Positions 1 through 64,000 of a stretch of 64,000 bases of DNA are shown here, in pieces. Both the position numbers and the translations under genes were made by a program. The stretch is from Deltaproteobacteria bacterium. GTDB lineage: Bacteria; Desulfobacterota; Deferrisomatia; Deferrisomatales; BM512. The stretch covers positions 11,997 through 75,996 of the forward strand of contig PKTT01000039.1 of the NCBI GenBank assembly GCA_002869015.1, given 5' to 3'. Each line of letters starts with the position of its first letter. The stretch's first letter is position 1. The notes beneath the pieces were generated by a model that worked only from the letters and a program-made list of their open reading frames with translations, was not told where the DNA came from and did not search any database.

Positions 1-796
1 AGACCGCCGACTTGGCGGCGCGTCTCAGCTGCTCTTCAGGCACCCCCACCGCGCCCTCCAGATCGCCTCCATACTGATTTATCATATCTACGAACGCTGG
101 GACTACGCTAGAGGCACCATGAAGGACTATTGGGAAGCCGGGGAGCCTCTTTTCTATCTCCTCAAGTATATCAAAACGAAGCGGCGGCACCTCAACCTGA
201 CTCTTCACCTTAAATTTGTATGCTCCGTGGCTGGTGCCGATTGAGATAGCAAGCGAGTCACAACCCGCCCGCTCAACAAACTCCTCAACCTCTTCGGGTT
301 TTGTATAGCTTGAGGTCTCATGGCTTACCTCATCCTCAATTCCGGCGAGAACACCGAGCTCACCCTCTACTGTAACTCCACGGGGCCTGGCGTACTCGAC
401 GACCTTTTTGGTGAGGGCTATATTATCCTCAAAGGAGTGAGCTGAGCCATCGATCATAACGGAGCTGAAACCAGCTTCAATGCAGGATACGCAAAGCTCA
501 AAGTTCGCGCCGTGGTCGAGGTGGAGGGTTATGGGGATATTCGACCCTTTGGCGCGCGCCATCTCGACTGCGCCAGCAGCCATGTGCCGCAGCATTATCT
601 CGTTCGCGTAGTTTCTCGCGCCACTTGAAACCTGGAGGATTACCGGGCTGGACGTCTCCACGCAGGCGTTTACGATAGCCTGAAGCTGCTCCATATTATT
701 AAAGTTGTAGGCTGGAATTGCATAACCGCCCGCCAACGCTTTTTCAAACATCTCTTTGGTGTTAACGAGGCCGAGGTCTCTATAATCTACAGCCAT
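1..796 (-). CDS. fba: Class II fructose-1,6-bisphosphate aldolase (3' end runs off window)
   Basis: Manual translation from ATG 796: MAVDYRDLGLVNTKEMFEKALAGGYAIPAYNFNN...LHLDHG...SVMIDGS...VEGELG...GTSHGAYK...VLHGASS. SD GGAGGGAG upstream. Not in ORF track. Confidence 0.93.
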   Translation of the reverse strand, partial: MAVDYRDLGLVNTKEMFEKALAGGYAIPAYNFNNMEQLQAIVNACVETSSPVILQVSSGARNYANEIMLRHMAAGAVEMARAKGSNIPITLHLDHGANFELCVSCIEAGFSSVMIDGSAHSFEDNIALTKKVVEYARPRGVTVEGELGVLAGIEDEVSHETSSYTKPEEVEEFVERAGCDSLAISIGTSHGAYKFKVKSQVEVPPLRFDILEEIEKRLPGFPIVLHGASSVVPAFVDMINQYGGDLEGAVGVPEEQLRRAAKSAV

Positions 797-877
797 CAAA
801 GCTCCCTCCATACAAACTTGTAACAGCGCCTTACCCGAAGGCGAGATTCTACCCTAAAGAAAGATGCTACGCAGCAC

Positions 878-1306
878 TTAATCCACCCAAAGGGAGAGGC
901 CGGTGGCCTCCTCAGGGCCTCGAACAAGCGCTTCGCCGATTAACTCCTCTATTATGTACTCACAGGCAAACACCACTGTGCCAGGAGCAAGATGCCCGCC
1001 CCGGCAGTGCCCGCCTGCGTCATCTCCCAGGGTTACATGGGCGTGTAGCATTGTCTCATTATTTATTGTGGATACATTGCCTAAGAGGGCCAAGAGCTCC
1101 ATCGGCTCGGCTATCTCAATGTACTCATAGACCTTTATGTCCTGATCATAAAAGCCCACGGTAGCCGACTCGACCGCGCCTATAGCCTCTACACGGCCTA
1201 TCTTCACGCCCTCCTTAACACACACATCAGTGAGCGCAGCCAGAAGGTCATCCCCTCGCTCCAACCGCCCAATGAAAATACGGCCACGATTAACTTCTCT
1301 ACGCAT
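878..1306 (-). CDS. PPC/DUF296 domain protein
   Basis: RLERGDDLL...AIGAV...ELLALLGNV...HAHVTLG...GGHL signature. Confidence 0.85.
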   Translation of the reverse strand: MRREVNRGRIFIGRLERGDDLLAALTDVCVKEGVKIGRVEAIGAVESATVGFYDQDIKVYEYIEIAEPMELLALLGNVSTINNETMLHAHVTLGDDAGGHCRGGHLAPGTVVFACEYIIEELIGEALVRGPEEATGLSLWVD

Positions 1307-1503
1307 GGTCCTCTCCCATCTTTATCTATTTCTTATGTTGCGATTTTAATCCATCAATCAGCGGATATAAAGCCATGCACTCTCTTTTTCAAAACGCTAA
1401 TTTTGCAACATTTTTGTATTTTTACACTTTCCACAATACGAATTTGTTACCGCACTTTTGAGGATAATCTTTGTAAACATTTGTTATTAAAGTATTTTCA
1501 CCC

Positions 1504-1520
1504 TTGGAACACAATTTGCT
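1504..1520 (+). promoter_or_regulatory. sigma54 (-24/-12) promoter of amtB-glnK
   Basis: TTGGAACACAATTTGCT: GG(1506-7)-N10-GC(1518-9), ~55 nt before amtB ATG; expected for a nitrogen-regulated operon. Confidence 0.75.
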
Positions 1521-1575
1521 TAAGCTACAAACGACGTTAACTTTCAACGCCATACAAAAAAGGGAGGCAACCCAA

Positions 1576-2850
1576 ATGAATCGAAAGACAGGCTTCTTCG
1601 GAATCCTCGCAATGTCCATCCTTGCCCTCGCGGGCCCTGCTTTTGCCGACGAGCTAAGTGGCGGCGACACCGCATGGGTAATGACATCCTCGGCCCTGGT
1701 GCTCTTGATGCTGCCGGGCCTGGCGCTGTTTTACGCCGGGATGGTCCGCTCAAAGAACGTCCTTTCAACAACGATGATGAGCTTCATATGTATGGGCGTC
1801 ATCGCCATCCAGTGGGTGGTTTACGGCTACTCTCTGGCTTTCGGCGGCGGCGCGCATCCCCTGATCGGCGGCCTCGATACGCTTATGCTATCAAGCATAT
1901 CCCCCGAAACCCTCTCCGGTAGCATCCCCACCTATGTCTTTATCGCATTTCAGGGAATGTTTGCCATAATAACCCCCGCCCTTATAAGCGGCGCGGTTGT
2001 GGAGCGGATGAAGTTCTCTGCCTTCACCATCTTCATCATCCTTTGGGCAACCCTCGTTTACGACCCGCTCTGCCACTGGGTATGGGGAGAGGGCGGCTGG
2101 CTGCTGGAGCTCGGAGCCCTTGACTTCGCAGGCGGCACTGTCGTCCACATAAGCTCCGGCGTATCCGCCCTGGCGGCTATCCTTGTCCTGGGCAAAAGGC
2201 GCGGCTTCCTAAAAGAGCAGTTCGTTCCACACAACTTGACGATGACGCTCCTTGGCTCAGGGCTCCTATGGTTTGGTTGGTTCGGCTTTAATGCCGGCTC
2301 CTCGCTCGCCGCCAACGGCACCGCCGCAATGGCCTTCCTCTCAACCAACACGGCATCGGCAGCTGGCCTTGTCGGTTGGCTTATCATCGAGAAGATTAAG
2401 TTCGGCAAGCCGAGCGCGCTGGGCGCCGCCTCCGGCTGCGTTGCCGGCCTCGTCGCCATTACCCCCGGCGCAGGTTTCATAACCCCTGCATGGGCAATTC
2501 CCGTCGGGTTTATCGCCGGCATACTCTGCTTCCAGGGCGTCTGCCTAAAGAACAAATTTGGCTACGATGATTCTCTGGACGTCCTTGGAGTCCACGGAAT
2601 TGGCGGCACCTGGGGAGCCATCGCAACCGGACTAGTTGCTACAGTCGGGACCGGCAGCCTCATCACAGGTGACATACATCAGCTCTGGGTACAGGTGATT
2701 GGCGTACTTGCCGCGGCTACCTACGCCTTTGTAGTGACCTTCATTATTATCAAGGTGCTTGACGCTGTAATAGGAATCAGGGCAAGCGAAGCTGAAGAGA
2801 TTGAGGGCCTTGACCAGTCACAGCACGGCGAAGTCGGATACTCACTTTAA
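1576..2850 (+). CDS. amtB: Ammonium transporter AmtB
   Basis: GDTAW...PGLALFYAGMVRSKN, DFAGGTVVH, WFGWFGFNAGS, DDSLDVLGVHG. Start moved to ATG 1576 (SD GGGAGG). Confidence 0.96.
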   Translation: MNRKTGFFGILAMSILALAGPAFADELSGGDTAWVMTSSALVLLMLPGLALFYAGMVRSKNVLSTTMMSFICMGVIAIQWVVYGYSLAFGGGAHPLIGGLDTLMLSSISPETLSGSIPTYVFIAFQGMFAIITPALISGAVVERMKFSAFTIFIILWATLVYDPLCHWVWGEGGWLLELGALDFAGGTVVHISSGVSALAAILVLGKRRGFLKEQFVPHNLTMTLLGSGLLWFGWFGFNAGSSLAANGTAAMAFLSTNTASAAGLVGWLIIEKIKFGKPSALGAASGCVAGLVAITPGAGFITPAWAIPVGFIAGILCFQGVCLKNKFGYDDSLDVLGVHGIGGTWGAIATGLVATVGTGSLITGDIHQLWVQVIGVLAAATYAFVVTFIIIKVLDAVIGIRASEAEEIEGLDQSQHGEVGYSL

Positions 2851-3207
<357 letters not shown>

Positions 3208-3229
3208 ATTTAAAAGTAACTTTTCCATT

Positions 3230-3259
3230 AAAAAAGGCCCCGCATTGCGGGGCCTTTTT
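3230..3259. terminator. Bidirectional intrinsic terminator
   Basis: AAAAAAGGCCCCGCATTGCGGGGCCTTTTT between convergent genes. Confidence 0.85.
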
Positions 3260-3277
3260 ATTTATACCAGCTATCCG

Positions 3278-4567
3278 TTAGGCGCCGAGAACCAGGTTGA
3301 CGAGGCAGAGAATAGCAACTACCACCAATACTGGATTCAGGTCCTTCATCTTCCCTAGGAGGAGCTTCAGGAGGACGTAGGAGAGGAAGCCGAAGACCAG
3401 TCCATTTGCGATTGAGTAGGTAAGCGGCATGAGGATGATGGTGAGGAAGGCGGGTATCCCCTCATCGACGTTGTTAAAGTCTATGCGGTGAATGCCGCGG
3501 GTCATGTGAAGCCCGACTATAACTAGCGCCGGTGCTGTTGCAAAGGCGGGCACCATCCCTATTATCGGCCCGAAGAAGGCAGCCAGGAGAAATAGTATGC
3601 CTGTCACTATCGAGGTAAAACCTGTGCGGCCGCCCGCCGCTACACCAGATGCCGACTCAATGTAGGTCGTGGTGGTTGAGGTGCCCAGAAAAGCGCCAAA
3701 GACGGTGGCGACCGCGTCGGCGCCCAACATCTTACCTATATTCCTGACGCGGCCATCCTTTTCGACCATATCCGCTTCATGCGCTACGGCTAGCATGGTT
3801 CCAAGGGAGTCGAAGAGGTCGACGAACATGAAGGTGAAGATGGGCACTGCAAGGGCTGTGGTGAGCGCTCCCGCAACATCCAGCTTCATCGCGATTGGAG
3901 CCATTGAGGCAGGTGTGGAGACTACCGCGCCGGGGGCATGTACCAGCCCGAAGACAAAGCCGATGATGGTGGTCGCGAAGATGCCTATTAGAATGGCGCC
4001 CCGGACCTTCATAACCTCAAGCACGCTCATTATGATTAGGCCGATAAGGCCACAGAGAACCGGAGTGTCAATTTTACCCAGCCCCACCAGCACGGCATCG
4101 TTATTTACTATCAATCCAAGGTTTCTAAGTCCTATGAAGGTGATGAACAGACCTATGCCGACAGAGGTGGAGAGCCTGAGGCTTGCCGGGATTGCGTCTA
4201 CAATCTTCTCGCGAATACCCACGGCGGTGAGGATTAGGAAGAGCACGCCGGAGATGAATACTACGCCAAGGGCGGTCTGCCACGGTATACCCATCCCAAG
4301 GCAAAGGCCAAAGGCGAAGAAGGCGTTCACCCCCATGCCCGGCGCCATCATCAGCGGGGCATTGGCCCAAAGGCCCATGAGGATCGTCGCAAGCCCGGAG
4401 ACAACGCAGGTGGTTGTGATGAGGGCTCCCTTGTCCATACCCGTTGCGGATAGGATGTCGGGGTTGACGAAGATGATGTAAGCCGCAGTCAAAAATGTAG
4501 TTAATCCTGCTATCGACTCCGTCTTTACGTTTGTTGCGTGTGCCTTGAATTTAAAAAATTTTTCCAT
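3278..4567 (-). CDS. NCS2/AzgA-type purine permease
   Basis: TESIAGLTTFLT, APGMGVNAFF, DLFDSLGT, YIESASGVAAGGRTG, MPLTYSIANG; start at MEKFF (4567). Confidence 0.9.
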   Translation of the reverse strand: MEKFFKFKAHATNVKTESIAGLTTFLTAAYIIFVNPDILSATGMDKGALITTTCVVSGLATILMGLWANAPLMMAPGMGVNAFFAFGLCLGMGIPWQTALGVVFISGVLFLILTAVGIREKIVDAIPASLRLSTSVGIGLFITFIGLRNLGLIVNNDAVLVGLGKIDTPVLCGLIGLIIMSVLEVMKVRGAILIGIFATTIIGFVFGLVHAPGAVVSTPASMAPIAMKLDVAGALTTALAVPIFTFMFVDLFDSLGTMLAVAHEADMVEKDGRVRNIGKMLGADAVATVFGAFLGTSTTTTYIESASGVAAGGRTGFTSIVTGILFLLAAFFGPIIGMVPAFATAPALVIVGLHMTRGIHRIDFNNVDEGIPAFLTIILMPLTYSIANGLVFGFLSYVLLKLLLGKMKDLNPVLVVVAILCLVNLVLGA

Positions 4568-4742
4568 TCCTACTCTCCCTCCTGTCCCCTTAAATGGGTA
4601 TAGAAAATAAAGTTTGTATAACTTACCGCTAAGTGCGTGATTTAACAAGCTCCCTTGACTTGCAAAATCACCCGAATGGTGCAAAATCTAAGAGTGCAAG
4701 TGTTGGACTTCTGGACACCCTTACGCTGGAAGAGAGGCTGCC

Positions 4743-6488
4743 ATGAAAGACCGTATCATCAGAGTTAACATGAAAACACTGACAGTAACCGAGGAAGCGC
4801 TGCCGGAGAAATACGCCGCTTACGGCGGTCGCGCTATGACTTCGGCGATCATCGCGGATGAAGTCCCCCCCCTTGCGGTGCCCCTTGGCCCGGAGAATAA
4901 GCTGATCTTCGCCCCCGGCATCCTCGGAGGCACAGCATCGGCAAACTCCGGCAGGTTATCCGTGGGCGCAAAGAGCCCCCTCACGGGGGGAATAAAAGAG
5001 GCTAACGCTGGCGGGCAGGCTGCGCAGGTTATGGCCCGCATGGGCATAAGGGCGCTGATTGTTGAGGATAAACCCGAGGATCCCTCCAAGGTCTACACCC
5101 TTGAGGTTGACACCGAATCGGCAAAGCTGGTGGAAACTCCCGAGCTTAAGGGGCTGGGCAATTACGACGCGGTGGATAAGCTGATAGGCAAATACGGCGA
5201 CAAGCATACCGCCCTCGTCACAATAGGCATGGCTGGAGAAATGGGTCTTTTAGCGGCATCGATAGCCTGCACCGACCGCGAGCTTCGCCCGACAAGGCAC
5301 GCAGGTAGGGGCGGCCTTGGCGCTGTCATGGGCTCCAAAGGGCTTAAAGCGATTTACTTTAACGATGAGGGAACAAAAACTCGTGAGCCAGTGGATAAGG
5401 AAGCCTTCAAAACAGCGGCTAGAAAGTTTGCGGCGGCGCTACTGGAGCACCCAGTAACCGGCGAAGGGCTCCCGACCTACGGCACCAACGTCCTGCAAAA
5501 CGTCATAAACGAAGCGGGCGGTTTGCCGACAAAGAACTTTCGCGAAGGCTCTTTTGACGGCGCCTCAAAGATCTCCGGAGAGGTACAGCATGACGTTATC
5601 CTGGAACGCGGCGGTAAAGTTGCCCATGGCTGCCATTCAGGCTGTGTCATCCGCTGCTCCCGCATATACAACGATAAAGATGGCAACTACCTGACCAAGG
5701 GGCCGGAGTATGAGACGATCTGGTCCCATGGCGGCAACTGCCTAATCGATGACCTTGACGCCATAGCGGTGATGGACCGTATGGATGATGATATCGGCCT
5801 TGACACCATTGAGATGGGCGCGACCATAGGCGTAGCGATGGATGCTGGAATTTGCGACTTTGGCGACGCCGAGGGCGCGATAAAGCTCCTTGAAGAGGTG
5901 CGCGATGGAACTCCCCTTGGGCGCATACTTGGTTCCGGCGCGAAGGTGACGGGCCAGTGTTTCGGCGTGGACCACGTACCTGAGGTTAAGGGGCAGGCTC
6001 TACCAGCCTATGACCCACGCTCCATTCAGGGAATAGGTGTAACCTATGCGACGTCGACCATGGGCGGAGACCACACGGCGGGGTATGCTATCGCCACCAA
6101 TATTTTGAAGGTAGGCGGCTTTGTCGACCCATTGAAGCCGGAGGGGCAGGTCGAACTCTCCCGCAATCTCCAAATCGCCACCGCCGCACTCGACGCTGCC
6201 GGCCTCTGCATCTTCGTCGCCTTTGCCGTCCTCGATAAGCCTGAAGCGTTTGAGGCTATATATGAGATGATAAATGCAATGTACGGCCTGAATCTCGGCC
6301 CCGACGATGTGACCGCCCTCGGCAAGGATGTGCTCGCAATCGAGCGCAGATACAACGAAGCCGCGGGCTTTACCAACGCAGACGACAGGCTCCCCCGGTG
6401 GATGTACACAGAACCCCTGCCACCTCACAATACAGTCTTCTCGGTCACAGACGCGGAGCTCGACGAGTTCTATAACTTCATGGATTAA
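4743..6488 (+). CDS. aor: Aldehyde:ferredoxin oxidoreductase (W/Mo-pterin AOR family)
   Basis: KSPLTGGIKEANAGG, AGRGGLGAVMGSKGLKA, CHSGCVIRC, GPEYET, GLDTI, DDRLP. Confidence 0.93.
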   Translation: MKDRIIRVNMKTLTVTEEALPEKYAAYGGRAMTSAIIADEVPPLAVPLGPENKLIFAPGILGGTASANSGRLSVGAKSPLTGGIKEANAGGQAAQVMARMGIRALIVEDKPEDPSKVYTLEVDTESAKLVETPELKGLGNYDAVDKLIGKYGDKHTALVTIGMAGEMGLLAASIACTDRELRPTRHAGRGGLGAVMGSKGLKAIYFNDEGTKTREPVDKEAFKTAARKFAAALLEHPVTGEGLPTYGTNVLQNVINEAGGLPTKNFREGSFDGASKISGEVQHDVILERGGKVAHGCHSGCVIRCSRIYNDKDGNYLTKGPEYETIWSHGGNCLIDDLDAIAVMDRMDDDIGLDTIEMGATIGVAMDAGICDFGDAEGAIKLLEEVRDGTPLGRILGSGAKVTGQCFGVDHVPEVKGQALPAYDPRSIQGIGVTYATSTMGGDHTAGYAIATNILKVGGFVDPLKPEGQVELSRNLQIATAALDAAGLCIFVAFAVLDKPEAFEAIYEMINAMYGLNLGPDDVTALGKDVLAIERRYNEAAGFTNADDRLPRWMYTEPLPPHNTVFSVTDAELDEFYNFMD

Positions 6489-6554
6489 ACTATCTAAAAG
6501 GGAGGGGCGCGCTAAGCCCCTCCCTCTCTTCCTCTACTGGGGATTATATAAATT

Positions 6555-6863
6555 ATGGGAGAAAACAAAGCGCCCCTGAGACTTATTCTCGGCGGCAAAC
6601 TCACCACATACCACCCCGACGCAAAGCGCGGAGCGGTGGAGGTGGATCTTGAAACACCTACTCGTGTGGATTCGCTCCTCAAGGGGTTGGGCATACCGGT
6701 TAAAGAGGCAAGAGTCCTAATGCTTAACCACAAAAAAGCATTTCTTAACTCCATAGTCCGCCCCGGAGACAGGCTGGGAATCTTCCCCCCAGAGCTTGCC
6801 TTCAACCTCTACGTAGCCTTGGAGCTTGCCCACAACGATGAGGAGTGCGCCGGTGAAAGTTAA
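6555..6863 (+). CDS. MoaD/ThiS-like ubiquitin-fold protein without C-terminal Gly-Gly
   Basis: TRVDSLLKGLGIP...LN...VRPGDRLGIFPP followed by a 22-aa tail instead of GG. Confidence 0.7.
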   Translation: MGENKAPLRLILGGKLTTYHPDAKRGAVEVDLETPTRVDSLLKGLGIPVKEARVLMLNHKKAFLNSIVRPGDRLGIFPPELAFNLYVALELAHNDEECAGES

Positions 6864-7086
6864 TATCAAATTCTTTGCGGGGCTAAGAAAGTTCTCTCCC
6901 GATGGGGAAGGGTATGGAGCGCTAAGCGTTGAGAGCGATTCTACCGTGGGAGACATTCTAGACCACCTTAATGTCCCACCTGAAAAACCCTCAATAATTT
7001 TGATCAATGGAGTTCATGGCAACCGCCAGAGCGTTTTAAAAGATGGCGACACCCTCTCTGTTTTCCCGCCTGTTGCCGGGGGTTGA
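6853..7086 (+). CDS. moaD: MoaD/ThiS sulfur carrier protein
   Basis: VKVNIKFFAGLR...LKDGDTLSVFPPVAGG*; GTG 6853 with SD GAGGAG. Confidence 0.88.
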   Translation: MKVNIKFFAGLRKFSPDGEGYGALSVESDSTVGDILDHLNVPPEKPSIILINGVHGNRQSVLKDGDTLSVFPPVAGG

Positions 7087-7148
7087 GGCATCAGATATTT
7101 ACCCCCTCATATAATTAACTTTACACATCTCTAATATCACCGCCCAAC

Positions 7149-7177
7149 TTGACTATAGCTTGGTCGATATTTATATT
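7149..7177 (+). promoter_or_regulatory. sigma70-type promoter
   Basis: TTGACT-N17-TATATT upstream of the DUF2318 gene. Confidence 0.5.
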
Positions 7178-7271
7178 TCACCAGAGAGAAAATATAAGTG
7201 TTTCAAAAAAGCCTGAAGCAATCTTTAAACGGCGCTCCAATTTGGAGTTTTTAAATTGAGGAGATAGGGTT

Positions 7272-7838
7272 ATGTCCAACGACAAGCTGGATGCCAAGAA
7301 AAAAGCGGTGACGGAAAAAAGTGGTCCTAATTTCACTATTATAGCAATTATTGGTGGCCTAATTGTGATAGGGGCTTTTGTGTTTTTAAAGGGCATGGGT
7401 GACGACAAGGTCAAAGCGACGGAGGCAAAACCTGTACATACGGCTGCCGCAGCAGCCTCAAATGAAGCTGCCAGTGAGAGTGATGTTGTTCGCTTGAAGG
7501 TATCCGACTTTGATGACGGCGAAGCGCGCTTTTATAACTACACGACCAAAGATGGCCTCGCGATTCGCTACTTCGCGGTGAAATCCACCGATGGAGTTAT
7601 CCGCGCCGCTTTCGACGCGTGTGACTCCTGCTGGCGCTCCGGCAAAGGCTACAGGCAGGATGGCGACACCATGATATGCAACAACTGCGGCCTTGTCTTC
7701 CCCACGAATAAGATCAATGAGGTCAAGGGTGGCTGCAACCCCGCACCCTTAAAGCGCACAATAGAGGGAGATGAAGTGGTAATTTCAATCTCCGACATCA
7801 TAGGTGGCAGTTCATACTTCGACCTTAGAAGAAAGTAA
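7272..7838 (+). CDS. DUF2318 membrane-anchored Fe-S protein (FtrD-like)
   Basis: N-terminal TM; AFDACDSC...GY.Q.GD..ICNNC...GGCNPAPL. Confidence 0.82.
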   Translation: MSNDKLDAKKKAVTEKSGPNFTIIAIIGGLIVIGAFVFLKGMGDDKVKATEAKPVHTAAAAASNEAASESDVVRLKVSDFDDGEARFYNYTTKDGLAIRYFAVKSTDGVIRAAFDACDSCWRSGKGYRQDGDTMICNNCGLVFPTNKINEVKGGCNPAPLKRTIEGDEVVISISDIIGGSSYFDLRRK

Positions 7839-7859
7839 TCACCTCCATAAAATAGAGTC

Positions 7860-7885
7860 AAAAGGCCGCCACCGAGCGGCCTTTT
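7860..7885 (+). terminator. Intrinsic terminator
   Basis: AAAAGGCCGC-CACCGA-GCGGCCTTTT. Confidence 0.75.
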
Positions 7886-7957
7886 CTCTTTGGTCCTATT
7901 GACTTACAGATCAATTGCCTAAATAGTGGTTGTCACTTTTCTCTCACAGGATACTAA

Positions 7958-8917
7958 ATGGACTTTGAACCGATAAGTGAACTCCCTTTAACCGCTTCAA
8001 ACCTGGACCGGGCTACTGCGAAGAGGCGCGATCCCATATGGCTTGAAGGGCTCAAGGATGACCCGACGACGAGATTCATAGCGACAAAAGATGGCAACGC
8101 CTTCTACCGTAATGGTGAGCAAAACGCTTTGCTTTTTTTCACTTTGGATGAGGTTAAATCAGCGGGGATATCATCAGCCGAGTCAATTTTCCTGGGTATG
8201 TCAGATACCTCTCCCTTCTTTTCTTTAAACCTAACTGACGACAACACTGAGGATGGAATTGCAAATTTCGGAGAATTTATTGATTTAAGAAAGTCTGCGC
8301 CCCTTCTTTCCCCCTTGGAGGGTGAGATAGCCACTTTGGTTAAGGCAATTCACCACTGGCGTGAGAACCATATTTTCTGCGGCAGGTGCGGTGCGCCCAA
8401 TCTTCCCCATGAGGGAGGCAACATACTCAAGTGCTCCGATGAAGAGTGCGGCAGACTACACTTCCCGAGGACAGATGCAGCTGTAATTGTCGTTGTTGAG
8501 TGGGGAGACAAATGCCTCCTAGGCCGCCAACGCCAGTGGCCCAACCGAATGTTCTCCTGCCTGGCCGGGTTCGTAGACCCAGGCGAGACAATAGAGAACA
8601 CCGTCCGTCGAGAGGTCTTGGAGGAGACGGGGGTTAAGGTTGGAGAGGTCCGCTACATGGCTTCACAGCCCTGGCCCTTTCCCGCCTCGCTCATGCTCGG
8701 CTTCCGGGCGAAGGCGCTCTCGGACGAGATAAATATTGACCCGGAAGAGATAGATGAGGCCAGATGGTTTTCACGTGGAGAGATAAAAGAAGCCTTCCTT
8801 AGGGGAGACCTTACACTGCCCGGCCGGATTTCAATCTCCCGCTGGCTCTTGGAGGGGTGGTTCAATGAAGGTGAGGAGGGAGAACTTTCGGCGATTGAAG
8901 CGACAAAAAAGAGATGA
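7958..8917 (+). CDS. nudC: NAD(H) diphosphatase / NAD-cap decapping Nudix hydrolase
   Basis: FCGRCG zinc ribbon, AGFVDPGETIE..VRREVLEETG Nudix box, SQPWPFPASLM. Confidence 0.93.
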   Translation: MDFEPISELPLTASNLDRATAKRRDPIWLEGLKDDPTTRFIATKDGNAFYRNGEQNALLFFTLDEVKSAGISSAESIFLGMSDTSPFFSLNLTDDNTEDGIANFGEFIDLRKSAPLLSPLEGEIATLVKAIHHWRENHIFCGRCGAPNLPHEGGNILKCSDEECGRLHFPRTDAAVIVVVEWGDKCLLGRQRQWPNRMFSCLAGFVDPGETIENTVRREVLEETGVKVGEVRYMASQPWPFPASLMLGFRAKALSDEINIDPEEIDEARWFSRGEIKEAFLRGDLTLPGRISISRWLLEGWFNEGEEGELSAIEATKKR

Positions 8918-8991
8918 CGTTGCTTTGTGTAATAACCATTAAAGTGTAGGCTCTGTGCCGATAAACCAAATAATAAACGTGGTAAAGACTG

Positions 8992-9321
8992 ATGAAATTT
9001 CAAAGCGCAAAAGAAGTTTTTGACAAGATGTCGGAGTTTTTTGACTCGGAGGCCGCCGCCGGGGCCAAAGTAATTTACCAATTTCATATTACTGATGCCG
9101 ACCCTGCCGACTACACAGTTGCGATAGAAAATGGGGCGCTTGAAGTCTCTGAGGGGATTCACGAAAACCCTACCCTCACCCTCTCCATGCTGGAAGAAAA
9201 TTGGCTAAAGTTGGTTGAGGGCAAACTAAATCCTGCAATGGCCTTCATGTCCGGCAAGATCAAGGCAAAGGGCGACCTATTCATAGCGCAAAAATTCGGG
9301 ACCTATTTCAAGCTTTCCTGA
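8992..9321 (+). CDS. SCP2 sterol/lipid-binding domain protein
   Basis: GKLNPAMAFMSGKIKAKGD signature. Confidence 0.85.
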   Translation: MKFQSAKEVFDKMSEFFDSEAAAGAKVIYQFHITDADPADYTVAIENGALEVSEGIHENPTLTLSMLEENWLKLVEGKLNPAMAFMSGKIKAKGDLFIAQKFGTYFKLS

Positions 9322-9709
9322 GCAAAAACTAAAAATCAGACCGTGGCGAAGGGGAGGGGGCACCCCTTTCCCTTGGTTCTGCAAATTTTTATATATTTCT
9401 CAAAATTTTTTCTTAATTTTTTTCACTCCATTTCACACCGGCATATCAAGTGAAGATGCGCACATACTTCCTTGTTATTTCGTGCACTTTCCCCATCTTA
9501 TTAGTCAATTATTAATCCAACCGTAATTGAGCATTTATTCACATTATAACCGCGTTTGTTATAGTGTAACCGATTTCCCCTTGTGGCACTTGACTTTTTT
9601 TAAGCCGGAGGTACGATCACAGCAGATGGCAATAGCCATCTAAAAAACTCCGGTTACTTAAAATCACTTTCCCGGAGACAAAAAAAAGGACAGGAGAAAG
9701 GAGTTCATC

Positions 9710-9949
9710 ATGATTAAGGGCATCTTCATAGCGGGGGCAGCCTCGTTCCTTTTCGGGCTCCCAAGCTTTAGCGCAGTCACTGTTTCCAACATACCCGGCT
9801 ACCTCTACCTTATGCTCACAATAATTGCTGGTGTGATTATCGGTGGAATAGCCTTGGAGAAAGCCCGCAAGATGACCGAGGATAAGATCGTCGAGAGGGT
9901 TCTCCGTAACAAGGATGAAAAACTTGAAGGAGTTGAGCGAGCCGCTTAA
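9710..9949 (+). CDS. Small hypothetical membrane protein (2 hydrophobic segments)
   Basis: Strong SD AAGGAG, 79 aa, promoter TTGACT-N16-TACGAT at 9590-9617, hairpin downstream. Confidence 0.65.
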   Translation: MIKGIFIAGAASFLFGLPSFSAVTVSNIPGYLYLMLTIIAGVIIGGIALEKARKMTEDKIVERVLRNKDEKLEGVERAA

Positions 9950-10050
9950 GTCGCGCCATGCCCAACTCGAGAATTGAAAGAGGCCGCCCCTTTTGGGGAG
10001 CGGCCTCTACTTGTTTTGACTTCCGGGGGCTGCGCGAAAACGGCTACAAG

Positions 10051-11544
10051 CTAAAGAGCTTCTGCTTTTTTAAAGAGCCAATCAACATTCTTAAGTCTGT
10101 CAATAACTCTCTCTTTGCCGATGGCTCCCAGCGCAGCAAACATGGAGGGCCCGGCTAGCTGTCCCGTAACAGCGGTCCTGACCCCATTGATTATTGTGCC
10201 GGGCTTTAGGTCAAGCTCTTCCGCCATCGCCCTCATCTCTCGCTCGACATCCTCCCCGTCGAACCCCTCTATCTTCTCCAGCCGCTCGCCGAGTTTGGGC
10301 AAGATCTCCCGGAGCTCGGGTGATTTGACTATGTTGCGCTTCAGGGCACGCTCCTCGACCTCGTAGCTATCGTCGAAGTAGGCCCGACCGCCCTCGGCAA
10401 AATTATTCAGCGTGTGGAAGCGTTCACGGATAAGGTCAAGCGTTGAGAGAAACCATTCACGCTTTTCACCCTCGTAAGACTCCTCCCATATGCCCGCCCG
10501 CTCAAGAACGGGTTTGACCATGCCCGCCAGCTCGCTTATATCAATAGTCTTTATATAGTGGGCGTTGATCGATAGAGCCTTGGGGTCAGTGAAAAATTTG
10601 GGGTCGTTGACCTGTATGTTGAAAACCGAGTTGGAGCGATTGATCCGGTCGAGGGAGAAATTTTCAATGAGCTCCTCGCGGCTGAAAATCTCCCTGTCGT
10701 CACCGGGAGACCAACCCAGCAGCGCTATGAAGTTGCAAAAAGCCCACGGGATGAAGCCCATCTCGCGGTAAAAATGAATCGCTACCGCTTCACCGTGCTT
10801 TCTCTTTGAAATCTTCGCCTTCTTTGAATCAAGGGTAAGGGGCATGTGCGCATAGATGGGCGTCGCAGCTCCGAGTGCTTCATAGAGAAGAACCTGTCGG
10901 GGGGTATTTCCGAGGCCGTCCTGTCCCCTGATTATATGGGTGATCCCGTCTCGAAGATCGTCCACGACATTTGAGAGGAGATAGAGCGGGGAACCGTCGG
11001 AGCGGACTATGACGAAGTCCTCAAGGTCCGAGTAGCGCTTTTCAAGGCGGCCATAGACCTTATCCTCAAAGACAACCTCCCCAATCCCATCGGGGATTTT
11101 AAAGCGTATTACGCTGGTGATGCCTGCGGCTTCCTTCTCAGCCACCTCCTCAGCTGAAAGATTGCGGCATGTTCCATCATAGCCGTATTCAGCCTTGGCC
11201 TCTTTGGCAGCCTCACGTTTTTGGTCAAGCTCTTCCTTGGTGCAAAAGCACTTATATGCCTTGCCCTCGGCGAGGAGCTTTTTGGCCGCTTCCGTGTGCT
11301 CCGCTGAGTGCTCTGACTGGTAATATGGGCCCTCATCCCAATCAAGCCCCAACCACTTCATCCCCTCAATTATTGTATCGAGGGAGGCCTTCGTGGAGCG
11401 CTCAAGGTCTGTGTCCTCTATGCGCAAGATGAGCTTGCCGCCGGTCTTTCTGGCGTAAAGCCAATTGTATAGGGCGGTGCGCGCGCTGCCTATGTGCAGG
11501 TATCCGGTGGGGCTGGGGGCAAAACGAACTCTAACTTCCGACAC
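10051..11544 (-). CDS. gltX: Glutamate--tRNA ligase
   Basis: VRFAPSPTGYLHIG (HIGH), RIEDTD, KISKR (KMSKS-like). Confidence 0.96.
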   Translation of the reverse strand: MSEVRVRFAPSPTGYLHIGSARTALYNWLYARKTGGKLILRIEDTDLERSTKASLDTIIEGMKWLGLDWDEGPYYQSEHSAEHTEAAKKLLAEGKAYKCFCTKEELDQKREAAKEAKAEYGYDGTCRNLSAEEVAEKEAAGITSVIRFKIPDGIGEVVFEDKVYGRLEKRYSDLEDFVIVRSDGSPLYLLSNVVDDLRDGITHIIRGQDGLGNTPRQVLLYEALGAATPIYAHMPLTLDSKKAKISKRKHGEAVAIHFYREMGFIPWAFCNFIALLGWSPGDDREIFSREELIENFSLDRINRSNSVFNIQVNDPKFFTDPKALSINAHYIKTIDISELAGMVKPVLERAGIWEESYEGEKREWFLSTLDLIRERFHTLNNFAEGGRAYFDDSYEVEERALKRNIVKSPELREILPKLGERLEKIEGFDGEDVEREMRAMAEELDLKPGTIINGVRTAVTGQLAGPSMFAALGAIGKERVIDRLKNVDWLFKKAEAL

Positions 11545-11691
11545 GGTAATTTCTCCGTTTTTATCGATGCGTTTAGCAAGTTAAAATCAGTGAGGTGCTT
11601 TTACCACCTTTTCGCTCCGGCATAAAGCGGAGGTCACTTTTTTTCTCACCTAACCTGTGAATTAAGCAGTCGATGGTGTTAAGTTTTAACC

Positions 11692-12738
11692 ATGACGGAT
11701 ATTCATAACCACCATGACCATTCACACGGACACCACCACGGGCACGGGCACGCCGGAGGCTCAACACGCTCGATGCTCACCGCATTTCTTCTGACTACAA
11801 CCTTTATGGTGGTCGAGGGTGTGGGCGGCTACCTCTCAAACTCATTGGCGCTCATCTCCGACGCTGGTCACATGTTAACAGACGCCGCGGCGCTTGGGCT
11901 GGGTCTCTTCGCTATGAAGCTAGGGGAGAAGCCGCCCTCGGTGACAAAGTCATTTGGGTACAGGCGTTTTGAGATACTTGCAGCTCTTTTAAACGGCCTC
12001 GCCCTCTGGGGAATTGTCGGCATAATCCTCCACGAGGCCTACACGCGCATCACTACCCCGGAAGCAGTAAAACCTATGGGTATGGTGACGGTTGCTGGAA
12101 TTGGCTTACTGGTCAACCTGATCTCCATAAAGATGCTCCACGCCCACAAGGATGAGAGCCTCAATGTTAGGGGCGCTTTCCTCCATGTCGTCGCAGACAC
12201 TATGGGTTCGGTGGGGGCGCTACTTGCCGGGTTAATAGTATGGGGGACCGGCTGGACACTTGTGGACCCTCTCGTAAGCGTTGGGATATGCGCCCTCATC
12301 CTCTACTCCTCGTGGGGCCTCGTGAGGGACGCTGTGAATATACTGCTCCTTGGCGTCCCTGAGCACATCGATTACAAAGAGGTGGAGGCCGCGATAATCT
12401 CCGCAGATGGGGTATGCTGCGTCTATGACTTGCACATATGGGCTATAACCCCGGGCAATGAAGCTCTCTCAGCCCACGTCGTCGTAGATGGAGAGGCGGG
12501 CGTTCAAAAGAACGTCGCCGGAGAGTTGGGAGCGCTCCTGAATGAACGCTTCAAGATAGGACACTCAACTATCCAGGTTGAACACGGGCACAGTGGCGAC
12601 ACCTGTCTGAATGGAAACCTGTGCAGGGTCACCGGCGCACGGGGGATGTGCTCTTTAGAGAGCTCAGTGGTAGAAGATAAAGAACGCCATGGGGAGGAGC
12701 ACCCCTGCAATTGCGAGGACACCACCACGCCCCATTAA
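11692..12738 (+). CDS. CDF family Zn/Co/Cd efflux transporter (CzcD/ZitB-like)
   Basis: His-rich N-terminus, SLALISDAGHMLTD, NVRGAFLHVVAD, DLHIW, HSTIQVE. Confidence 0.92.
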   Translation: MTDIHNHHDHSHGHHHGHGHAGGSTRSMLTAFLLTTTFMVVEGVGGYLSNSLALISDAGHMLTDAAALGLGLFAMKLGEKPPSVTKSFGYRRFEILAALLNGLALWGIVGIILHEAYTRITTPEAVKPMGMVTVAGIGLLVNLISIKMLHAHKDESLNVRGAFLHVVADTMGSVGALLAGLIVWGTGWTLVDPLVSVGICALILYSSWGLVRDAVNILLLGVPEHIDYKEVEAAIISADGVCCVYDLHIWAITPGNEALSAHVVVDGEAGVQKNVAGELGALLNERFKIGHSTIQVEHGHSGDTCLNGNLCRVTGARGMCSLESSVVEDKERHGEEHPCNCEDTTTPH

Positions 12739-13206
12739 CCCTCGCCGCCCCTTTGTCAGAAAGAGTCCCGTAACAGCTATTATAAACAGACCCGCCGCGT
12801 AGATGTCAGCCGCGTAAGTCCAGATGCCTTTGGCGTGGTTTAGGTGAAGATAATTCATGGGGAAGATAACGGGCCGCTCGACAAAACGCTCTATATCTAC
12901 CTTGCCCGTAGAAGTCTCCACAGTGAGGTTCGCGCCCTCCGTGAATATCTGTAATATTCCCGGCGCGGGGCGAAAGGATGACTTCACCGCCCCTACACTC
13001 TCAACCTCCGAGAGCACCCGCTGAACAGGGTCCCCCTCGCCAACCACAGGAGAGATGGTAACGGTTTTAACCTCAATTGCGTAGTTGGGGTTCCACTGGC
13101 CTATGTGGTTCAGGGCAACTCCGGAGATAGCGTATATAAGGGTCAGCCCCACGAAGAAAAAGCCCAGGTCGCGGTGTAGCGCCCGGTTTAATTTAGCTAG
13201 CCTCAT
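12664..13206 (-). CDS. PepSY-associated TM domain protein
   Basis: RALHRDLGFF...YAISGVALNH...NYLHLN...W...D...TGLF. Confidence 0.8.
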   Translation of the reverse strand: MRLAKLNRALHRDLGFFFVGLTLIYAISGVALNHIGQWNPNYAIEVKTVTISPVVGEGDPVQRVLSEVESVGAVKSSFRPAPGILQIFTEGANLTVETSTGKVDIERFVERPVIFPMNYLHLNHAKGIWTYAADIYAAGLFIIAVTGLFLTKGRRGLMGRGGVLAIAGVLLPMAFFIFYH

Positions 13207-13635
13207 CTACTCAATCACCGCACCGGTAGCGCGAATCTGGTAATAGACGCCCCTCTTCTCAACGCAATCGCTCTTTATCTCTGCTTCGCTCTCATTGCAG
13301 CGTGTGTGCACAGCCTCTATCTCACCCTGAACGGTTGCAACCTTACCGATCGCTGACATGGGGAAGACTATTACGCCATCGTCCACCTTGACCCTGAAGG
13401 TCTCATAATCCCTGTCGCTGGAAAGCTCCATCCAGCAGCCGCGCGTGCGGCACACACGCACCACCGTACCCTCGACGGCAACGGTCTTGCCAAGGAATGA
13501 GACCGGGTCCGAGGTTATCTTGGATATAGCTACCCTCTCGTCAAGTGAGACCCCATTGCCGAAACTTTCGGCTAGTGCGGGGACAGCAGCAAAAAGGATA
13601 AGGCAAAGCGCCGCGAAGAAAGCTCTCTTAAACAT
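13207..13635 (-). CDS. Exported OB-fold protein, DUF4920-like
   Basis: Signal peptide; VEGTVVRVCRTRGCWMEL...FP; start MFKRAF with SD AGGAG. Confidence 0.7.
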   Translation of the reverse strand: MFKRAFFAALCLILFAAVPALAESFGNGVSLDERVAISKITSDPVSFLGKTVAVEGTVVRVCRTRGCWMELSSDRDYETFRVKVDDGVIVFPMSAIGKVATVQGEIEAVHTRCNESEAEIKSDCVEKRGVYYQIRATGAVIE

Positions 13636-13777
13636 TTTATCTCCTGGAATTTTTAAACAGATTTTCATTTGTAGTAACTTCGACGCGAAATTGCCTTCAT
13701 CGGTTACATAATTAAGAGGTTGTGCCGGGGGGAGAGCTGAAGTGGGAGGAGGTAGTCGCCCCCTCCCCTTTGAAATT

Positions 13778-14260
13778 TCAGGACTTCATCTTTGTAGCAA
13801 CACGGCAGACCCTTACGCCGAGAAGCGCGCCGGCCTCTTCATCTTCGGCGGTCGGGGCGCCTTTACACGCAGCGCCATAGTGTCCACCGGTTTCGAGGGG
13901 GTCTCCCACGATAACCATCTCATGTATGAGAAAGGCCATGAGTATCGTCATCATAGTCGTCTCCTTGCCCCCTGTGATGTGACCGGAGGTGGTGAACGCT
14001 GCGCCGACCTTGTCTCTTAGCTTCTTTCTAGCGGCGACGCTTCTGTCTATAAGGTCCTTCATCTCGGCAGTGGGTGAGCCAAAGTAAACCGGGCTCCCGA
14101 AAATTATCCCATCCGCTGCTATGAGGTCGTCCTTGGTAACATCCGGGGCGGACTTTACAACCGCCTCTCCACCCTCTCGTTCAACGCCAAGGGCTATGGC
14201 GCGGGCCAACTTTTCAGTGTTGCCGGTGCGGCTTGAATATGCGATCAAAACTTTAGTCAT
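13778..14260 (-). CDS. Flavodoxin-like NAD(P)H-dependent oxidoreductase (WrbA family)
   Basis: YSSRTGNTEKLA, GSPVYFG, KVGAAFTTSG..GGKETT. Confidence 0.88.
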   Translation of the reverse strand: MTKVLIAYSSRTGNTEKLARAIALGVEREGGEAVVKSAPDVTKDDLIAADGIIFGSPVYFGSPTAEMKDLIDRSVAARKKLRDKVGAAFTTSGHITGGKETTMMTILMAFLIHEMVIVGDPLETGGHYGAACKGAPTAEDEEAGALLGVRVCRVATKMKS

Positions 14261-14295
14261 TCTTTAGCTCCATTGTGCTTCAGTTATCTGTTCTA

Positions 14296-14820
14296 CTATT
14301 TACGCTGACGCGCCCAATACTCCTCAAGCGCCTCAATCTTAACCTTTATCGAGCTTTTAACCTCCGAGGGCACCGCCTCCACGGCGGCGCTGGTAAGCTT
14401 TAAAGTAAAGGGCAGCGTCACCGATTCGGCGAGAATGGGGCTCCGAGGCGGGAAGACCTCAACGAGCACAACCGCGACCACCGCGACTATGAGGAACGCC
14501 TTAACCGCGCCGAGGCCCGCCCCGAGCAAACGATTTACAAAGCCGAGGCCCGCCGCCGCCATCAGCCGCTGAAAAAGGTAGCCCGCAAGCCACGCGAGTA
14601 GCATTGCCCCAATTAGGATTACCGCGAAGCCAAGGGCGAGCTTCAGCCCCTCACCCGCTACAGGCATATACTCGGCAACGCGATGGTAAAAACGCAGCGC
14701 CGCCACCGCCCCTATTACAACCCCGGCGATGGAAAATATCTGACGCGCCGCGCCCCTAAGCGCTCCAGCAATTGCGAAGACGCCTACACATGCGAAAAAA
14801 AAGACATCGAAGAAATTCAT
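14296..14820 (-). CDS. cvpA: CvpA family (colicin V production) membrane protein
   Basis: MNFFD...GALRG..RQI...NRLLGAGLGAVK. Confidence 0.85.
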   Translation of the reverse strand: MNFFDVFFFACVGVFAIAGALRGAARQIFSIAGVVIGAVAALRFYHRVAEYMPVAGEGLKLALGFAVILIGAMLLAWLAGYLFQRLMAAAGLGFVNRLLGAGLGAVKAFLIVAVVAVVLVEVFPPRSPILAESVTLPFTLKLTSAAVEAVPSEVKSSIKVKIEALEEYWARQRK

Positions 14821-14942
14821 TGGCCCTCCCTGGGATTAAATTCGCTGAGATTTTAGCTCAAAGCCCGGACCATTGCGAGCCCATACCCTTTAGCGTATAA
14901 TCCACACAAGTTTTATGAATACATATTCACCTGGAGAAGCAG

Positions 14943-15596
14943 ATGGTCATCAGGCTACGCGAACCGGTTAACGGCCTCACCCACGCCGTGGGAGTGGCGC
15001 TCTCCATAGCCGGGCTCGTATTCTTAATCCTAAAATCGGTTGACCCCCTTAAAGTATGGCACGTCGTAACCTTCTCAATTTTCGGAGCGGGGCTGATACT
15101 CCTATACCTCGCCTCAACCCTCTACCACTGGTTACCGCTCGGTGCCGACGGGATAAGGCGGCTGAGGAAGCTGGACCACTCGATGATCTTCTTTCTCATC
15201 GCCGCTACCTATACGCCAATCTGCCTCATACCACTTAGGGGTGGCTGGGGGTGGTCAATCTTCGGGGTCGTTTGGGGGCTTGCGCTAATCGGCACCACTA
15301 TAAAGCTCGCCTTCACATCAACGCCGAGGCTGCTGTCTACCTCTATCTATCTATTGATGGGGTGGGTTGTCATTGTGGCTATATACCCGCTCTCCACTGT
15401 CATACAGACAGGTGCCCTTATCTGGCTCTTTATCGGCGGGCTCTTCTATTCGATAGGCGCGGTCATCTACGCGCTAAAGCGTCCGAATCTGATACCAAAC
15501 GTATTGGGCTTCCATGAGCTCTTCCACATCTTCGTGGTGCTGGGCAGCCTCAGCCACTTCTGGGTGATGTACCGCTACGTTTCAAGGCTAAACTAA
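14943..15596 (+). CDS. Hemolysin III / PAQR family membrane protein
   Basis: EPVNGLTH, STLYH, DHSMIFFLIAATYTP, HELFHIFV..GS..H. Confidence 0.92.
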   Translation: MVIRLREPVNGLTHAVGVALSIAGLVFLILKSVDPLKVWHVVTFSIFGAGLILLYLASTLYHWLPLGADGIRRLRKLDHSMIFFLIAATYTPICLIPLRGGWGWSIFGVVWGLALIGTTIKLAFTSTPRLLSTSIYLLMGWVVIVAIYPLSTVIQTGALIWLFIGGLFYSIGAVIYALKRPNLIPNVLGFHELFHIFVVLGSLSHFWVMYRYVSRLN

Positions 15597-15625
15597 AAAA
15601 GCCCCCGCAAAACGGGGGCTTTTTT
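15595..15625. terminator. Bidirectional intrinsic terminator
   Basis: AAAAAAGCCCCCG-CAAAA-CGGGGGCTTTTTT between convergent genes. Confidence 0.85.
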
Positions 15626-15640
15626 ACACAGATAAAAAAA

Positions 15641-16480
15641 CTATTTTTTCAAACGGCTTCCTAACAGAGCTGTGAGCTTTACGCCTATCTCCTCCGAGAG
15701 CCCAAAGGATGGCAGCTCATCTTTGAACCGCTCCATCGTCCCATACCCCCCTAGATAGCCATTAAGCCTCGCTGAAGCCAGGGAGGAAACGAAGTCCGCC
15801 TCTGTGCGGTAGCGTTCCCTTATATCATCCATGAGGAATGAAATACCCCGTAGATAATACTTCTGGTGGTAATCTTCCGCCGGGAAAAAGTTAGAGATAG
15901 GCTCGACATCAGTGGCTACAGCCCGCTTGGTTGTTTTCTCAATATCCGCCACCGACTCGGCCGCTGCCTTTGCCTGCTCGTCGCCTATTGTAAAGACAAC
16001 ATTTCGATACTGGGTAAAGCCGGGATTTGAGAAAGCGTCGTGGCTCCTCCAAAACAACTTGAGGAGTTCACGGTAGCTTATCTTCTCGGGGTCAAAAACA
16101 ACCATAACGGTTTCAGTGTGGTCACCGATTGAGCGGTAGGTGGGGTTCTCCTTGGCTCCGCCAATGTACCCGACTATCGTTGCGACTACGCCATCTATGC
16201 TCCCGAACCGGGAGTCATAACCCCAGAATCACCCGAGGCCGAACGCGGCAACCTCCAGCTTATCACCCCAACCTTTATCTACGGGGGCGGTTTTCTTCGA
16301 GTCGAAGGAGGATGCGCTCTGGGCTCTTTTTACTACGTCGGATAAAGTCACCGAACCCGCAGTCCATTGGCGAGGTAGACCATTACAGAAAGCCCCCGCC
16401 GCTGAAAATGTAGTCCCCGCAGCGGCTACGGCGCTCCCAGCTGCCATAAGTATCGCTCCCGTCAAAGCCATGAGTCTCAC
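15641..16480 (-). CDS. msrA: Selenocysteine-containing methionine-S-sulfoxide reductase MsrA (UGA=Sec at 16229-16231), ~279 aa
   Basis: Track ORFs 16229..16480 and 15641..16105 are in one frame; read-through gives AAFGLG-U-FWGYDSRFG...VGYIGG..NPTY...GDHTE...AEDYHQKY; U replaces the GCFWG catalytic Cys. Confidence 0.9.
16200..16231 (-). promoter_or_regulatory. Bacterial SECIS-like hairpin of msrA
   Basis: UGA-UUCUGGGGUUAUGA-CUCCC-GGUUC-GGGAG: G-starting apical loop 19 nt after UGA. Confidence 0.7.
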
Positions 16481-17016
16481 AGTTCACCCCGTTTGACAAA
16501 CTTTAACGATGCCGTGTTTATGCAGTACCTAAGCCCTGTAGGCTGGGGGCCATCCTTAAAGACATGACCCTGGTGGGCGTCGCAACGTGCGCAGAGCACC
16601 TCGGTGCGCACCATGAACCAGGAGCGGTCGTCCTTAAGTGTGATGTTCTCAGGGGCAACAGGATCCCAGAAGCTGGGCCAGCCGGTGCCTGATTTGTACT
16701 TGGTTTTGGAATCGAAAAGGTCGGTGCCGCATGCGACGCATTTATATACACCGTCCTCCTTGTTGTCCCAAAGGTCACCTGTAAATGGCCTGTCTGTGCC
16801 CGCCTCCCTGGTAATATGGAAAGCCTCGGGGGAGAGCCTCTCGCGCCACTCGTCATCGGAGAGGTTTACCCTCTCCGCTTCGTAGTATTCACCGCTTTTA
16901 ACTGAGAACAGCTTTATCTTGCCGCCATCCATTTTATCCTCTCCAAATGAGATTCCTGTGCCCAAAAGGAGCACGGCCATAATGGCTATCAAAAATGGTG
17001 TCCAACGTGCTTTCAT
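16477..17016 (-). CDS. msrB: Methionine-R-sulfoxide reductase MsrB with signal peptide
   Basis: GVYKCVACG..LF...SGTGWPSF...CARCDAHQGHVF.DGP.PTGLRYCIN; GTGA overlap with msrA. Confidence 0.95.
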   Translation of the reverse strand: MKARWTPFLIAIMAVLLLGTGISFGEDKMDGGKIKLFSVKSGEYYEAERVNLSDDEWRERLSPEAFHITREAGTDRPFTGDLWDNKEDGVYKCVACGTDLFDSKTKYKSGTGWPSFWDPVAPENITLKDDRSWFMVRTEVLCARCDAHQGHVFKDGPQPTGLRYCINTASLKFVKRGEL

Positions 17017-17086
17017 AGGGATACTCCCTTTCTCTTACCCCCCGCCGTTCTCTCCTTATGAACAAATAAAAAGAAAAAAACATCCC

Positions 17087-17434
17087 CTAAAGAGGGGTCT
17101 TAATCATTGTAAGCAACATTTTGAAACGCTCAGGCGCATTGACTTTATGGGGCACATTACCCGGCATTAAAATTATCTCACCACTCTCAACCCTTGAGAG
17201 TTTGCCGCCAATTGTCACCTCCGCTACGCCATCAAGCACCTGTATAAAGGCATTGAATGGCACCGTATGCTCTGATAGCGCCTGCCCCTCGTCAAAAGCG
17301 AAAACAGTCAACGTGCCAGCCTCATCCTGAAGGAGTATCCGGCTTACAATAGACTCCTCCTGATACCCGACCATCTCGGAGAGCACTTTTGGCTCTCCCC
17401 CTGAAATCCTCGCGCCTTTTTTAATATCGCCCAT
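17087..17434 (-). CDS. Cupin domain protein
   Basis: FAFDEGQALSEHT...MPGNVPHKV..PERFKMLL. Confidence 0.85.
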   Translation of the reverse strand: MGDIKKGARISGGEPKVLSEMVGYQEESIVSRILLQDEAGTLTVFAFDEGQALSEHTVPFNAFIQVLDGVAEVTIGGKLSRVESGEIILMPGNVPHKVNAPERFKMLLTMIKTPL

Positions 17435-17587
17435 ATACATCTCCAAACCACAAGCTTTAAGATAAACAACATTTATTTACTAATATAACCAGCTTTTTGC
17501 CCGTTGCATCTTATAGATAAGAATTAATCAGGATTTGCTATCAACGCCACGTTGGTACAGGAACACTTAGGGTGGTAAGATGCGCTC

Positions 17588-18529
17588 ATGGTCAAGTATT
17601 CCCTCACCATTTTATTGTTGGTATTCTCGCTGTCGATTCCCTTTGCTGGTGCAACAAGGGCCGCAGAGGTGGGCCTTCACGCCACAATCTCAGATACCAT
17701 CGAGGAGTGGGCGCGAGCTACGGACGCCTTCTTTGGTGGCGAGGTCGCAGATTACGAGACCACGGGCACATACCTGCGAACAGGCATACAATGGGAGGCG
17801 CGTGACCACTCAACCCCCATGCTCTCCTACGATCTCAATCTTCACTTAAGGCTGCCTGTCGCGGAGCGCCGCTTCAACCTTTTCCTCCAGAGCGAAGATA
17901 CCGAGGAGGATGAGCAGCTTTCGGACACCCTGGGCGCCGCATCTGACCTGGCTGAGCGTTCGAGAGAATCAACATTCGCCGGGCTGGGGTATATATTCAC
18001 CGAGTCTGAAAAATGGAAATCCTCGATTATAGGGGGAGTTCGCCTCATAGACCCGCCCGATCCCTTTGTAAGATTCAAGCTGAGGCGCAGACAGATTGAG
18101 CTGGGCACGTGGCACTTCAGAGCAGACCAATCTGTTACCTGGCGAAATAACAGCGGCTTTTCCGAAGCTACCAATTTGTGGTTCGACAGGCCCATGGAGA
18201 ACAAGGTTCTTTTCCGCGCCAACACCTTTGCGACATGGGACGAGGAGGACCTTGAGGTCTTTACCGGGCAGACTTTCAACCTAATGTGGAGGGCGACAGA
18301 TGACCTCGGCCTCTCGGCGCTCACCGGCGTCCTCGGGGAGACTAAGCCTCACTGGCGTGAAACCCAGTATCTGCTCCTCTTTCCCGTACGCTATTTTCTA
18401 AAGGGAGAGTGGCTGATTTTTGGAGTCCGGCCCGGCGTTAGATGGCCCAGGGAGTACGATTTCAAGCCTGTGCGGGAGGTTCAATTCAGGATCGAGGCCT
18501 ATTTCGACGCAGAGCGCGTAAAGCGTTAA
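17588..18529 (+). CDS. Hypothetical exported protein, probable outer-membrane beta-barrel
   Basis: Signal peptide; alternating aromatic/hydrophobic strand pattern; ...FRIEAYF near C-terminus. Confidence 0.55.
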   Translation: MVKYSLTILLLVFSLSIPFAGATRAAEVGLHATISDTIEEWARATDAFFGGEVADYETTGTYLRTGIQWEARDHSTPMLSYDLNLHLRLPVAERRFNLFLQSEDTEEDEQLSDTLGAASDLAERSRESTFAGLGYIFTESEKWKSSIIGGVRLIDPPDPFVRFKLRRRQIELGTWHFRADQSVTWRNNSGFSEATNLWFDRPMENKVLFRANTFATWDEEDLEVFTGQTFNLMWRATDDLGLSALTGVLGETKPHWRETQYLLLFPVRYFLKGEWLIFGVRPGVRWPREYDFKPVREVQFRIEAYFDAERVKR

Positions 18530-18530
18530 C

Positions 18531-18564
18531 AAAAAAAGGGCGGCCTCTCTGGGTCGCCCTTTTT
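18531..18564. terminator. Bidirectional intrinsic terminator
   Basis: AAAAAAAGGGCGGCC-TCTCTG-GGTCGCCCTTTTT. Confidence 0.75.
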
Positions 18565-18583
18565 ATATTTTCATTTAACAACA

Positions 18584-18727
18584 CTAATCCTTAATTGCGT
18601 CTTTGACCGAATCCATAAGTTCACCGGCCTTACGCTTTGCCTTTTCCGTATTGCTCTCTTTATGACAACCGGCCAAACCGGCAAGCGCTACGACTACAAG
18701 TATAAAAGCTATAAACTTTTTCACCAT
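18584..18727 (-). CDS. Small lipoprotein, 47 aa (below ORF-track cutoff)
   Basis: MVKKFIAFILVVVALAGLAG-C-HKESNTEKAKRKAGELMDSVKDAIKD*; LAGC lipobox; SD AGGAGG. Confidence 0.8.
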   Translation of the reverse strand: MVKKFIAFILVVVALAGLAGCHKESNTEKAKRKAGELMDSVKDAIKD

Positions 18728-18745
18728 TTCCTCCTTATTAAAAGT

Positions 18746-19549
18746 TTAAATACGGTGATGAGCGGCAAGCGGTATACCCGCACGCACAGCGTCAACTAAA
18801 TCAAGGTCAATATTGGCTATGGCAAATCCCTCCCCGCTCTCCACCTCAGAGAGCACCCTGCCCCAGGGGTCTATTATCATAGCGTGCCCATAACTCTCTT
18901 TAAGGTGTTCGTCGCTGTGAGGCCCGAACTGAGCCGGCGCAAGTATGTAGCACTGGCTCTCGATGGCGCGTGCGCGCAGCAGAACTTCCCAATGGGCTCT
19001 ACCTGTCTTCGCTGTAAAAGCGGCTGGGACGGCTATAGTTTTTGCGCCACGGTCAACTAGCTTCCTATAAAGCTCACCAAAGCGAAGGTCATAACAGATG
19101 CTCAACCCTAGACCGCCCAGCACTTCATCGGCGACGACAATCTCTTTTCCGGGTAAGACAAGCGCTGACTCATGGACCCTCGGGCCCTCCTTTATATCCA
19201 CGTCGAAGAGGTGGATTTTACGGTAGACAGCCAATATCTCCCCCTCGGGAGAGTAGAGCACCGAAGTATTGTAGCACTTGCCCACCTCCGGGCTCGACTC
19301 GTTGAAAGAGCCCAGGAGCAGATAGACCTCAAAGGCTCGCGCCATCGAGGCAAAGCGTGAAGAAATGTACCCATCTAGAGGTTCGGCCTGAGCTGCCTTG
19401 CGTGATATTGGTCCAAGATATGGAGTTGCTTCAGGGGTCGCTATGAAACCAGCTCCGGCCCACGCCGCCTCCCCAATCAACCTCTCGGCGTGGCTTAAAT
19501 TCACCCCCACGTTGCCCGATGAGTTCAGCTGCAAAACCGCTGCTATCAT
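18746..19549 (-). CDS. Carbon-nitrogen hydrolase (Nit1-like)
   Basis: E-K-C triad: TPEA, YRKIHLFD, ICYDLRF; LLRARAIESQ, YGHAMIIDPWG. Confidence 0.9.
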   Translation of the reverse strand: MIAAVLQLNSSGNVGVNLSHAERLIGEAAWAGAGFIATPEATPYLGPISRKAAQAEPLDGYISSRFASMARAFEVYLLLGSFNESSPEVGKCYNTSVLYSPEGEILAVYRKIHLFDVDIKEGPRVHESALVLPGKEIVVADEVLGGLGLSICYDLRFGELYRKLVDRGAKTIAVPAAFTAKTGRAHWEVLLRARAIESQCYILAPAQFGPHSDEHLKESYGHAMIIDPWGRVLSEVESGEGFAIANIDLDLVDAVRAGIPLAAHHRI

Positions 19550-20697
19550 TAGGAGAGCCTGTTCCTGTAATCCTCATAGGTGAATGAGCGGATGACCTTC
19601 AGCTCGTCAGATTCAGGGTCGTAAGTCGCTATATCCGGTAAGGTTATGCCGTTGAAGGTTGTATTCTTAACCATCGTATAGTGCGCCATATCGAGAAACG
19701 CGATGCGCGCACCCACCTCCAGCGGCTCTGCGAAGGACCAGTCGCCCATAACGTCGCCGGCGAGACAGGAGGGCCCTGCGAGGCGGTATGTGTAAGGCTT
19801 TTCGCCTGCGTCGAAGCCGCCAAAAAGGGGTGGACGATAGGGCATCTCCAAAACATCCGGCATGTGGGTTGAGGCTGAAAGGTTCAAGATAGCTATCTCT
19901 ATGCCATTCTCAATTATGTCCAGCACCTCGCCAACCAGGACGCCCGTCCCAAGGGCCACAGCTTCACCCGGTTCAAGGTAAACCTCTAGATCATACTTCT
20001 CTTTAAAGTGTTTGATTAGCTTGAACAGCCCCGCTAAATCGTACCCCTCACGGGTTATGTGGTGTCCCCCGCCGAGGTTCAGCCATTTCATACCGTAAAG
20101 ATACTCTCCAAACTTATCCTCGAAGACCTTAGCAGTGCGTTCAAGGGGCTCGAAGAGGTGCTCGCAGAGGGTATGAAAGTGGAGGCCGTCAACGCCTTCA
20201 AGGGATCGCCCGTTAAAGGTCTCTCGCTTGATGCCCAGGCGCGAGTTTGGCGCGGCCGGATCGTAGATCGGGGTGTGCCCCTCCGAGTGTTCAGGGTTAA
20301 CACGTAGCCCCACGGAGACGCCGCTCCCCTCCCATAGCGGGCGAAAGCGCTCAAGCTGGTTGAAGGAGTTGAAGACAATGTGGTCGGAGAGCGAAAGCGC
20401 TCGCTTCACATCATCCTCCGAGAAGGCTGCGGCAAAGGTGTGCACCTCGCCCCCGAACTCCTCACGCCCAAGGGTCGCCTCCCATACGGAGGAAGCGCAG
20501 ACACCCTTAAGGCGCTTCATCACCTCACCCGCAACCGACCACATGGCGAAACCCTTTAGGGCGAGAAGTATCTTGGCGCCGCTCTCTTGCTCGACCCTTT
20601 CAAGTATTTCCAGGTTTCCCCTCAACTTGCCCAGGTCCACCACATAGGCGGGAGAGGGGGCAAGCTCCATTATGCGCTTTACATCTAAGAGATCCAT
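19549..20697 (-). CDS. nspC: Carboxy(nor)spermidine decarboxylase
   Basis: ILLALKGF, GLHFHTLCE, NLGGGHHITR, HMPDVLEMPYRP, HYTMVKNTTFNG. Confidence 0.95.
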   Translation of the reverse strand: MDLLDVKRIMELAPSPAYVVDLGKLRGNLEILERVEQESGAKILLALKGFAMWSVAGEVMKRLKGVCASSVWEATLGREEFGGEVHTFAAAFSEDDVKRALSLSDHIVFNSFNQLERFRPLWEGSGVSVGLRVNPEHSEGHTPIYDPAAPNSRLGIKRETFNGRSLEGVDGLHFHTLCEHLFEPLERTAKVFEDKFGEYLYGMKWLNLGGGHHITREGYDLAGLFKLIKHFKEKYDLEVYLEPGEAVALGTGVLVGEVLDIIENGIEIAILNLSASTHMPDVLEMPYRPPLFGGFDAGEKPYTYRLAGPSCLAGDVMGDWSFAEPLEVGARIAFLDMAHYTMVKNTTFNGITLPDIATYDPESDELKVIRSFTYEDYRNRLS

Positions 20698-20704
20698 TTA
20701 GACG

Positions 20705-21901
20705 TTAAAGCTCCAGCCAACCGTCACCGGGGACAACGGTCCACGGCAGCCCGTAATTATTCAGCGCATCCATGAAGGGGTCGGGGTCGAACTGCTCCAT
20801 GTTGAAGACCCCCTCGCCGCGCCACTTGCCGGTGAGCATCATCATAGCGCCGATCATCGCGGGCACGCCTGTGGTGTAGCTCACCGCTTGTGAGTTGGTC
20901 TCGCGGTAGCACGCCTCGTGGTCGCAGATATTGTAGATATATACCTGCTTCTTCACGCCGTCCTTTAACCCCTTTGCAACAACGCCGATGCAGGTGCGCC
21001 CCTTTGTCAGTGGCCCTAGGGAGCCTGGGTCGGGCAGCACAGCCTTCAGGAACTTTAGGGGCACGATCTCTTTGCCATCGTATATAACCGGATCGATGCG
21101 CGTCATTCCCACATTCTGCAAGACCTCAAGGTGTTTAAGGTAATTGTCTGAGAAGGTCATCCAGAACTGTGCTTTTTTAATAGTCGGGAAGTGCTTAACC
21201 AGTGACTCCATCTCCTCGTGGTACATACGGTAGATGTTCATCTCACCGATTCCCTCGGGAAAATCATATACGCGTTTGGTCTTTAGCGCGCCCGTCTCCA
21301 CCCACTCTCCGTCCTGCCAATGACGGCACGGCGCGGTAACTTCGCGGATATTAATCTCCGGGTTGAAGTTGGTGGCGAAGGGCTGCCCGTGGTCACCTGC
21401 GTTGGCGTCGATTATGTCGATCTCCTCTACCACGTCGAGGTGATGCTTAACAGCCGAAGCGGTGAAGACATTGGTCACGCCTGGGTCGAAGCCGCTCCCG
21501 AGGAGGGCCATAAGCCCCTTCTCCTTAAAGCGCTCCTGATACTCCCACTGCCAGCGGTACTCGAACTTCGCCGTATCCAGCGGTTCGTAGTTGGCGGTGT
21601 CCAGGTAATCGACGCCGGTCTCCAGGCAGGCGTCCATTATTGTCAGGTCCTGATAGGGCAGCGCCACATTGAGGACAAGGTCAGGCTTTTGAGCCCTTAT
21701 AAGCTCAACCAGCTCGGGCACGTTGTCTGCGTCAACAGCTGCGGTCCCGATGGCTACAGGTAGCTCAGCCGCTATTGCATCACATTTTTCCTTTGTTCTC
21801 GACGCTAGGGTTATCTCCGTGAAGACGTCCTTCGCCTGAGCGCACTTATGCGCGACGACTCTGCCGACGCCGCCCGCGCCGATTATCAAAACTTTGCTCA
21901 T
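20705..21901 (-). CDS. Carboxy(nor)spermidine dehydrogenase (saccharopine dehydrogenase family)
   Basis: IIGAGGVG, NVALPYQDL, YLDTANYE, GFDPGVTN, FATNFNPEINIRE, QAVSYTTGVPA; between speA and nspC. Confidence 0.92.
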   Translation of the reverse strand: MSKVLIIGAGGVGRVVAHKCAQAKDVFTEITLASRTKEKCDAIAAELPVAIGTAAVDADNVPELVELIRAQKPDLVLNVALPYQDLTIMDACLETGVDYLDTANYEPLDTAKFEYRWQWEYQERFKEKGLMALLGSGFDPGVTNVFTASAVKHHLDVVEEIDIIDANAGDHGQPFATNFNPEINIREVTAPCRHWQDGEWVETGALKTKRVYDFPEGIGEMNIYRMYHEEMESLVKHFPTIKKAQFWMTFSDNYLKHLEVLQNVGMTRIDPVIYDGKEIVPLKFLKAVLPDPGSLGPLTKGRTCIGVVAKGLKDGVKKQVYIYNICDHEACYRETNSQAVSYTTGVPAMIGAMMMLTGKWRGEGVFNMEQFDPDPFMDALNNYGLPWTVVPGDGWLEL

Positions 21902-21913
21902 ATTTTAACCTCC

Positions 21914-23854
21914 CTAATCCTCGGAGCTCTCATAGTAAGTGTAGCCGCGCAGCCCCTCTTCATAGGTCCGGGTAAGGACTCTGCGCATCTGCCCATTTAT
22001 AAGGCCGCCTCTCACCGCTCTCTCGGCCTTCTCTCTGAAACGATTGACTAGCTCGCGGGGGTCATATTCGACGTATGTAAGCACATCTTTGACCGAGTCG
22101 CCGCCGAGCTCGCGAACGTATTCTATTTCACCGTTGTCGCCAATCCTAACGCTTGCGACATTCGTATCGCCGAGGAGGTTGTGAAGGTCGCCAAGGGTCT
22201 CCTGATAAGCGCCGACAAGGAAGACGCCAACCAGGTACTCCTCGCCCGCTTTAAGCTCATGGAGCGGCAGCGACTTCGCCACATCCTGAAGGTCTATGAA
22301 GCGGTCAATCTTGCCGTCGCAGTCACATGTTATATCGGAGATTACGGCGTCGCGGGTAGGCGCTTCCTTATGCCTGTGCAAGGGCATTATGGGAAAGAGC
22401 TGGTTTATAGCCCAAACGTCGGGCAGCGATTGAAAGACAGAGAGGTTGCCGTAATAGATATCTGAGAGCGCCTCGTCCAGGCCCTCAAACTCATCGGGCG
22501 CATAGGGCATCCCTTTGACTATCTTCTGTATGCGCTTCATCGCGTACCAAAAGATCGACTCAACCAGCGCGCGCTCCCTTATGGAGACCTGACCACGCTT
22601 AAAGAGCTCGCGTGTCTCATCCCTGTAATAGATTACGTCGTGGTAGAGCTCCTGTAGGTTCTTCTCTCGAATGTTGGCGGCCGCCTCGTGGATATCGGCG
22701 GTAACCTGCGAGACCTCCTCTTCGGGAAGCTTTGGCAGCGTATCGGCGCCTGTGAAGCTGGCGGTATCGAGGATGTTGAAGACTAGGAGCGAATAGTAGG
22801 CAACGAGCGCCCGCCCCGACTCGGTAACGATAGTCGGGTGCGGCAGCTCCGCTTCATCCATGACCTGCTGCACGAGGTCGACTATGTCGCGGCAATACTC
22901 GTCGAGGGTGTAGTTACAGCTTGAGGCAAAGTTTGTATGGGAGCCGTCGTAATCGACGGCGAGGCCACCACCAAGGTCAATCATCCCCATCGGCGCCCCC
23001 TCGCCAACGAGGCCGGTGTATATGCGGCAAGCCTCCATCAGCCCGTTCCTAATCTGTCTGATGTGGGGGATCTGCGAACCGAGGTGATAGTGAAGAAGTT
23101 TCAGGCAGTCGAGCATCCCCTCTTCGCGGAGTATGTCGACCATCTTTATAACCTGCGCGGAGTTTAGTCCGAAGACGGAGCGGTCACCGCCGGACTCCTT
23201 CCAGTGTCCACCGGCCGAAGCGGATAGCTTTATGCGGATGCCTAGAATCGGCTTTATCCCCATCTCCTGTGATACCCGGATAATTATGGGGAGCTCATTT
23301 AAAGTCTCGACTACGAGGACACATTTTAAATCCATCATCTGGGCGCAAAGGGCGAGGCGTATGAACATCTCATCCTTGTAGCCGTTGCAGATAAGGAGCG
23401 CTTCGGGGTCGTCGAGGTATGATATGGCGGCTATCAGCTCCGCTTTGGAGCCCGCCTCAAGGCCATGGTGGTACTGCTTGCCGAAGGTCGATATCTCATC
23501 TATTACTTGCTGCTGCTGATTCACCTTTATGGGGAATACGCCACGGTACTCACCCTTGTATCCATACTTCTTTATGGCGTTTTCGAAGGACTCATTTATA
23601 AGCCGTATTCGCGAGGCGAGGATATCTTCAAACCTCAGGAGCACAGGCAAATCGCTGCCGCGCTCTACGAGCCCGCCTACGATTTCGGGTAGGGAAGCTG
23701 ATGCTTTGGGGTTGGAGGGATCGGGCACTACACACACCTCTCCCTTGCGATCTATCTTGAAATAGCCATCTCCCCAGTTGTTGATGCCATACAGGTCCCT
23801 CGCGTTGTCGAGGGTCCATTTGCCCGCAATGAGCTCTTTTTTCTCTATCTTCAT
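21914..23854 (-). CDS. speA: Biosynthetic arginine decarboxylase
   Basis: FPIKVNQ, GLEAGSKAEL, HYHLGSQI, DLGGGLAVDYDG, DITCDCDG, GAYQETLGDLHNL. Confidence 0.96.
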   Translation of the reverse strand: MKIEKKELIAGKWTLDNARDLYGINNWGDGYFKIDRKGEVCVVPDPSNPKASASLPEIVGGLVERGSDLPVLLRFEDILASRIRLINESFENAIKKYGYKGEYRGVFPIKVNQQQQVIDEISTFGKQYHHGLEAGSKAELIAAISYLDDPEALLICNGYKDEMFIRLALCAQMMDLKCVLVVETLNELPIIIRVSQEMGIKPILGIRIKLSASAGGHWKESGGDRSVFGLNSAQVIKMVDILREEGMLDCLKLLHYHLGSQIPHIRQIRNGLMEACRIYTGLVGEGAPMGMIDLGGGLAVDYDGSHTNFASSCNYTLDEYCRDIVDLVQQVMDEAELPHPTIVTESGRALVAYYSLLVFNILDTASFTGADTLPKLPEEEVSQVTADIHEAAANIREKNLQELYHDVIYYRDETRELFKRGQVSIRERALVESIFWYAMKRIQKIVKGMPYAPDEFEGLDEALSDIYYGNLSVFQSLPDVWAINQLFPIMPLHRHKEAPTRDAVISDITCDCDGKIDRFIDLQDVAKSLPLHELKAGEEYLVGVFLVGAYQETLGDLHNLLGDTNVASVRIGDNGEIEYVRELGGDSVKDVLTYVEYDPRELVNRFREKAERAVRGGLINGQMRRVLTRTYEEGLRGYTYYESSED

Positions 23855-23863
23855 CTCACCTAC

Positions 23864-24760
23864 TTATCCCATGGGGACGTCGAAGACCTGAACTTCCGCG
23901 GTCGACTTGAGATCGGCGACCCAAGCCGCCAGATATTCACTCTTCTTTTTACGGTCAAGGAACTCGCAAATCTTGGGAGAGGCTTCTTCAAAGGAAACCT
24001 CGCCGCCCCCATCCTTATCCGTAACCTTCAAAATATGGAACCCGAAGGGAGTTTCAACAATATCTCCCACCTCTCCCACAGTGCTGGAGAAAGCCGCTTC
24101 CTCAAAGGAGGCAACCATATCACCACGCCCGAACCAGCCGAGGTCTCCCCCTTTTGCGCCGCTGGGGCACGCGGAGTGGGTTTTGGCGATATCCTCAAAG
24201 GACTCCTCCCCAAGCCTCTCTTTTAGCTTCTCCGTAGCCTCAAGGGCGGCTTCGCGTCCCTCGCCGCCATCGCTCTTGACGAGGATGTGGGATGCCCGCA
24301 CGCGTTCAGGCTTTGACATCTTCTCGGAGTTTTCCTTGTAAAAGGAGGTTATCTCCACTTCGGTTATATCATCGACCTCGGCGAGCTTTATATCTGTGAG
24401 CTGGTTAACGAGCAGATCGGTGTGGAGCATTTTGTGATAAGCCTCTTTGGAGAGCCCCGCTTTTTCGAGGGTTCCGTAAAGCTCCTCCACGTTTGGAAAG
24501 TTTGCCGCTACCTTCTCGATCTCAGCTTCCACAGCCCCATCCGGCACCTCAAGACCACGGGCAAGGGCATCTTCATAGATAAGCTGTCTGGCGACAAGCT
24601 TCTCCATCGCCATGCCCTTGGCTTTCTCCCGCTCCTCATCGGTCAGGCTCTCCATTGGTTTTCTATAAACCCCCATGGCGAACCCCTGGATGGCGTTATC
24701 AAGTTCCAAGCGGGAAATTTCAGTTCCGTTGACTGTGGCTACCGTATCACTCAATCTCAA
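23864..24760 (-). CDS. Parvulin-type peptidyl-prolyl isomerase with SurA-like N-domain
   Basis: VATVNG, RASHILVK, HSACPSGAKGGDLGWF, VETPFGFHILKV; TTG start (24760 or 24754). Confidence 0.9.
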   Translation of the reverse strand: MRLSDTVATVNGTEISRLELDNAIQGFAMGVYRKPMESLTDEEREKAKGMAMEKLVARQLIYEDALARGLEVPDGAVEAEIEKVAANFPNVEELYGTLEKAGLSKEAYHKMLHTDLLVNQLTDIKLAEVDDITEVEITSFYKENSEKMSKPERVRASHILVKSDGGEGREAALEATEKLKERLGEESFEDIAKTHSACPSGAKGGDLGWFGRGDMVASFEEAAFSSTVGEVGDIVETPFGFHILKVTDKDGGGEVSFEEASPKICEFLDRKKKSEYLAAWVADLKSTAEVQVFDVPMG

Positions 24761-25022
24761 TCTCCATTCCCCCTCGCGGGGAGCTCTCTATTAGCGCGGC
24801 TTTTTGGCGCCGCGACAGCTTTTTAATCCCCGCCTCACGCTTTACCGCTAATGAACGGTCAGGGCAGGGTTCAGTATATACAAGGCTAACGGGGCCTCGC
24901 CCGGCGGTGTACTTTGCACCCCGGCCTTTATTATGCGCATCAATACGCCGGGCGATGTCATTGGTTGAGCCGGTGTAGTAGCTCCCGTCACTGCACTTTA
25001 CTATGTATACGAACCAGCTAAT
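24747..25022 (-). CDS. GIY-YIG nuclease family protein (YhbQ/UPF0213-like); probable AUU start
   Basis: SWFVYIVKCSDGSYYTGST..RRIDAHN.G.GAKYT; the only canonical in-frame starts lie inside the upstream gene. Confidence 0.8.
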   Translation of the reverse strand: MSWFVYIVKCSDGSYYTGSTNDIARRIDAHNKGRGAKYTAGRGPVSLVYTEPCPDRSLAVKREAGIKKLSRRQKAALIESSPRGGMEIEIE

Positions 25023-25026
25023 CGGC

Positions 25027-25554
25027 TCAGCCCTCCGGCCAGGGGCGCATTGAATCAGCCTCAGCCCAGCTCTTGACCCAATCCGGCAGGGGCAGCGCCA
25101 GCCCCTTACGGCCAATAGCAGATAGCGACTCCTCCAGTGGAACGGCACCCTTTTTTGACACTACCGCGCCACGCACAAGGGCAGAGGAGCAGGTTTTTCC
25201 ATCCACCTCGGTGCGCTGCTCAAAGTAAAACCACCTGTCATCAAGGCCGATGAGCTTTGTCCTTAAATTGAAGCACTCCATAAACCTTATCCGGTATCTG
25301 AACCTGATGCTCGCTCCAGCCACTGCAAAACCCCAGTCCCTCTCCCTGGTTACCTTTAAAAGCCCGCTGCGAGCAGCCAAATCAAATCGCCCGAGGTCCA
25401 TGAGCGTCATGTGCCGCCCGTTATTTAGCTCCATGAACATATCAACATCGCCGGGCCATGCTCTCATGGAGAGGACAGACTCATCGGTAATGTCGAGCGG
25501 CCCTCTTCTCTTGGCATCGTAAACAAGTTTTAAATATCTAAGATAAGGGTACAT
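25027..25554 (-). CDS. Hot-dog fold acyl-CoA thioesterase family protein
   Basis: WPGDVDMFMELNNGRHMTLMDLGR...DDRWFYFEQ. Confidence 0.85.
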   Translation of the reverse strand: MYPYLRYLKLVYDAKRRGPLDITDESVLSMRAWPGDVDMFMELNNGRHMTLMDLGRFDLAARSGLLKVTRERDWGFAVAGASIRFRYRIRFMECFNLRTKLIGLDDRWFYFEQRTEVDGKTCSSALVRGAVVSKKGAVPLEESLSAIGRKGLALPLPDWVKSWAEADSMRPWPEG

Positions 25555-25732
25555 GCAACCTGCCCTGTAAACCTACGTTTTGCGAGGGTTTATAGCCAAC
25601 CAGAATTTTTTAGAGTTAGCACTCTTTTACCCCTAATGCAAGGGCGACGAGATTATCTATCATAGGCGCTGACCATCAAAGATAAAAATGGTATAATTTC
25701 TGCCGATGCACCAAACCAAAAGGAGCTCAAAA

Positions 25733-26191
25733 ATGTTGAAAATTGGCGGCAAAGCACCAGACTTTTCCCTTGAGAGCGACAGCGGCGAGACCATTAGCCT
25801 CTCCTCAATCGCCGGTAAGAGAGCTGTAATTTTTTTCTACCCGAAGGACAACACCTCGGGGTGAACCGCAGAAGCCCTGGAGTTCCAGGAACGACTTGAT
25901 AAGTTCGCGGAAATCGGCACCAACATCATAGGCGTCTCCAAAGACAGCTTAAAAAGCCATGCGCGCTTTAGAGAGAAGTATGGCTTTACCTTCCCCCTCT
26001 TGTCCGACGAAGGGCTGGGGATGCTAAAAAGCTACGGCGCTTGGGGGGAGAAAAAGTCATACGGCAAGGTCACCGAGGGTACTATACGCACCACTGTTGT
26101 AGTCGACGCCGATGGCGCAGTAGAGCGTATATATAACAAGGTCAAGGCCAAGGGGCATGCGCAGCAGGTCTTGGAGGATTTAGCGGGCTAA
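25733..26191 (+). CDS. bcp: Selenocysteine-containing peroxiredoxin BCP/PrxQ (UGA=Sec at 25862-25864), 152 aa
   Basis: ATG 25733 (SD AAGGAG): MLKIGGKAPDFSL...IFFYPKDNTSG-U-TAEALEF...GVSKDS..SH..F..KY...LLSD...WGEKKSYGK; in frame with track ORF 26000..26191. Confidence 0.92.
25862..25890 (+). promoter_or_regulatory. Bacterial SECIS-like hairpin of bcp
   Basis: UGA-ACCGCAGAAGC-CCUGG-AGUU-CCAGG: loop 16 nt after UGA, G at second loop position. Confidence 0.7.
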
Positions 26192-27226
26192 TATCGCTAC
26201 ACCCTGTTTGTAGCCAAGTCCCCCGTTGCCGTGGATGAGACCGTAGGGAAGTGATTTTTCCAGCATCTCCCGGTAGACGGCGATTGCTGCCCTTAGCGCG
26301 GGGCAGTTCCATGGTGCCCGCGCAAGGTTCATCCCACCCGTTATTGTGATGGGCTGCCTCTCAAGGTATGGAATCACCTCGTCGGCCGATGGGACCGCCC
26401 CTGAAGCCAGGAGGAAGGCCAAGGGGACCACCGGGTAGCAGATGTAAAGCTCGATCGCGCAGAATCCATTTTTCATAAGGGCCTTGATTGATAGACCGGC
26501 CGCACGTTCGCACCGCCTTATCGCCTCCGACAGGTGGGTAAAGGCGCTTATCTCCTCTGCGTTATCAGGGCCGTCGCCTGAAGCTTCTCCCAGCCCTACA
26601 CCCTCGACCTCAACAAGCTCCTCAAGGCCCAGGGCGGCGGCGCCTCTCCGTGTGGTTAGGAGTATCTGCCCGCTGTAGTCTATGATTGGGTTGGCGCAGT
26701 CCACGCCTCTAAAGAGCGGAGTAACGGGCTCATACCACCTGATGCCGGGAAGCTTTACGGGGCCTCTTGTCCTGCCCTCATATGTACGCAGGTAGTTATC
26801 AAAGAGCGCCTCCGCGCACTCCTTGAACCATTCATGTGAGAGCCCTCGCCTCCGCAGAAACCCCTCGGCGACCAACTGATAACCCTCAGGGATAGTTACG
26901 CCGTCGTAAATATCCATGAGCTTATGTCGCTCATCCCTTGAGTAGCCGCTCTTCAGGGGCTCCTCTCCACGGATTACGACTGCGTCGAGGGCGCCGGAGG
27001 ATATCCTCTGCACACCTTCGTAGATTGCCTCAATGGGGGAATTCCCTGAACGGAAATGCCCCTCAGGCAGCTCAGCCTCCCATGGCACCGATAGCGGCAC
27101 TATCGTGAAGAGCTCACAGGAGAGCCCCGCCTCCCTGGCTTTTGAAAGGAGGTCTGAGAGCCCCTGGGGTTGATCCGCCGGGGCGTCTATAATTTCCTCA
27201 GCGTAGGCGAGGTATACTCTTTCCAG
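26180..27226 (-). CDS. Thiolase-fold-like hypothetical protein; start uncertain (CTG 27226 favoured)
   Basis: C-terminal ELYICYP...TITGGMNLARAPWN...GLIHGNGG resembles thiolase/SCP-x C-domain; frame is open upstream of GTG 27100; AGGAGG 5 nt before CTG. Confidence 0.6.
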   Translation of the reverse strand: MERVYLAYAEEIIDAPADQPQGLSDLLSKAREAGLSCELFTIVPLSVPWEAELPEGHFRSGNSPIEAIYEGVQRISSGALDAVVIRGEEPLKSGYSRDERHKLMDIYDGVTIPEGYQLVAEGFLRRRGLSHEWFKECAEALFDNYLRTYEGRTRGPVKLPGIRWYEPVTPLFRGVDCANPIIDYSGQILLTTRRGAAALGLEELVEVEGVGLGEASGDGPDNAEEISAFTHLSEAIRRCERAAGLSIKALMKNGFCAIELYICYPVVPLAFLLASGAVPSADEVIPYLERQPITITGGMNLARAPWNCPALRAAIAVYREMLEKSLPYGLIHGNGGLGYKQGVAILAR

Positions 27227-27392
27227 AATGGCCTCCTCATGGATTAGATGCTTTCAGTAGTTGCAGCCTAGCACCTTTAAATCGAATAGTTCCAGCATAC
27301 GCTAATTTTGCTCCTCATCTACTCCATTTAATGAGGTATTCTCCTAATGCTACGTCCATTGGATAGACCACTTAATCGAGCAGCTGAGGATT

Positions 27393-28619
27393 GTGTTGAC
27401 AAAAAAAGCTGAACTTCTGGCCCCCGCCGGGAATTTCGAGAAACTTGAAATAGCCATACACTACGGAGCTGATGCCCTATACCTTTCCGGGCAGGAATTC
27501 TCGCTTCGCAATCTCTCGGGAAACTTTACCCCCGAGGAGCTAAAGCGCGGAATCGACCTCGCCCACGAGGCCGGGGTTAAGGTATACGTCGCCATCAACG
27601 CTTTTTTAAGGAACGCCGAACTTGACCTGCTGAGAGAGGAGGTAGCGCGCACCCGGGAGATGTCGCCCGATGCCTTTATAGTGGCCGACCCCGGAGCCCT
27701 ACAAATAGTGCGCGAGACCGCCCCCCAGGTCCCTATTCACCTATCGACTCAAGCAAACACCACCAACGCCGAGGCGGCGCGTTTCTGGCGCTCAGCGGGG
27801 GTTAGCCGGATTAACACCGCCCGGGAACTCTCCCTTCGGGAGATCTCTGAAATAGCAGCAGGGGTCGACATCGAGATAGAAGCCTTCGTCCACGGGGCCA
27901 TGTGCATATCATACTCCGGCAGATGCCTCATATCTGCGGCGTTGACGGGCCGGGACTCCAACCGTGGCGAGTGCACCCAGCCCTGCCGCTGGCGATACAG
28001 GCTTGAGGAGGAGACCCGCCCCGGCAAATATCTCCCGGTAATGGAGGACGGGCGGGGCACATATATAATGAACTCAAGAGACCTATGCATGGTCGGGCAC
28101 ATCCCGGCGCTCGTCGAAGCGGGGATATCATCATTTAAGGTCGAAGGGCGGATGAAGGGCATCGGCTACCTTGCCCCCGTAATCAAATGCTACCGCGAGG
28201 CTATTGACGCATATTACGAAGACCCTTCTGCCTTCACCGTCAAGGATGAGTGGCTGGAGGAGCTCTCCCGCGTTAACAGCTGGGGATACTCGACTGGTTT
28301 TTACTTCGGCGACCCGACGGAGATAGAACCAAATTTCGCAAATGAGCGTCCAACAACTGTCCACCGTTTAGCGGCTAAGGTTCTTAGTGGCGGGAATTCG
28401 CCAAAGGTAGATGTGAGAAACAAGGTCATTGCGGGTTCGGAAATTGAAATAATCGGGAAACGCGGAGAGGCAACAAAAGCAAAGGTGGAAAAAATAAGGG
28501 ACAAGTGGGGTGGCGAACTAAAAGAGGCGAACCCCGGCAAGCAGGTCACCTTTGAGTTGGGCGTCAATTGCGAGGTAAACGACCTCTTAAGGATAGGCGA
28601 AGATTACACGCACAGCTAA
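27393..28619 (+). CDS. Peptidase U32 family Fe-S protein (TrhP/YegQ-like tRNA hydroxylation)
   Basis: ELLAPAG, IHLSTQAN, HGAMCISYSGRC...NRGECTQPCRW, FKVEGRMK. Confidence 0.92.
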   Translation: MLTKKAELLAPAGNFEKLEIAIHYGADALYLSGQEFSLRNLSGNFTPEELKRGIDLAHEAGVKVYVAINAFLRNAELDLLREEVARTREMSPDAFIVADPGALQIVRETAPQVPIHLSTQANTTNAEAARFWRSAGVSRINTARELSLREISEIAAGVDIEIEAFVHGAMCISYSGRCLISAALTGRDSNRGECTQPCRWRYRLEEETRPGKYLPVMEDGRGTYIMNSRDLCMVGHIPALVEAGISSFKVEGRMKGIGYLAPVIKCYREAIDAYYEDPSAFTVKDEWLEELSRVNSWGYSTGFYFGDPTEIEPNFANERPTTVHRLAAKVLSGGNSPKVDVRNKVIAGSEIEIIGKRGEATKAKVEKIRDKWGGELKEANPGKQVTFELGVNCEVNDLLRIGEDYTHS

Positions 28620-28838
28620 GCGCTTACACCTAACGCCCGGACCATCTTAGCGGGAAGATAAGTGCTGCCCCACGCAAAAGCCTAGTAGAGTTGGTAGACT
28701 TTAGCTGGCGGATATGTAAAAGTGGGCCGTCCTAGTGGGCAGCCCACTTTTCACTTGTCAGTCTGGAACTTTTTAAGGCATAGGGTTACGCTGCCACTAA
28801 AAGAGCGCACCGATTACGATTTTAAGCAGGTTTTAAAT

Positions 28839-29870
28839 ATGAAGTTTCTAAGGCGCAAAGCGGGAGCAGAGCGCTTCCTAATAATTCAGCTTCGACAATT
28901 GGGGGACGTTGTACTTACAACAGCGCTCGCGCGCATCCTCAAAGAGGAGCGGCCGGGATGTTTTGTGGGGTTCCTCACGGAAGAGCCAAGTTATGAGCTC
29001 CTCAAAGGTAGCCCCTACATTGACGAACTTTATCTACACCGCCGCAAAGACTCTTTCTTCAACGAAGCCAAGTTAATTTTTAAGCTGAGGAAGCGTCGCT
29101 TCAACGCGGTATTCGACACAATGAGCAACCCTACCTCCGCGATAATCACCTATCTTACAGGAGCGCCACGCCGCATAGGCTATGATACAACCATCAGGAG
29201 ATCGGCTTACACCGATGCGGTGCCGAGAAGCGATGGCTACGTGGTCGATGTAAAGCGAACCCTTCTTGAACGCTACGGCATAAAAAGCGAGTGGAACCGC
29301 CCAGAGCTCTTCCTCTCGGAGGAGGAAAAGAGCTGGGCGGAAGAGATCAAAAGAACACTTGCCGCTAATGCGGGCACCACCCGCCTCTTCACCATAGACG
29401 CCACACACAAGCACCGATACCGCCGCTGGACCATAGATGGCTATGCAGAGCTTTCAAAGATGCTATCAAGCAGATATGATGCAGCGCCCCTGGCATTGTG
29501 GGGTCCTGGGGAAGAGTGGGTGGTAAAAGAGCTTGCCGAGAAATCCGGCGGCGCCGTTGCTGTAGCGCCGCAGACGACAGTGAGAAAAATGGCCGCGCTC
29601 ATCGAGGCGGCGGACTTCCATATAGGCAACTGCTCCGCGCCAAGGCATATCGCTGTAGCTGTAGGCACCCCAACCTTCATAATACCCGGCACATCGCAGA
29701 TAAGTTGGCTGCACCCCGATGAAGAGCACGATATAGACCCCTTTGCGCCTCCTTGCGCCGAGTGCGGAAATAAGTGCGGAGGGGATGAGCGCAAGTGCAT
29801 GCTGGAGCGCACGGCAGAGGAGATCGCGCCCTACGCCTACAGGTGGGGAGACAAACTATTTGGCAATTAA
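28839..29870 (+). CDS. Glycosyltransferase family 9 (LPS heptosyltransferase-like)
   Basis: LRQLGDVVLTT, WGPGEE, IGNCSAPRHIAVAVGTPT. Confidence 0.87.
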   Translation: MKFLRRKAGAERFLIIQLRQLGDVVLTTALARILKEERPGCFVGFLTEEPSYELLKGSPYIDELYLHRRKDSFFNEAKLIFKLRKRRFNAVFDTMSNPTSAIITYLTGAPRRIGYDTTIRRSAYTDAVPRSDGYVVDVKRTLLERYGIKSEWNRPELFLSEEEKSWAEEIKRTLAANAGTTRLFTIDATHKHRYRRWTIDGYAELSKMLSSRYDAAPLALWGPGEEWVVKELAEKSGGAVAVAPQTTVRKMAALIEAADFHIGNCSAPRHIAVAVGTPTFIIPGTSQISWLHPDEEHDIDPFAPPCAECGNKCGGDERKCMLERTAEEIAPYAYRWGDKLFGN

Positions 29871-29923
29871 AGGAACTGGGAAAACCCCTCTTAAAACCAC
29901 ATCAAAAGTGATATCGTTTATCT

Positions 29924-30502
29924 ATGGATATTAACAGGTGCTCCTGGTGCGGCGACAACCCCCTCTACATCTCCTACCACGATAATGAGTGGGGGGTACC
30001 GCTATACGACGAAAACCGGCTCTTTGAAATGCTCGTCCTAGAGGGCGCTCAGGCTGGACTGAGCTGGGTGACGATACTGGGCAAAAGAGAAAATTACAGG
30101 CGGGCTTTTCACGACTTTGACGCAAAGCGTGTTGCCGAATTTGGCGATAAAGACGTTGAGCGCCTCATGATGGACGAAGGGATAGTACGTAACCGGCGTA
30201 AAATTGAGGCGGCTATAAACAACGCACGGAGGGTTGTAGAGATGGAGCGGGATTTCAGACCGCTATCCTCATACCTCTGGAGCTTCGTTGGGGGAATACC
30301 GATTCAAAATAGCTGGGAGCACCTTGAAGAGATCCCCGCTCAAAACGCCATAAGCGAGTTTATGAGCAGAGACCTTAAAAAGCGCGGCTTCAAATTCGTC
30401 GGCCCCACCATCTGCTACGCCCTCATGCAGTCCATCGGCATGGTAAACGACCACCTCACCTCATGCTACCGCCACCAAGAGGTGAAAAATCTAACTTCTT
30501 AA
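29924..30502 (+). CDS. tag: DNA-3-methyladenine glycosylase I
   Basis: RCSW...YHDNEWG, LEGAQAGLSW, FKFVGPTICYALMQSIGMVNDH..C. Confidence 0.96.
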   Translation: MDINRCSWCGDNPLYISYHDNEWGVPLYDENRLFEMLVLEGAQAGLSWVTILGKRENYRRAFHDFDAKRVAEFGDKDVERLMMDEGIVRNRRKIEAAINNARRVVEMERDFRPLSSYLWSFVGGIPIQNSWEHLEEIPAQNAISEFMSRDLKKRGFKFVGPTICYALMQSIGMVNDHLTSCYRHQEVKNLTS

Positions 30503-30550
30503 AAGTCGGCAGACGCTTGAAAACAAGTCCAGCGCATTCCAAAGCGCTGT

Positions 30551-31906
30551 TTATTTAGCGAGTGTTCCCCTCCTTAGTCTAGCTGTGTACTCAAAGGTTT
30601 TCTTTTCTCCTGGAGCCATGTTTAGGGTGTACTGGATAGTGTCGGCGTCCACTTTTTCATATTTTCCATAGTCACCCGCAGAGGCTACATCCCAGAAGTT
30701 CCACCCAAGATTCCTGCGAACCTCCACTGTGGACCTCTGCCCACGCAGATTCTCCACTTCGACCTTGTAGCTTAGGACATCCATATGGCCTTCGATGTAC
30801 TTCCTACCCGTCTGTTTATAGGTATTCCACTCGTACCCGTCCTTGGCGGAGCTCATCTCGGTAACCTTTACCCTGACGTCGCGGGTTACGCCCAAATTCA
30901 GGTTAACTTCGCCCTCCTTTGGGATGTACTTGGTCTCCCTCGCGCCGACAAATGTGAGCGCTCCATCATCTCCGCTCTCTCGAAACACCATCACAGCACC
31001 GCCGGGGATTGGCTCTCCGCCTAGTTTGTGTGCGGTGTCGTTGGCAAAGGAGATGAAGCGTATCACGCCCTCGCCATAACGCTCCGGCTCATATCGGTAG
31101 AGGCTCTCCACAGGTACGCTTTCAGCTGAGAAGGACGTAAGGCGTTTGCCCCAACCGTCATTGATCTCCTCGGTACCCTCAATGGTGTAGAGAAAATATT
31201 CACTGAGCCCCTCTTTGACAATCTCCTTGGGAGCCGCCCTGCCCATCATCATCTTTGCTACGGCACGGGGCGCGGCAACTTCATCGTTCTCCATCTCGTA
31301 TTGAATTTGAGGCATGGGGCGGCTTCCGATTGGCCGTCCATAGGGAGCGTCGCCCCTACGCGCAAGCTCCGCCACGCGGTCAAGAAGGTTTATCTTGCCC
31401 ACGATAAGGCGCGTCTCGGCGTTCGGGTAGTCCTCTCCGCTGCTGTTATTCACGAGGACGTAACCCTCAAGCTCCATGCTGGCTTCATCCTGGGAGAGGG
31501 TCGCCATGTAAAAGGCGCGCCAGCTGATGCCGCTTGTGAAATAGCTTATCTCCACGGGAACCGGCCCTGCGGCGCTGGCGGCTACATTCCAGACTCCTAC
31601 TCCCCCCACCCTCGCTGGATAGAGGAGGTCATTTACCAATATATCCCTGTCAAGCGCGCGGGGCAGAAGCTCCAGAGACGTTGGGTCAATGAGGGTCCCT
31701 GCCCAGCTGAACTGGAGTCTGTTCTCGCCTTCTCGCATGGTGAGCTTTCTCATATCTCTCGCCAGAGTGAGGTCGGCGGAGTTATAGATGGTTAGCTGGA
31801 CACGCTCCTGCTCTGGGAGGGTTACGAGGTCAACCTTTGCCAACGCAGCGGTGGGGAGGAGCAGAGAGATGACGAGGGCGACCTTGATTATGCTCTTTGT
31901 TTTCAT
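30551..31906 (-). CDS. Exported DUF4139-like protein
   Basis: Signal peptide, LTIYNSADLTLARD.R, SYFTSGISW.A.Y, NSSGEDY. Confidence 0.75.
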   Translation of the reverse strand: MKTKSIIKVALVISLLLPTAALAKVDLVTLPEQERVQLTIYNSADLTLARDMRKLTMREGENRLQFSWAGTLIDPTSLELLPRALDRDILVNDLLYPARVGGVGVWNVAASAAGPVPVEISYFTSGISWRAFYMATLSQDEASMELEGYVLVNNSSGEDYPNAETRLIVGKINLLDRVAELARRGDAPYGRPIGSRPMPQIQYEMENDEVAAPRAVAKMMMGRAAPKEIVKEGLSEYFLYTIEGTEEINDGWGKRLTSFSAESVPVESLYRYEPERYGEGVIRFISFANDTAHKLGGEPIPGGAVMVFRESGDDGALTFVGARETKYIPKEGEVNLNLGVTRDVRVKVTEMSSAKDGYEWNTYKQTGRKYIEGHMDVLSYKVEVENLRGQRSTVEVRRNLGWNFWDVASAGDYGKYEKVDADTIQYTLNMAPGEKKTFEYTARLRRGTLAK

Positions 31907-31916
31907 CGTCTCTCTC

Positions 31917-33047
31917 CTATCGGTTCCATATATCGCGGGTCAGGTTGCTATAAGCCAGCTCCCGCTTCTCACCGGGACCGAGGGCTACATATAATACAAG
32001 CTCGCTCGAACTTTTTCTCTCCCACTTGACGTTCGCCTCAGTAACCTCCCAATCTCCGCTGGGGTGCTCGACAATCTCCAGCGCAACCGGGGTGTCCTTG
32101 AAGTTCTCCACTCTAAAGGTAAAACGCTCAACCCTGTCACGCAGCACCGGGTCTTTGCGGCTGGGGCGATGGTTTAGCTCCTCATAGCCGATGCGTTTTT
32201 TTGTTACTTTGACATCGCGGCTAAAGCCTATCTTAACCCTCATCTTCGCCCCCGGCGGCGTGAAGTCAACGTTATCCTCTCCGAGGAAAATTGTCGCATC
32301 GTAGCCATCATCCTGGAAGATGCGCATCTTCCCCTCCCATAGGCTTCCCTGCCCCAGACCGGCGTCCGGTGTATTTATGAACTCGTAATAGACGGGGATC
32401 GAGACGTCGGACTCCTCCCGCTCCGGCTCCCACGGGAGATTATTTGAGTCCCAGAGGAGGGTTTTGGCCATTGGCACATCATTGGCACGAAAGAGCACCG
32501 CACGGCGGGTTTCGCCGCTAATTGAGGGGGTAGTCATGAGCGCGCCGCCATCCAGCGAGATCAGCGCCCCATCGAAATCCTCCCCGGAGAAGTTACGGAG
32601 CACCCCGAGCCCTGTTATGTCTAGCGTCGTCTCGGCCTTGTCAGCAACTGCCCTGTAGGCCACTAGACGGTCGATGTCGCGGAGAAGATAGCTAATCCTT
32701 ACCCTCTCCTCCAAGGGCGCTGCGGCGTTTATCCTCCAGATGAGGGCCGCCTCACCAGGCGGGTAGGAGACAGAGAGCAGGGTAACCGCTTCAGGATGGG
32801 AGAGCACCTTAAACCTTATGGAGTCGGGGTTTACGCTAACCCCACGCCAGGAAAAATCAACCAGATTCTCCCCGGCTTGAAGGGTCAGCACCCGCTCCTC
32901 CTCTATGAGGGTGGCGTCGGGGTTATCGAGGCGAATGGTAACTGATTCACGCTCGGGCAAAGCGGTTAGCTTGGTACGGGCCGATGCGCCGGAGGTTAAC
33001 GCCAGCACCATGAGGGCGGCTAAAAAGGATGGCAAAAGCTTCTTCAT
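31917..33047 (-). CDS. Exported DUF4139-like protein (paralogue of downstream gene)
   Basis: Signal peptide, LIEEER.LTLQAGEN.V.FSW.G..I/NP.S, NFSGEDF; similar to 30551..31906. Confidence 0.72.
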   Translation of the reverse strand: MKKLLPSFLAALMVLALTSGASARTKLTALPERESVTIRLDNPDATLIEEERVLTLQAGENLVDFSWRGVSVNPDSIRFKVLSHPEAVTLLSVSYPPGEAALIWRINAAAPLEERVRISYLLRDIDRLVAYRAVADKAETTLDITGLGVLRNFSGEDFDGALISLDGGALMTTPSISGETRRAVLFRANDVPMAKTLLWDSNNLPWEPEREESDVSIPVYYEFINTPDAGLGQGSLWEGKMRIFQDDGYDATIFLGEDNVDFTPPGAKMRVKIGFSRDVKVTKKRIGYEELNHRPSRKDPVLRDRVERFTFRVENFKDTPVALEIVEHPSGDWEVTEANVKWERKSSSELVLYVALGPGEKRELAYSNLTRDIWNR

Positions 33048-33359
33048 CTCGGCTCCTCCGGTTAGGATTTATTTCACCAACTATATCACCTAATAGTCTT
33101 TTGGTAACAGCTAAGGGAGGACAGATGAGTTTGAGACGATGAAGTGGGCAATTAAGTATTAACTTTCACTGCCTCCCTCTTCTTCTTTCAATCTATTCAT
33201 ATGGTTTAAAAAGAGTGTTGCACAAATATTATAGACTATAAAAATGCATGCTGTATGGAAGATATAGAGTCGCGCCTGTACCAATTTCCACTGAGTTTGG
33301 GTATATTTGCCAAGCGGTTTTACGTAGCGGGTTTCTACTCGCTTCCCTGCCGCTATAAG

Positions 33360-33376
33360 CAGGCACACCTCTTGCT
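33360..33376 (+). promoter_or_regulatory. sigma54 promoter of the AAA/FmdE operon
   Basis: CAGGCACACCTCTTGCT: GG(33362-3)-N10-GC(33374-5), matches (T)GGCAC-N5-TTGC, ~55 nt before ATG 33430. Confidence 0.7.
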
Positions 33377-33429
33377 TTATCCTAGAGGACTCAACTCAAC
33401 TAACACGGAACCCCAACTGAGGAACCGAT

Positions 33430-34311
33430 ATGCACCGTAAGCTAGATAAGATTTTCTACGAGGTAAAAAAACCAACCCTTACCTGGGATGATATAGGCGG
33501 CTTTGCCGAGGTGAAGCAGCTGGTAAAGGAGATGGTCTCCCTGCCACTGATGAAGCCTGAGCTGATGAAAAAGGTGGGCCTTCAGCGCCCCGCCGGGGTC
33601 ATGCTCTGGGGGCCGCTTGGTGTCGGAATAACGATGCTCGCGGAGGCCGCCGCAACCGAGGCGGGTGTCTCCTTTGTCTACGTTTCCGGCCAGGAGATGC
33701 TAGGAAAGCCGGAGCAGGTTAAGGAGGCTTTCCACGACGCCGTGCATGAAGCCCCCTGTGTACTCTTCATCTCCGATACTGAGTGGCTATGCCCACGCGC
33801 CGGCTGCTCCTACGAGTGGGGGCCGGGAAACCTCCGCGGAATCCCGCCGACCTTCGCCGACAAGGAACTCTCGGAGCTCTTTATCCGCGAGATTGACAAG
33901 ATTCAGGAGAATGAAAACGTTATGCTCGTAGGCTCCTGCTACCGCATCGACACCGTGGATCAGGCGATAATCAAGGAAAAACGACGCTTCAACCGCAAGA
34001 TTTTCGTTCACCCCCCCCGCGCAATCGATCGAGAGGGGATGATTAAGATATACCTCGACAAGATGCCCTCGGTGGACCCGCGTGTGACCGCTGAGGAGCT
34101 CTCTCACAAGACAGAGGGCTATGTGGGATGGGACGCCGAATCGCTCTGCAAACGAGCGGCGCTTGAGGCGGTTATGGCGGACCGGGACGTGGTAACTCTG
34201 GAAGATTTCGAGAAGGCGCTGACCCAGGTTGAGCCATGGCTGACACCTGACATGACCGAGGTCTACCTGGAGATTGACAAGAATGACTGCCCCCACCATT
34301 ACGCTTTCTAA
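33430..34311 (+). CDS. Single-domain Cdc48/PAN-like AAA protein with degenerate Walker motifs
   Basis: TWDDIGG..EVK..VKEMV.LPL..PE, GVMLWGPLGVGIT, PCVLFISDTE, RRFNRKIFV.PP, TEGYVG.D..LC..AA. Confidence 0.85.
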   Translation: MHRKLDKIFYEVKKPTLTWDDIGGFAEVKQLVKEMVSLPLMKPELMKKVGLQRPAGVMLWGPLGVGITMLAEAAATEAGVSFVYVSGQEMLGKPEQVKEAFHDAVHEAPCVLFISDTEWLCPRAGCSYEWGPGNLRGIPPTFADKELSELFIREIDKIQENENVMLVGSCYRIDTVDQAIIKEKRRFNRKIFVHPPRAIDREGMIKIYLDKMPSVDPRVTAEELSHKTEGYVGWDAESLCKRAALEAVMADRDVVTLEDFEKALTQVEPWLTPDMTEVYLEIDKNDCPHHYAF

Positions 34312-34741
34312 AGAGGAGCGCAGGACGTTCTTCGACGCCCTAAAGATGCTCCACGGGCACCGCTGCCCCATGTCTATCCTTGGGGCACGCCTTGGGCTGG
34401 CGGCGCGCGCCCACGTCGGACGGCATGGCGAGAGCGGCGACGTTACCGCCCTCTACCACCACCAGACCTGCGCTATAGATGGCATCCAGCTGGCCCTGGG
34501 CACCACCGGGGGCAATAAAAATATCGAGGCGCGCCCCGAGGGTGAGCACCGCCTCACGGCGACCAACAAGACCAAGCGTATGTACATAACGGTTAGGCTC
34601 TCCGAAGAGGCCCTGAGGCGCGGCAAGGAGTACGCTGAGCTTAGGAGCGCTGGCGGCGATCCTGTGAAGATGGAGGAGATACTCCTAGGCCTTGAGGAAG
34701 CTCCGGAGGAGGAGCTTGTCGAGGTGTTGGAGCGCATCTGA
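34283..34741 (+). CDS. FmdE family protein
   Basis: HGHRCPMSILGARLG, TCAIDGIQ...T.G..N; overlaps upstream stop (TTG 34274 alternative start). Confidence 0.85.
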   Translation: MTAPTITLSKEERRTFFDALKMLHGHRCPMSILGARLGLAARAHVGRHGESGDVTALYHHQTCAIDGIQLALGTTGGNKNIEARPEGEHRLTATNKTKRMYITVRLSEEALRRGKEYAELRSAGGDPVKMEEILLGLEEAPEEELVEVLERI

Positions 34742-35691
34742 TGGAGATCGCAAAGGAGTTTTTACATATAGTCCTCACTGAAGCGGGGAAGATGTGGTGG
34801 TTCACCCTCATCGGCGTCACCGTGGCGGCGCTCATAAAAACTTACCAGCTGGATAAAAACGTAAGAAAATACGTAGGCCGCTTTGGCGTCCTCTCAATCC
34901 TGGTTGCTACCGCTATTGGGGCATTCTCCCCGCTTTGCTCATGCGGAATCCTGCCAATAATAATTCCAATGGCGCTCTCCGGCGTGCCACTACCACCGCT
35001 TATGGCGCTCCTGACGACCTCACCGGTGATGGATCCCAGCTCATTTTTCCTTACCATGGGAGGTGTAGGCGAGGAGCTCGCCTGGTGGAAGTTCGGTGGT
35101 GCGATTTTTCTGGGGCTCTCCTCTGGGTTCGTTACTCTTTTTCTTGTGCGCACAGGTTATTTTTCTGGAAACATTGTGCGAATGAAGCCGGTACATACTG
35201 ATGAGGGCGAGTTGGCCTCCGCCTATGAGATTGGGTGCGCCAACAACCTCATTTTAAAGACGATGACAGTCAAGCCTCGTGAATCGAAGCTCTTATTTTT
35301 TATAGATCGATTCCTCGATGTAGGGCTTTTCGTAGGAATGTGGGTTGCGATAGCCATAGTTTTGGAGGCGGTGATCCAGCTCTTCGTTCCCATTAACTGG
35401 GTCACTTGGCTTGTCGGCAAGGAGGGGATGACCTCCGTTGTTGCGGCGGCGCTGGTCGCGCTTCCGCTGCCTGCGCACCAGGTCCCGGTGGTGCCTATTC
35501 TCGCCGGGCTACAAGCAAAGGGGATATCCGTTGGCGCGGATATTGCTTTTTTAATGGCCGGACCGGTAACTTCAATTCCGGCGATTGGAGCACTTTCGGC
35601 GATCTTCTTGCCGCGAGTGGTGGTATCATTCATAATTACAGGGCTTGCGGGTTCCATCATCCTCGGCGCATTGAGAATGGGCTTTGGATGA
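34741..35691 (+). CDS. DUF318/ArsP-type permease
   Basis: SPLCSCGILP...MALLTTSPVMDP, AFLMAGPVTSIP; multiple TM helices; TGATG coupling. Confidence 0.85.
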   Translation: MEIAKEFLHIVLTEAGKMWWFTLIGVTVAALIKTYQLDKNVRKYVGRFGVLSILVATAIGAFSPLCSCGILPIIIPMALSGVPLPPLMALLTTSPVMDPSSFFLTMGGVGEELAWWKFGGAIFLGLSSGFVTLFLVRTGYFSGNIVRMKPVHTDEGELASAYEIGCANNLILKTMTVKPRESKLLFFIDRFLDVGLFVGMWVAIAIVLEAVIQLFVPINWVTWLVGKEGMTSVVAAALVALPLPAHQVPVVPILAGLQAKGISVGADIAFLMAGPVTSIPAIGALSAIFLPRVVVSFIITGLAGSIILGALRMGFG

Positions 35692-35759
35692 CGAACCTTG
35701 CGTCACTTATTTGATTTAATGACGAATTACCGACGGAACACCATACAAAGGAGTCGGCA

Positions 35760-37223
35760 ATGAAACGTTTAACCATCTCCCTAATAGCGGCCGCGCTAGC
35801 GGCAGGCCCCGCCTTCGCGGGCGCTCCACTCTTCACCGATATAACCTCCAAAGCCGGGGTTGGTGATGCGGGCAACGGCAAGGGCGTGGCGTTCGCCGAC
35901 ATCGACAACGATGGCGACTGGGACCTTTACGTGTCAAACAAAGGCGGCGCCAACAAGCTCCTTCGCAACGACGGCAAAGGCGTCTTCACTGACATAACCG
36001 CTGAAGCGGGTGAGGGAGTAGGTGACGCTGGCTTTGTCATGGGCTCCGTTTTCTTCGACTTTGACAACGACGGCTGGACCGACCTCTACCTCCCCAAAGG
36101 CGGCAGGTATGAGATTGAAGCAAACCGCCTCCTCAAAAACGTTGGCGGCACCTTTGTCGACGTAACGGATAAGGCGGGCGTAGGCTCCAAGGAGTTCACC
36201 TACGCAGCGGCTTCAGCCGATTTCGACAATGACGGCTTCCTCGACCTCTACCTCGCAAATTACGGAGTCGGCGCGAAGAACATTCTTTACAGAAACAACG
36301 GCGACGGCACCTTCACCGACGTGACGGATAAAGCGGGCGTAGGCGACCGCTCATGGTCATGGATGGCCGTATGGGCTGATGTAAACGGCGACAACAAGCA
36401 GGACCTTTACGTTGTCAATGGCCGCTACCCGGCCGGTGAACCAAACACCCTCTATATCAATAACGGCGACGGCACCTTTAGCGACGCCTCCCGCACCTCC
36501 GGCATCGCCGACAACGGCTGGGGTCTTGGCGCAGCCTTTGCCGACACCGATAAGGACGGAGACCTTGACCTCTTTATCTCCAACTATGTCGGCCCCAACG
36601 GCTACTTCATAAATGACGGCACCGGCGTCTTCACCCCCGCTGGTGAGAGCGCAGGCCTTGCCGATACAGGCTGGGGCAAAGGCCCCACCTTCGGCGACTT
36701 CGATAACGACGGCGACCTGGACCTCTACGAGGGCGACTGCAAGGTAGCCAATCAGCTATACAGAAACAACGGCGACGGTACCTATACCGACATAGCTCAA
36801 GATAGCCCCTCGACCCGTTGCGCAGCCGTGCGCACCAAGGGCACAGCTTTTGTAGACATCGACGGTGATGGCGACCTCGACCTATACGCCGTCAACTGGG
36901 CCGCCGAGAACAAGCTCTTCTTAAACTCGACAAACAATGGCAACTGGCTGAAGGTTCGCCTCACCGGCACCCTCTCCAACGCAATGGGGGTCGGCTCGCG
37001 CGTATGGGTACGCTCCGGCTCCAAGGTTGAGGGCGTTGCCGAGATGGCGACCTCTTCAGGGTTCTGCGCCCAGCCTCCCCAGGAGCTACATTTCGGCGTA
37101 GATGCATCTAAGACTTACACCGTTGAAGTGCGTTTCCCCAGCGGACAGGTTAAGGTAATTGAGAACGTTACACCCGGACAGGTCCTCACAGTTGAAGAGC
37201 CCGGCAAAGTGGCCCTCCGCTAA
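35760..37223 (+). CDS. Secreted FG-GAP/VCBS-repeat protein with ASPIC/UnbV C-terminal domain (CRTAC1 family)
   Basis: Seven D.DNDG..DLY repeats, N.GDGTFTDVT.KAGV, C-terminal GFCAQ...LHFG....VEVRFPSG. Confidence 0.9.
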   Translation: MKRLTISLIAAALAAGPAFAGAPLFTDITSKAGVGDAGNGKGVAFADIDNDGDWDLYVSNKGGANKLLRNDGKGVFTDITAEAGEGVGDAGFVMGSVFFDFDNDGWTDLYLPKGGRYEIEANRLLKNVGGTFVDVTDKAGVGSKEFTYAAASADFDNDGFLDLYLANYGVGAKNILYRNNGDGTFTDVTDKAGVGDRSWSWMAVWADVNGDNKQDLYVVNGRYPAGEPNTLYINNGDGTFSDASRTSGIADNGWGLGAAFADTDKDGDLDLFISNYVGPNGYFINDGTGVFTPAGESAGLADTGWGKGPTFGDFDNDGDLDLYEGDCKVANQLYRNNGDGTYTDIAQDSPSTRCAAVRTKGTAFVDIDGDGDLDLYAVNWAAENKLFLNSTNNGNWLKVRLTGTLSNAMGVGSRVWVRSGSKVEGVAEMATSSGFCAQPPQELHFGVDASKTYTVEVRFPSGQVKVIENVTPGQVLTVEEPGKVALR

Positions 37224-38310
37224 TAGACGGCATCAACCGACAAAAGGGAGGCTGCCAGGCAGCCTCTTTTTTTGTATAACCATCCTCCTCTTTTTAGGTG
37301 GATGCGCCTCGGTTGGGCCTACAGATGATTTTAGCGAGTTGGTAACCATTGAGGGGCTGGTCTCCCTTGAGGGCAAGGGGTATAAGGGGGCAAATGTTTC
37401 TTTATATCCTTTAGCTGAATTTACAAAGCCAGGTGAACCTGCTCATTTAACCCAAACAGAGAGCAAAGAGAGTGGCGTTTTTTTGCTCAAGGCCCCTGCG
37501 GGGGATTACCTGATAACCGCCCGGAGCCACTCCGGCGACCTCTTTGCGTTTTTCGGCAGGAATCCTTTAAGGGCGGGTGCCCACCAGCGTGGACTCACCC
37601 TGCCGCTCGTTCCGGCACACCCCCCCATATTTTTGAAAAATGAAACCGACACATCGATTATAACGGGGCGGGTCCTCCATCAAGGCAACCCCGTAGCCGG
37701 AGCTAAGGTTGCGTTATATCTATCTGCAGAGGCAGGCTTTAGGGGCCAGCCTTACGATTTCTCTGCGCCCACAGATAAAGATGGCAAATTCTCCATGATA
37801 ATTGACCCTGGCAGTTACTTCGCCACTGTAAAGATGCGCGCTTCCGGTAGGGATATCGGTCCGCTTAAACCCGGCGACCTCTTCGGCATCGCTCCGGGGC
37901 TACGCATGACAATTGAACGAGGGGTGACTGTAAATGCCGATATTGAGTTACTGGCGCTGCCCTCCCGAGAAAAACAGGCGCGCTTTCTGACAAAATTCGC
38001 TACGGTTGAGGGAACTGTAACGGATGCTACCGGGGCGCCCCAGGCTGGCATGCGCGCGGCGCTTTACGAAAACAAGAACATGCTTGGAGAGCCCCTACTC
38101 CTATCTGAACCGACAGGGCCCGATGGCAAATTCAACATATCCACCAGCCTAACCGGAAAGCTTTACCTCGGCGTGAGAGAGTTCATAGGCGGCCCTCCCT
38201 CCTCTGGGGAGCGTGTCGGCTTTGCCGATGGGCCTGACAATGGCCGCTTTAACCTGACGCCAGGCGTAAATGTCGAAGGGGTTAAAATAATAGCGAGGCT
38301 AACTCCATGA
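37192..38310 (+). CDS. Lipoprotein with three carboxypeptidase-regulatory-like (CnaB/SdrD-type) domains; start uncertain
   Basis: LGGC lipobox; repeated I.G.V...G.P.AGA.V.LY...PT..DGKF units; in-frame TTG at 37159 or 37192. Confidence 0.7.
   Translation: MKSPAKWPSANRRHQPTKGRLPGSLFFCITILLFLGGCASVGPTDDFSELVTIEGLVSLEGKGYKGANVSLYPLAEFTKPGEPAHLTQTESKESGVFLLKAPAGDYLITARSHSGDLFAFFGRNPLRAGAHQRGLTLPLVPAHPPIFLKNETDTSIITGRVLHQGNPVAGAKVALYLSAEAGFRGQPYDFSAPTDKDGKFSMIIDPGSYFATVKMRASGRDIGPLKPGDLFGIAPGLRMTIERGVTVNADIELLALPSREKQARFLTKFATVEGTVTDATGAPQAGMRAALYENKNMLGEPLLLSEPTGPDGKFNISTSLTGKLYLGVREFIGGPPSSGERVGFADGPDNGRFNLTPGVNVEGVKIIARLTP
37242..37273 (+). terminator. Terminator-like hairpin after the CRTAC1 gene, inside the next gene's signal-peptide region
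   Basis: GAGGCTGC-CAG-GCAGCCTC followed by T7. Confidence 0.65.
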
Positions 38311-40139
38311 GGACCTTAGCCGCATTCGCTCTTTTACTTGCAAGCATCCTCTCCTTATGTGGATGCTCTTCAGCACCTCTTAAATCGGATGCGGACTCGA
38401 AAAACATAACGTGGTCAGGGATTGTCGAAGTAAAGGAATCCATAACCTTCCCTAGAGGTACAACTTTAAAGATAAACCCCGGCACAACGGTAAAATTTGC
38501 TACTACGGACATAGACGGCGACGGCCTTGGAGACATATCCCTAACCCTTGAGGAGGGTACTCTCCAGATAGATGGCACACTAGCTTCGCCAGTCACCTTT
38601 ACAACACTTGACAGAGCCCCAAGCCCCGGCGACTGGGGAGAGCTCAGGCTGGACTTTTCACGCCTTGCGGTTAAATATCTGATCCTTGAGGGTGCGACGA
38701 GGGGACTTCATCTACACTTCACATCGGGAGTTGTCGAGGACTCATTGTTCCGCGACAACCTGGATGCAACGAGGATAGGCGAATCGAAGGTAAATTTCGC
38801 CAGGTGCCTTTTTAGCCAGAACTCCGGCAAAGGCTATAATTCGCGCACCTCGGAGAACACGCTTAAGGGTTCGTGGTTCCGCAATAATAGGCGTGGGCTC
38901 TTTCTCTTTGAGGGGGACAAGGGCTCAGACCTCTCCGGGAACCTCTTTAGCGGCAATGATGTCCCACTGCGCCTTGGCGATTTTTACGCGGGAAGGGTCA
39001 GGACAACCGGCAACCAGTGGGAGAAGGACCCCATTCCCACAAGCACTGTCAGCCCTGAAGCGACGTTATCCATAGAACCAGGCGTGGTATTTGAAGCAGG
39101 GCCTCTGGGTTGGCCCCTCCTTAAAGAGGGGTGGAGAGTCGATACCGGGGGTTTCGTCGATGCACTCGCCGGAGGCGAGCTGGGGCTATATTTTCCCTCT
39201 TGGGACGGCACCATAAACAGGGTTGGCCTCTTCGACGGTACAAAGATTGCGGGAACATCAATTGGCGACATTAGCGACTCAGCTCCAGCTCTTGGAAAAT
39301 TAGAGGGTCGCTATTATCTTGCTTTACAGGGGTGGGACCGCTCCATACGCCTTCTGGACGCAATTACCCTTGAGGAGCTTGACTCATTTACCGAGGCCCC
39401 CTCCCCTGCGGATGACCACCGACAGTCCTCCCCTCTATTTATTGCCGGGGACTTAACCGTAGCTACATGGGCTGGCCGGGTATATTCATTTAAAGTGCTG
39501 GATGACAAACTTGTCGAGAATTGGAAGGTCGAAGCATCGGCACCGGTCAGGGCCGACCTGACCTTAATCGAGTCAGCTGATGGAAAAACAATCCTCGTCC
39601 CGCTGGAGTCCGGCACGTTATTGGCATTAAATTATGTCACGGGGATTGAGCGCTGGCGCTTCAATGCCTCTGCCCCACTGATATCAGGGGCTGCGGTGGA
39701 TAGTTCACGGGTTTTTATTGCGGACAAAAATGGCTCGCTATACTCCCTCTCTCTTGAGGGGAAACTCCTTTGGAGCAGAGAGATTCCCGGGGGTGCCTGG
39801 TATGCGCCGCCGCTGATCAATGAGGGCACCATATACCAGGGCAACGATTCGGGCAGCTATTCCGCCTATGACGCGGTCACAGGAGAAGAGCGCTGGCAGG
39901 CTATCCTTGATGGGGGAATTAGGGGTAGCGGCGCTGCAATAAAGAATACCATAGCGGTCGCAACCGCTGGCGGCAGCCTATACCTCATCGACGCAGAGAG
40001 CGGGTTGGTGCGTGACAGGATGAAGTTGGGTGACGCTGTACTCTCCTCTCCCTTGATTATTGGCGAGAGACTTTATGTAGGAACAAGGCCCGGGGCGGTA
40101 CACTCTTTCACGGTTGAAAACGTCAAAAGTGCTTATTAA
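38307..40139 (+). CDS. Lipoprotein: right-handed beta-helix plus PQQ-type (BamB-like) beta-propeller
   Basis: LCGC lipobox, TWSG...TLKINPGTTVKF, DIDGDG, F..N repeats; C-terminal G.L.AL...TG.ERW repeats; ATGA overlap. Confidence 0.78.
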   Translation: MRTLAAFALLLASILSLCGCSSAPLKSDADSKNITWSGIVEVKESITFPRGTTLKINPGTTVKFATTDIDGDGLGDISLTLEEGTLQIDGTLASPVTFTTLDRAPSPGDWGELRLDFSRLAVKYLILEGATRGLHLHFTSGVVEDSLFRDNLDATRIGESKVNFARCLFSQNSGKGYNSRTSENTLKGSWFRNNRRGLFLFEGDKGSDLSGNLFSGNDVPLRLGDFYAGRVRTTGNQWEKDPIPTSTVSPEATLSIEPGVVFEAGPLGWPLLKEGWRVDTGGFVDALAGGELGLYFPSWDGTINRVGLFDGTKIAGTSIGDISDSAPALGKLEGRYYLALQGWDRSIRLLDAITLEELDSFTEAPSPADDHRQSSPLFIAGDLTVATWAGRVYSFKVLDDKLVENWKVEASAPVRADLTLIESADGKTILVPLESGTLLALNYVTGIERWRFNASAPLISGAAVDSSRVFIADKNGSLYSLSLEGKLLWSREIPGGAWYAPPLINEGTIYQGNDSGSYSAYDAVTGEERWQAILDGGIRGSGAAIKNTIAVATAGGSLYLIDAESGLVRDRMKLGDAVLSSPLIIGERLYVGTRPGAVHSFTVENVKSAY

Positions 40140-40169
40140 GGCAGCAAATTCAGATATAGGGAGTATGAA

Positions 40170-40730
40170 GTGAAGAAGAATATTTTTGCCGTTATTGTGG
40201 CGCTACTTATACCGATGGCTGCTCTAAGCTGTGTCGGGAAATCACTTGTGGTTGGGACAGATTCCTCTCCTAAGAGCAAAGTTGTGGCGCAGGTATTAGC
40301 TATCTTGATAAATGAACGGACGGGAACAACCGTACAGATCATAGACCACGAAACCCCAGAGGCGCTTTTTAAGGAGATGCGTGATGGTGACGTGGATATA
40401 GCCCTTCAGTATGCGGGTAGCGCCCTAAAGAGGGATGGCAAGAATGTTGGCAGCGATGCGGCGGCTACATACGAACTGGCTAAGCAGCATTACCAGTCCG
40501 CTTGGAACCTGGCTTGGCTACCCCCACTCGGTTTCACCGAGGAGGGAGATGCAGATTCTCTTGCTGCGCCAGTTGCGCAAAAACATGCTTTAAAAAAATT
40601 CCCCGCACTCCCCAGGCTAATCGCTAAAACCGAGGGAACCCTCACCGGCGCAACAGTAAAAGAGCTTGCAGGAGCAGACTCCATACCTCGTGCCGTACGG
40701 GAATTTCTCAAGAGCAACAAGTTAATTTAA
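40170..40730 (+). CDS. Short OpuAC-like (glycine betaine SBP-like) exported protein
   Basis: Signal + CVGK; LVVGT...VVAQVLAILI.ERTG...GDVDI..QYAG...NLAWLPPLGF; only 186 aa. Confidence 0.65.
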   Translation: MKKNIFAVIVALLIPMAALSCVGKSLVVGTDSSPKSKVVAQVLAILINERTGTTVQIIDHETPEALFKEMRDGDVDIALQYAGSALKRDGKNVGSDAAATYELAKQHYQSAWNLAWLPPLGFTEEGDADSLAAPVAQKHALKKFPALPRLIAKTEGTLTGATVKELAGADSIPRAVREFLKSNKLI

Positions 40731-40749
40731 TCCTCTCTCCCAAGCAAAG

Positions 40750-40783
40750 AAGAGGGCGTCGCGTAAACGGCGCCCTCTTTTTT
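40750..40783 (+). terminator. Intrinsic terminator closing the operon
   Basis: AAGAGGGCGTCG-CGTAAA-CGGCGCCCTCTT-TTTT. Confidence 0.8.
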
Positions 40784-40906
40784 ACTCTATTCTACGTGTA
40801 TTTAAAGGCCGCTGTTGGCACACTTCATAATGTATTTTTTCTATGTAGATATTGACCAATTCGATAAGTACGGTTAAATTGCTAGTACAACCCTACGATA
40901 TACAGG

Positions 40907-41845
40907 ATGAAAATGATGCGAATATTTGACGACAACAGCCAATCCATAGGAAATACCCCCCTTGTTAGGGTCAACAACCTGACTAAAGGACTTAAAGCGA
41001 CCGTGCTGGCAAAGGTCGAAGCTAGAAACCCTGCCTTTTCAGTCAAATGCAGGGTTGGTAGAAATCTGATCCTCGACGCTGAAAAAAAGGGCGTAATTAA
41101 ACCGGGCATGACGATAGTCGAGCCAACAAGCGGCAATACGGGGATAGCTCTTGCCTTTGTTTGCGCGGCGCGTGGGTATAAGCTCGCGCTCACCATGCCG
41201 GAGACAATGAGCGTCGAGCGGCAAAAGCTGCTAAAAGCCTTTGGCGCGGAGCTTATTTTGACTCCTGGCTCAAAGGGCATGGGCGGCGCAATCGCAACCG
41301 CCACGGATATGGCGGCAGAGGACCCCTCCAGATTCTATATGCCTGACCAATTCTCAAACCCCGCAAATCCTGAAATTCACTTTATGACTACCGGACCTGA
41401 GATATTCTCCGATACGGATGGCAAGGTCGATTATTTCGTCTCCGGGGTTGGCACCGGCGGCACAATCACCGGCGTATCCCGCTACCTGAAGGGGGAGAAA
41501 GGTCTTGCCGTGACCTCAATAGCTGTGGAGCCTGAGGCATCTCCTGTGCTGAGCGGCGGCTCTCCGGGCCCCCACAAAATTCAGGGTATAGGCGCCGGCT
41601 TCAAGCCCGCGACACTCGACCTCTCTCAAGTTGACAGGGTATCTACGGTAGCCGATGAGGCGGCCATGGAGACAGCGCGCAGGCTCGCCCGCGAAGAGGG
41701 CATCATCTGCGGCATATCTAGCGGCGCGGCCATGGCGGCAGCGCTGGAGCTTGCAGCAAAAGAGGAGGCTGCGGGCAAGACAATCGTCACGATACTTCCC
41801 GATTCAGGCGAGCGCTACCTCTCCACACAGCTCTTTGAAGTCTGA
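40907..41845 (+). CDS. cysK: Cysteine synthase A
   Basis: [51 protein letters not shown]. Confidence 0.95.
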
Positions 41846-41862
41846 TTAAAAGAACCCAAAAT

Positions 41863-41900
41863 AAAAAAGCCCGCCTCCAATCCCGGAAGCGGGCTTTCTT
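41863..41900. terminator. Bidirectional intrinsic terminator
   Basis: AAAAAAGCCCGCCTCC-AATCCC-GGAAGCGGGCTTT between convergent genes. Confidence 0.75.
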
Positions 41901-41914
41901 TATGCCTTTTTATA

Positions 41915-44695
41915 TCACCTTGCTCTCTTCTTAAAATGGTAGTCGAGAAGGTTGTCGAAGTGGCCCAGAAGCTCAAAGGAGGGCCTCTTGACCGCTACTT
42001 CGCAAAGCTCAATATACCTCTTCACGATAGTCGCGAAGAGCGGAATTGAGGTTCCAATCCGCTTTGACATCGGCAGACGCATGACCCCAAGGGCCACCTC
42101 AAGATGCTCTATACCCCCTGCCAACTCACCTGATATTGCGTATAGCTCAGCTACCTGCCCGTGCGCGGCGGCAAGCTCAAGCGAGTACCCATCTGGGTTG
42201 GCGTCAACGAGTTTTTTAAACTCTGAAATAGCTACTTTGACAGATGCAATCCCCTTCTCAACCAACCCCGCCTCCCCCATAATCCTGCCAAGGTTGGCCA
42301 AAGAAGCTGCATGTCGCTCCAAAAATGCCGCCGGGCGAACGCTAGCAAGCTGCTCATGAATCTCAGAGGAGCGCGAAGCAGCAGAAAGAGCCTTCTCCGG
42401 GGCGAGGTTAAGATCAGTCAGCGCCGCCAGATTGTTGAGGGCAGTGGCGTAGGGCACGGCAAACCTAGTGCGTCCCTCCACAAGTAGGGACTTATAGAGC
42501 GACAGCGAACGATTTGCCACCTTTTCACCCTGCTCACACCTGCCGCTTCTAAGAAGCTCAGCCGCCAGGTTGTTGAGCGCAAGGGCAAGGTCATCCTTCC
42601 ACACATCGGCATTTCGCTGTGAGAGGCGTTCATATATCTCCACCGCTTCCACCGCTGCGGGCACCGCTTTGGACGCCCTGCCAAGCGCCCCATATATCGG
42701 TGTTACGTTGGTTAACGCCGCTGCAAGCTCCGCGTCAAATGCATCCGGATTCTTCTCAGAGAGGCCGCGCAAAAAGCCAATGGCGCGCTCAGCTGGAGCT
42801 AAAGCCTCATCCCACTCTCGCAGTCTGGCGTGGGATATGGCGAGATTATTAAGGGCCTGTGCAAAACCGGGCACATATACCCTGGGGTTGCTGCGCGCCA
42901 GCTTCTCCCACTGCTTCACCCCCTCCTCGGCAGCCTCAAGGGCGCGGCGATAGCTCCCCGCGTGATGTTGATATGCTGCAAGATTTGTCCAAGCGCCAGC
43001 TAGCTCCGCCTCCTCCTGACCACCCTCTTCCTTAGCCAGATCAGTACGGATTTGCACCACCCTTAGCCCCTCTTTAGCGGCATTCACGGCTTTGCCCTGA
43101 ATAGCTTCAAAGGCTGCAAGGTTGTTTAGGCAGTTGGCGAGCCTTCTATAGTTGGAGGGGTCATCCTCGACCAGCTTGCTGTATGCTTCAACCGCGCGCC
43201 GCGCAGTCTCAAGGGCGCCGCTGACGTTTCCAAGCTCAAAGTTGGCTACCGCGAGGCGATTCATCGTATCCGCACGTACTGAAGCATAAGCTGGTGTCTG
43301 AGGTAATTTAAGAACGAGGGTCTCGTGGAGGGCTATCCCAAAGGCGGCGAGGTTTGAGTTTCTAAGTGAGGTCTGGCGGGAAACCCATATAAGCTCGTCG
43401 ACGGGCCGCTCACTTAGCACCATGTCTAGCCAATGCTTTACCAGCTCAAAACCCTTTATGCCGGAGATGTCTCCAGTTGTCCTTATGAGATTGAGCCACA
43501 CCAGCTCCGGGTCCACCCCTATTGCGAGCTCTATGCACTCATCCATCTGGGCTTTGTATTCGGAGAGCACCAGCACTCCGAAAGCGCCATTTATGAGGTC
43601 GTGGATAATCGGAATGTAAAGCTGTCGTCCATCTTCGACGCCGCCACGCCCCGCCGTGGCCTTCAGCCCCATCAAGGTGCCGTCAATAGCGGTCTCGGAG
43701 GCGCCAAGGCTCAGCGCATCTGCCCGCAGGAGATTTATAAAGCCGTCATCTTTGCTGTCACGGGCTCCGCAAAAGGCAAGGTAGGCAACGGCACGCTCAA
43801 CCAAGATGGGGTCGGCCCCCTTTGGGCATAGGCCCCTAACCGCAGCGCGCTCCCTTGAAACTGCCCACTGAAGGAGGTCACCCTGGTCCCAATCGGTGAT
43901 ATTTACCGCAGAGCCCGTCTCACAGGCCCTTATCGCAGCAAGTTGAAGGTATACGGGGTTTCGGTCGGTATTTAAACGAAGGGCCTGCAAGGAATCCCGG
44001 CTTAAGGTGGGAAGCCGTGGGGCCTCCTTCTGGCAGAGGTCAGACCACGCGTCAAGGGTCTCCTGTAGGATTTCGACCATCGTATTATCGGGGTCTTCCC
44101 TGCCGGGAAAGCCAAGCCTTAACGGCATCTCCATCGACGACTGAACGGCTTCCCACTCTGCGCCGCTGAGGCGTTGCAGCATCTCCCCGAACCACCCGGC
44201 TTCAACTGCCGCCCTGCGCTCTATGAGGATTAGCCGCACCCGCTTGCCGCTATTTCGCCCCTCTTCCCTACCCCATTTGGCGAAGTGAACTATGAGGGTC
44301 TCAAGAACATCGGATTTTCGCGCCGCATTGTCGATTATCATCAAGGTGTTCTGAAGAGGTCTGAATGAGGCAAATTCGGGGGATTTAACCCAGGCGTCCA
44401 GGGCATCGCCGGGCACGAAACCTGCGAGCCATCCTTCTGAAGATGCTTTTGCCGCTGCCTCCTGGGTCAATCTGGTCTTGCCCACCCCGCCATTACCAAA
44501 GACAGTAAGCCATCTAAATGGCGCGCCGGAGTTACAGAAGCTGTCAATCCCCTCAAGCTCTGCGCCCCTACCTACAAGGGGGAGGAATGAGGCGGAGGGG
44601 TGCAGGAGGCTTCCCGGCCTCTCGGGGATTATAAGATGTGCGGTATTCGCAAGATATATAGGCGCGTCCATTAGCCCACCCGTATTTGAATTCAT
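41915..44695 (-). CDS. STAND-like P-loop NTPase with C-terminal TPR repeats
   Basis: PLVGR, GNGGVGKTRL (Walker A), LMIIDNA (Walker B), RLILIER; ~8 LA..LNNLA TPR units; start may be ATG 44671. Confidence 0.8.
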   Translation of the reverse strand: MNSNTGGLMDAPIYLANTAHLIIPERPGSLLHPSASFLPLVGRGAELEGIDSFCNSGAPFRWLTVFGNGGVGKTRLTQEAAAKASSEGWLAGFVPGDALDAWVKSPEFASFRPLQNTLMIIDNAARKSDVLETLIVHFAKWGREEGRNSGKRVRLILIERRAAVEAGWFGEMLQRLSGAEWEAVQSSMEMPLRLGFPGREDPDNTMVEILQETLDAWSDLCQKEAPRLPTLSRDSLQALRLNTDRNPVYLQLAAIRACETGSAVNITDWDQGDLLQWAVSRERAAVRGLCPKGADPILVERAVAYLAFCGARDSKDDGFINLLRADALSLGASETAIDGTLMGLKATAGRGGVEDGRQLYIPIIHDLINGAFGVLVLSEYKAQMDECIELAIGVDPELVWLNLIRTTGDISGIKGFELVKHWLDMVLSERPVDELIWVSRQTSLRNSNLAAFGIALHETLVLKLPQTPAYASVRADTMNRLAVANFELGNVSGALETARRAVEAYSKLVEDDPSNYRRLANCLNNLAAFEAIQGKAVNAAKEGLRVVQIRTDLAKEEGGQEEAELAGAWTNLAAYQHHAGSYRRALEAAEEGVKQWEKLARSNPRVYVPGFAQALNNLAISHARLREWDEALAPAERAIGFLRGLSEKNPDAFDAELAAALTNVTPIYGALGRASKAVPAAVEAVEIYERLSQRNADVWKDDLALALNNLAAELLRSGRCEQGEKVANRSLSLYKSLLVEGRTRFAVPYATALNNLAALTDLNLAPEKALSAASRSSEIHEQLASVRPAAFLERHAASLANLGRIMGEAGLVEKGIASVKVAISEFKKLVDANPDGYSLELAAAHGQVAELYAISGELAGGIEHLEVALGVMRLPMSKRIGTSIPLFATIVKRYIELCEVAVKRPSFELLGHFDNLLDYHFKKRAR

Positions 44696-44805
44696 TCAGG
44701 GTCACAGGATACAACACCTGCCGCTCTCTGTCACCGAGAGACGTAAAAAGGGCCGAAACGCAATGCGCCCGGCCCTCTATTTATCGGCATATCATGTGCT
44801 TAAAT

Positions 44806-45369
44806 TTAGCAGCTACATCCACCGCCCGGGTTGCAGCCAGAGGGGCCGCAGGTGCCATCCGTTCCACAATCGGTGCCGCAGCTGGAGCCGCAGGAGGATT
44901 GAGCGGTCATCTGCGCGGTGAGCACGTCGAACTCCTCCTCGGTGAGGTCACGAACATCCATAATCTCCACGTCGAAGTTGAGCTCCTTACCCGCGAGCGG
45001 ATGGTTGAAGTCTGCGACAACCACATCATCCTTAACCTCAACAACGGTAAAGGAGACGGGGCCGTGCGGGCCCTGCGCTGTGAAACCCTGGCCGGGCTCC
45101 AAAGAGAGATCCGCCGGGAAGTTTTCACGGGGCAGATCTCTGTACATTTCATCGGAGGCGGGACCATAGCCCTCTTCAGGGGAGACATTTACAGTCAGCT
45201 TCTCACCGGCAGTGTGGCCCTCTAGAGCATTTTCAAGGCCCGGAATTATCTGGCCGAAGCCGGCGACAAAGGCCAAAGGATCACCACCGCGGGAGGAGTC
45301 TATCTGATCTCCATTATCCAAGGTCAGTGTGTAGTGTATGGTCACATGTTTCTTTGATTCAATCTTCAT
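44806..45369 (-). CDS. slyD: FKBP-type PPIase SlyD with Cys-rich tail
   Basis: VTIHYTL...DSS...QIIPGLE..L.G...PEEGYG...DFNHPLAGKELNFDVEI. Confidence 0.93.
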   Translation of the reverse strand: MKIESKKHVTIHYTLTLDNGDQIDSSRGGDPLAFVAGFGQIIPGLENALEGHTAGEKLTVNVSPEEGYGPASDEMYRDLPRENFPADLSLEPGQGFTAQGPHGPVSFTVVEVKDDVVVADFNHPLAGKELNFDVEIMDVRDLTEEEFDVLTAQMTAQSSCGSSCGTDCGTDGTCGPSGCNPGGGCSC

Positions 45370-45650
45370 CAAATGTCCTTCCATCTATCAAAATTTTCCG
45401 TTCACAAAAAAAAACCGGCCATCCAAGTAGGGTTTGCCGGGCACCTGTTCTTAGAAAAAGATAAGGACGCTTACCGGACAAGTCAATAAATATGGAAAAA
45501 AACTTTTTAGAGAGTGAAATAAGCGGCCGTTAAAATATCTTGACGCATTAAAATACAGACGCGATCAAGCTCCCCTTTCCAGACCGCTTCATGGTATAAA
45601 TGTTGGTCAGGCTTAAAATGTGCCTTTTTTAAATCAAGAGGGATTAGTTA

Positions 45651-46571
45651 ATGTCTTTTGCAAAATCTTTACTTGCGCCCCTTCTACTGATGACAGCGTC
45701 CCTTGTCTATGCTTTTCCCGATAATCTTGACCTACAGCCTCCAGCGAATGCGTCGGCTTTCGGCACATCCCTTACGACGGGTGACTTTAACCAGGATGGC
45801 TTCACTGACCTTGTTGTTGGCGCGCCTGGGACCGGAGGCGGGGCTATATATCTCTTTGCCGGGGGCGAAGCAGGGCTCTCCGACCAGCCTTTCGAGGAGA
45901 TCATCTCTTTCGAAGAAAACGGCGAGCTTGGCGCTAAGGTAATGGCTATAAACTTCAACGGGGATGACTACCTGGACCTCGCCGCGACGGTCAAAGGCGA
46001 GCCATACCTATTCCTTGGGGTCTCGGGAGGAATTGATCCGACGCCAATTACACTCCCTGCAGACCCGTCAGACCCAATATATGTTGAAATTACTCAGACA
46101 GACAGGGTCGCCTTCGACCCAGACGGCGACGAATACATCGACGGTGCTATCGGATACCCAGATGGCGCAGGGCATATTGAAGTACGCTATGCCGATTCGC
46201 CATTCGTTGATGACCCCCCCATTATGTATCCGGCAGAAATTTCGATAGCGCCTGAAACCCCACTGGGCACAATACTGGCGATACTTAAGGGGTTCGATCC
46301 CGAGGGTGAGGAGCTGATCTGGTTTCTTCCTCCCGAAGCTACACACATGGAGACATTCGCCCTTGACCCAAGCACGGGGGAGCTGACCTTACTAAGCAAA
46401 GACTACATAGAGTTCCCAGGGCTTGGAGAAAATACCACCCTGGTCTTCAACGTCTACCTTTACGATGGCAACAACATGGTCCTGAACACTGTGGAGGCGG
46501 ATTTAAAGCATGAAAAGGCAGACGCGGGAGAGTTCATAGGGCCATGTTTTATAAAGGCGCTATTCAACTAG
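45651..46571 (+). CDS. Secreted FG-GAP repeat plus cadherin-like domain protein
   Basis: Signal peptide; FG.SL..GDFNQDGFTDLVVGAP; DPEGE.L....F.LDP.TGEL; ends GPCFIKALFN. Confidence 0.75.
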   Translation: MSFAKSLLAPLLLMTASLVYAFPDNLDLQPPANASAFGTSLTTGDFNQDGFTDLVVGAPGTGGGAIYLFAGGEAGLSDQPFEEIISFEENGELGAKVMAINFNGDDYLDLAATVKGEPYLFLGVSGGIDPTPITLPADPSDPIYVEITQTDRVAFDPDGDEYIDGAIGYPDGAGHIEVRYADSPFVDDPPIMYPAEISIAPETPLGTILAILKGFDPEGEELIWFLPPEATHMETFALDPSTGELTLLSKDYIEFPGLGENTTLVFNVYLYDGNNMVLNTVEADLKHEKADAGEFIGPCFIKALFN

Positions 46572-46625
46572 CCTTAAGGAAGAAAAGTTGCTGCCTGCGC
46601 CATTGATGCTCATTAAAAACCTTCC

Positions 46626-47945
46626 TTAGGCGGTCGAGGTATCTGAAGATGCCTTAATGAAGATCGGTGATACAAGATATATGAGCGCCACGAAAAAGAC
46701 TACCGTCAGCGGCGCTGAGTAGTCCTTCCATTTGACAGCAAAGGCAAGGAGGATGGTAAAGGCGCCCAGCACAAGCACCATAAGAGTTCTGGGTATCTTT
46801 GGCAGGAGCCTTCTTCCGAAGTGTGGATAGGGCACTGAGGAGACCATCAAAAAAGCTGTTATAACCACCAGCGCGCCCTTTAATATCTCATTTGGAATCA
46901 GAAGGCAGGCGGTACCCGTAACAAGGGCCCCACCCGGTGAGGGCATACCGCAAAACCACTCAACCCCTCCCTCAACTCCAGCAGCTCTTTTGCGTATTAT
47001 GAACCTCACCAGCCTGTAGGCAGTAGCAATCAGGTGAAGGGCGCCAAAGAGCACGCCCAAAAGCAAACTGTCAAAGGAGAATGCAACCAGAAGGCCTATG
47101 GTGCCGCCAAAAGATGTGCCGTCAGCAACATCGTCAAAGAGCTCTCCCTTTGGGGTTGAGCCCCACTTCTCTGCGGCACGCCCGTCAAAGAGGTCTAAAA
47201 ACTGCCCTAAAAAGACCAGCGCAAAAGCATAGATAATGTCATACCCAAGGAAGATAAGCACTATCCCCGAAAGTCCGCAAACAAGATTCATTATGCTCAG
47301 TATATTGGCATACCAGTAGTTGGGAATTATCTTGAAGACTACCGAGCAAAATGCGAGGCCTACGCAAAAACCCATAAGCGGGTCAATGATGCGGGCGTGG
47401 GGCATAGGGCCGTAGAGCATATCGACAGTCGTACCCACAATCAGGCAAACTACGAGGAATGTCTTTGCTTTACCGAAAAGGTTTGCCGATTTGTTCTTTA
47501 TGAAGGACCTTGTGAACTGGCCGATGACATCAAAGGCCACGAACGCGGAAACCATCAGCACAGAGAGCTCCCCCAGCCAAGCCAAATAGATTAGCGCAGG
47601 TATATACATCAGCTTGTCTGAGAATGGGTCGAGGCTGGCGCCGCGCTCCGAGGTTAGGCCGCACTTTCTAGCTATATCCCCATCGGTCAGGTCCGTTATC
47701 ATCCAAAAGGCGAACCACCAGATAGCGACCCTGGGATATCCATAATGCAGCAGGAGCACCGAGGCGACACCCATTGGATAGCGGTAACGGGTGATAGCAT
47801 TGGGGTGAAGCCACCAATGGTTTCGGACCCACTCAATCTGCTTGGGTGTATTCAAAAAGAAGGTTACCAGCGACCGTTCGATGGCGAGCATCAAGAAGAC
47901 GGGCCACGCTGCTTCACGAAATATCTTTATATAAAGTTCCATCAA
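46626..47945 (-). CDS. Tandem two-domain CDP-alcohol phosphatidyltransferase
   Basis: Two signatures: DLTDGDIAR-x8-GASLDPFSD and DLFDGRAAE-x7-GELFDDVAD; FCGMPSP in domain 2. Confidence 0.88.
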   Translation of the reverse strand: MMELYIKIFREAAWPVFLMLAIERSLVTFFLNTPKQIEWVRNHWWLHPNAITRYRYPMGVASVLLLHYGYPRVAIWWFAFWMITDLTDGDIARKCGLTSERGASLDPFSDKLMYIPALIYLAWLGELSVLMVSAFVAFDVIGQFTRSFIKNKSANLFGKAKTFLVVCLIVGTTVDMLYGPMPHARIIDPLMGFCVGLAFCSVVFKIIPNYWYANILSIMNLVCGLSGIVLIFLGYDIIYAFALVFLGQFLDLFDGRAAEKWGSTPKGELFDDVADGTSFGGTIGLLVAFSFDSLLLGVLFGALHLIATAYRLVRFIIRKRAAGVEGGVEWFCGMPSPGGALVTGTACLLIPNEILKGALVVITAFLMVSSVPYPHFGRRLLPKIPRTLMVLVLGAFTILLAFAVKWKDYSAPLTVVFFVALIYLVSPIFIKASSDTSTA

Positions 47946-47972
47946 GGTCCTTTTCGTCAGTTTTGGTCGCCC

Positions 47973-49058
47973 TCAATCATAGGGCAAAAGCGGCCCTCTT
48001 GCCATCCCGGTTAAAAAGTTCTCTACAGCGCCCTCCTCAACCGGCCATCCAAGAGCGCTTGAATACATTTCGGCGGACTCCATGCAGAGATAAAGTGGCA
48101 CCCCTATACCCCCTATCTCTTTAACCTTGGCTGCAAAAAAACGATAGATTTCTCTGCGACGGGGCCAAAAATACCGTAGCTTGCCGTCGGGTGAGGGTAA
48201 AAACTCATCGAAAAACAGGGGATTGCCGCAGAGTTTGCCTCCCCACTCCTCTATGAACCGCTTTGGAAAGCGGAGGGTGCCTACGCTTATCCACGCGACC
48301 GCCTCAGGAGCCACCGATTCAAATATCCGCTCGATGACCGCAAGGTACTCATCTTGCCAGCCCTCGACCATAACGACAGGGTCGAAATGAAAAGCCACCC
48401 TCCTCCCCGCTTTGGCGTATCGACCAGCCGCATGAAGCCGCTCGGCAAGGGTGGCGGTTCCCCCTTCGTCGCTCCCGATAAAGCCGGGGGGATTAACGGA
48501 CCAGGCGGCGATAAGGTTCTCCGGCGGATCTGCTCCGAGGAGCGCCTCAACGTTGTCTGATTTGGTCTTGACCTCCATTAAAATATTTGGATAGGGGCGG
48601 ACAAGCTCCGCAAGGTAGGCGGAGTGGTTGGTTAGATGGTCAAGGGCAAGAGAATCTGTAAATTCCCCGGTACCTATACGAATAGGCTGGCTCCACCCCT
48701 TTGCAGCGTCTTTGAACTGACGGGCGGCATCATCAAGGTTGGCGTAGAGGGTAAGCGGCTCATCTGGTGCATAAAACCTCAAGAAGCAGTATGAGCATGC
48801 GTATGGGCATTGAAAGCCTAGGGTGAAAACATGATAACCGCACTCAACGACTCCAGGGGAGCAGGGGCACGCTTTTAGGAATGACCCCGGCTCGTGTGTA
48901 ATGAAGAGAGTCCTCTTCCCCTTTGGTTTGGCCTCACCCTCTTCTCGTATGGTTATGGGGACATTTTTTGGCAACCGCCCCAACAAGGATAGGGTAAAGG
49001 GGGCTTCCCAAACCTTTCGGTCTACGACTACACTTGCCGGGATGAGTTTAGCGCTCAT
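47973..49058 (-). CDS. Spore-photoproduct-lyase-like radical SAM protein
   Basis: CPCSP...CGY, CPYACSYCFL (CX3CX2C), IGTGEFTDSL, EVKTKS, E.GTATLAERL.AA, DGKLRY, YLCME. Confidence 0.85.
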   Translation of the reverse strand: MSAKLIPASVVVDRKVWEAPFTLSLLGRLPKNVPITIREEGEAKPKGKRTLFITHEPGSFLKACPCSPGVVECGYHVFTLGFQCPYACSYCFLRFYAPDEPLTLYANLDDAARQFKDAAKGWSQPIRIGTGEFTDSLALDHLTNHSAYLAELVRPYPNILMEVKTKSDNVEALLGADPPENLIAAWSVNPPGFIGSDEGGTATLAERLHAAGRYAKAGRRVAFHFDPVVMVEGWQDEYLAVIERIFESVAPEAVAWISVGTLRFPKRFIEEWGGKLCGNPLFFDEFLPSPDGKLRYFWPRRREIYRFFAAKVKEIGGIGVPLYLCMESAEMYSSALGWPVEEGAVENFLTGMARGPLLPYD

Positions 49059-50008
49059 CCCAGATACTTCTCCATGGAAGCAAAGTCCCCCCCGGCTATC
49101 TTATCCCTTACGATTTTAAGGTTATCATCCAAATATTTGAGCGAAGGGAAAGCAAATGTAATTCTCAATTTCCCCCCTTCAAAACCGGGAGTGTGGGATA
49201 TATTTACCCCTCCGGGAAGCTTTAGGCTCTCGGTGTCCACTCCAAAGCTCTCCTCCCACTCTGAGACTGTTGGGTAGCGAAGTTTGAGTAGCGCCATCCT
49301 TAGCGTTTCCCCATCCTCCCCAAAGCGGCCCAGTTTCTCACGCTCCAAAAGCTCTTGTACGCCAATGCCATCACGCCACGCACATTCAAGGGCGCACTTT
49401 ATTACCTCGTTAAGTTTATTTGCGCCCAGGCGGACGCCCCTAGTCGCACGCAGGATAGCTAAAGCGTCCTCTTTTTTCGCCTTCATCAGGAGGCGCACGC
49501 CCTTAATTGGCAGTTCGCCGAAAGCATAGCGAAAGAGCTCAGGGGGCTCCAGCCCTCCAATCCAAAGCGGATCATCCAGCGCTCCATGCCTTGCTGGCAG
49601 GCCCAGCCGCTCCAAAAGACCAAGGGATAACTCATCAGCGGTCTCCTTGGTGTCAGCCAGCCTTTTTTTAAGGTAAAGCGCTACCTCTCCAGGGTTTAGT
49701 CCTCCCCCTGAAAGCTGCTCGTCAAGCAACCTTTCCCAAAGAGACTTTCGACTTCCGGTAAAGCGCCTGACCCAAATATATTCGGCACCAAGCATTGTAA
49801 GCGCCGCAAATCTTCCGCTACCAGCGGCTACGGTAAGCGCCCCATCATCCTCTACCACTAAGAGGGGGGTCAATTGGCCTTGGCGCTTTAAGGAATCATT
49901 GAGGGCATCACGCTCGCCGGGGCTTTTCAAGGAAAATGAGTAGCGCCCCCCGCCGGGCGCCAAGGCGCCTCGCTCAACCCTCTCTATCTCTCCAACCGCA
50001 TTAGCCAA
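49055..50008 (-). CDS. ParB/Srx-like N-terminal domain protein
   Basis: LNDSLKRQGQLTPLLV...VAAGSGRFAAL; overlaps both neighbours. Confidence 0.65.
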   Translation of the reverse strand: MANAVGEIERVERGALAPGGGRYSFSLKSPGERDALNDSLKRQGQLTPLLVVEDDGALTVAAGSGRFAALTMLGAEYIWVRRFTGSRKSLWERLLDEQLSGGGLNPGEVALYLKKRLADTKETADELSLGLLERLGLPARHGALDDPLWIGGLEPPELFRYAFGELPIKGVRLLMKAKKEDALAILRATRGVRLGANKLNEVIKCALECAWRDGIGVQELLEREKLGRFGEDGETLRMALLKLRYPTVSEWEESFGVDTESLKLPGGVNISHTPGFEGGKLRITFAFPSLKYLDDNLKIVRDKIAGGDFASMEKYLG

Positions 50009-50841
50009 CTTTCGGCCTCCTTACGTGAACGTTCAAATACCTGAGCTCTCTCAAGTGCGCCGCGCTTTTTGGCTCCGCCGGCAACCACCCTCGATTTTTT
50101 CACTATCCACCGAAGCGCCTCGCGACGCTTATCGTCTTCGATACCGCTATCGTAAACCAGCTTCCAAAGGGCGGCGATCCGAAACCTGTCGAGCCCCCAA
50201 ATCTCCTGTGACAGCTGACCCTCATGCCCATTTCTCTTGACTATCAACTTCTCCGGGCAAAAGAGCACGCCGCACCTCGCCGATATCCGAAGCCAAAGGT
50301 CATAATCCTCACATGCGGGGAGGGTCTCGTCGAAGCCGCCTACCTCCTCAAACAGGCTCCGCTCCATGAGTACAGAGGAGGGGCTTATTATGCACAGGGG
50401 AAGGCATTTTGAAAAAATATCTCCCGAATGCTTCTCATGGTGGCTGCAAGGGTTCGCCCATTTCCCGCGGCGGTACCACACCTCACCGGTATAGGATATC
50501 CTCTGTGCGTCCTTCTCCATCGCTAGAAGCTGCGTTGTGAGCTTCTCCTCCAACCAATAATCATCGGAGTCGAGAAAGGCTACGAGAGGTGCGCTGCTTT
50601 CATTCACGCCCCTGTTTCTGGCTGCGGATACTCCCAGGTTATCCTGTGAGTATACCTTCAGCCTCTCATCATCGAAGCGCTCCCTAACAAGATCACCGGT
50701 GCCATCCGTTGAGCCATCATCAACTACTATGAGCTCCAGGTTTTGAAAACTTTGCGAGAGCACGGAGCTAACCGCTTCTTCAATGAAATCCAATCTGTTA
50801 TAGGCCGGTATTATTACTGCCACCGCAGGTTTAATAGGCAT
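49984..50841 (-). CDS. Glycosyltransferase family 2
   Basis: VIIPAYNR, VVDDGSTD, GVSAARNRG, AFLDSDD, CEDYDLWLR; ATG 50841 with SD GGAGGT. Confidence 0.92.
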   Translation of the reverse strand: MPIKPAVAVIIPAYNRLDFIEEAVSSVLSQSFQNLELIVVDDGSTDGTGDLVRERFDDERLKVYSQDNLGVSAARNRGVNESSAPLVAFLDSDDYWLEEKLTTQLLAMEKDAQRISYTGEVWYRRGKWANPCSHHEKHSGDIFSKCLPLCIISPSSVLMERSLFEEVGGFDETLPACEDYDLWLRISARCGVLFCPEKLIVKRNGHEGQLSQEIWGLDRFRIAALWKLVYDSGIEDDKRREALRWIVKKSRVVAGGAKKRGALERAQVFERSRKEAESWLMRLER

Positions 50842-50977
50842 AGCCACCTCCAACCGAGAGGATAGCATGTGAAAATCGGCGGCACCATTTTGAAAAAGCT
50901 TAAAGCGGTACAATGAACCCACAAATAGTGATATATTGGAGCCTTCCTAGGAACCTTTACCTGGAAGCGCTAGAGGG

Positions 50978-51199
50978 ATGAATACAATCGTCCGGATCAT
51001 GGAGTCGAGCGGAGCGTTCCGTATAGTGCGGGCAAGGGACAACCGTCCCCTCTTTGGCGATATAAAATTTACAGGGATAAAAGAGGCACGAGATTATCTG
51101 ACGCGCGCCAACTCGCGCAGCCAATCCTCAAGCTGGACTGAGGCCCCGACAACTAAAAAGAGAGAAAGTCGCTTCAAGCAGCTCTCACTCTTCGCCTGA
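50978..51199 (+). CDS. Small basic hypothetical protein with C-terminal QLSLF motif
   Basis: 73 aa ORF filling the intergenic space, AGAGGG before ATG, ends RFKQLSLFA*. Confidence 0.65.
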   Translation: MNTIVRIMESSGAFRIVRARDNRPLFGDIKFTGIKEARDYLTRANSRSQSSSWTEAPTTKKRESRFKQLSLFA

Positions 51200-51230
51200 T
51201 AATTCAACCAGACCCCCATCGGAGCAAACC

Positions 51231-52142
51231 TTGAAAGAGAGCGACGGGCTCGGCGCAGGGCAAATTTTTGCCATCTCATCGGCTTTATTCTACTCTACCC
51301 GCTCGATTCTCATACGATACTGTCTAGATACAGGAGCGACTGTCGCCCAGCTCGTAGCTTTCAGAATGCTATTTTGCGCGGTGATTTTCTTTTTGGCAGT
51401 GCGCTTTTTTCGCGATGCCTCCAAAGGCCCCAAAGACCTTTACAAACACCCGAAGATACTTATCGGCTCATTCCTCTTCTCAACGGCGGTTATAGCCAGC
51501 TTCTTTTCGGTCTCCTATGTGGGTGTGTCACTTGCCGTAATAGTCATTTCCTCGCACCCACTCTTCGTAGCACTCTTCTCCCGGATATTTTTATCGGCAT
51601 CCCTCACCGCGAGAGAAACTTTTTTTCTTATCACTGCTTACTTTGGTTGTGCGCTGGCAGTGCTGGGGCACCCTGAGGCAAAGGTTTCAGGAGATGTTTT
51701 TTTAGGTGGGGCCCTTGCGCTGTTAGCAGCATCAAGTTACGCCGGGTACCAGCTTTTAGTCCAATCACTTTCACAGAAGGTATCATCATTACGGATAAGC
51801 GCTTACACGGCTTATTGGTCAGTGGCTCCGGCGCTTTTACTCTGGCACTTCACGCCCCTCGAAGTACCACCTGAGGCCCTTGTCATTACAGCCGCTATGG
51901 GGTTCTTTTCAACCTTCATGCCCCTACTGCTCCTGGCTGCGGCGATCTCAAGGATAGGTGCGCCACGAACCTCAATCTACTCCCTTGCGGGCCCGGTCTC
52001 TGCGCTTACTATGGCTTGGCTTTTATTTGGAGAGACGTTGTCGCCGGTGCAGATGGTTGGCGCATTTTTGGTCCTCTTTTCAGTGGCGATGGTTATCTTT
52101 AGCCGCTTGAAAAAATATAAACAATCGCCCCCCTCACCCTAG
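51231..52142 (+). CDS. EamA/DMT family transporter
   Basis: ~10 TM; P.FVAL, GETLSPVQMVG. Confidence 0.85.
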   Translation: MKESDGLGAGQIFAISSALFYSTRSILIRYCLDTGATVAQLVAFRMLFCAVIFFLAVRFFRDASKGPKDLYKHPKILIGSFLFSTAVIASFFSVSYVGVSLAVIVISSHPLFVALFSRIFLSASLTARETFFLITAYFGCALAVLGHPEAKVSGDVFLGGALALLAASSYAGYQLLVQSLSQKVSSLRISAYTAYWSVAPALLLWHFTPLEVPPEALVITAAMGFFSTFMPLLLLAAAISRIGAPRTSIYSLAGPVSALTMAWLLFGETLSPVQMVGAFLVLFSVAMVIFSRLKKYKQSPPSP

Positions 52143-52300
52143 CGATACTTCCCACTCTTACAAAAACCCAAACTTGCCCGTTTCGCTAATAGCGATAAAT
52201 TATTATTTGAGGCTCAGGTCGATGATCTGGGTCAGCAACATCTTCAATCTTTCGCAAATCAGCCTGCATAGGGTTTTTACACACCCGGCAAGGAGCAGCG

Positions 52301-52729
52301 ATGGAGAAAAATATCGGACTATGGGTAGACCACAGCAAAGCGTATCTAGTAACACTTAAAGCAAAAAGTGAGACCCGCACCAGATTTGATGCCGAGATCG
52401 ATAGCGAGAGAACCGCGAGCTATGGCAGCGCCGATAGATCGCCGGAAAAGAAAGTAGAGCGCAGGCGGATTAACCAGCTCAAAGAATGGTACAGTGAACT
52501 TATAAAAGCCATCTCCAGCGCAGACAGGATATACATCTTCGGGCCGGGGAAAGCTAAAAATGAGCTTCTCATTGCCATTGAGGAGGATGAAGCGATAGCA
52601 TCAAAAGTAGTTGGAGTTGAGGCCGCTGATGCCATGACGGAGAACCAGATGGCTGCAAGGGTCCGCTCCTTTTATGGCAAGGAAGACAGTATGACAGTAC
52701 CCGCCTACAGGCGGCCTCCCGGCGCTTAA
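52301..52729 (+). CDS. aeRF1 domain-2-like / host-attachment-family protein
   Basis: GLWVDHSKAYLV...IYIFGPGKAKNEL...VEAADAMTENQMAA.VRSFY. Confidence 0.6.
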   Translation: MEKNIGLWVDHSKAYLVTLKAKSETRTRFDAEIDSERTASYGSADRSPEKKVERRRINQLKEWYSELIKAISSADRIYIFGPGKAKNELLIAIEEDEAIASKVVGVEAADAMTENQMAARVRSFYGKEDSMTVPAYRRPPGA

Positions 52730-52754
52730 AACCTCTCGACCTAACCAGGAGCTG

Positions 52755-53213
52755 TTGAAGATGCAAAAGCTGGAGAAGATACTTGTACCTACCGACTTCT
52801 CCCCACTATCCAAGAGGGCTTTATTGACCGCCCTCTTGCTGGCAAGAAAAACAGGGGCGGAGATAAAACTCCTCTACGTTGTACCTATGTACGACCGCAT
52901 ATCAGCCTTTAACATATCCATCGAAAGCAAGGAGGAGATGATGGAGCGCGCCCACAAGTGGGCGGAGAAAAAGATGATTGATTTCCTCAGGGGAGAGGAC
53001 CTCACTGGGGTTTCTTTGGCCGAGGAGACTGCCTATGGGAATGAAGCCGAGACTATTATCGAACGGGCGGATTCTCTTAAGTGCGATCTCATAGTCATCG
53101 CAAGTCACGGTTACTCTGGGCTAGCAAAAACGGTTTTCGGGTCAGTCGCCGAAAAAGTATTAAAGCTTTCAAACACCCCGGTCCTTGTGGTTAAAAAAGA
53201 TGAAAAGCCTTGA
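52755..53213 (+). CDS. Universal stress protein
   Basis: KILVPTDFS, DLIVIASHG.SG....FGSVAEKVL.....PVLVV. Confidence 0.93.
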   Translation: MKMQKLEKILVPTDFSPLSKRALLTALLLARKTGAEIKLLYVVPMYDRISAFNISIESKEEMMERAHKWAEKKMIDFLRGEDLTGVSLAEETAYGNEAETIIERADSLKCDLIVIASHGYSGLAKTVFGSVAEKVLKLSNTPVLVVKKDEKP

Positions 53214-53273
53214 CATGACGCCTTAAAACGGTAGGATTCTCTTTTTTTCCGAGCCTTGGGAGGTGCTCCTGAC

Positions 53274-53690
53274 GTGAGCGCGATGAAATGGAATGACAAA
53301 ATAGGGCCCATGGATCTAGAGGTTGCCCTGGAAGAGCTACTGGAGGAGGTCTCTTTAAAGAGCGCCAACGGTGAATATCTCTTTCCCGGAGAGGAGGGCA
53401 ATATGCCCGCTGTTGACCTCGACGATCTGGGTGATTCCTTAAGATTGAGGATGGAGATTCCAGGGGTAAAGGCTTCATCCGTGACAATTACTACTTATGA
53501 AGATGCCATTGTAGTGGATGGCCGTTGGGGCAGCGCGCTATCGGGAGAAAAGGGCAAACCCCTCCAGGTTGAAACGAGAAGCGGCGCTTTTAGAAGGTCC
53601 ATTGAGTTCCCCTCAAAAATTAACGGCGATGACGCCGATGCAGTCCTTGAGGGCGGTATCCTTACCGTCACACTGAAAAAGTCCGATTAA
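53274..53690 (+). CDS. Hsp20/alpha-crystallin small heat-shock protein
   Basis: PAVDL...MEIPGV...E..SGAFRRSIEFP...A.LEGGILTVTLKK; start approximate. Confidence 0.85.
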   Translation: MSAMKWNDKIGPMDLEVALEELLEEVSLKSANGEYLFPGEEGNMPAVDLDDLGDSLRLRMEIPGVKASSVTITTYEDAIVVDGRWGSALSGEKGKPLQVETRSGAFRRSIEFPSKINGDDADAVLEGGILTVTLKKSD

Positions 53691-53748
53691 TCCATATTTA
53701 AAATAACTAGTAATTACAAATACTTACGGCATTCACTAGTATTGGCAT

Positions 53749-53849
53749 AAAAAGAGACTCCCGCCGCGGCATACCAACTCGAAAGAGTGGTAAAACGGGA
53801 GCCTTAGGGGAAAGGCGATATGCATGCTAGATGCTCTCGCCTCATTCAT
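53749..53849 (-). ncRNA. Candidate structured small RNA
   Basis: Minus-strand promoter-like TTGTAT-N16-TACAAT (53883-53856), two hairpins and a terminal U-tract, between convergent genes. Confidence 0.45.
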
Positions 53850-53947
53850 GTCGCTATTGTACATATATTTGAGGTAAATACAATGTATAAATGTGTATTT
53901 TTTTACGATGATTACAAAGTTTTTATTATCGTTGCCATAAGTTAGGG

Positions 53948-54514
53948 CTATGGCACTTTGCCCTCGCCAAAAACTTCCGCCTCGAACACCTCAAAGCGTG
54001 CATCTTCGGAAGCCCAAGCATTACCGCTAAGGCCTGCTTTAAGCGACAGGTGGCTCAAGGTCTCCTCACGGCTCCACCCCTGCTCAACAGCCACCTGTGG
54101 GAGAAAAACCGCGCCGCTACGACCATATTCCAAAATGATCCCATGTTTTCCCACTTCAAATTCCCTAAATGAGGCGATCTTGATTGGTCTGGTCAGTATG
54201 CTCACCTCAATTGAGACCTCGCCAAACTCCTCCTTTGAGAGGGTCGGGAATCGTGGGTCTGCGAAGGCCGCTGAAAGGGCATTTTCTTGTAAGGATTTCC
54301 AAAGTGGGTGGCGGGCGATTATGTTTCCGATGCAGCCCCTTAATTGATGTTTTTTTTTGAGGGTCACAAAAGTGGCGAAAGGCTCGTCGAAGGATGTGGA
54401 GCTTATTGGAATGCCGAGAGATTCCTTTGGTGGAAGAGGATTACCATCCAGATGTGACGCAATCGCCCCTCTGGCAATTTCAAGCGCTATCTTTCTCTCC
54501 ACAGGTGAGAGCAT
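53948..54514 (-). CDS. amrA: AMMECR1-domain protein (AmmeMemoRadiSam protein A)
   Basis: FVTLKK..QLRGCIG, AAFADPRF, IEVSILT, FLPQVA.EQGW, KAGL. Confidence 0.92.
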   Translation of the reverse strand: MLSPVERKIALEIARGAIASHLDGNPLPPKESLGIPISSTSFDEPFATFVTLKKKHQLRGCIGNIIARHPLWKSLQENALSAAFADPRFPTLSKEEFGEVSIEVSILTRPIKIASFREFEVGKHGIILEYGRSGAVFLPQVAVEQGWSREETLSHLSLKAGLSGNAWASEDARFEVFEAEVFGEGKVP

Positions 54515-54530
54515 GGGTAAACCTCACTTT

Positions 54531-56999
54531 CTATCCCTGCCGGTCAAGCGCCTCCCTCAGAGTAACCGCAAGCCTGCTTATCTCGCATGGCTTTTCTATG
54601 AAGGCTAGCGCCCCTCTAGAGATGAGCCCCTTTGCCCGCTCCTCCGACGAATAACCGCTTACGACTAGGACTTTGACGGAATCGTCTATCTTTTTCATCT
54701 CCTCAAAGCAACGTTCGCCGCCAATGCGCGGTACGCCAAGATCCAGGAGCACCAAGGAGATTGAATCTTTATCCTCCCTAAACGCCTCCAAGGCGCCCTC
54801 CGTATCACCCTTGACCACTACATTATAGCCCAAGGTTTTTAGCGTGCTTTTATAGACCTCACGAGCACCGACCTCATCCTCCACAACGAGGAGGGTCTCG
54901 CCCTTTCCTCTCGGCAGGGCCTCATTTATCTTTCTTGTGTGTTTGTGGTCTATATCCACCTTAATCTGCTCTTCACGAAGGTCAAATCGTCTTGCGGAAG
55001 GCAGGTAAAGATTGAAGGTGGTGCCGGAGCCCAGCTCGGACTCGCAGGTAATATGTCCATTGTGGCTCTTTATAATCCCATAAATCGTAGCCAAACCAAG
55101 GCCGGTGCCCTTTCCGAGAGGTTTCGTAGTGTAGAAGGGTTCGAATATATGGCCGCTTGTTTCCGAATCCATCCCGCAGCCGTTATCGGTGACCTTTATG
55201 TGGACATACTCGCCAGGTTTTACCCAGGAGATTCCCCTCAGCGCCTCATCATCCAGGATTACATTTTCTGTCTCAATCCTGACATATCCCTCATTGCCCT
55301 CGCCAATTGCATCACGGGCGTTTGTTGCAAGGTTAAGGAGGACTTGCTGCAACTTGCCGCTGTGAGAAGCCGCGGGCCAGAGGTTCTTCGCCAGCTTCGT
55401 CTCAAGTCGCACTCCCTTTAGGAGCGTCCTCTCAAGCATATCCACTGTACGGGAAATCTCGACGTTGACGTTCAGCGCAGTGAGCTCATCCGCTTGGGAT
55501 CGGCTAAATGAGAGCAGGTTTTTGACAAGCTCAGCGCCTCGATTCACAGTATTTTCGATGCGCGAGAGATATTTTTCCACCCCCTCGCCGCCCGCCATCT
55601 CTCCGGCCTTTTCCGAGGCAAGCTCGGCAAACCCTGAGATTGTGTGGAGGATATTGTTGAAATCATGGGCTATGCCAGAAGCCAGCGTACCCACCGCCTC
55701 CATCTTCTGCGCCCTTGCAAGCTGCTCTTGCAGCTCACGGAGGAGCTTTGAGGAGGCTTTACGCTCCGTGTCGTCATTTAAGGTCATGCCAACCACTGAC
55801 TCAGTCATTGGGAAGGTGGTATAGGAAAAATACTTCCTCGACGCGGGCGCGTAACCCTCTCCCGACTCCAGCACCCCCTCCTCAAGGGTATGCTCGGCAA
55901 GCTTTGTAAAATCAACTCCCTCCAGGATGAAATCACTCTTAAGGCGATGCCCCAAGAGTTGCCACTTTCCTATACCGGAGTGCCTCTCAAAGGCGGGATT
56001 TACATCTATAAATGTAAATACCCCTGCGCCCTCATGCCTAAGCAACGCGCTACCGACTGGCATCTCCAAAAAGAGCGAAGAATATCGGACCCTTATCGCT
56101 GCAAGCTCATCCTCTACAGCCCTGCGCTCCGAGAGAGCGTTGAAAGCTTCGGAGAGGAGCCTCAGAGAGTTGATCTCACTATCATTCCACCCCCGGTACC
56201 AGCTGAAAGTAGCAAGGGCCATAAAACCTTTAAGCTCTTCGTCTGCTATAACCGGAACTGTTAAAATTGACTTAACGCCGATTCCAAGAAGCCGCTCCAC
56301 CCAACGCATATCGGAGAGCTCTGCCTCGGCAAAGGATTTAAGTGATACAGCTTCACCCGCCTTTAACCTGGAGAACCAGCCGGGGAACTCTACAATTGGA
56401 ACGCCGAGGAGCTTTGCCGCAGGCGCGGAAATCTCCGGGCGCTTCCACTCAAGCATGCAGTTAACTTGCCCCGCCTCCTCATCAAAGGAAAACCAGCTGC
56501 ATTGGTCAACCCCCGCGTAGGTTCCGAGCCGCTCCATTGCGGAGCGAAAACCAGAGGCCAGCTCATCGGTGGGGGTATTTATAAAGGATGAGATCAACTC
56601 TGAAAACATGGAGTCGAAGCTGGCGCGGGACTGTATCTCTTCCTCTAGGCGTACTATGGAGGTTACGTCGCGAAGGGCCGCGACAATTACCTCATCGCCC
56701 TCACCGGTCGCACCGAGAGTTGCCGAGATCTCGAGCTCCATTGAAAGATTGTGGCGTGGATGGGAGCAGCGGCAGTTGTAATCACGATAGGGGGAAGATT
56801 CGTCGAAGAGGAGGAGGAGTTCTTTAGCGCAAGCATCGCATATCACGCCTTTTAGTGGTTCCCCGACGACATCTTCAAGGGGAATATCCAAAAGCTTAAC
56901 GGCGTGTTTATTAGCGAAGATCACAACACCTTCGCTATCTATTGCGATGGCGGCATGGGGAAGGTGCTGCCCCACTACCCTCCTGATGTCTGGAAACAT
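54531..56999 (-). CDS. Hybrid sensor histidine kinase (PAS-GAF-PAS-HK-REC)
   Basis: QKMEAVGTLASGIAHDFNN, NARDA, DNGCGM, FEPFYTTK..GKGTGLGL, receiver LVVEDE...LLD...KP. Confidence 0.94.
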   Translation of the reverse strand: MFPDIRRVVGQHLPHAAIAIDSEGVVIFANKHAVKLLDIPLEDVVGEPLKGVICDACAKELLLLFDESSPYRDYNCRCSHPRHNLSMELEISATLGATGEGDEVIVAALRDVTSIVRLEEEIQSRASFDSMFSELISSFINTPTDELASGFRSAMERLGTYAGVDQCSWFSFDEEAGQVNCMLEWKRPEISAPAAKLLGVPIVEFPGWFSRLKAGEAVSLKSFAEAELSDMRWVERLLGIGVKSILTVPVIADEELKGFMALATFSWYRGWNDSEINSLRLLSEAFNALSERRAVEDELAAIRVRYSSLFLEMPVGSALLRHEGAGVFTFIDVNPAFERHSGIGKWQLLGHRLKSDFILEGVDFTKLAEHTLEEGVLESGEGYAPASRKYFSYTTFPMTESVVGMTLNDDTERKASSKLLRELQEQLARAQKMEAVGTLASGIAHDFNNILHTISGFAELASEKAGEMAGGEGVEKYLSRIENTVNRGAELVKNLLSFSRSQADELTALNVNVEISRTVDMLERTLLKGVRLETKLAKNLWPAASHSGKLQQVLLNLATNARDAIGEGNEGYVRIETENVILDDEALRGISWVKPGEYVHIKVTDNGCGMDSETSGHIFEPFYTTKPLGKGTGLGLATIYGIIKSHNGHITCESELGSGTTFNLYLPSARRFDLREEQIKVDIDHKHTRKINEALPRGKGETLLVVEDEVGAREVYKSTLKTLGYNVVVKGDTEGALEAFREDKDSISLVLLDLGVPRIGGERCFEEMKKIDDSVKVLVVSGYSSEERAKGLISRGALAFIEKPCEISRLAVTLREALDRQG

Positions 57000-57107
57000 C
57001 CGCTCCTCGCTAAAAGTACAAAAATGTGCAAAATTCTTTTCAAGCCATTATAGTATAAAATTGGAAAATGACACCGCTTTTATCGACTAATATACAGGGA
57101 GTTAATT

Positions 57108-57938
57108 TTGAAAGCCTTGACTTTGTTACTCGCAGCACTCTTGACAATCCTTTCCGTAATGGCGTTTGGGGCTCCGGTGGAGATGAAAAACCTAGACGCA
57201 ATGGCGGTCATGGTGCCGATAGGCAGCGAAAACGGAGTCGAAGTTGAGAGCGATTTTGAGGTACTTGATTCAAAAGGTAGCGTCGTAGCCCATATCTTCC
57301 CCTTTGAGCTTTATAAGAGATACTTCTGGTCACAGCCCCTCGACCGCAAAGTCTACGACTCCATAACTGAGGGTATGGATATCAGAGAGGTTGAGCTGGC
57401 TAAAAAGCCTCATTGGGAGATACGCTATAAAGGTTGGGCCTGGAAGCTTCAGCAAAAACGCGAGCGGGTAAAAGAGCTGCTCGATAGGATCAACAACCTC
57501 TGGAACAGAAGTGAGACCATGCTGAGCGACCTTGACAACCTCGCCGAGGATATAAGCCCCTACAGCGTAACGGGCAATAAAGAGAGCGATTATGAAAGCG
57601 AAAGGGCCGACTACGAGTCGTTGAGGGATGAACTTGTCCGCCAGCAGGACAAGCTCACAGACCTCGTCACCTCCAATAGAAACGATGAGCGGCGCATTGA
57701 GCGCCAGCGCAAGAAGGTTGAGGAGATACAAGATGACCTCGACGAACAACGCGATCTTGTGCGAGACCTTGAGATTGATCTGAGGGTTTTAGCGAGGGAG
57801 AAGAGTGATGCCCTTGAGCATACCCGCAACGTTATCGACAGCCTCAAAACCGAGGCCAAGGATATCAACTCGGAGCTCTGGAAGGCACTCTCCGCCCTTG
57901 AGATTTTGGACGCTCAAATGCAGCCCGCTGAAAAGTAA
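57108..57938 (+). CDS. Hypothetical exported coiled-coil protein
   Basis: Signal peptide; long heptad-rich D/E/R/K C-terminal half. Confidence 0.6.
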   Translation: MKALTLLLAALLTILSVMAFGAPVEMKNLDAMAVMVPIGSENGVEVESDFEVLDSKGSVVAHIFPFELYKRYFWSQPLDRKVYDSITEGMDIREVELAKKPHWEIRYKGWAWKLQQKRERVKELLDRINNLWNRSETMLSDLDNLAEDISPYSVTGNKESDYESERADYESLRDELVRQQDKLTDLVTSNRNDERRIERQRKKVEEIQDDLDEQRDLVRDLEIDLRVLAREKSDALEHTRNVIDSLKTEAKDINSELWKALSALEILDAQMQPAEK

Positions 57939-57959
57939 TATCTAGAGTGAGGGGCTTGG

Positions 57960-58457
57960 ATGACCCATACGCTAACCATTAGAGAGGGCTATTTCCCAGG
58001 CCTCATAGCAGATACGCTAACGCTGCATATAGCATACTATTGTGATAAGTGGGGGTTCTCCCTGCCCTTCGAGGGTAAAGTCGCCAGGGAGCTTACAAAC
58101 TTTTTCGAGCGCTATGAGGAGGGCCGGGACCTCTTTTTATCCCTTACGACCAGCGAGGGGGAAACCCTTGCGACTATAGCCATCGACGGCAGCGCTGCCG
58201 AAGAAAAGGGCGCTCACCTTAGATGGTTCATAGTTGGGGATGCCGCCAGGGGCAAGGGCTACGGCAGTGAGCTTTTGTCGCAGGCGATATCATTCTGCCG
58301 TGAAGAGGGCTACAGCGGCGTCTATCTTACCACCTTTAAAGGGCTAGACCCGGCGAAGCACCTCTATGAGAAGCACGGCTTTTCATTGAGGGAGGAGCGC
58401 GCTGTTGACCAGTGGCAGGGGGGCGTCGTCGAGCAGCTGTTTTTCCTTAAGCTCTAA
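57960..58457 (+). CDS. GNAT family N-acetyltransferase
   Basis: HLRWFIV...ARGKGYG..LL...YL.TF.GL.PA.HLYEKHGF. Confidence 0.88.
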   Translation: MTHTLTIREGYFPGLIADTLTLHIAYYCDKWGFSLPFEGKVARELTNFFERYEEGRDLFLSLTTSEGETLATIAIDGSAAEEKGAHLRWFIVGDAARGKGYGSELLSQAISFCREEGYSGVYLTTFKGLDPAKHLYEKHGFSLREERAVDQWQGGVVEQLFFLKL

Positions 58458-58478
58458 ATAAAAAAATACAAGGCAGAC

Positions 58479-58513
58479 AAAAAGGAGCCGACCCTATTGG
58501 GGCCGGCTCCTTT
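58479..58513. terminator. Bidirectional intrinsic terminator
   Basis: AAAAAGGAGCCG...CGGCTCCTTT between convergent genes. Confidence 0.7.
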
Positions 58514-58531
58514 ACTTTTCAATGGATATCC

Positions 58532-59755
58532 TTAAAGGTCTGTAAACTCGCTTACGCCCTCTGCCGAGTCGACGATATTAGATTCAGCAGCCTCATCCGC
58601 ACCGCCTGGTAGGATCATGTTCAAAAGAACGCCGACGATTCCTGATAGGCCTATTCCGCCGAGCTGAAAGTTTTCGTACTCAAGGGTGACTCCGCCGATA
58701 CCGATGATGAGGACGATTGCGATTATCGCTAGGTTGCGCGTCCGGTCGAGGTTGGGGCGGGCCGATACGAGCGTGCGTACGCCTATCGCGGCGATCATGC
58801 CGAAGAGAAGAATCATGATACCGCCCATGACAGGCACGGGGATAGTCTTTAAAATAGCGCCGAGCTTACCGACAAAGGCCAGGATGATTGCTGCAATCGC
58901 CCCAATGGCCATCAGCTTTGGCTTGAAAACCTTTATTAGCGCGAGTGCTCCGGTAACCTCTGAATAAGTTGTGTTTGGAGGGCCACCGAAGAGCGCTGCT
59001 ACTGAGGTGGCGAGGCCATCGGAGAACATCGTCCTGTGGAGGCCGGGCTTTGAGGCGTAGTCCTTGCCGGCAACCTTGCCCACTGCATAGATGTCGCCAA
59101 TGTGTTCAATCATAGGTGCGATAGCCACGGGTATCATAAAGAGCATCGCCTCAACTTTGAACTCAGGCATTGTAAAAGCCGGCACTGAGAGCCATGCAGC
59201 ATCCGCTATTGGTGTAAAATCGACTATACCGGCTAGGATGCCCGCAATATATCCTATTACTACGGCGCCGAGGATGGGGATGAGTTGCAGCATGCCGCTG
59301 GTGAATACTGAAATTACTACAGCGCTTCCAAGCGAAAGGAGCGCGAGCCACCAGATACCTTTTGACATGTCGACAGCTACGGGCGCCAGGGATAGGCCAA
59401 TATTCATAATGACCGGGCCAACGACAACGGAGGGAAGATATTTTTTAATAAAGCCCGTGCCGCGCACTTTGATTAGGGCCGCCATCCCCATGTGAACAAA
59501 GCCAGCCGCAAATAGACCACCGAGGGCCACCGGAATCGACCAAAGCTCCACCGCCCCTGTAATTGGAGCTATGAAGGCGAATGAGGATGCCAGGAAGACC
59601 GGCACCTGCCGCTTTGTTATGAAGTAGAAGATAAGGGTGCCGACACCCGCGGTAAAAAGCGCCACCGACGGATCGAGGCCCGTAAGGAGCGGAACGAGGG
59701 TCAACGCGCCAAAGGCGACGAAGAGCATCTGGCAACCTAAAATCAAATCGCGCAT
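58532..59755 (-). CDS. uraA: Uracil/xanthine permease (NCS2, UraA-like)
   Basis: QMLFVAFGA, FLASSFAFI, EHIGD, GGPPNTTYSE, IPVPVMGG; downstream of upp. Confidence 0.92.
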   Translation of the reverse strand: MRDLILGCQMLFVAFGALTLVPLLTGLDPSVALFTAGVGTLIFYFITKRQVPVFLASSFAFIAPITGAVELWSIPVALGGLFAAGFVHMGMAALIKVRGTGFIKKYLPSVVVGPVIMNIGLSLAPVAVDMSKGIWWLALLSLGSAVVISVFTSGMLQLIPILGAVVIGYIAGILAGIVDFTPIADAAWLSVPAFTMPEFKVEAMLFMIPVAIAPMIEHIGDIYAVGKVAGKDYASKPGLHRTMFSDGLATSVAALFGGPPNTTYSEVTGALALIKVFKPKLMAIGAIAAIILAFVGKLGAILKTIPVPVMGGIMILLFGMIAAIGVRTLVSARPNLDRTRNLAIIAIVLIIGIGGVTLEYENFQLGGIGLSGIVGVLLNMILPGGADEAAESNIVDSAEGVSEFTDL

Positions 59756-59830
59756 GTAACTTCCTCCTGTTGAGCTTTTATATAAATGACAAAAAAATAG
59801 CGGCGACCCCATAGGAGCCGCCGCCTTCAG

Positions 59831-60457
59831 TTATTTAGTACCGAAGAGCCTGTCGCCGGCGTCGCCTAGGCCGGGCAGTATGTACTTAACCTCGTTTAAT
59901 TTATCGTCAAGGGCGGCGGCGAAAACGCGCACATCGGGATGGGCGTCCTCAACGCACTTGACCCCCTCGGGTGCCGCAACCATACAGATGGCGCGGATAT
60001 CACGGCAGCCCGCCTTTTTTAGCAGGTCAACAGCGGCCACCATCGAGTTGCCGGTGGCGAGCATCGGGTCGATTATCACCGCGAGGCGACTTTCCACATC
60101 GCTGGATAGCTTATGGTAGTAATAAACGGGCTCGGCGGTCTCCTCGTTTCTGTAAAGGCCTACAACATTGACCCTAGCGGAGGGTATGATATCCAAGACA
60201 CCCTGTAGCATCCCTATCCCGGCCCTCAAAATCGGTACAACGGCGACCTTCTTGCCGGATAACTTTTCGACCTTTACCGGCCCGGCCCACCCCTTGACTG
60301 TGTAGGGTTCCAGCTCCATATCACGGAACGCCTCATAGGTGAGTAGGCTTGTAACCTCACGAGCCAAGTCACGAAACTTGGAGGTTGATGTGTCGTTGCG
60401 GCGTAAAAAGCCCAATTTGTGGCGAATGAGGGGATGGTCAACGACTGTGAAACTCAA
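59831..60457 (-). CDS. upp: Uracil phosphoribosyltransferase
   Basis: [38 protein letters not shown]. Confidence 0.97.
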
Positions 60458-60527
60458 CTTGGCGCTCCTATCGGGTGGGTTTTAAAGACGCTGGAAATAC
60501 TATCATATTGGGGCTTCGCATCAAAGA

Positions 60528-61436
60528 TTATCGAACACCCCTTACCGCATCTATGGAGTACAAAAAGAGCCCCGCCCAGATAAAGCCGAAGGATACGCCA
60601 TGCGCTTTTGCGAAAGGCTCTCCGAAGGCGAAAACGGCAAGCGCGAGGTGAAGCGTAGGGGTGATGTACAGGAGGAAGCCTACCGTTGCGTAGCGAAGCC
60701 TCGCCGTGCACGCGCCAAAGAGCAGCAGGGGCACCGTGGTGACGAGGCCGGAGAGGGCCAGCAGCCCACCATCATGCCCTGATGCCAAGAAAGCGCCGCT
60801 GCCATCAATTTCAATGAAAAGAATGTATCCCAACGCGAAGGGCATCAGCAACAATGCCTCTACCGTAAGACCTGGCAGCGCCTTGACCGAGGGGTTAAGC
60901 TTTCTGACAAGACCATATACGCCAAAGGAGAAGGCTAGGGCTAGGCTGGCAAGGGGAACTGAGCCTGTCGACCAAGCCAATATGGAGACACCTGCCGCCG
61001 CCAGCGCAATCGCTACCGTCTGCGCCTTGGATAGCCGCTCCTTAAGGAAGAGCGCGCCCAAGAGCACGTTGACCAGCGGATTGATGTAGTAGCCGAGGCT
61101 GGCCTGGGAGACTCGCCCAGCCTCAACCGCCCAGATAAAGACAAGCCAATTCAAGGAGAGGAGGATTGCGCAAAAGGTCAGCGCGGCCACCTTTCGAGGC
61201 GAAAAAATGATTTCCCGCACAGCTTTAAAGCCGCCTAAAAATAGAAGAAGGATGGCAAGGGTAGCCACAGACCAGACTATGCGGTGGCTTAAGACTTCAA
61301 GGGGCGAAATGTGGGAGATAGCCTTGAAATAAAGGGGAAAGACACCCCATAGGACATACGCGGAGACGCCGCAAGCCACACCTTTTCGGGCTTCGCTTAC
61401 CCCGCTATCACTAAAATGTTGCTCACTACGCTCCAT
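60528..61436 (-). CDS. rarD: EamA family transporter RarD
   Basis: AYVLWG.FPLYFK, HRIVWS, NWLVFIWAV, ASLGYYINPL. Confidence 0.92.
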   Translation of the reverse strand: MERSEQHFSDSGVSEARKGVACGVSAYVLWGVFPLYFKAISHISPLEVLSHRIVWSVATLAILLLFLGGFKAVREIIFSPRKVAALTFCAILLSLNWLVFIWAVEAGRVSQASLGYYINPLVNVLLGALFLKERLSKAQTVAIALAAAGVSILAWSTGSVPLASLALAFSFGVYGLVRKLNPSVKALPGLTVEALLLMPFALGYILFIEIDGSGAFLASGHDGGLLALSGLVTTVPLLLFGACTARLRYATVGFLLYITPTLHLALAVFAFGEPFAKAHGVSFGFIWAGLFLYSIDAVRGVR

Positions 61437-61532
61437 CCACTCCCTCTCAAAAGCCAGGCATAAGCCTCGGAGAGGGGATAATGCTCCTCACATCGAGCAA
61501 CTTCAATCGATTTATTGAGATACTGCTTTCAT

Positions 61533-62627
61533 TCACTCCAACGTTACCGAGCCATCGGGGTTGAAATTAACTATGCCGTTATAATAACCGCCCTCAATCC
61601 CCAGGAATTCCAACTCGAAATAAGCCACAGAGGCAAGGTTGCCAGCGTTACAGTAAAGTATGACGCTGGAGTAGCTTTTGAGCATATCGACATGGTCCTC
61701 AAGCTCTACGTCGCTTATGTTAACCGCCCCTTCAATATGCCCGGCCTCATACTCCTCAGGCGGCCTCACGTCTACTATGAGTACATCCGGTGGCTTTTTA
61801 TCTAGTATTCTCTGGAACTCAGCTTTACGTATCTCACCCTTGAATTTTGGCGCGGCCTCATGAACCAGGGCATCAACGGTAATTTTAGGATTCATCATGA
61901 TAAAAGCGCGGGAGGAACGCTCCTTCCAGCCGGGCCAGCCCTCTGCATAAATAAATGTATTTTTATAGCCCAGCGCCCTCGCCGCCGCCGCTGATTTATG
62001 GGAGAGGTCGCACTTATACCCACCGCAAAAGAAGATAAGCTCAACACGCTTATCAATTGGCAATATCCCCTTAAGCTCCTCAAAGAAGTTGAGCGGTATG
62101 TTGACGGCGCCTGGTATAGTCCCAGCCATGTACTTAACAGGAGAGCGCGAATCTATGACCACCCCGGCGAGGCGCGGGTCGTCAATGAGACTTTCTATAT
62201 AGAGCGCCTCCACCCAGGGGCTATGGCCAGCCTCCTTCCATCCGGGGAACCCCCCGGTAAATATAGAGACGTCAGTGAACCCCTCCTCTATAGCCAGCTT
62301 GGCCGCTTTACCGGAGAGGTCGCAGCTTTTACCGTCGCAGTAAAAGATAAGGGGAGTAGAAAGGTCACGTGGGAGCTTTTCAAGCTCATCTTCCATCATC
62401 TCATATGGAAGTGAGGCTGCCCATGGCAGATGCCCAGCAACAAACTTTGACTCCGCGCGAGAATCGTAGAGCCGATAACCACCCTCCTCCGGCGTCTTCG
62501 ACACCAACTGCTCCATCGCCTCAATTGAAAGGGAGGCGGGCTGATCCGCCAAAACATAGGCTGGCGCGAGGAAAGCCACTGCCAGTAAAATCAAAAAAAG
62601 TCTATACGCTCTCATATGGAGCTCCAT
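61533..62627 (-). CDS. Exported triple rhodanese-domain protein
   Basis: Signal peptide; three D.R....(F/Y)..G(H/T)(L/I)(P/E).A units; loops YCDGKSCDLS, FCGGYKCDLS, YCNAGNLA. Confidence 0.87.
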   Translation of the reverse strand: MELHMRAYRLFLILLAVAFLAPAYVLADQPASLSIEAMEQLVSKTPEEGGYRLYDSRAESKFVAGHLPWAASLPYEMMEDELEKLPRDLSTPLIFYCDGKSCDLSGKAAKLAIEEGFTDVSIFTGGFPGWKEAGHSPWVEALYIESLIDDPRLAGVVIDSRSPVKYMAGTIPGAVNIPLNFFEELKGILPIDKRVELIFFCGGYKCDLSHKSAAAARALGYKNTFIYAEGWPGWKERSSRAFIMMNPKITVDALVHEAAPKFKGEIRKAEFQRILDKKPPDVLIVDVRPPEEYEAGHIEGAVNISDVELEDHVDMLKSYSSVILYCNAGNLASVAYFELEFLGIEGGYYNGIVNFNPDGSVTLE

Positions 62628-62902
62628 TTCAGGATTTAAAGTGCCACAACCATGTGGTGGGGTTCAAATTCAAGCAATATAAAATCATACCATTTACACG
62701 GCATTCTGTTACGTAACAAACGATGTTTTCACAATTTTTTTAAGGTTAAGTATTTAATTTTACCCGTATATAATAAAGTATATTTTCAGCTTTCCTGAGT
62801 GCGTAGGCCGCATAGCCTCTTGCACATTGTCGACCTCATGCTAAAATATTGTTATGTGTTGCACCTTTTCTCCACCTCAATAAATTCCAAAGGAGGGATA
62901 AG

Positions 62903-63247
62903 GTGAGTTTTTGGGGCTTTTTTAAAAGGGATTTATCCGAAAAACAGGGGTGCCTTCTTTGCGGAACATGCTGCAAAGCCTTCGGTGGGCATCTTCGTGC
63001 CTCAAGGAACGATATAAAGAGGTGGCAAGGCGAAGAGAGAGAGGACATACTCCGCCATGTAAACCGCCTAGGCTGGCTCTGGGTGAACCCAAACACCGGC
63101 TCGCTTCTCTCTGAATGCCCCTTTATAACCGAAGATGGCGAGGACCGTTTTATCTGCGCAATTCACGAGACAAAGCCTGAAATATGCCGTGCTTACCCCA
63201 CTCTGGCCCACGAGAAGCGTTGCGCCGCGGGAATAGTCTTCAACTGA
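62903..63247 (+). CDS. YkgJ-family CxxCxxCC cysteine-cluster protein
   Basis: CLLCGTCC...CPF...CAIHETKPEICRAYP; GTG 62903 with SD AGGAGG. Confidence 0.85.
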   Translation: MSFWGFFKRDLSEKQGCLLCGTCCKAFGGHLRASRNDIKRWQGEEREDILRHVNRLGWLWVNPNTGSLLSECPFITEDGEDRFICAIHETKPEICRAYPTLAHEKRCAAGIVFN

Positions 63248-63326
63248 CAAAAAGATTGCCCCTTTATGGCATCCGTGTTAGACCTTCCTACTATTGTATA
63301 CATTTTTGAACTCGATCTGATGGAGA

Positions 63327-63716
63327 ATGCCAATGCAGTGGAAGAGGCACAGCCGCCTTCTCTTCGCCTTCGTTATAGGAGTCTTCGCCGGTATCAGCCT
63401 TAACACCGCTATATACCCTGCGGTTATCTCATCGCGTCTGGGCGGAGATTCAATGGGAGTTCTCGCCTATACAGATCCATTTACCCCCTACATCTCAATA
63501 TTCTGGGGCATCGGAGCTGCAGCCCTTGGCTGGTATGGCGGTGGCAAGATGGGCATGTCGATTCTTGGCATCTGCGGTTTTGTAACTGGCCTTTTTCTCG
63601 GCCTTGCAGTGCTTCATCTAAAACCGATTGACACGGCCTTGGGAACTATAATAGCCACTACCTATGGCGTAGTCGGGGGATATATTCTCGGAAAAATCTG
63701 GCCTGCCAACGCCTGA
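63327..63716 (+). CDS. Hypothetical Gly-rich membrane protein
   Basis: ~4 hydrophobic helices; SD GGAG; terminator hairpin at 63737-63768. Confidence 0.6.
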   Translation: MPMQWKRHSRLLFAFVIGVFAGISLNTAIYPAVISSRLGGDSMGVLAYTDPFTPYISIFWGIGAAALGWYGGGKMGMSILGICGFVTGLFLGLAVLHLKPIDTALGTIIATTYGVVGGYILGKIWPANA

Positions 63717-63821
63717 CGTAAAGTTTTTGTTAAACCAAAAAGCGGAGCCCGCCCGGTTCCGCTTTTTTCATCTTGTTTGTTATACTTTCCGTTATCGACA
63801 ACCCGTAGAAAGGGATTCAAG

Positions 63822-64000
63822 ATGAGAATAAAGGCCATAACAATTCTTCTGGTAGCACTTTTGGCAGCCCCCACCGCTTTTTGCCTGGACTCCGGCAAGG
63901 TGCGGTCGATAAAGAGGGCAAAATCCCTAAGCGATCTTTCCAAAGAGGCGGACGACATCGCAAAGGATATGGCGGCAACGACCCCAGCCGATGCTGAAGA
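63822..64000 (+). CDS. Exported hypothetical protein (partial, runs off window)
   Basis: ATG 63822: MRIKAITILLVALLAAPTAFCLDSGK..., signal-peptide-like, open to window end. Confidence 0.55.
   Translation, partial: MRIKAITILLVALLAAPTAFCLDSGKVRSIKRAKSLSDLSKEADDIAKDMAATTPADAE

Follow-up and report, generated by a model that had tools for sequence, protein, structure and literature searches.

Do the seven co-oriented genes considered here (g1 to g7) form one system, and if so, what would that system handle? They lie within the window, the whole 64,000-nucleotide stretch of DNA that was analysed. A first-pass annotation had read them as a trans-envelope metal or chalcogen module and had found no name for such a composition. 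Searches of the family libraries (Pfam, NCBIfam) and of the literature likewise gave no match to it. No description of the gene system was found in the literature searches, and the system as a whole is apparently new to print.

The seven-gene cluster and its putative promoter

An ORF and Pfam check returned the seven genes, their families, the promoter motif and the terminator where the first-pass annotation had placed them (Table 1). The coordinates give overlaps of 38 nt between g1 and g2, with the g2 start inside the end of g1, of 1 nt between g2 and g3, and of 4 nt between g5 and g6. Translation of g5 may begin at a TTG at 37159 or at another at 37192; only with the former do g4 and g5 overlap, by 65 nt. 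Gaps of 68 nt and 30 nt separate g3 from g4 and g6 from g7, respectively. A hairpin followed by seven T residues is located just 3' of the g4 stop codon, within the predicted 5' end of g5. The terminator scan lists this stem on the - strand, and it may act as a partial terminator or attenuator.

Table 1. Features of the cluster and its flanks, in window coordinates
Feature	Position	Strand	Basis or remark
Sigma-54-type promoter motif GGCAC-N5-TTGC, GGCACACCTCTTGC	33362..33375	+	55 nt before g1 ATG
g1, AAA + AAA_lid_3	33430..34311	+	ORF; Pfam above gathering score
g2, FmdE	34274..34741	+	ORF; Pfam above gathering score
g3, ArsP_1	34741..35691	+	ORF; Pfam above gathering score
g4, FG-GAP_3/FG-GAP + UnbV_ASPIC	35760..37223	+	ORF; Pfam above gathering score
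g5, CarboxypepD_reg (also DUF4198)	37159..38310	+	ORF; Pfam above gathering score
Hairpin GAGGCTGCC-AGG-GGCAGCCTC, then T7	37243..37268	+	Sequence read
g6, PQQ_2 + marginal NosD	38307..40139	+	ORF; Pfam
g7, OpuAC, partial profile	40170..40730	+	ORF; Pfam above gathering score
Intrinsic terminator	40746..40783	+	16-pair stem, 8 G-C, T run; closes the predicted operon
cysK	40907-41845		Downstream of terminator; TIGR01139, 454 bits vs cut-off 351

The sigma-54 motif matches once in the window against 0.48 matches expected, and at least one match arose in 41 of 100 shuffles; taken alone, it is no more than chance. Sites of this type number 23 in the genome. The site was nevertheless supported by comparison with orthologous loci: in 6/6 genomes of the window's family, GGCAC-N5-TTGCTT recurs 61-170 nt ahead of the AAA gene, and the sequence flanking it differs among the six. 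A search with the strict pattern found no site in the high-GC families of the order (10 loci). The genome contains rpoN and 16 sigma-54 activator genes, none of them on the window's contig; one response-regulator activator heads a paralogous locus on contig C37. The -24 GG, the -12 GC, their spacing and the conservation upstream of orthologues agree with a sigma-54 promoter, and transcription by sigma-54 is probably the best explanation of how the operon is driven in the window's family.

The strong terminator proposed after g7 was recovered. The gene cysK does follow the cluster, as had been pointed out, but because the terminator precedes it we count it, by sequence, as a separate transcription unit. 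It adjoins the cluster in 11/17 loci of the window's order and in 0/20 elsewhere.

Co-conservation and co-inheritance of the genes

The AAA-FmdE-permease row (g1-g2-g3) was present in 17/17 loci of the window's order, and the two lipoproteins with the half-SBP (g5-g6-g7) in 14/17; in two of the three loci without the latter, the contig ends within the locus. In family f102, 2/2 loci show this row of six genes, and related layouts were found in Nitrospirota as well as in four other families of the phylum. Neighbours in 37 AAA-centred loci were CPD (26 loci), beta-helix (26), permease (23), FmdE (22), half-SBP (19) and FG-GAP (14), the last being an adjacent member only in the window's family. 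The AAA gene stands without FmdE or permease in 8/8 Nitrospirota loci and with a U32 enzyme pair alone in 3/3 Actinomycetota loci, so FmdE need not be its core partner.

Co-inheritance was examined across 401 genomes of the phylum, 19 of which encode the AAA protein. The FG-GAP protein of the g4 type was found in 18 (17/19 with AAA, 1/382 without), the half-SBP in 25 (19/19 with, 6/382 without) and the U32 partner in 30, among them 15 of the 19 with AAA; these counts overstate the support because related genomes are non-independent samples. FG-GAP and AAA co-occur even when their genes are far apart: in 4/5 genomes whose AAA locus is without FG-GAP, the gene was present elsewhere, and the unlinked copy adjoins either EB_dh-CPD-HEAT-polyferredoxin or CPDx3-beta-helix. 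As a chance control, the 2.53-Mb window genome has five CPD-family and five beta-helix-family matches in total, and all five CPD and 4/5 beta-helix matches fall in three loci, which also have other families in common. By these sequence comparisons, the genes are co-conserved and co-inherited in Nitrospirota and in five or more family-level lineages of the window's phylum, which supports a co-conserved unit rather than a chance row.

g1 is predicted to be an inactive AAA+ protein

g1 encodes a 293-residue protein with a single AAA+ domain, and no fused form of this type was found. Its closest solved match is VAT D2 (5vc7, 149 bits for that domain); the CDC48, PAN and FtsH models of NCBIfam score 130-159 bits on it, and no NCBIfam equivalog cut-off was reached. 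The fold and lid domain are those of classic-clade AAA+ proteins (VAT / p97-Cdc48 D2, PAN, FtsH), but 22/22 members lack the catalytic and pore-loop residues and carry, relative to VAT D2, an insert of ∼10 residues as well as a DCPHHYAF tail that is nearly invariant.

In the alignment, the VAT Walker A GPPGVGKT corresponds to GPLGVGIT in g1, with the lysine replaced by Ile67, which is invariant in 22/22 aligned sequences; in the Actinomycetota members Walker A reads GIK, with the Lys shifted by one position. Walker B FLDEID aligns to FISDTE (DE to SD), sensor-1 ATNRPD aligns to SCYRID (Asn to Tyr), and the WVGE stretch of pore loop 1 lies opposite a four-residue gap and is deleted. The first Arg finger is a Lys, and S115, D116 and Y171 are conserved in the 22-sequence alignment. 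The Walker A lysine, Walker B DE, sensor-1 Asn and pore loop 1 are absent from 22/22 aligned members, and assignment as an active AAA+ ATPase was rejected at all four elements. The earlier reading of g1 as a degenerate AAA is borne out by the alignment to VAT and the 22 members: g1 is a predicted pseudo-ATPase, having lost the residues needed to bind and hydrolyse ATP and to thread substrate.

The family nonetheless comprises at least 360 clusters at E<=1e-60, with 53-66% identity across phyla. Two Cys/His motifs had been singled out in g1. The C-terminal CPHH is well kept (C287 and H289 invariant, P288 and H290 at least 90% conserved in 22 sequences), but neither cysteine of CPRAGC is conserved among orthologues.

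g2 and g3 encode a predicted metal-site protein and a permease

g2 is a single-domain FmdE protein of 155 residues that belongs to PF02663 by its score (63.6 bits vs a cut-off of 22.9) and by its H-x-H-x-C ... C ligands. The HGHRC and TCAID motifs of the first-pass annotation proved to be conserved, H27, H29, C31, C66 and D69 being invariant in 14/14 orthologues, and g2 is predicted to keep the published His2Cys2 metal site. The structural literature describes a Zn/Ni site with the same ligand set, and FmdE genes that mostly adjoin metal-ion transporters, as g2 does (PMC2954224). According to the same source, the FmdE proteins B8FYU2_DESHY and Q9HJ63_THEAC have the FHGHxC-type motif, distal Cys and Asp/Gln/Thr dimer motif also seen in g2 (PMC2954224). 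In contrast to these proteins, g2 has no C-terminal zinc ribbon, its gene overlaps that of the inactive AAA, and its transporter partner is a DUF318/ArsP_1 permease. Family annotation of the neighbourhood gave no formylmethanofuran dehydrogenase genes near g2.

That permease, g3, is a 316-residue ArsP_1/DUF318-type protein (120 bits vs 32.3) with Cys66-Ser67-Cys68. The CSCG motif noted earlier is part of an SPLC.CG stretch retained in at least 14/15 orthologues. A preprint (10.1101/2022.07.06.499078) gives Cys-Ser-Cys as a feature of SO_0444/SaoE relatives, and g3 has the Pfam family and this motif in common with ArsP, the SO_0444 Cu-Zn efflux family and SaoE. NCBIfam assignments of g3 as a SaoE equivalog (86 bits vs 325) or a SO_0444 Cu/Zn efflux equivalog (79.5 bits vs 300) were rejected, as it scores far beneath both cut-offs. 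In contrast to the SAO locus, no SaoA/P/B/X/L/T/C was matched in the window cluster (Pfam, NCBIfam), and g3 differs from SaoE in being readable without a selenocysteine codon.

The intact predicted metal site of FmdE, and the fact that the nearest named relatives of g3 are the efflux proteins SaoE and SO_0444, raise the alternative of soft-metal export or detoxification. FmdE would chaperone Cu/Zn/Cd/As-type ions to the permease for efflux, the lipoproteins would bind the metal after export or sequester it, and a regulator or adaptor role would fall to the inactive AAA. We consider this unlikely. Besides the distance of g3 from both efflux equivalogs, the cluster has no metal sensor of the MerR, ArsR or CsoR type (Pfam, NCBIfam), and the periplasmic proteins are without conserved thiol ligands. 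A simple efflux pump also leaves unexplained why a distant FG-GAP gene is co-inherited almost without exception, and why there are links to polyferredoxins, YedE and the U32 pair.

g4 to g7 carry predicted export signals

The remaining four proteins carry predicted export or lipoprotein signals. g4 is a secreted CRTAC1-like protein of 487 residues, with a signal peptide and DxDxDG calcium-type loops in its sequence, and is 46-76% identical across phyla. Its sole solved relative is CRTAC1 (cartilage acidic protein 1; 9etn, E 7e-19), with which it shares the FG-GAP propeller plus ASPIC architecture; g4 differs in belonging to a bacterial subfamily co-inherited with the inactive AAA+. g5 is a lipoprotein (lipobox LGGC) with CarboxypepD_reg/transthyretin-like domains; it had been called CnaB-like, but Pfam gives a transthyretin-like sandwich (CarboxypepD_reg) instead. 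No solved relative was found by sequence, and the residues conserved in 18 sequences are structural G, Y and P only.

g6 is a lipoprotein (lipobox LCGC) in which a right-handed beta-helix precedes an 8-bladed propeller (AlphaFold2 model: pLDDT 90.4, pTM 0.89). Pfam NosD is marginal (23.7 vs a cut-off of 23.6) and Beta_helix falls just under its cut-off (23.1 vs 25.9). Assignment of g6 as NosD was rejected, TIGR04247 not being reached. In a Foldseek search with the model, the propeller was nearest to BamB and YxaL and also matched tetrathionate hydrolase. H135, H137 and S366/D369-D370-H371-R372-Q373 are invariant in 18 sequences.

g7 is a 186-residue, single-lobe ('half') OpuAC-type binding protein. 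The OpuAC profile covers it over profile positions 1-120 of 257 only, PDB sequence matches span about half of the OpuBC/EgtUC chains, and the model (pLDDT 88.9) gives a TM of 0.77 by query length and 0.53 by target length. A two-lobed OpuAC-type protein was rejected on the half profile and the latter value. The earlier view of g7 as a truncated SBP agrees with the conservation, in 16 sequences, of its length and of both ends: C21, V22 and G23, from the CVGK motif noted at the N-terminus, are invariant in 16/16 directly after the signal peptide, and the C-terminus reads FLKxxKLI.

Conserved Cys and His are nearly absent from g4-g7 across orthologues: C327, C436 and one His in g4, none in g5, and only H135, H137 and H371 in g6. 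This speaks against a thiophilic model; such near-absence is unusual for soft-metal carriers. Folds of the beta-helix, propeller and carboxypeptidase-regulatory-like kinds are just as typical of proteins that bind glycans, and the fold types of g4-g6 are often seen in lyases, hydrolases and binding modules for polysaccharides.

The proteins of the g4-g6 type might accordingly act on a polysaccharide or surface polymer, with the cytoplasmic trio only loosely linked to them. The invariant Asp-Asp-His-Arg-Gln, two His and Asn ladder of g6 resemble a catalytic or sugar-binding site more than a thiolate site, and the BamB and YxaL matches of its propeller point the same way. Such an envelope or glycan module seems quite unlikely, however, since g4-g7 contain no glycosyl hydrolase, lyase or transferase family (Pfam, NCBIfam), redox and S/Se-type genes, not sugar genes, abound in the neighbourhood, and the periplasmic genes are co-inherited with a cytoplasmic inactive AAA.

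Sister loci add redox, YedE and U32 partners

The seven genes, which the first-pass annotation took together as a candidate system, are not the whole of it. Further parts seen at sister loci are polyferredoxins, a pair of U32 enzymes, a transporter of the YedE selenium type and a binding protein that resembles PhnD. NapH/NapG-like polyferredoxins occur within 9/37 AAA loci and YedE/PhnD within 4/37. YedE (TIGR04112, curated cut-off 200) scores 384 in the Nitrospirota neighbourhood and 333 in the window genome's sister locus, where the single genomic copy lies on contig C37; none was found in the window cluster (Pfam, NCBIfam). In 7/37 loci the AAA gene comes after those for a U32 protein and its divergent U32-like partner, which resemble pairs of the UbiU-UbiV type, but the AAA-linked U32 scores 78 bits on the UbiU model against a cut-off of 440. 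In contrast to those AAA-adjacent pairs, the pair of the window genome is unlinked from AAA, both members being on contig C55, ∼60 kb apart.

AAA-linked loci also share a NosD-type beta-helix, NapH/NapG-like polyferredoxins and a propeller with the Nos apparatus (NosD with NosGH/NosR). The parallel there would be the maturation of a periplasmic metal-sulfide centre. NosZ, NosL and the NosF/NosY pair, or indeed any ABC transporter, were found neither in the window cluster nor in the annotated sister loci, and the modelled g6 differs from NosD in that its beta-helix is fused to the 8-bladed propeller.

A cysteine-desulfurase family gene (TIGR01977, above cut-off), Sec-lyase-like, lies directly upstream of AAA in two Nitrospirota loci that also contain YedE. 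The chalcogen idea is indirectly strengthened because YedE and a gene of the cysteine-desulfurase/Sec-lyase family appear to share the AAA neighbourhood elsewhere, with YedE also in a paralogous locus. These neighbours favour a dedicated selenium acquisition or trafficking pathway feeding SelD, as do YedE genes within 10 kb of AAA in one locus each of families f53 and f32 of the window's phylum, selD in 2/3 small Actinomycetota genomes with AAA, and the window genome itself, which has YedE between paralogues of g5 and g6 and, in keeping with its suggested use of Sec, a selD with an in-frame TGA. YedE was tied to SelD and Sec lyase by Lin et al. 2015 (PMC5322559). The role of YedE is itself putative; a Methanococcus study states that no selenium species could be tied to it (PMC11097638). 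We regard such a pathway as very unlikely, given YedE in so few of the AAA loci and selD not found (E<=1e-20) in 2/5 AAA-bearing genomes tested, one a complete 2.16-Mb chromosome carrying an AAA-FmdE-permease-FG-GAP row. A selenium-only role appears contradicted because selD was not found in these genomes.

A model for the envelope-spanning system

That there is no system, merely two or three separate operons that descent has kept adjacent, could be argued from the hairpin and T run between g4 and g5, the 290-800 nt gaps between AAA and the next gene in Nitrospirota and the origin of most synteny evidence in one order, but this is highly improbable and already disfavoured by the synteny and co-inheritance data, as the same families recur around AAA in six or more lineages, with their order and orientation varying, and are co-inherited even when unlinked.

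We tentatively favour, at somewhat less than an even chance, a reading of the seven genes as the core operon of a modular envelope-spanning system that handles thiol-loving species. The inactive AAA would serve as a cytoplasmic scaffold or adaptor, and FmdE would hold the species, a soft metal or a sulfur or selenium species, and pass it to the Cys-Ser-Cys permease or receive it from there. On the periplasmic side, g6, as a membrane-anchored beta-helix/propeller lipoprotein, together with g5, g7 and g4, would receive, present or transform it. Sister loci may supply electrons, through NapH/NapG-like polyferredoxins and an EB_dh haem-type protein, and a second membrane route, through YedE with a PhnD/TtrS-like binding protein. 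The first-pass interpretation thus survives in its co-conserved unit, its pseudo-ATPase AAA and its FmdE and permease motifs, and loses the cysK link. Taken together, we conclude that a gene system common to several phyla of anaerobic bacteria has these seven genes as its core; as a best guess, it would handle a thiol-loving element, a soft metal or else S/Se, across the envelope.

A seven-gene row headed by a predicted dead AAA+ protein

The ORF listing contains seven co-oriented genes, g1 to g7, lying between a sigma-54 motif and a terminator, both of which had been described in a first-pass annotation and were located at the positions listed in the table. The same annotation had guessed a family for each gene, and these guesses are matched by the Pfam assignments. 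ORF coordinates give overlaps of 38 nt for g1/g2, 1 nt for g2/g3, and 4 nt for g5/g6. The signal peptide of g4 is cleavable, lipoboxes are present in g5 (LGGC) and g6 (LCGC), and g7 has a cysteine immediately after its signal peptide. No NCBIfam equivalog was found for any of the seven: the g1 AAA protein scores 130–159 bits on the CDC48, PAN, and FtsH models (cut-offs 500–800), and the g3 permease scores 86 bits on SaoE (cut-off 325) and 79.5 bits on SO_0444 (cut-off 300).

Features of the seven-gene row, its flanks, and compared loci
Feature	Sequence	Position	Strand	Description
U32 gene	window	27393-28619		full-length paralogue with U32 C-terminal domain
MuiA-like pair	window	30551-33047	-	tandem paralogues, 451 and 376 aa
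Sigma-54 motif	window	33362-33375
Seven-gene row	window	33430-40730	+	g1-g7
g1 (AAA)	window		+	AAA + AAA_lid_3
g2 (FmdE)	window		+	FmdE
g3 (permease)	window		+	ArsP_1
g4 (FG-GAP)	window		+	FG-GAP repeats + UnbV_ASPIC
g5 (CPD lipoprotein)	window		+	CarboxypepD_reg; also DUF4198 and transthyretin-like matches
g6 (beta-helix)	window		+	PQQ_2 propeller; NosD marginal; Beta_helix slightly below cut-off
g7 (half-SBP)	window		+	OpuAC, profile positions 1-120 of 257 only
Hairpin	window	37243-37268		perfect 9-bp stem, 3-nt loop, T7 run
Terminator	window	40746-40783
ORF, 926 aa	window	41915-44695	-	P-loop GNGGVGKT, then long helical repeat-like sequence
Sister locus	contig C37 (L059)	7795-18404	-	YedE locus
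Nitrospirota flank	L037	3086-5438	-	TsuA-like transporter, beta-propeller
Actinomycetota gap	L040	10885-11122		between AAA and nitroreductase

Among solved structures, the best match to g1 is D2 of archaeal VAT. In the alignment of the two, GPPGVGKT is replaced by GPLGVGIT, FLDEID by FISDTE, and ATNRPD by SCYRID, and the pore loop 1 residues WVGE of VAT align to a gap, after which comes an insert of about 10 residues. These changes are fixed in 22/22 aligned members, which are drawn from five named phylum-level groups plus two unplaced MAGs and are 54–89% identical to the window's copy; a C-terminal DCPHHYAF is nearly invariant in the same alignment. Judged by these substitutions, g1 is a dead AAA+ protein. 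The family comprises at least 360 clusters at E≤1e-60, with a length of about 293 aa in all members among the matches listed. No fused form was found among longer proteins at E≤1e-70, which is weak evidence, and a search of the ESM Atlas with g1 returned generic AAA clusters only. Scored as a complex, AAA and FmdE gave 0.01 (mark, 0.32), which we count neither for nor against the pairing.

The predicted structure of g6 (pLDDT 90.4) has a beta-helix ahead of an eight-bladed propeller, and the model thus confirms the beta-helix that scored below the Pfam cut-off; its best structural matches are BamB and YxaL, and tetrathionate hydrolase is among the matches listed. g7 (pLDDT 88.9) is modeled as a single lobe of a binding protein of the OpuBC/EgtUC type; TM scores are 0.77 (query length) and 0.53 (target length). 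CRTAC1 is the only solved relative of g4, and g5 has no solved relative by sequence.

Immediately 3' of the g4 stop codon lies a hairpin that doubles as coding sequence for the hydrophobic core within the signal peptide of g5. The hairpin could act as an attenuator or could divide the operon into g1–g4 and g5–g7. An Rfam search over 32900–41000 at E≤1 found no riboswitch or leader, the sole match being a chance one on the terminator.

Several neighboring genes were considered as members and rejected. cysK lies downstream of the row, behind the strong terminator and with its own promoter-like site, and it adjoins the row in 11/17 loci of the order vs 0/20 elsewhere. The MuiA-like pair, which is transcribed divergently from the cluster and matches the mucoidy-inhibitor family weakly, is seen beside the cluster only in a same-genus locus. 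The window's U32 gene is a different paralogue from the U32 linked to AAA in other genomes. Noted separately, the 926-aa ORF, which by eye looks like a STAND-type NTPase, is 94% identical to its counterpart in a same-genus genome.

Conservation of the row within and beyond the order

The first-pass annotation had made co-conservation of the genes a test of its candidate system, and homology and neighborhood searches show it within the order Deferrisomatales. In a first sample, AAA orthologues were present in 18/21 genomes of the order and 0/20 other genomes of the phylum, and the public records whose AAA proteins are 74–99% identical are Deltaproteobacteria or Deferrisomatales MAGs. Among 17 loci of the order, each from a distinct genome, FmdE and the permease follow AAA in all 17, and g5-g6-g7 come next in 14; two of the three misses are contig ends, and in the third cysK stands straight after the permease. 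Adjacency of FG-GAP is confined to the window's family (5/6 loci, the sixth being cut by the contig). One family of the order has a NapH+NapG-like polyferredoxin between the half-SBP and cysK.

A scan with one genome per species recovered 19 AAA loci. In a sample of 401 genomes of the phylum, AAA is present in 19, of which 12 belong to the order and the other 7 to four further families; AAA was also found in 8/301 Nitrospirota genomes. Neighborhoods beyond the order are mosaics of the same families. Over 37 AAA loci, CPD and beta-helix genes each occur at 26, the permease at 23, FmdE at 22, the half-SBP at 19, FG-GAP at 14, cysK at 11, polyferredoxins at 9, the U32 pair at 7, and PhnD and YedE at 4.

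Gene order at AAA loci beyond the order
Group	Arrangement
Desulfobacterota family f102	six-gene row repeated
Desulfobacterota family f53	FG-GAP ... CPD - U32 - U32-like - AAA - half-SBP - beta-helix x2 - CPD - beta-helix - PhnD-like - YedE - permease
Desulfobacterota family f32	AAA - half-SBP ... beta-helix - CPD - beta-helix - PhnD-like - YedE - permease
Nitrospirota	AAA - small CPD - FG-GAP - CPD - beta-helix/propeller, further copies after
Two related Nitrospirota loci	in addition, PhnD-like - TPR - YedE - cysteine desulfurase ahead of the row
Two unplaced MAGs	U32 - U32-like - AAA - FmdE - permease - FG-GAP
Three Actinomycetota	U32 - U32-like - AAA only

YedE with a desulfurase directly upstream of AAA was rejected as a general trait, being present at two closely related Nitrospirota loci and not at the other six. 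Upstream of one Nitrospirota cluster (L037) are a TsuA-like thiosulfate transporter (245 bits, cut-off 400) and a beta-propeller matched weakly by a lactonase-type nitrous-oxide reductase model (32 bits). At the Actinomycetota loci, a nitroreductase comes after the row, with a short gap between them; in L040, a 1970-aa subtilase containing PKD repeats stands ahead of the row.

Co-inheritance of unlinked genes and sister loci

Where FG-GAP is missing from the AAA locus, a 63–76% identical gene was found elsewhere in 4/5 genomes tested, adjoining either EB_dh - CPD - HEAT - polyferredoxin or CPD x3 - beta-helix. FG-GAP orthologues occur in 18 of the 401 genomes, 17 of them among the 19 AAA carriers, and the sole carrier without AAA in this sample is a member of the same order. 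The half-SBP occurs in 25/401 genomes, covering 19/19 AAA carriers, and the U32-like partner in 30/401, covering 15/19. The genomes behind these counts are related and not independent, and the carriers span at least five family-level lineages.

Five CPD-family copies were found in the window's genome by genome-wide tblastn, all within three loci: the window and contigs C37 and C64. The C37 locus reads sigma-54 response regulator - EB_dh - CPD - HEAT - NapH-like polyferredoxin - unknown - PhnD/TtrS-like binding protein - TPR - YedE - beta-helix - PqqD - radical SAM. Its YedE (333 bits, cut-off 200) is the genome's only copy and lies between paralogues of the g5 and g6 families; the radical SAM gene, SPASM-type and paired with PqqD, scores as a GeoRSP-system member (407, cut-off 400). 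The C64 locus reads CPD x3 - beta-helix - DUF362 - polyferredoxin. An AAA-type U32, the U32-like partner, and a TIGR01977 desulfurase are on contig C55, all unlinked. selD, on contig C56 (L057), contains an in-frame TGA, so selenophosphate synthetase is itself a selenoprotein.

A sigma-54 motif conserved in the window's family

By match frequency alone the sigma-54 motif is not significant (one match in the window vs 0.48 expected; at least one in 41/100 shuffles), and the pattern has 23 sites across the genome. Support comes from conservation: GGCAC-N5-TTGCTT lies 61–170 nt upstream of the orthologous AAA gene in 6/6 genomes of the window's family, with differing flanks. The strict pattern was not found upstream of AAA in the high-GC families of the order. 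In those families a TGTCAAGGC-like word is present 10–25 nt before the AAA start codon (L015, L022, L027, L023, L024, L021); the intergenic region holding it measures about 80 nt and faces a divergent gene (Hsp20 in L015). The window's genome encodes rpoN and 16 sigma-54 activators, none on the window's contig. An activator beside the C64 CPD locus was set aside as a cluster regulator and taken for a pilus regulator because PilS-type kinase and type II/IV secretion (T2SSE/F) genes flank it.

Discussion

The seven genes belong to a modular gene system, conserved and co-inherited, whose hub is a dead AAA+ protein. No family library (Pfam, NCBIfam) names the system, and we found no published description of this combination of components in a search covering mainly the main texts of open-access papers. 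New here are the phylogenetic-profile link that ties both FG-GAP and the half-SBP to the dead AAA; the mosaic neighborhood with YedE, PhnD-like proteins, and polyferredoxins; and the sister loci and negative selD result.

As to chemistry, we suggest tentatively, and with a little more doubt than conviction, that a thiol-loving element crosses the inner membrane; rival readings share the remaining weight. This reading is suggested by the intact His2Cys2 site of FmdE, which matches the site described in PMC2954224; by the Cys-Ser-Cys of the permease, a motif of its SO_0444/SaoE relatives (preprint 10.1101/2022.07.06.499078); and by the recurrence of YedE, desulfurase, and TtrS/PhnD-like binding proteins near the system. 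Electron input is proposed because polyferredoxins and an EB_dh protein are associated. Counting against the thiol-loving-element reading, conserved Cys and His residues are scarce in the periplasmic proteins, whose folds suit glycan work equally well, and some AAA loci contain neither FmdE nor the permease. A selenium-only role fails because selD was not found in two AAA carriers, one of them a complete chromosome.

A bolder, and in our judgment improbable, reading is a new kind of envelope-spanning machine that would either bring an insoluble chalcogen (S0, Se0, or polysulfide) into the cell by reductive mobilization or build a metal-chalcogenide center in the periplasm. Its cytoplasmic part would be an AAA+ ring, obligately inactive, with a CRTAC1-like calcium propeller and beta-helix lipoproteins as its fixed partners in the periplasm, and with Cys-lined permeases (DUF318-type, YedE) and quinol-fed polyferredoxins at the membrane. 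By analogy, the second option would parallel CuZ assembly by the Nos system, although the parts are unrelated.

The same unexplained gene set is carried by about 5% of the sampled genomes of the phylum and by scattered Nitrospirota, Actinomycetota, and other subsurface anaerobes. To our knowledge, the function of CRTAC1, the animal relative of the periplasmic FG-GAP protein, is not known. The near-perfect co-inheritance of a cytoplasmic pseudo-enzyme with a periplasmic protein points to an inner-membrane-crossing process outside current annotation. Named AAA carriers include cultured iron- and sulfur-respiring bacteria, and the question is therefore open to ordinary genetics; among the carriers are Deferrisoma camini, Desulfuromonas versatilis, Geoalkalibacter ferrihydriticus, G. 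halelectricus, and Geothermobacter ehrlichii. If the thiol-loving-element reading is true, anoxic sediments and vents would gain a further route by which sulfur, selenium, or soft metals are handled, and a concrete role would follow for the FmdE and DUF318 families.

Follow-up and report, generated by a model that had tools for sequence, protein, structure and literature searches.

A degenerate, stand-alone Cdc48/p97-D2-like AAA protein as a possible scaffold of a U32 protein pair in anaerobic bacteria

The window, by which we mean the whole stretch of 64,000 nucleotides that was analysed, contains a run of plus-strand genes, the first of which encodes a single-domain AAA protein. This gene is 382 nt from a divergent gene, and its position bears out the preliminary description, which had placed it at the head of an operon. 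The first genes of the operon overlap. The features considered here are the following.

33361..33376, plus strand: putative sigma-54-type promoter-like site (GG-N10-GC), 69 nt before the ATG
33430..34311, plus strand: single-domain Cdc48/p97-D2-like pseudo-ATPase, 293 amino acid residues, uninterrupted
33610..33633, plus strand: altered Walker A motif GPLGVGIT, residues 61-68, with Lys→Ile67 (GPPGVGKT in VAT D2)
33760..33861, plus strand: altered Walker B motif S115-D116-x-E118-W119 and a family-specific insert at pore loop 2 (Y128, W130, N134, R136, PPTFA)
33931..33999, plus strand: second region of homology (SRH), sensor-1 Asn→Tyr171, with K182, R186 and NRK kept
34285..34308, plus strand: C-terminal tail D286-C-P-H-H-Y-A-F, a candidate metal site and ring latch
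34283..34741, plus strand: FmdE-family protein (PF02663, E 2.5e-17) with an HGHRCP motif, overlapping the AAA tail; the start could be the TTG at 34274
34741..35691, plus strand: ArsP_1/SaoE-like permease with a conserved SPLCSCG motif
35760..37223, plus strand: FG-GAP/ASPIC-UnbV beta-propeller protein, predicted from its N-terminus to be exported
37159..38310, plus strand: CarboxypepD_reg repeat protein
38307..40139, plus strand: beta-helix and PQQ-type beta-propeller protein
40170..40730, plus strand: short OpuAC-like solute-binding protein
40907..41845, plus strand: cysteine synthase CysK (TIGR01139, 454 bits, over the cut-off)

Sites of the form GG-N10-GC were found in 7 of 34 regions upstream of homologues, compared with 0.1 expected from shuffles, and a sigma-54-type response regulator, as read from sequence, occurs in related clusters. 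Across 37 loci (L004 and L040 being one contig), the neighbours of the AAA gene include FmdE (21), the permease (21), FG-GAP (15) and CysK (9). Other recurring neighbours, from tables in which some rows are blank owing to open reading frame picks that are sometimes off-frame in high-GC loci, are a pair of U32 proteins (U32a and U32b), a tetrapyrrole-methylase-like gene, DUF362 with a polyferredoxin, ResB-like proteins, a seleno-YedE, a TIGR01977 desulfurase, DUF3343 and the GeoRSP radical SAM gene. Most of these lie on other contigs in the window's genome, where the query used for DUF3343 returned none. No VWA-domain partner was seen in the loci scanned, Rfam gave no match in the window, and none of 88 pattern matches in viral contigs was a relative.

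Elsewhere in the window, an aldehyde ferredoxin oxidoreductase family gene is located at 4743-6488 (plus strand), and a 306-residue open reading frame at 26180-27100 (minus strand) shows weak matches to the C-terminal half of acetyl-CoA acetyltransferases and no Pfam match. A TrhP-like U32 protein, distinct from the U32a partner family, is encoded at 27393-28619 (plus strand); its nearness to the AAA locus looks coincidental. Two tandem, mutually similar DUF4139/MuiA-like genes (30551-33047, minus strand) are divergent from the operon, and a gene for a 926-residue protein with a weak AAA_16 NTPase match and TPR repeats (41915-44695, minus strand) is convergent with cysK.

The AAA protein matches the Pfam domains AAA (PF00004) and AAA_lid_3 (PF17862), and both Pfam and structural comparison identify a classic-clade AAA fold with a helical lid. 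Its scores against the CDC48 and PAN profiles are far under the cut-offs (159 bits versus 803 for TIGR01243), and the closest solved sequence relative is VAT D2. Alignment to VAT D2 substantiated several claims of the preliminary description: Walker B reads VLFISDTE instead of IVFLDEID, replacing D by S115 and E by D116, sensor-1 reads GSCYR instead of GATNR, pore loop 1 is deleted (also relative to p97), and the N-domain is missing. There is no tandem D1-D2 arrangement, and a search without a length limit revealed no longer high-identity form of the protein among the best 150 matches. ESM Atlas gave generic AAA clusters only.

The homologue search produced 366 matches, of which the best 120, with identities of 64-100% and nearly all 293-296 residues long, were examined. 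The named members among these 120 belong to Deferrisoma, Desulfuromonas, Geoalkalibacter, Geothermobacter and Nitrospirota; analysis of loci added Actinomycetota and Desantisbacteria as carriers. The catalytic changes are family-wide: within the same 120 of 366, Ile67 and S115-D116 are present in every sequence, and Tyr171 in 118, with Phe in the other 2. Residues T68, W119, R123, R172, R186, W234 and Y279 are likewise invariant in this set. The statement that every catalytic motif is changed thus holds for the Walker A lysine, Walker B and sensor-1; it is slightly overstated because Thr68 and R186, the second arginine of the SRH, remain. The first finger is Lys182 in 119 of these 120, with a one-residue insertion. 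The two extra Cys/His motifs noted earlier are both present here and fared differently in the family: DCPHHY is found in 119 of the best 120 of 366 homologues, and CPRAGC is not a family feature, with C121 in 47, C126 in 93 and both cysteines in only 39 of the 120, which rules it out as a metal site.

Conservation is concentrated where catalysis has been lost. Thirteen of the fourteen columns spanning Walker A (60-73) are at least 95% conserved, and the mean conservation of the P-loop is 0.97 versus 0.77 overall, so that no part of the protein is better conserved than the dead site. None of 127 bacterial homologues has a lysine at the Walker A position. Comparison with the closest relative (locus L001) gave a dN of 0.010 and a dS of 1.0, hence a dN/dS of about 0.01, indicative of purifying selection; other pairs with the window protein gave 0.06-0.18, with dS near saturation. 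Given identical substitutions in all 120 (the best 120 of 366) down to 64% identity and this dN/dS, we regard local decay of, or a sequencing error in, an ordinary Cdc48/PAN gene as refuted, with a probability next to nil. The opposite claim, that the gene encodes a selected pseudo-enzyme, is strongly supported by the same data. As a separate observation, the P-loop in three actinomycetotal loci (L013, L017 and L084) is GPLGTGIK, with a lysine one place past the canonical position; the L084 protein has a His-rich stretch at its start, and a small Cys-rich open reading frame and tungstate/Moco genes follow in some of the three.

With the Walker A lysine, both canonical acids of Walker B, the asparagine of sensor-1 and pore loop 1 all missing, the AAA protein is very unlikely to be a motor driven by ATP. 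In p97, Cdc48 and the D2 of Pex1/6, activity is abolished or crippled once the Walker A lysine and Walker B acids are lost (PMC5447069), and ATP hydrolysis by the AAA protein should by this analogy be very unlikely. Threading is also very unlikely because pore loop 1 is absent. The names "AAA family ATPase" and "transitional endoplasmic reticulum ATPase" given to members in databases are therefore probably wrong.

An AlphaFold2 model of the protein has a pLDDT of 94.7 and a pTM of 0.91, with residues 1-6 disordered. The best structural match is p97-ATPgammaS (7jy5; Z 28.2, rmsd 2.6, 268 aligned residues), and all top matches are p97, Cdc48, VAT, PAN, Vps4 or their close kin. The alignment runs from model residues 1..290 to chain residues 460..766 of 7jy5, and its last pair is His290/Arg766. 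Many other matches end at 288/764 or 289/765, and three at 289/766; the tail register is read from these alignment end points and is uncertain by one residue. Tyr279 corresponds to the tyrosine of the p97 KYEMF motif. The p97 tail is required for D2 oligomers; it lies in the cleft of the neighbouring subunit, with R766 touching that subunit's gamma-phosphate (PMC8861141, PMC5447069). The model thus puts His290 at about the p97 R766 position and, because of this alignment, the Cys/His tail probably docks in the former ATP cleft of the neighbouring subunit. The only conserved candidate metal ligands are C287, H289 and H290 of the tail together with His2. Selection has kept the subunit contacts, the remodelled cleft, the aromatic insert at pore loop 2 and the Cys/His tail.

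Other explanations of the tail were examined and rejected. HbYX is the proteasome-docking tail motif, and the tail tyrosine here is third from the end, which rules this function out. Selenocysteine read-through of the AAA gene is ruled out by its TAA stop codon. Nor can the overlap with FmdE explain why the tail is conserved, since the conservation persists where FmdE is absent.

The origin of the family was explored using 50%-identity representatives, and the archaeal gene context comes from four short contigs. A full-length relative with 38% identity, P0227, has an intact GPPGGGKT motif; its hosts, archaea of the Ca. Hydrothermarchaeales type, encode three single-domain paralogues, A, B and C. 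In paralogue A, 59 of 60 sequences carry GKT or GKS and all 60 have Walker B "NE", and the tail is C-x-H-C/R-Y; B is characterized by GPLGxGK[GA], "MDID" and DCxHKYNF; in C, Walker A is lost and the finger is a canonical RNGR. In a careful 39-row tree, whose shape is the same in a quick 109-row tree, the bacterial family and A, B and C form one clade apart from Cdc48 D1 and D2 (support 100/99), within which the bacterial family has B as its sister (100/99). Of 56 B sequences, 55 have Lys at position 290, and all 6 C sequences have Arg, which is what descent from the p97 R766 position would predict. Every one of 92 A, B and bacterial sequences has C287 and H289, and the C-x-H-x-Y-x-F tail occurs in all three archaeal paralogues, an alignment pattern suggesting that the tail predates the bacterial system. 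The graded series from archaeal A (GKT) through B (GKG) to the bacterial proteins (GIT) illustrates a motor fold that loses catalysis and keeps function.

These paralogues bear on one reading of the bacterial protein, namely that it is an inactive subunit of a mixed ring and supplies an arginine finger in trans to an active AAA partner. Such a ring is likely for the archaeal trio: genes for C, B, a methyltransferase, FmdE and A lie within 4.3 kb in locus L062, and 10 A or C matches pair with a B match on contigs of equal size. The retention of R186 and K182 would also fit a mixed ring in bacteria, but searches with P0227 found no active A-type partner in any of 24 bacterial genomes, the other classic AAA matches there being open frames of only FtsH size (533-784 residues). 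With the active partner absent, the mixed-ring reading for the bacterial protein is already largely refuted, and we consider it highly improbable.

Several details of the archaeal sequences and loci are recorded here as observations. Residue 2 is Cys in 10 of 14 A/C sequences with a C-x-H-R tail and in none of 51 with C-x-H-C (P0227, P0271-P0336), which may represent a ligand swap between N-terminus and tail, a pattern resting on one or two clades; bacterial members have His2. Archaeal A lies beside an Lrp-like regulator in L060 (1592-2293) and L061; L060 also has an MSMEG_0568-like radical SAM gene, and L061 a sulfonate-type ABC binding protein.

The immediate operon partners point to another role, that of a metal or chalcogen chaperone whose Cys/His tail would hand a soft metal or a sulfur or selenium species to FmdE and the Cys-lined ArsP permease for uptake or efflux. 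The frequency of FmdE and the permease among the 37 loci and the overlap of the FmdE frame with the AAA gene agree with it, as do an FmdE gene near the archaeal paralogues in L061 and L062 and the recurrence of YedE, the desulfurase, DUF3343 and CysK nearby. However, the FmdE query used found no match in nine carriers, namely all four from Actinomycetota and genomes G029, G068, G310, G063 and G405; FmdE is also absent from the Nitrospirota loci, and carriers without it conserve the tail all the same. We find this role unlikely.

The best genomic partner of the AAA gene is instead the U32 pair, the link to the adjacent FmdE being weaker. Using cut-offs of E ≤ 1e-60 for AAA and E ≤ 1e-45 for U32a, we found AAA in 19, U32a in 20 and both in 18 of 401 genomes of the window's phylum; these and the following counts depend on the chosen cut-offs and come from kin that are not independent and represent about seven lineages. 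The sole AAA carrier without U32a is a genome that is 81% complete, and U32b is present in 16 of the 18 other AAA carriers. Conversely, G167 (100% complete), G254 and G447 carry U32a but lack AAA. Of the 8 AAA carriers among 151 Nitrospirota genomes, 5 have an intact U32a and one more has it in pieces, and in an actinomycetotal class AAA was found in 4 of 5 genomes and U32a in the same 4. U32a, U32b and AAA genes are contiguous in seven loci (L006, L007, L013, L014, L017, L084 and L052), and one gene separates them in L053. In the window's genome and order, the AAA gene adjoins FmdE and the permease, and U32a and U32b are in other operons. In locus L134 (genome G401) the U32a matches are in three pieces, suggesting frameshifts or assembly errors.

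The U32 proteins have invariant cysteines, C181/C188/C201/C236 and C31/C191/C204/C208, that fit the UbiU and UbiV patterns CX6CXnCXnC and CXnCX12CX3C, and the two profiles match at 96.7%. In UbiU and UbiV such four-cysteine patterns bind 4Fe-4S clusters (PMC6747719). The similarity falls short of orthology to the ubiquinone UbiU/UbiV (66.7 bits versus a cut-off of 440), and U32b has no NCBIfam match at E 1e-8.

The radical SAM gene co-occurs with the AAA gene nearly as well: in the same 401 genomes it was found in 21, 16 of them among the 19 AAA carriers, and in Nitrospirota in 11, 7 of them among the 8 carriers. Because of this the link may be to a pathway rather than to the U32 pair as such. 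In the window's genome the radical SAM protein scores over the TIGR04303 cut-off (406.8 bits versus 400) and is encoded next to a PqqD-like gene, as in GeoRSP systems (TIGR04302-04304); homologues of TIGR04302 PqqD (60.9 versus 100) and TIGR04304 SPASM (59.8 versus 300) are present under the cut-offs, the latter on another contig. Envelope genes are common to this set and the classical GeoRSP cluster: beta-helix, CarboxypepD_reg, OpuAC-like, permease and YedE. In contrast to the classical system, the radical SAM protein is a lower-scoring variant (380-471 bits versus 575-654), the genes are split over several operons here, and the dead AAA protein, the U32 pair and a tetrapyrrole-methylase-like gene are added; AAA, U32a and U32b are all missing from six genomes with the classical radical SAM protein.

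The radical SAM protein resembles mycofactocin and PQQ maturases, which raises the possibility that the AAA protein is itself a substrate, a large leader whose DCPHHYxF tail would be modified by the U32 pair or by radical SAM/PqqD and perhaps released as a cofactor. A free C-terminus with near-invariant Cys, His and Tyr (best 120 of 366 homologues) would suit this role. Against it, the tail seems older than the bacterial system and is located where the p97 tail sits, classical GeoRSP genomes hold the radical SAM protein without the AAA protein, and the actinomycetotal carriers G403 and G404 are without a GeoRSP-grade radical SAM protein. We judge the substrate role improbable.

A further set of neighbours hints at a connection with pterin or metal cofactors. 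In the window's order moeA-mobB precede U32b, as moeA does in G063, and in Actinomycetota the AAA gene is followed by tungstate/Moco genes. A UbiV-like gene was observed right after moeA-mobB in L079 (6362-8884), L119, L123, L124, L126-L130, L132 and L135, and after moeA alone in L121. With this genomic setting, the AAA protein could be a repurposed ligand-binding protein or enzyme, in which the P-loop cleft would bind a phosphate or carboxylate intermediate (e.g. a nucleotide or a pterin adenylate) and carry or sense it without hydrolysis. The above-average conservation of the dead site and the invariance of D116, W119, R123 and W234 in the best 120 of 366 homologues speak for such a cleft, while the exchange of Lys for Ile removes the phosphate contact, and Trp234 stands where the G-A-D motif of the lid presumably has its small residue and may fill the pocket. 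On balance a ligand-binding role is doubtful.

We favour a reading in which the AAA protein is an ATP-independent, metal-binding ring that scaffolds the co-inherited, UbiU/UbiV-like U32 pair, and assign it a probability of roughly 45%; a scaffold or metallochaperone role, as proposed in the preliminary description, fits the evidence. The protein would still oligomerise, because the inter-subunit elements (SRH, D156, last helix and tail) are conserved. Like the tail of p97, the Cys/His tail would insert into the cleft of the adjacent subunit that formerly took the gamma-phosphate, and C287, H289 and H290 would bind metal there. The ring would then hold, stabilise or help load the U32 pair within an anaerobic cofactor-maturation pathway comprising the radical SAM protein, the PqqD-like protein, a methyltransferase and a sulfur/selenium supply, and serving exported redox proteins. 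As an accessory to the U32 pair, it would act much like UbiT toward UbiU-UbiV.

The known systems closest to this proposal differ from it in several respects. Cdc48/p97/VAT D2 (5vc7, 7jy5, 5c18), the closest PDB sequences, have the same fold over residues 1-290, including the lid, the last helix and the tail position; relative to them, the AAA protein is a single domain without N-domain or D1, has lost the ATPase motifs and pore loop 1, and has gained the pore loop 2 insert and the Cys/His tail. The degenerate D1 rings of Pex1/Pex6 are likewise non-hydrolysing classic AAA domains kept for structure, but they are fused to an active D2, whereas the AAA protein stands alone, with no active partner in the genomes searched. 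MoxR/NorQ/CoxD and BchD-type AAA+ proteins mature metalloenzymes, and some have inactive subunits; they need ATP and usually a VWA-domain partner. They belong to a different AAA+ clade, whereas all top matches of the AAA protein are in the classic p97/VAT/PAN clade and its motifs are degenerate. In human Pex1 D1, the Walker B Glu is replaced by Asp, the same change as in the AAA protein (PMC5447069). UbiU-UbiV-UbiT combines a U32 pair with a non-catalytic accessory protein in O2-independent hydroxylation (PMC6747719), and U32a and U32b share its UbiU and UbiV four-cysteine patterns; here the U32 proteins are a distant subfamily, and the accessory would be an AAA fold, not SCP2.

A literature search, with most subscription papers outside its reach, found no description of the AAA family and no DUF362/U32/PqqD/FmdE/YedE combination; PMC8235581 yielded nothing on the gene. 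Dead AAA domains are already known; a stand-alone one of this clade with such a tail and partners is new. Fully dead, stand-alone classic AAA proteins under strong selection are rare, and this gene is a marker of a coherent anaerobic pathway, as yet unannotated and spread over several phyla of bacteria that cycle metals and sulfur, and connects that pathway with an orphan pair of U32 proteins. A broader scenario, which we put forward only tentatively and rate as rather unlikely as a whole, is that anaerobic bacteria took over a subunit of the archaeal three-paralogue system and turned it into an ATP-free metalloprotein ring. The tail would fill the neighbour's gamma-phosphate site, and the ring would be the assembly platform for a so far undescribed cofactor pathway that needs no oxygen (U32 hydroxylase pair, radical SAM/PqqD, methyltransferase, sulfur/selenium relay and Moco-linked genes) that matures exported redox enzymes. 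Cultured carriers exist in Deferrisoma, Desulfuromonas, Geoalkalibacter and Geothermobacter, and these ideas are therefore directly testable.

A minor observation concerns genome G000, where a frame of at least 3758 codons (contig C1, 2-11276, minus strand) has 63 CxxCH and 11 CxxxxCH motifs and runs to the contig end; 31 frames in this genome have five or more CxxCH motifs.
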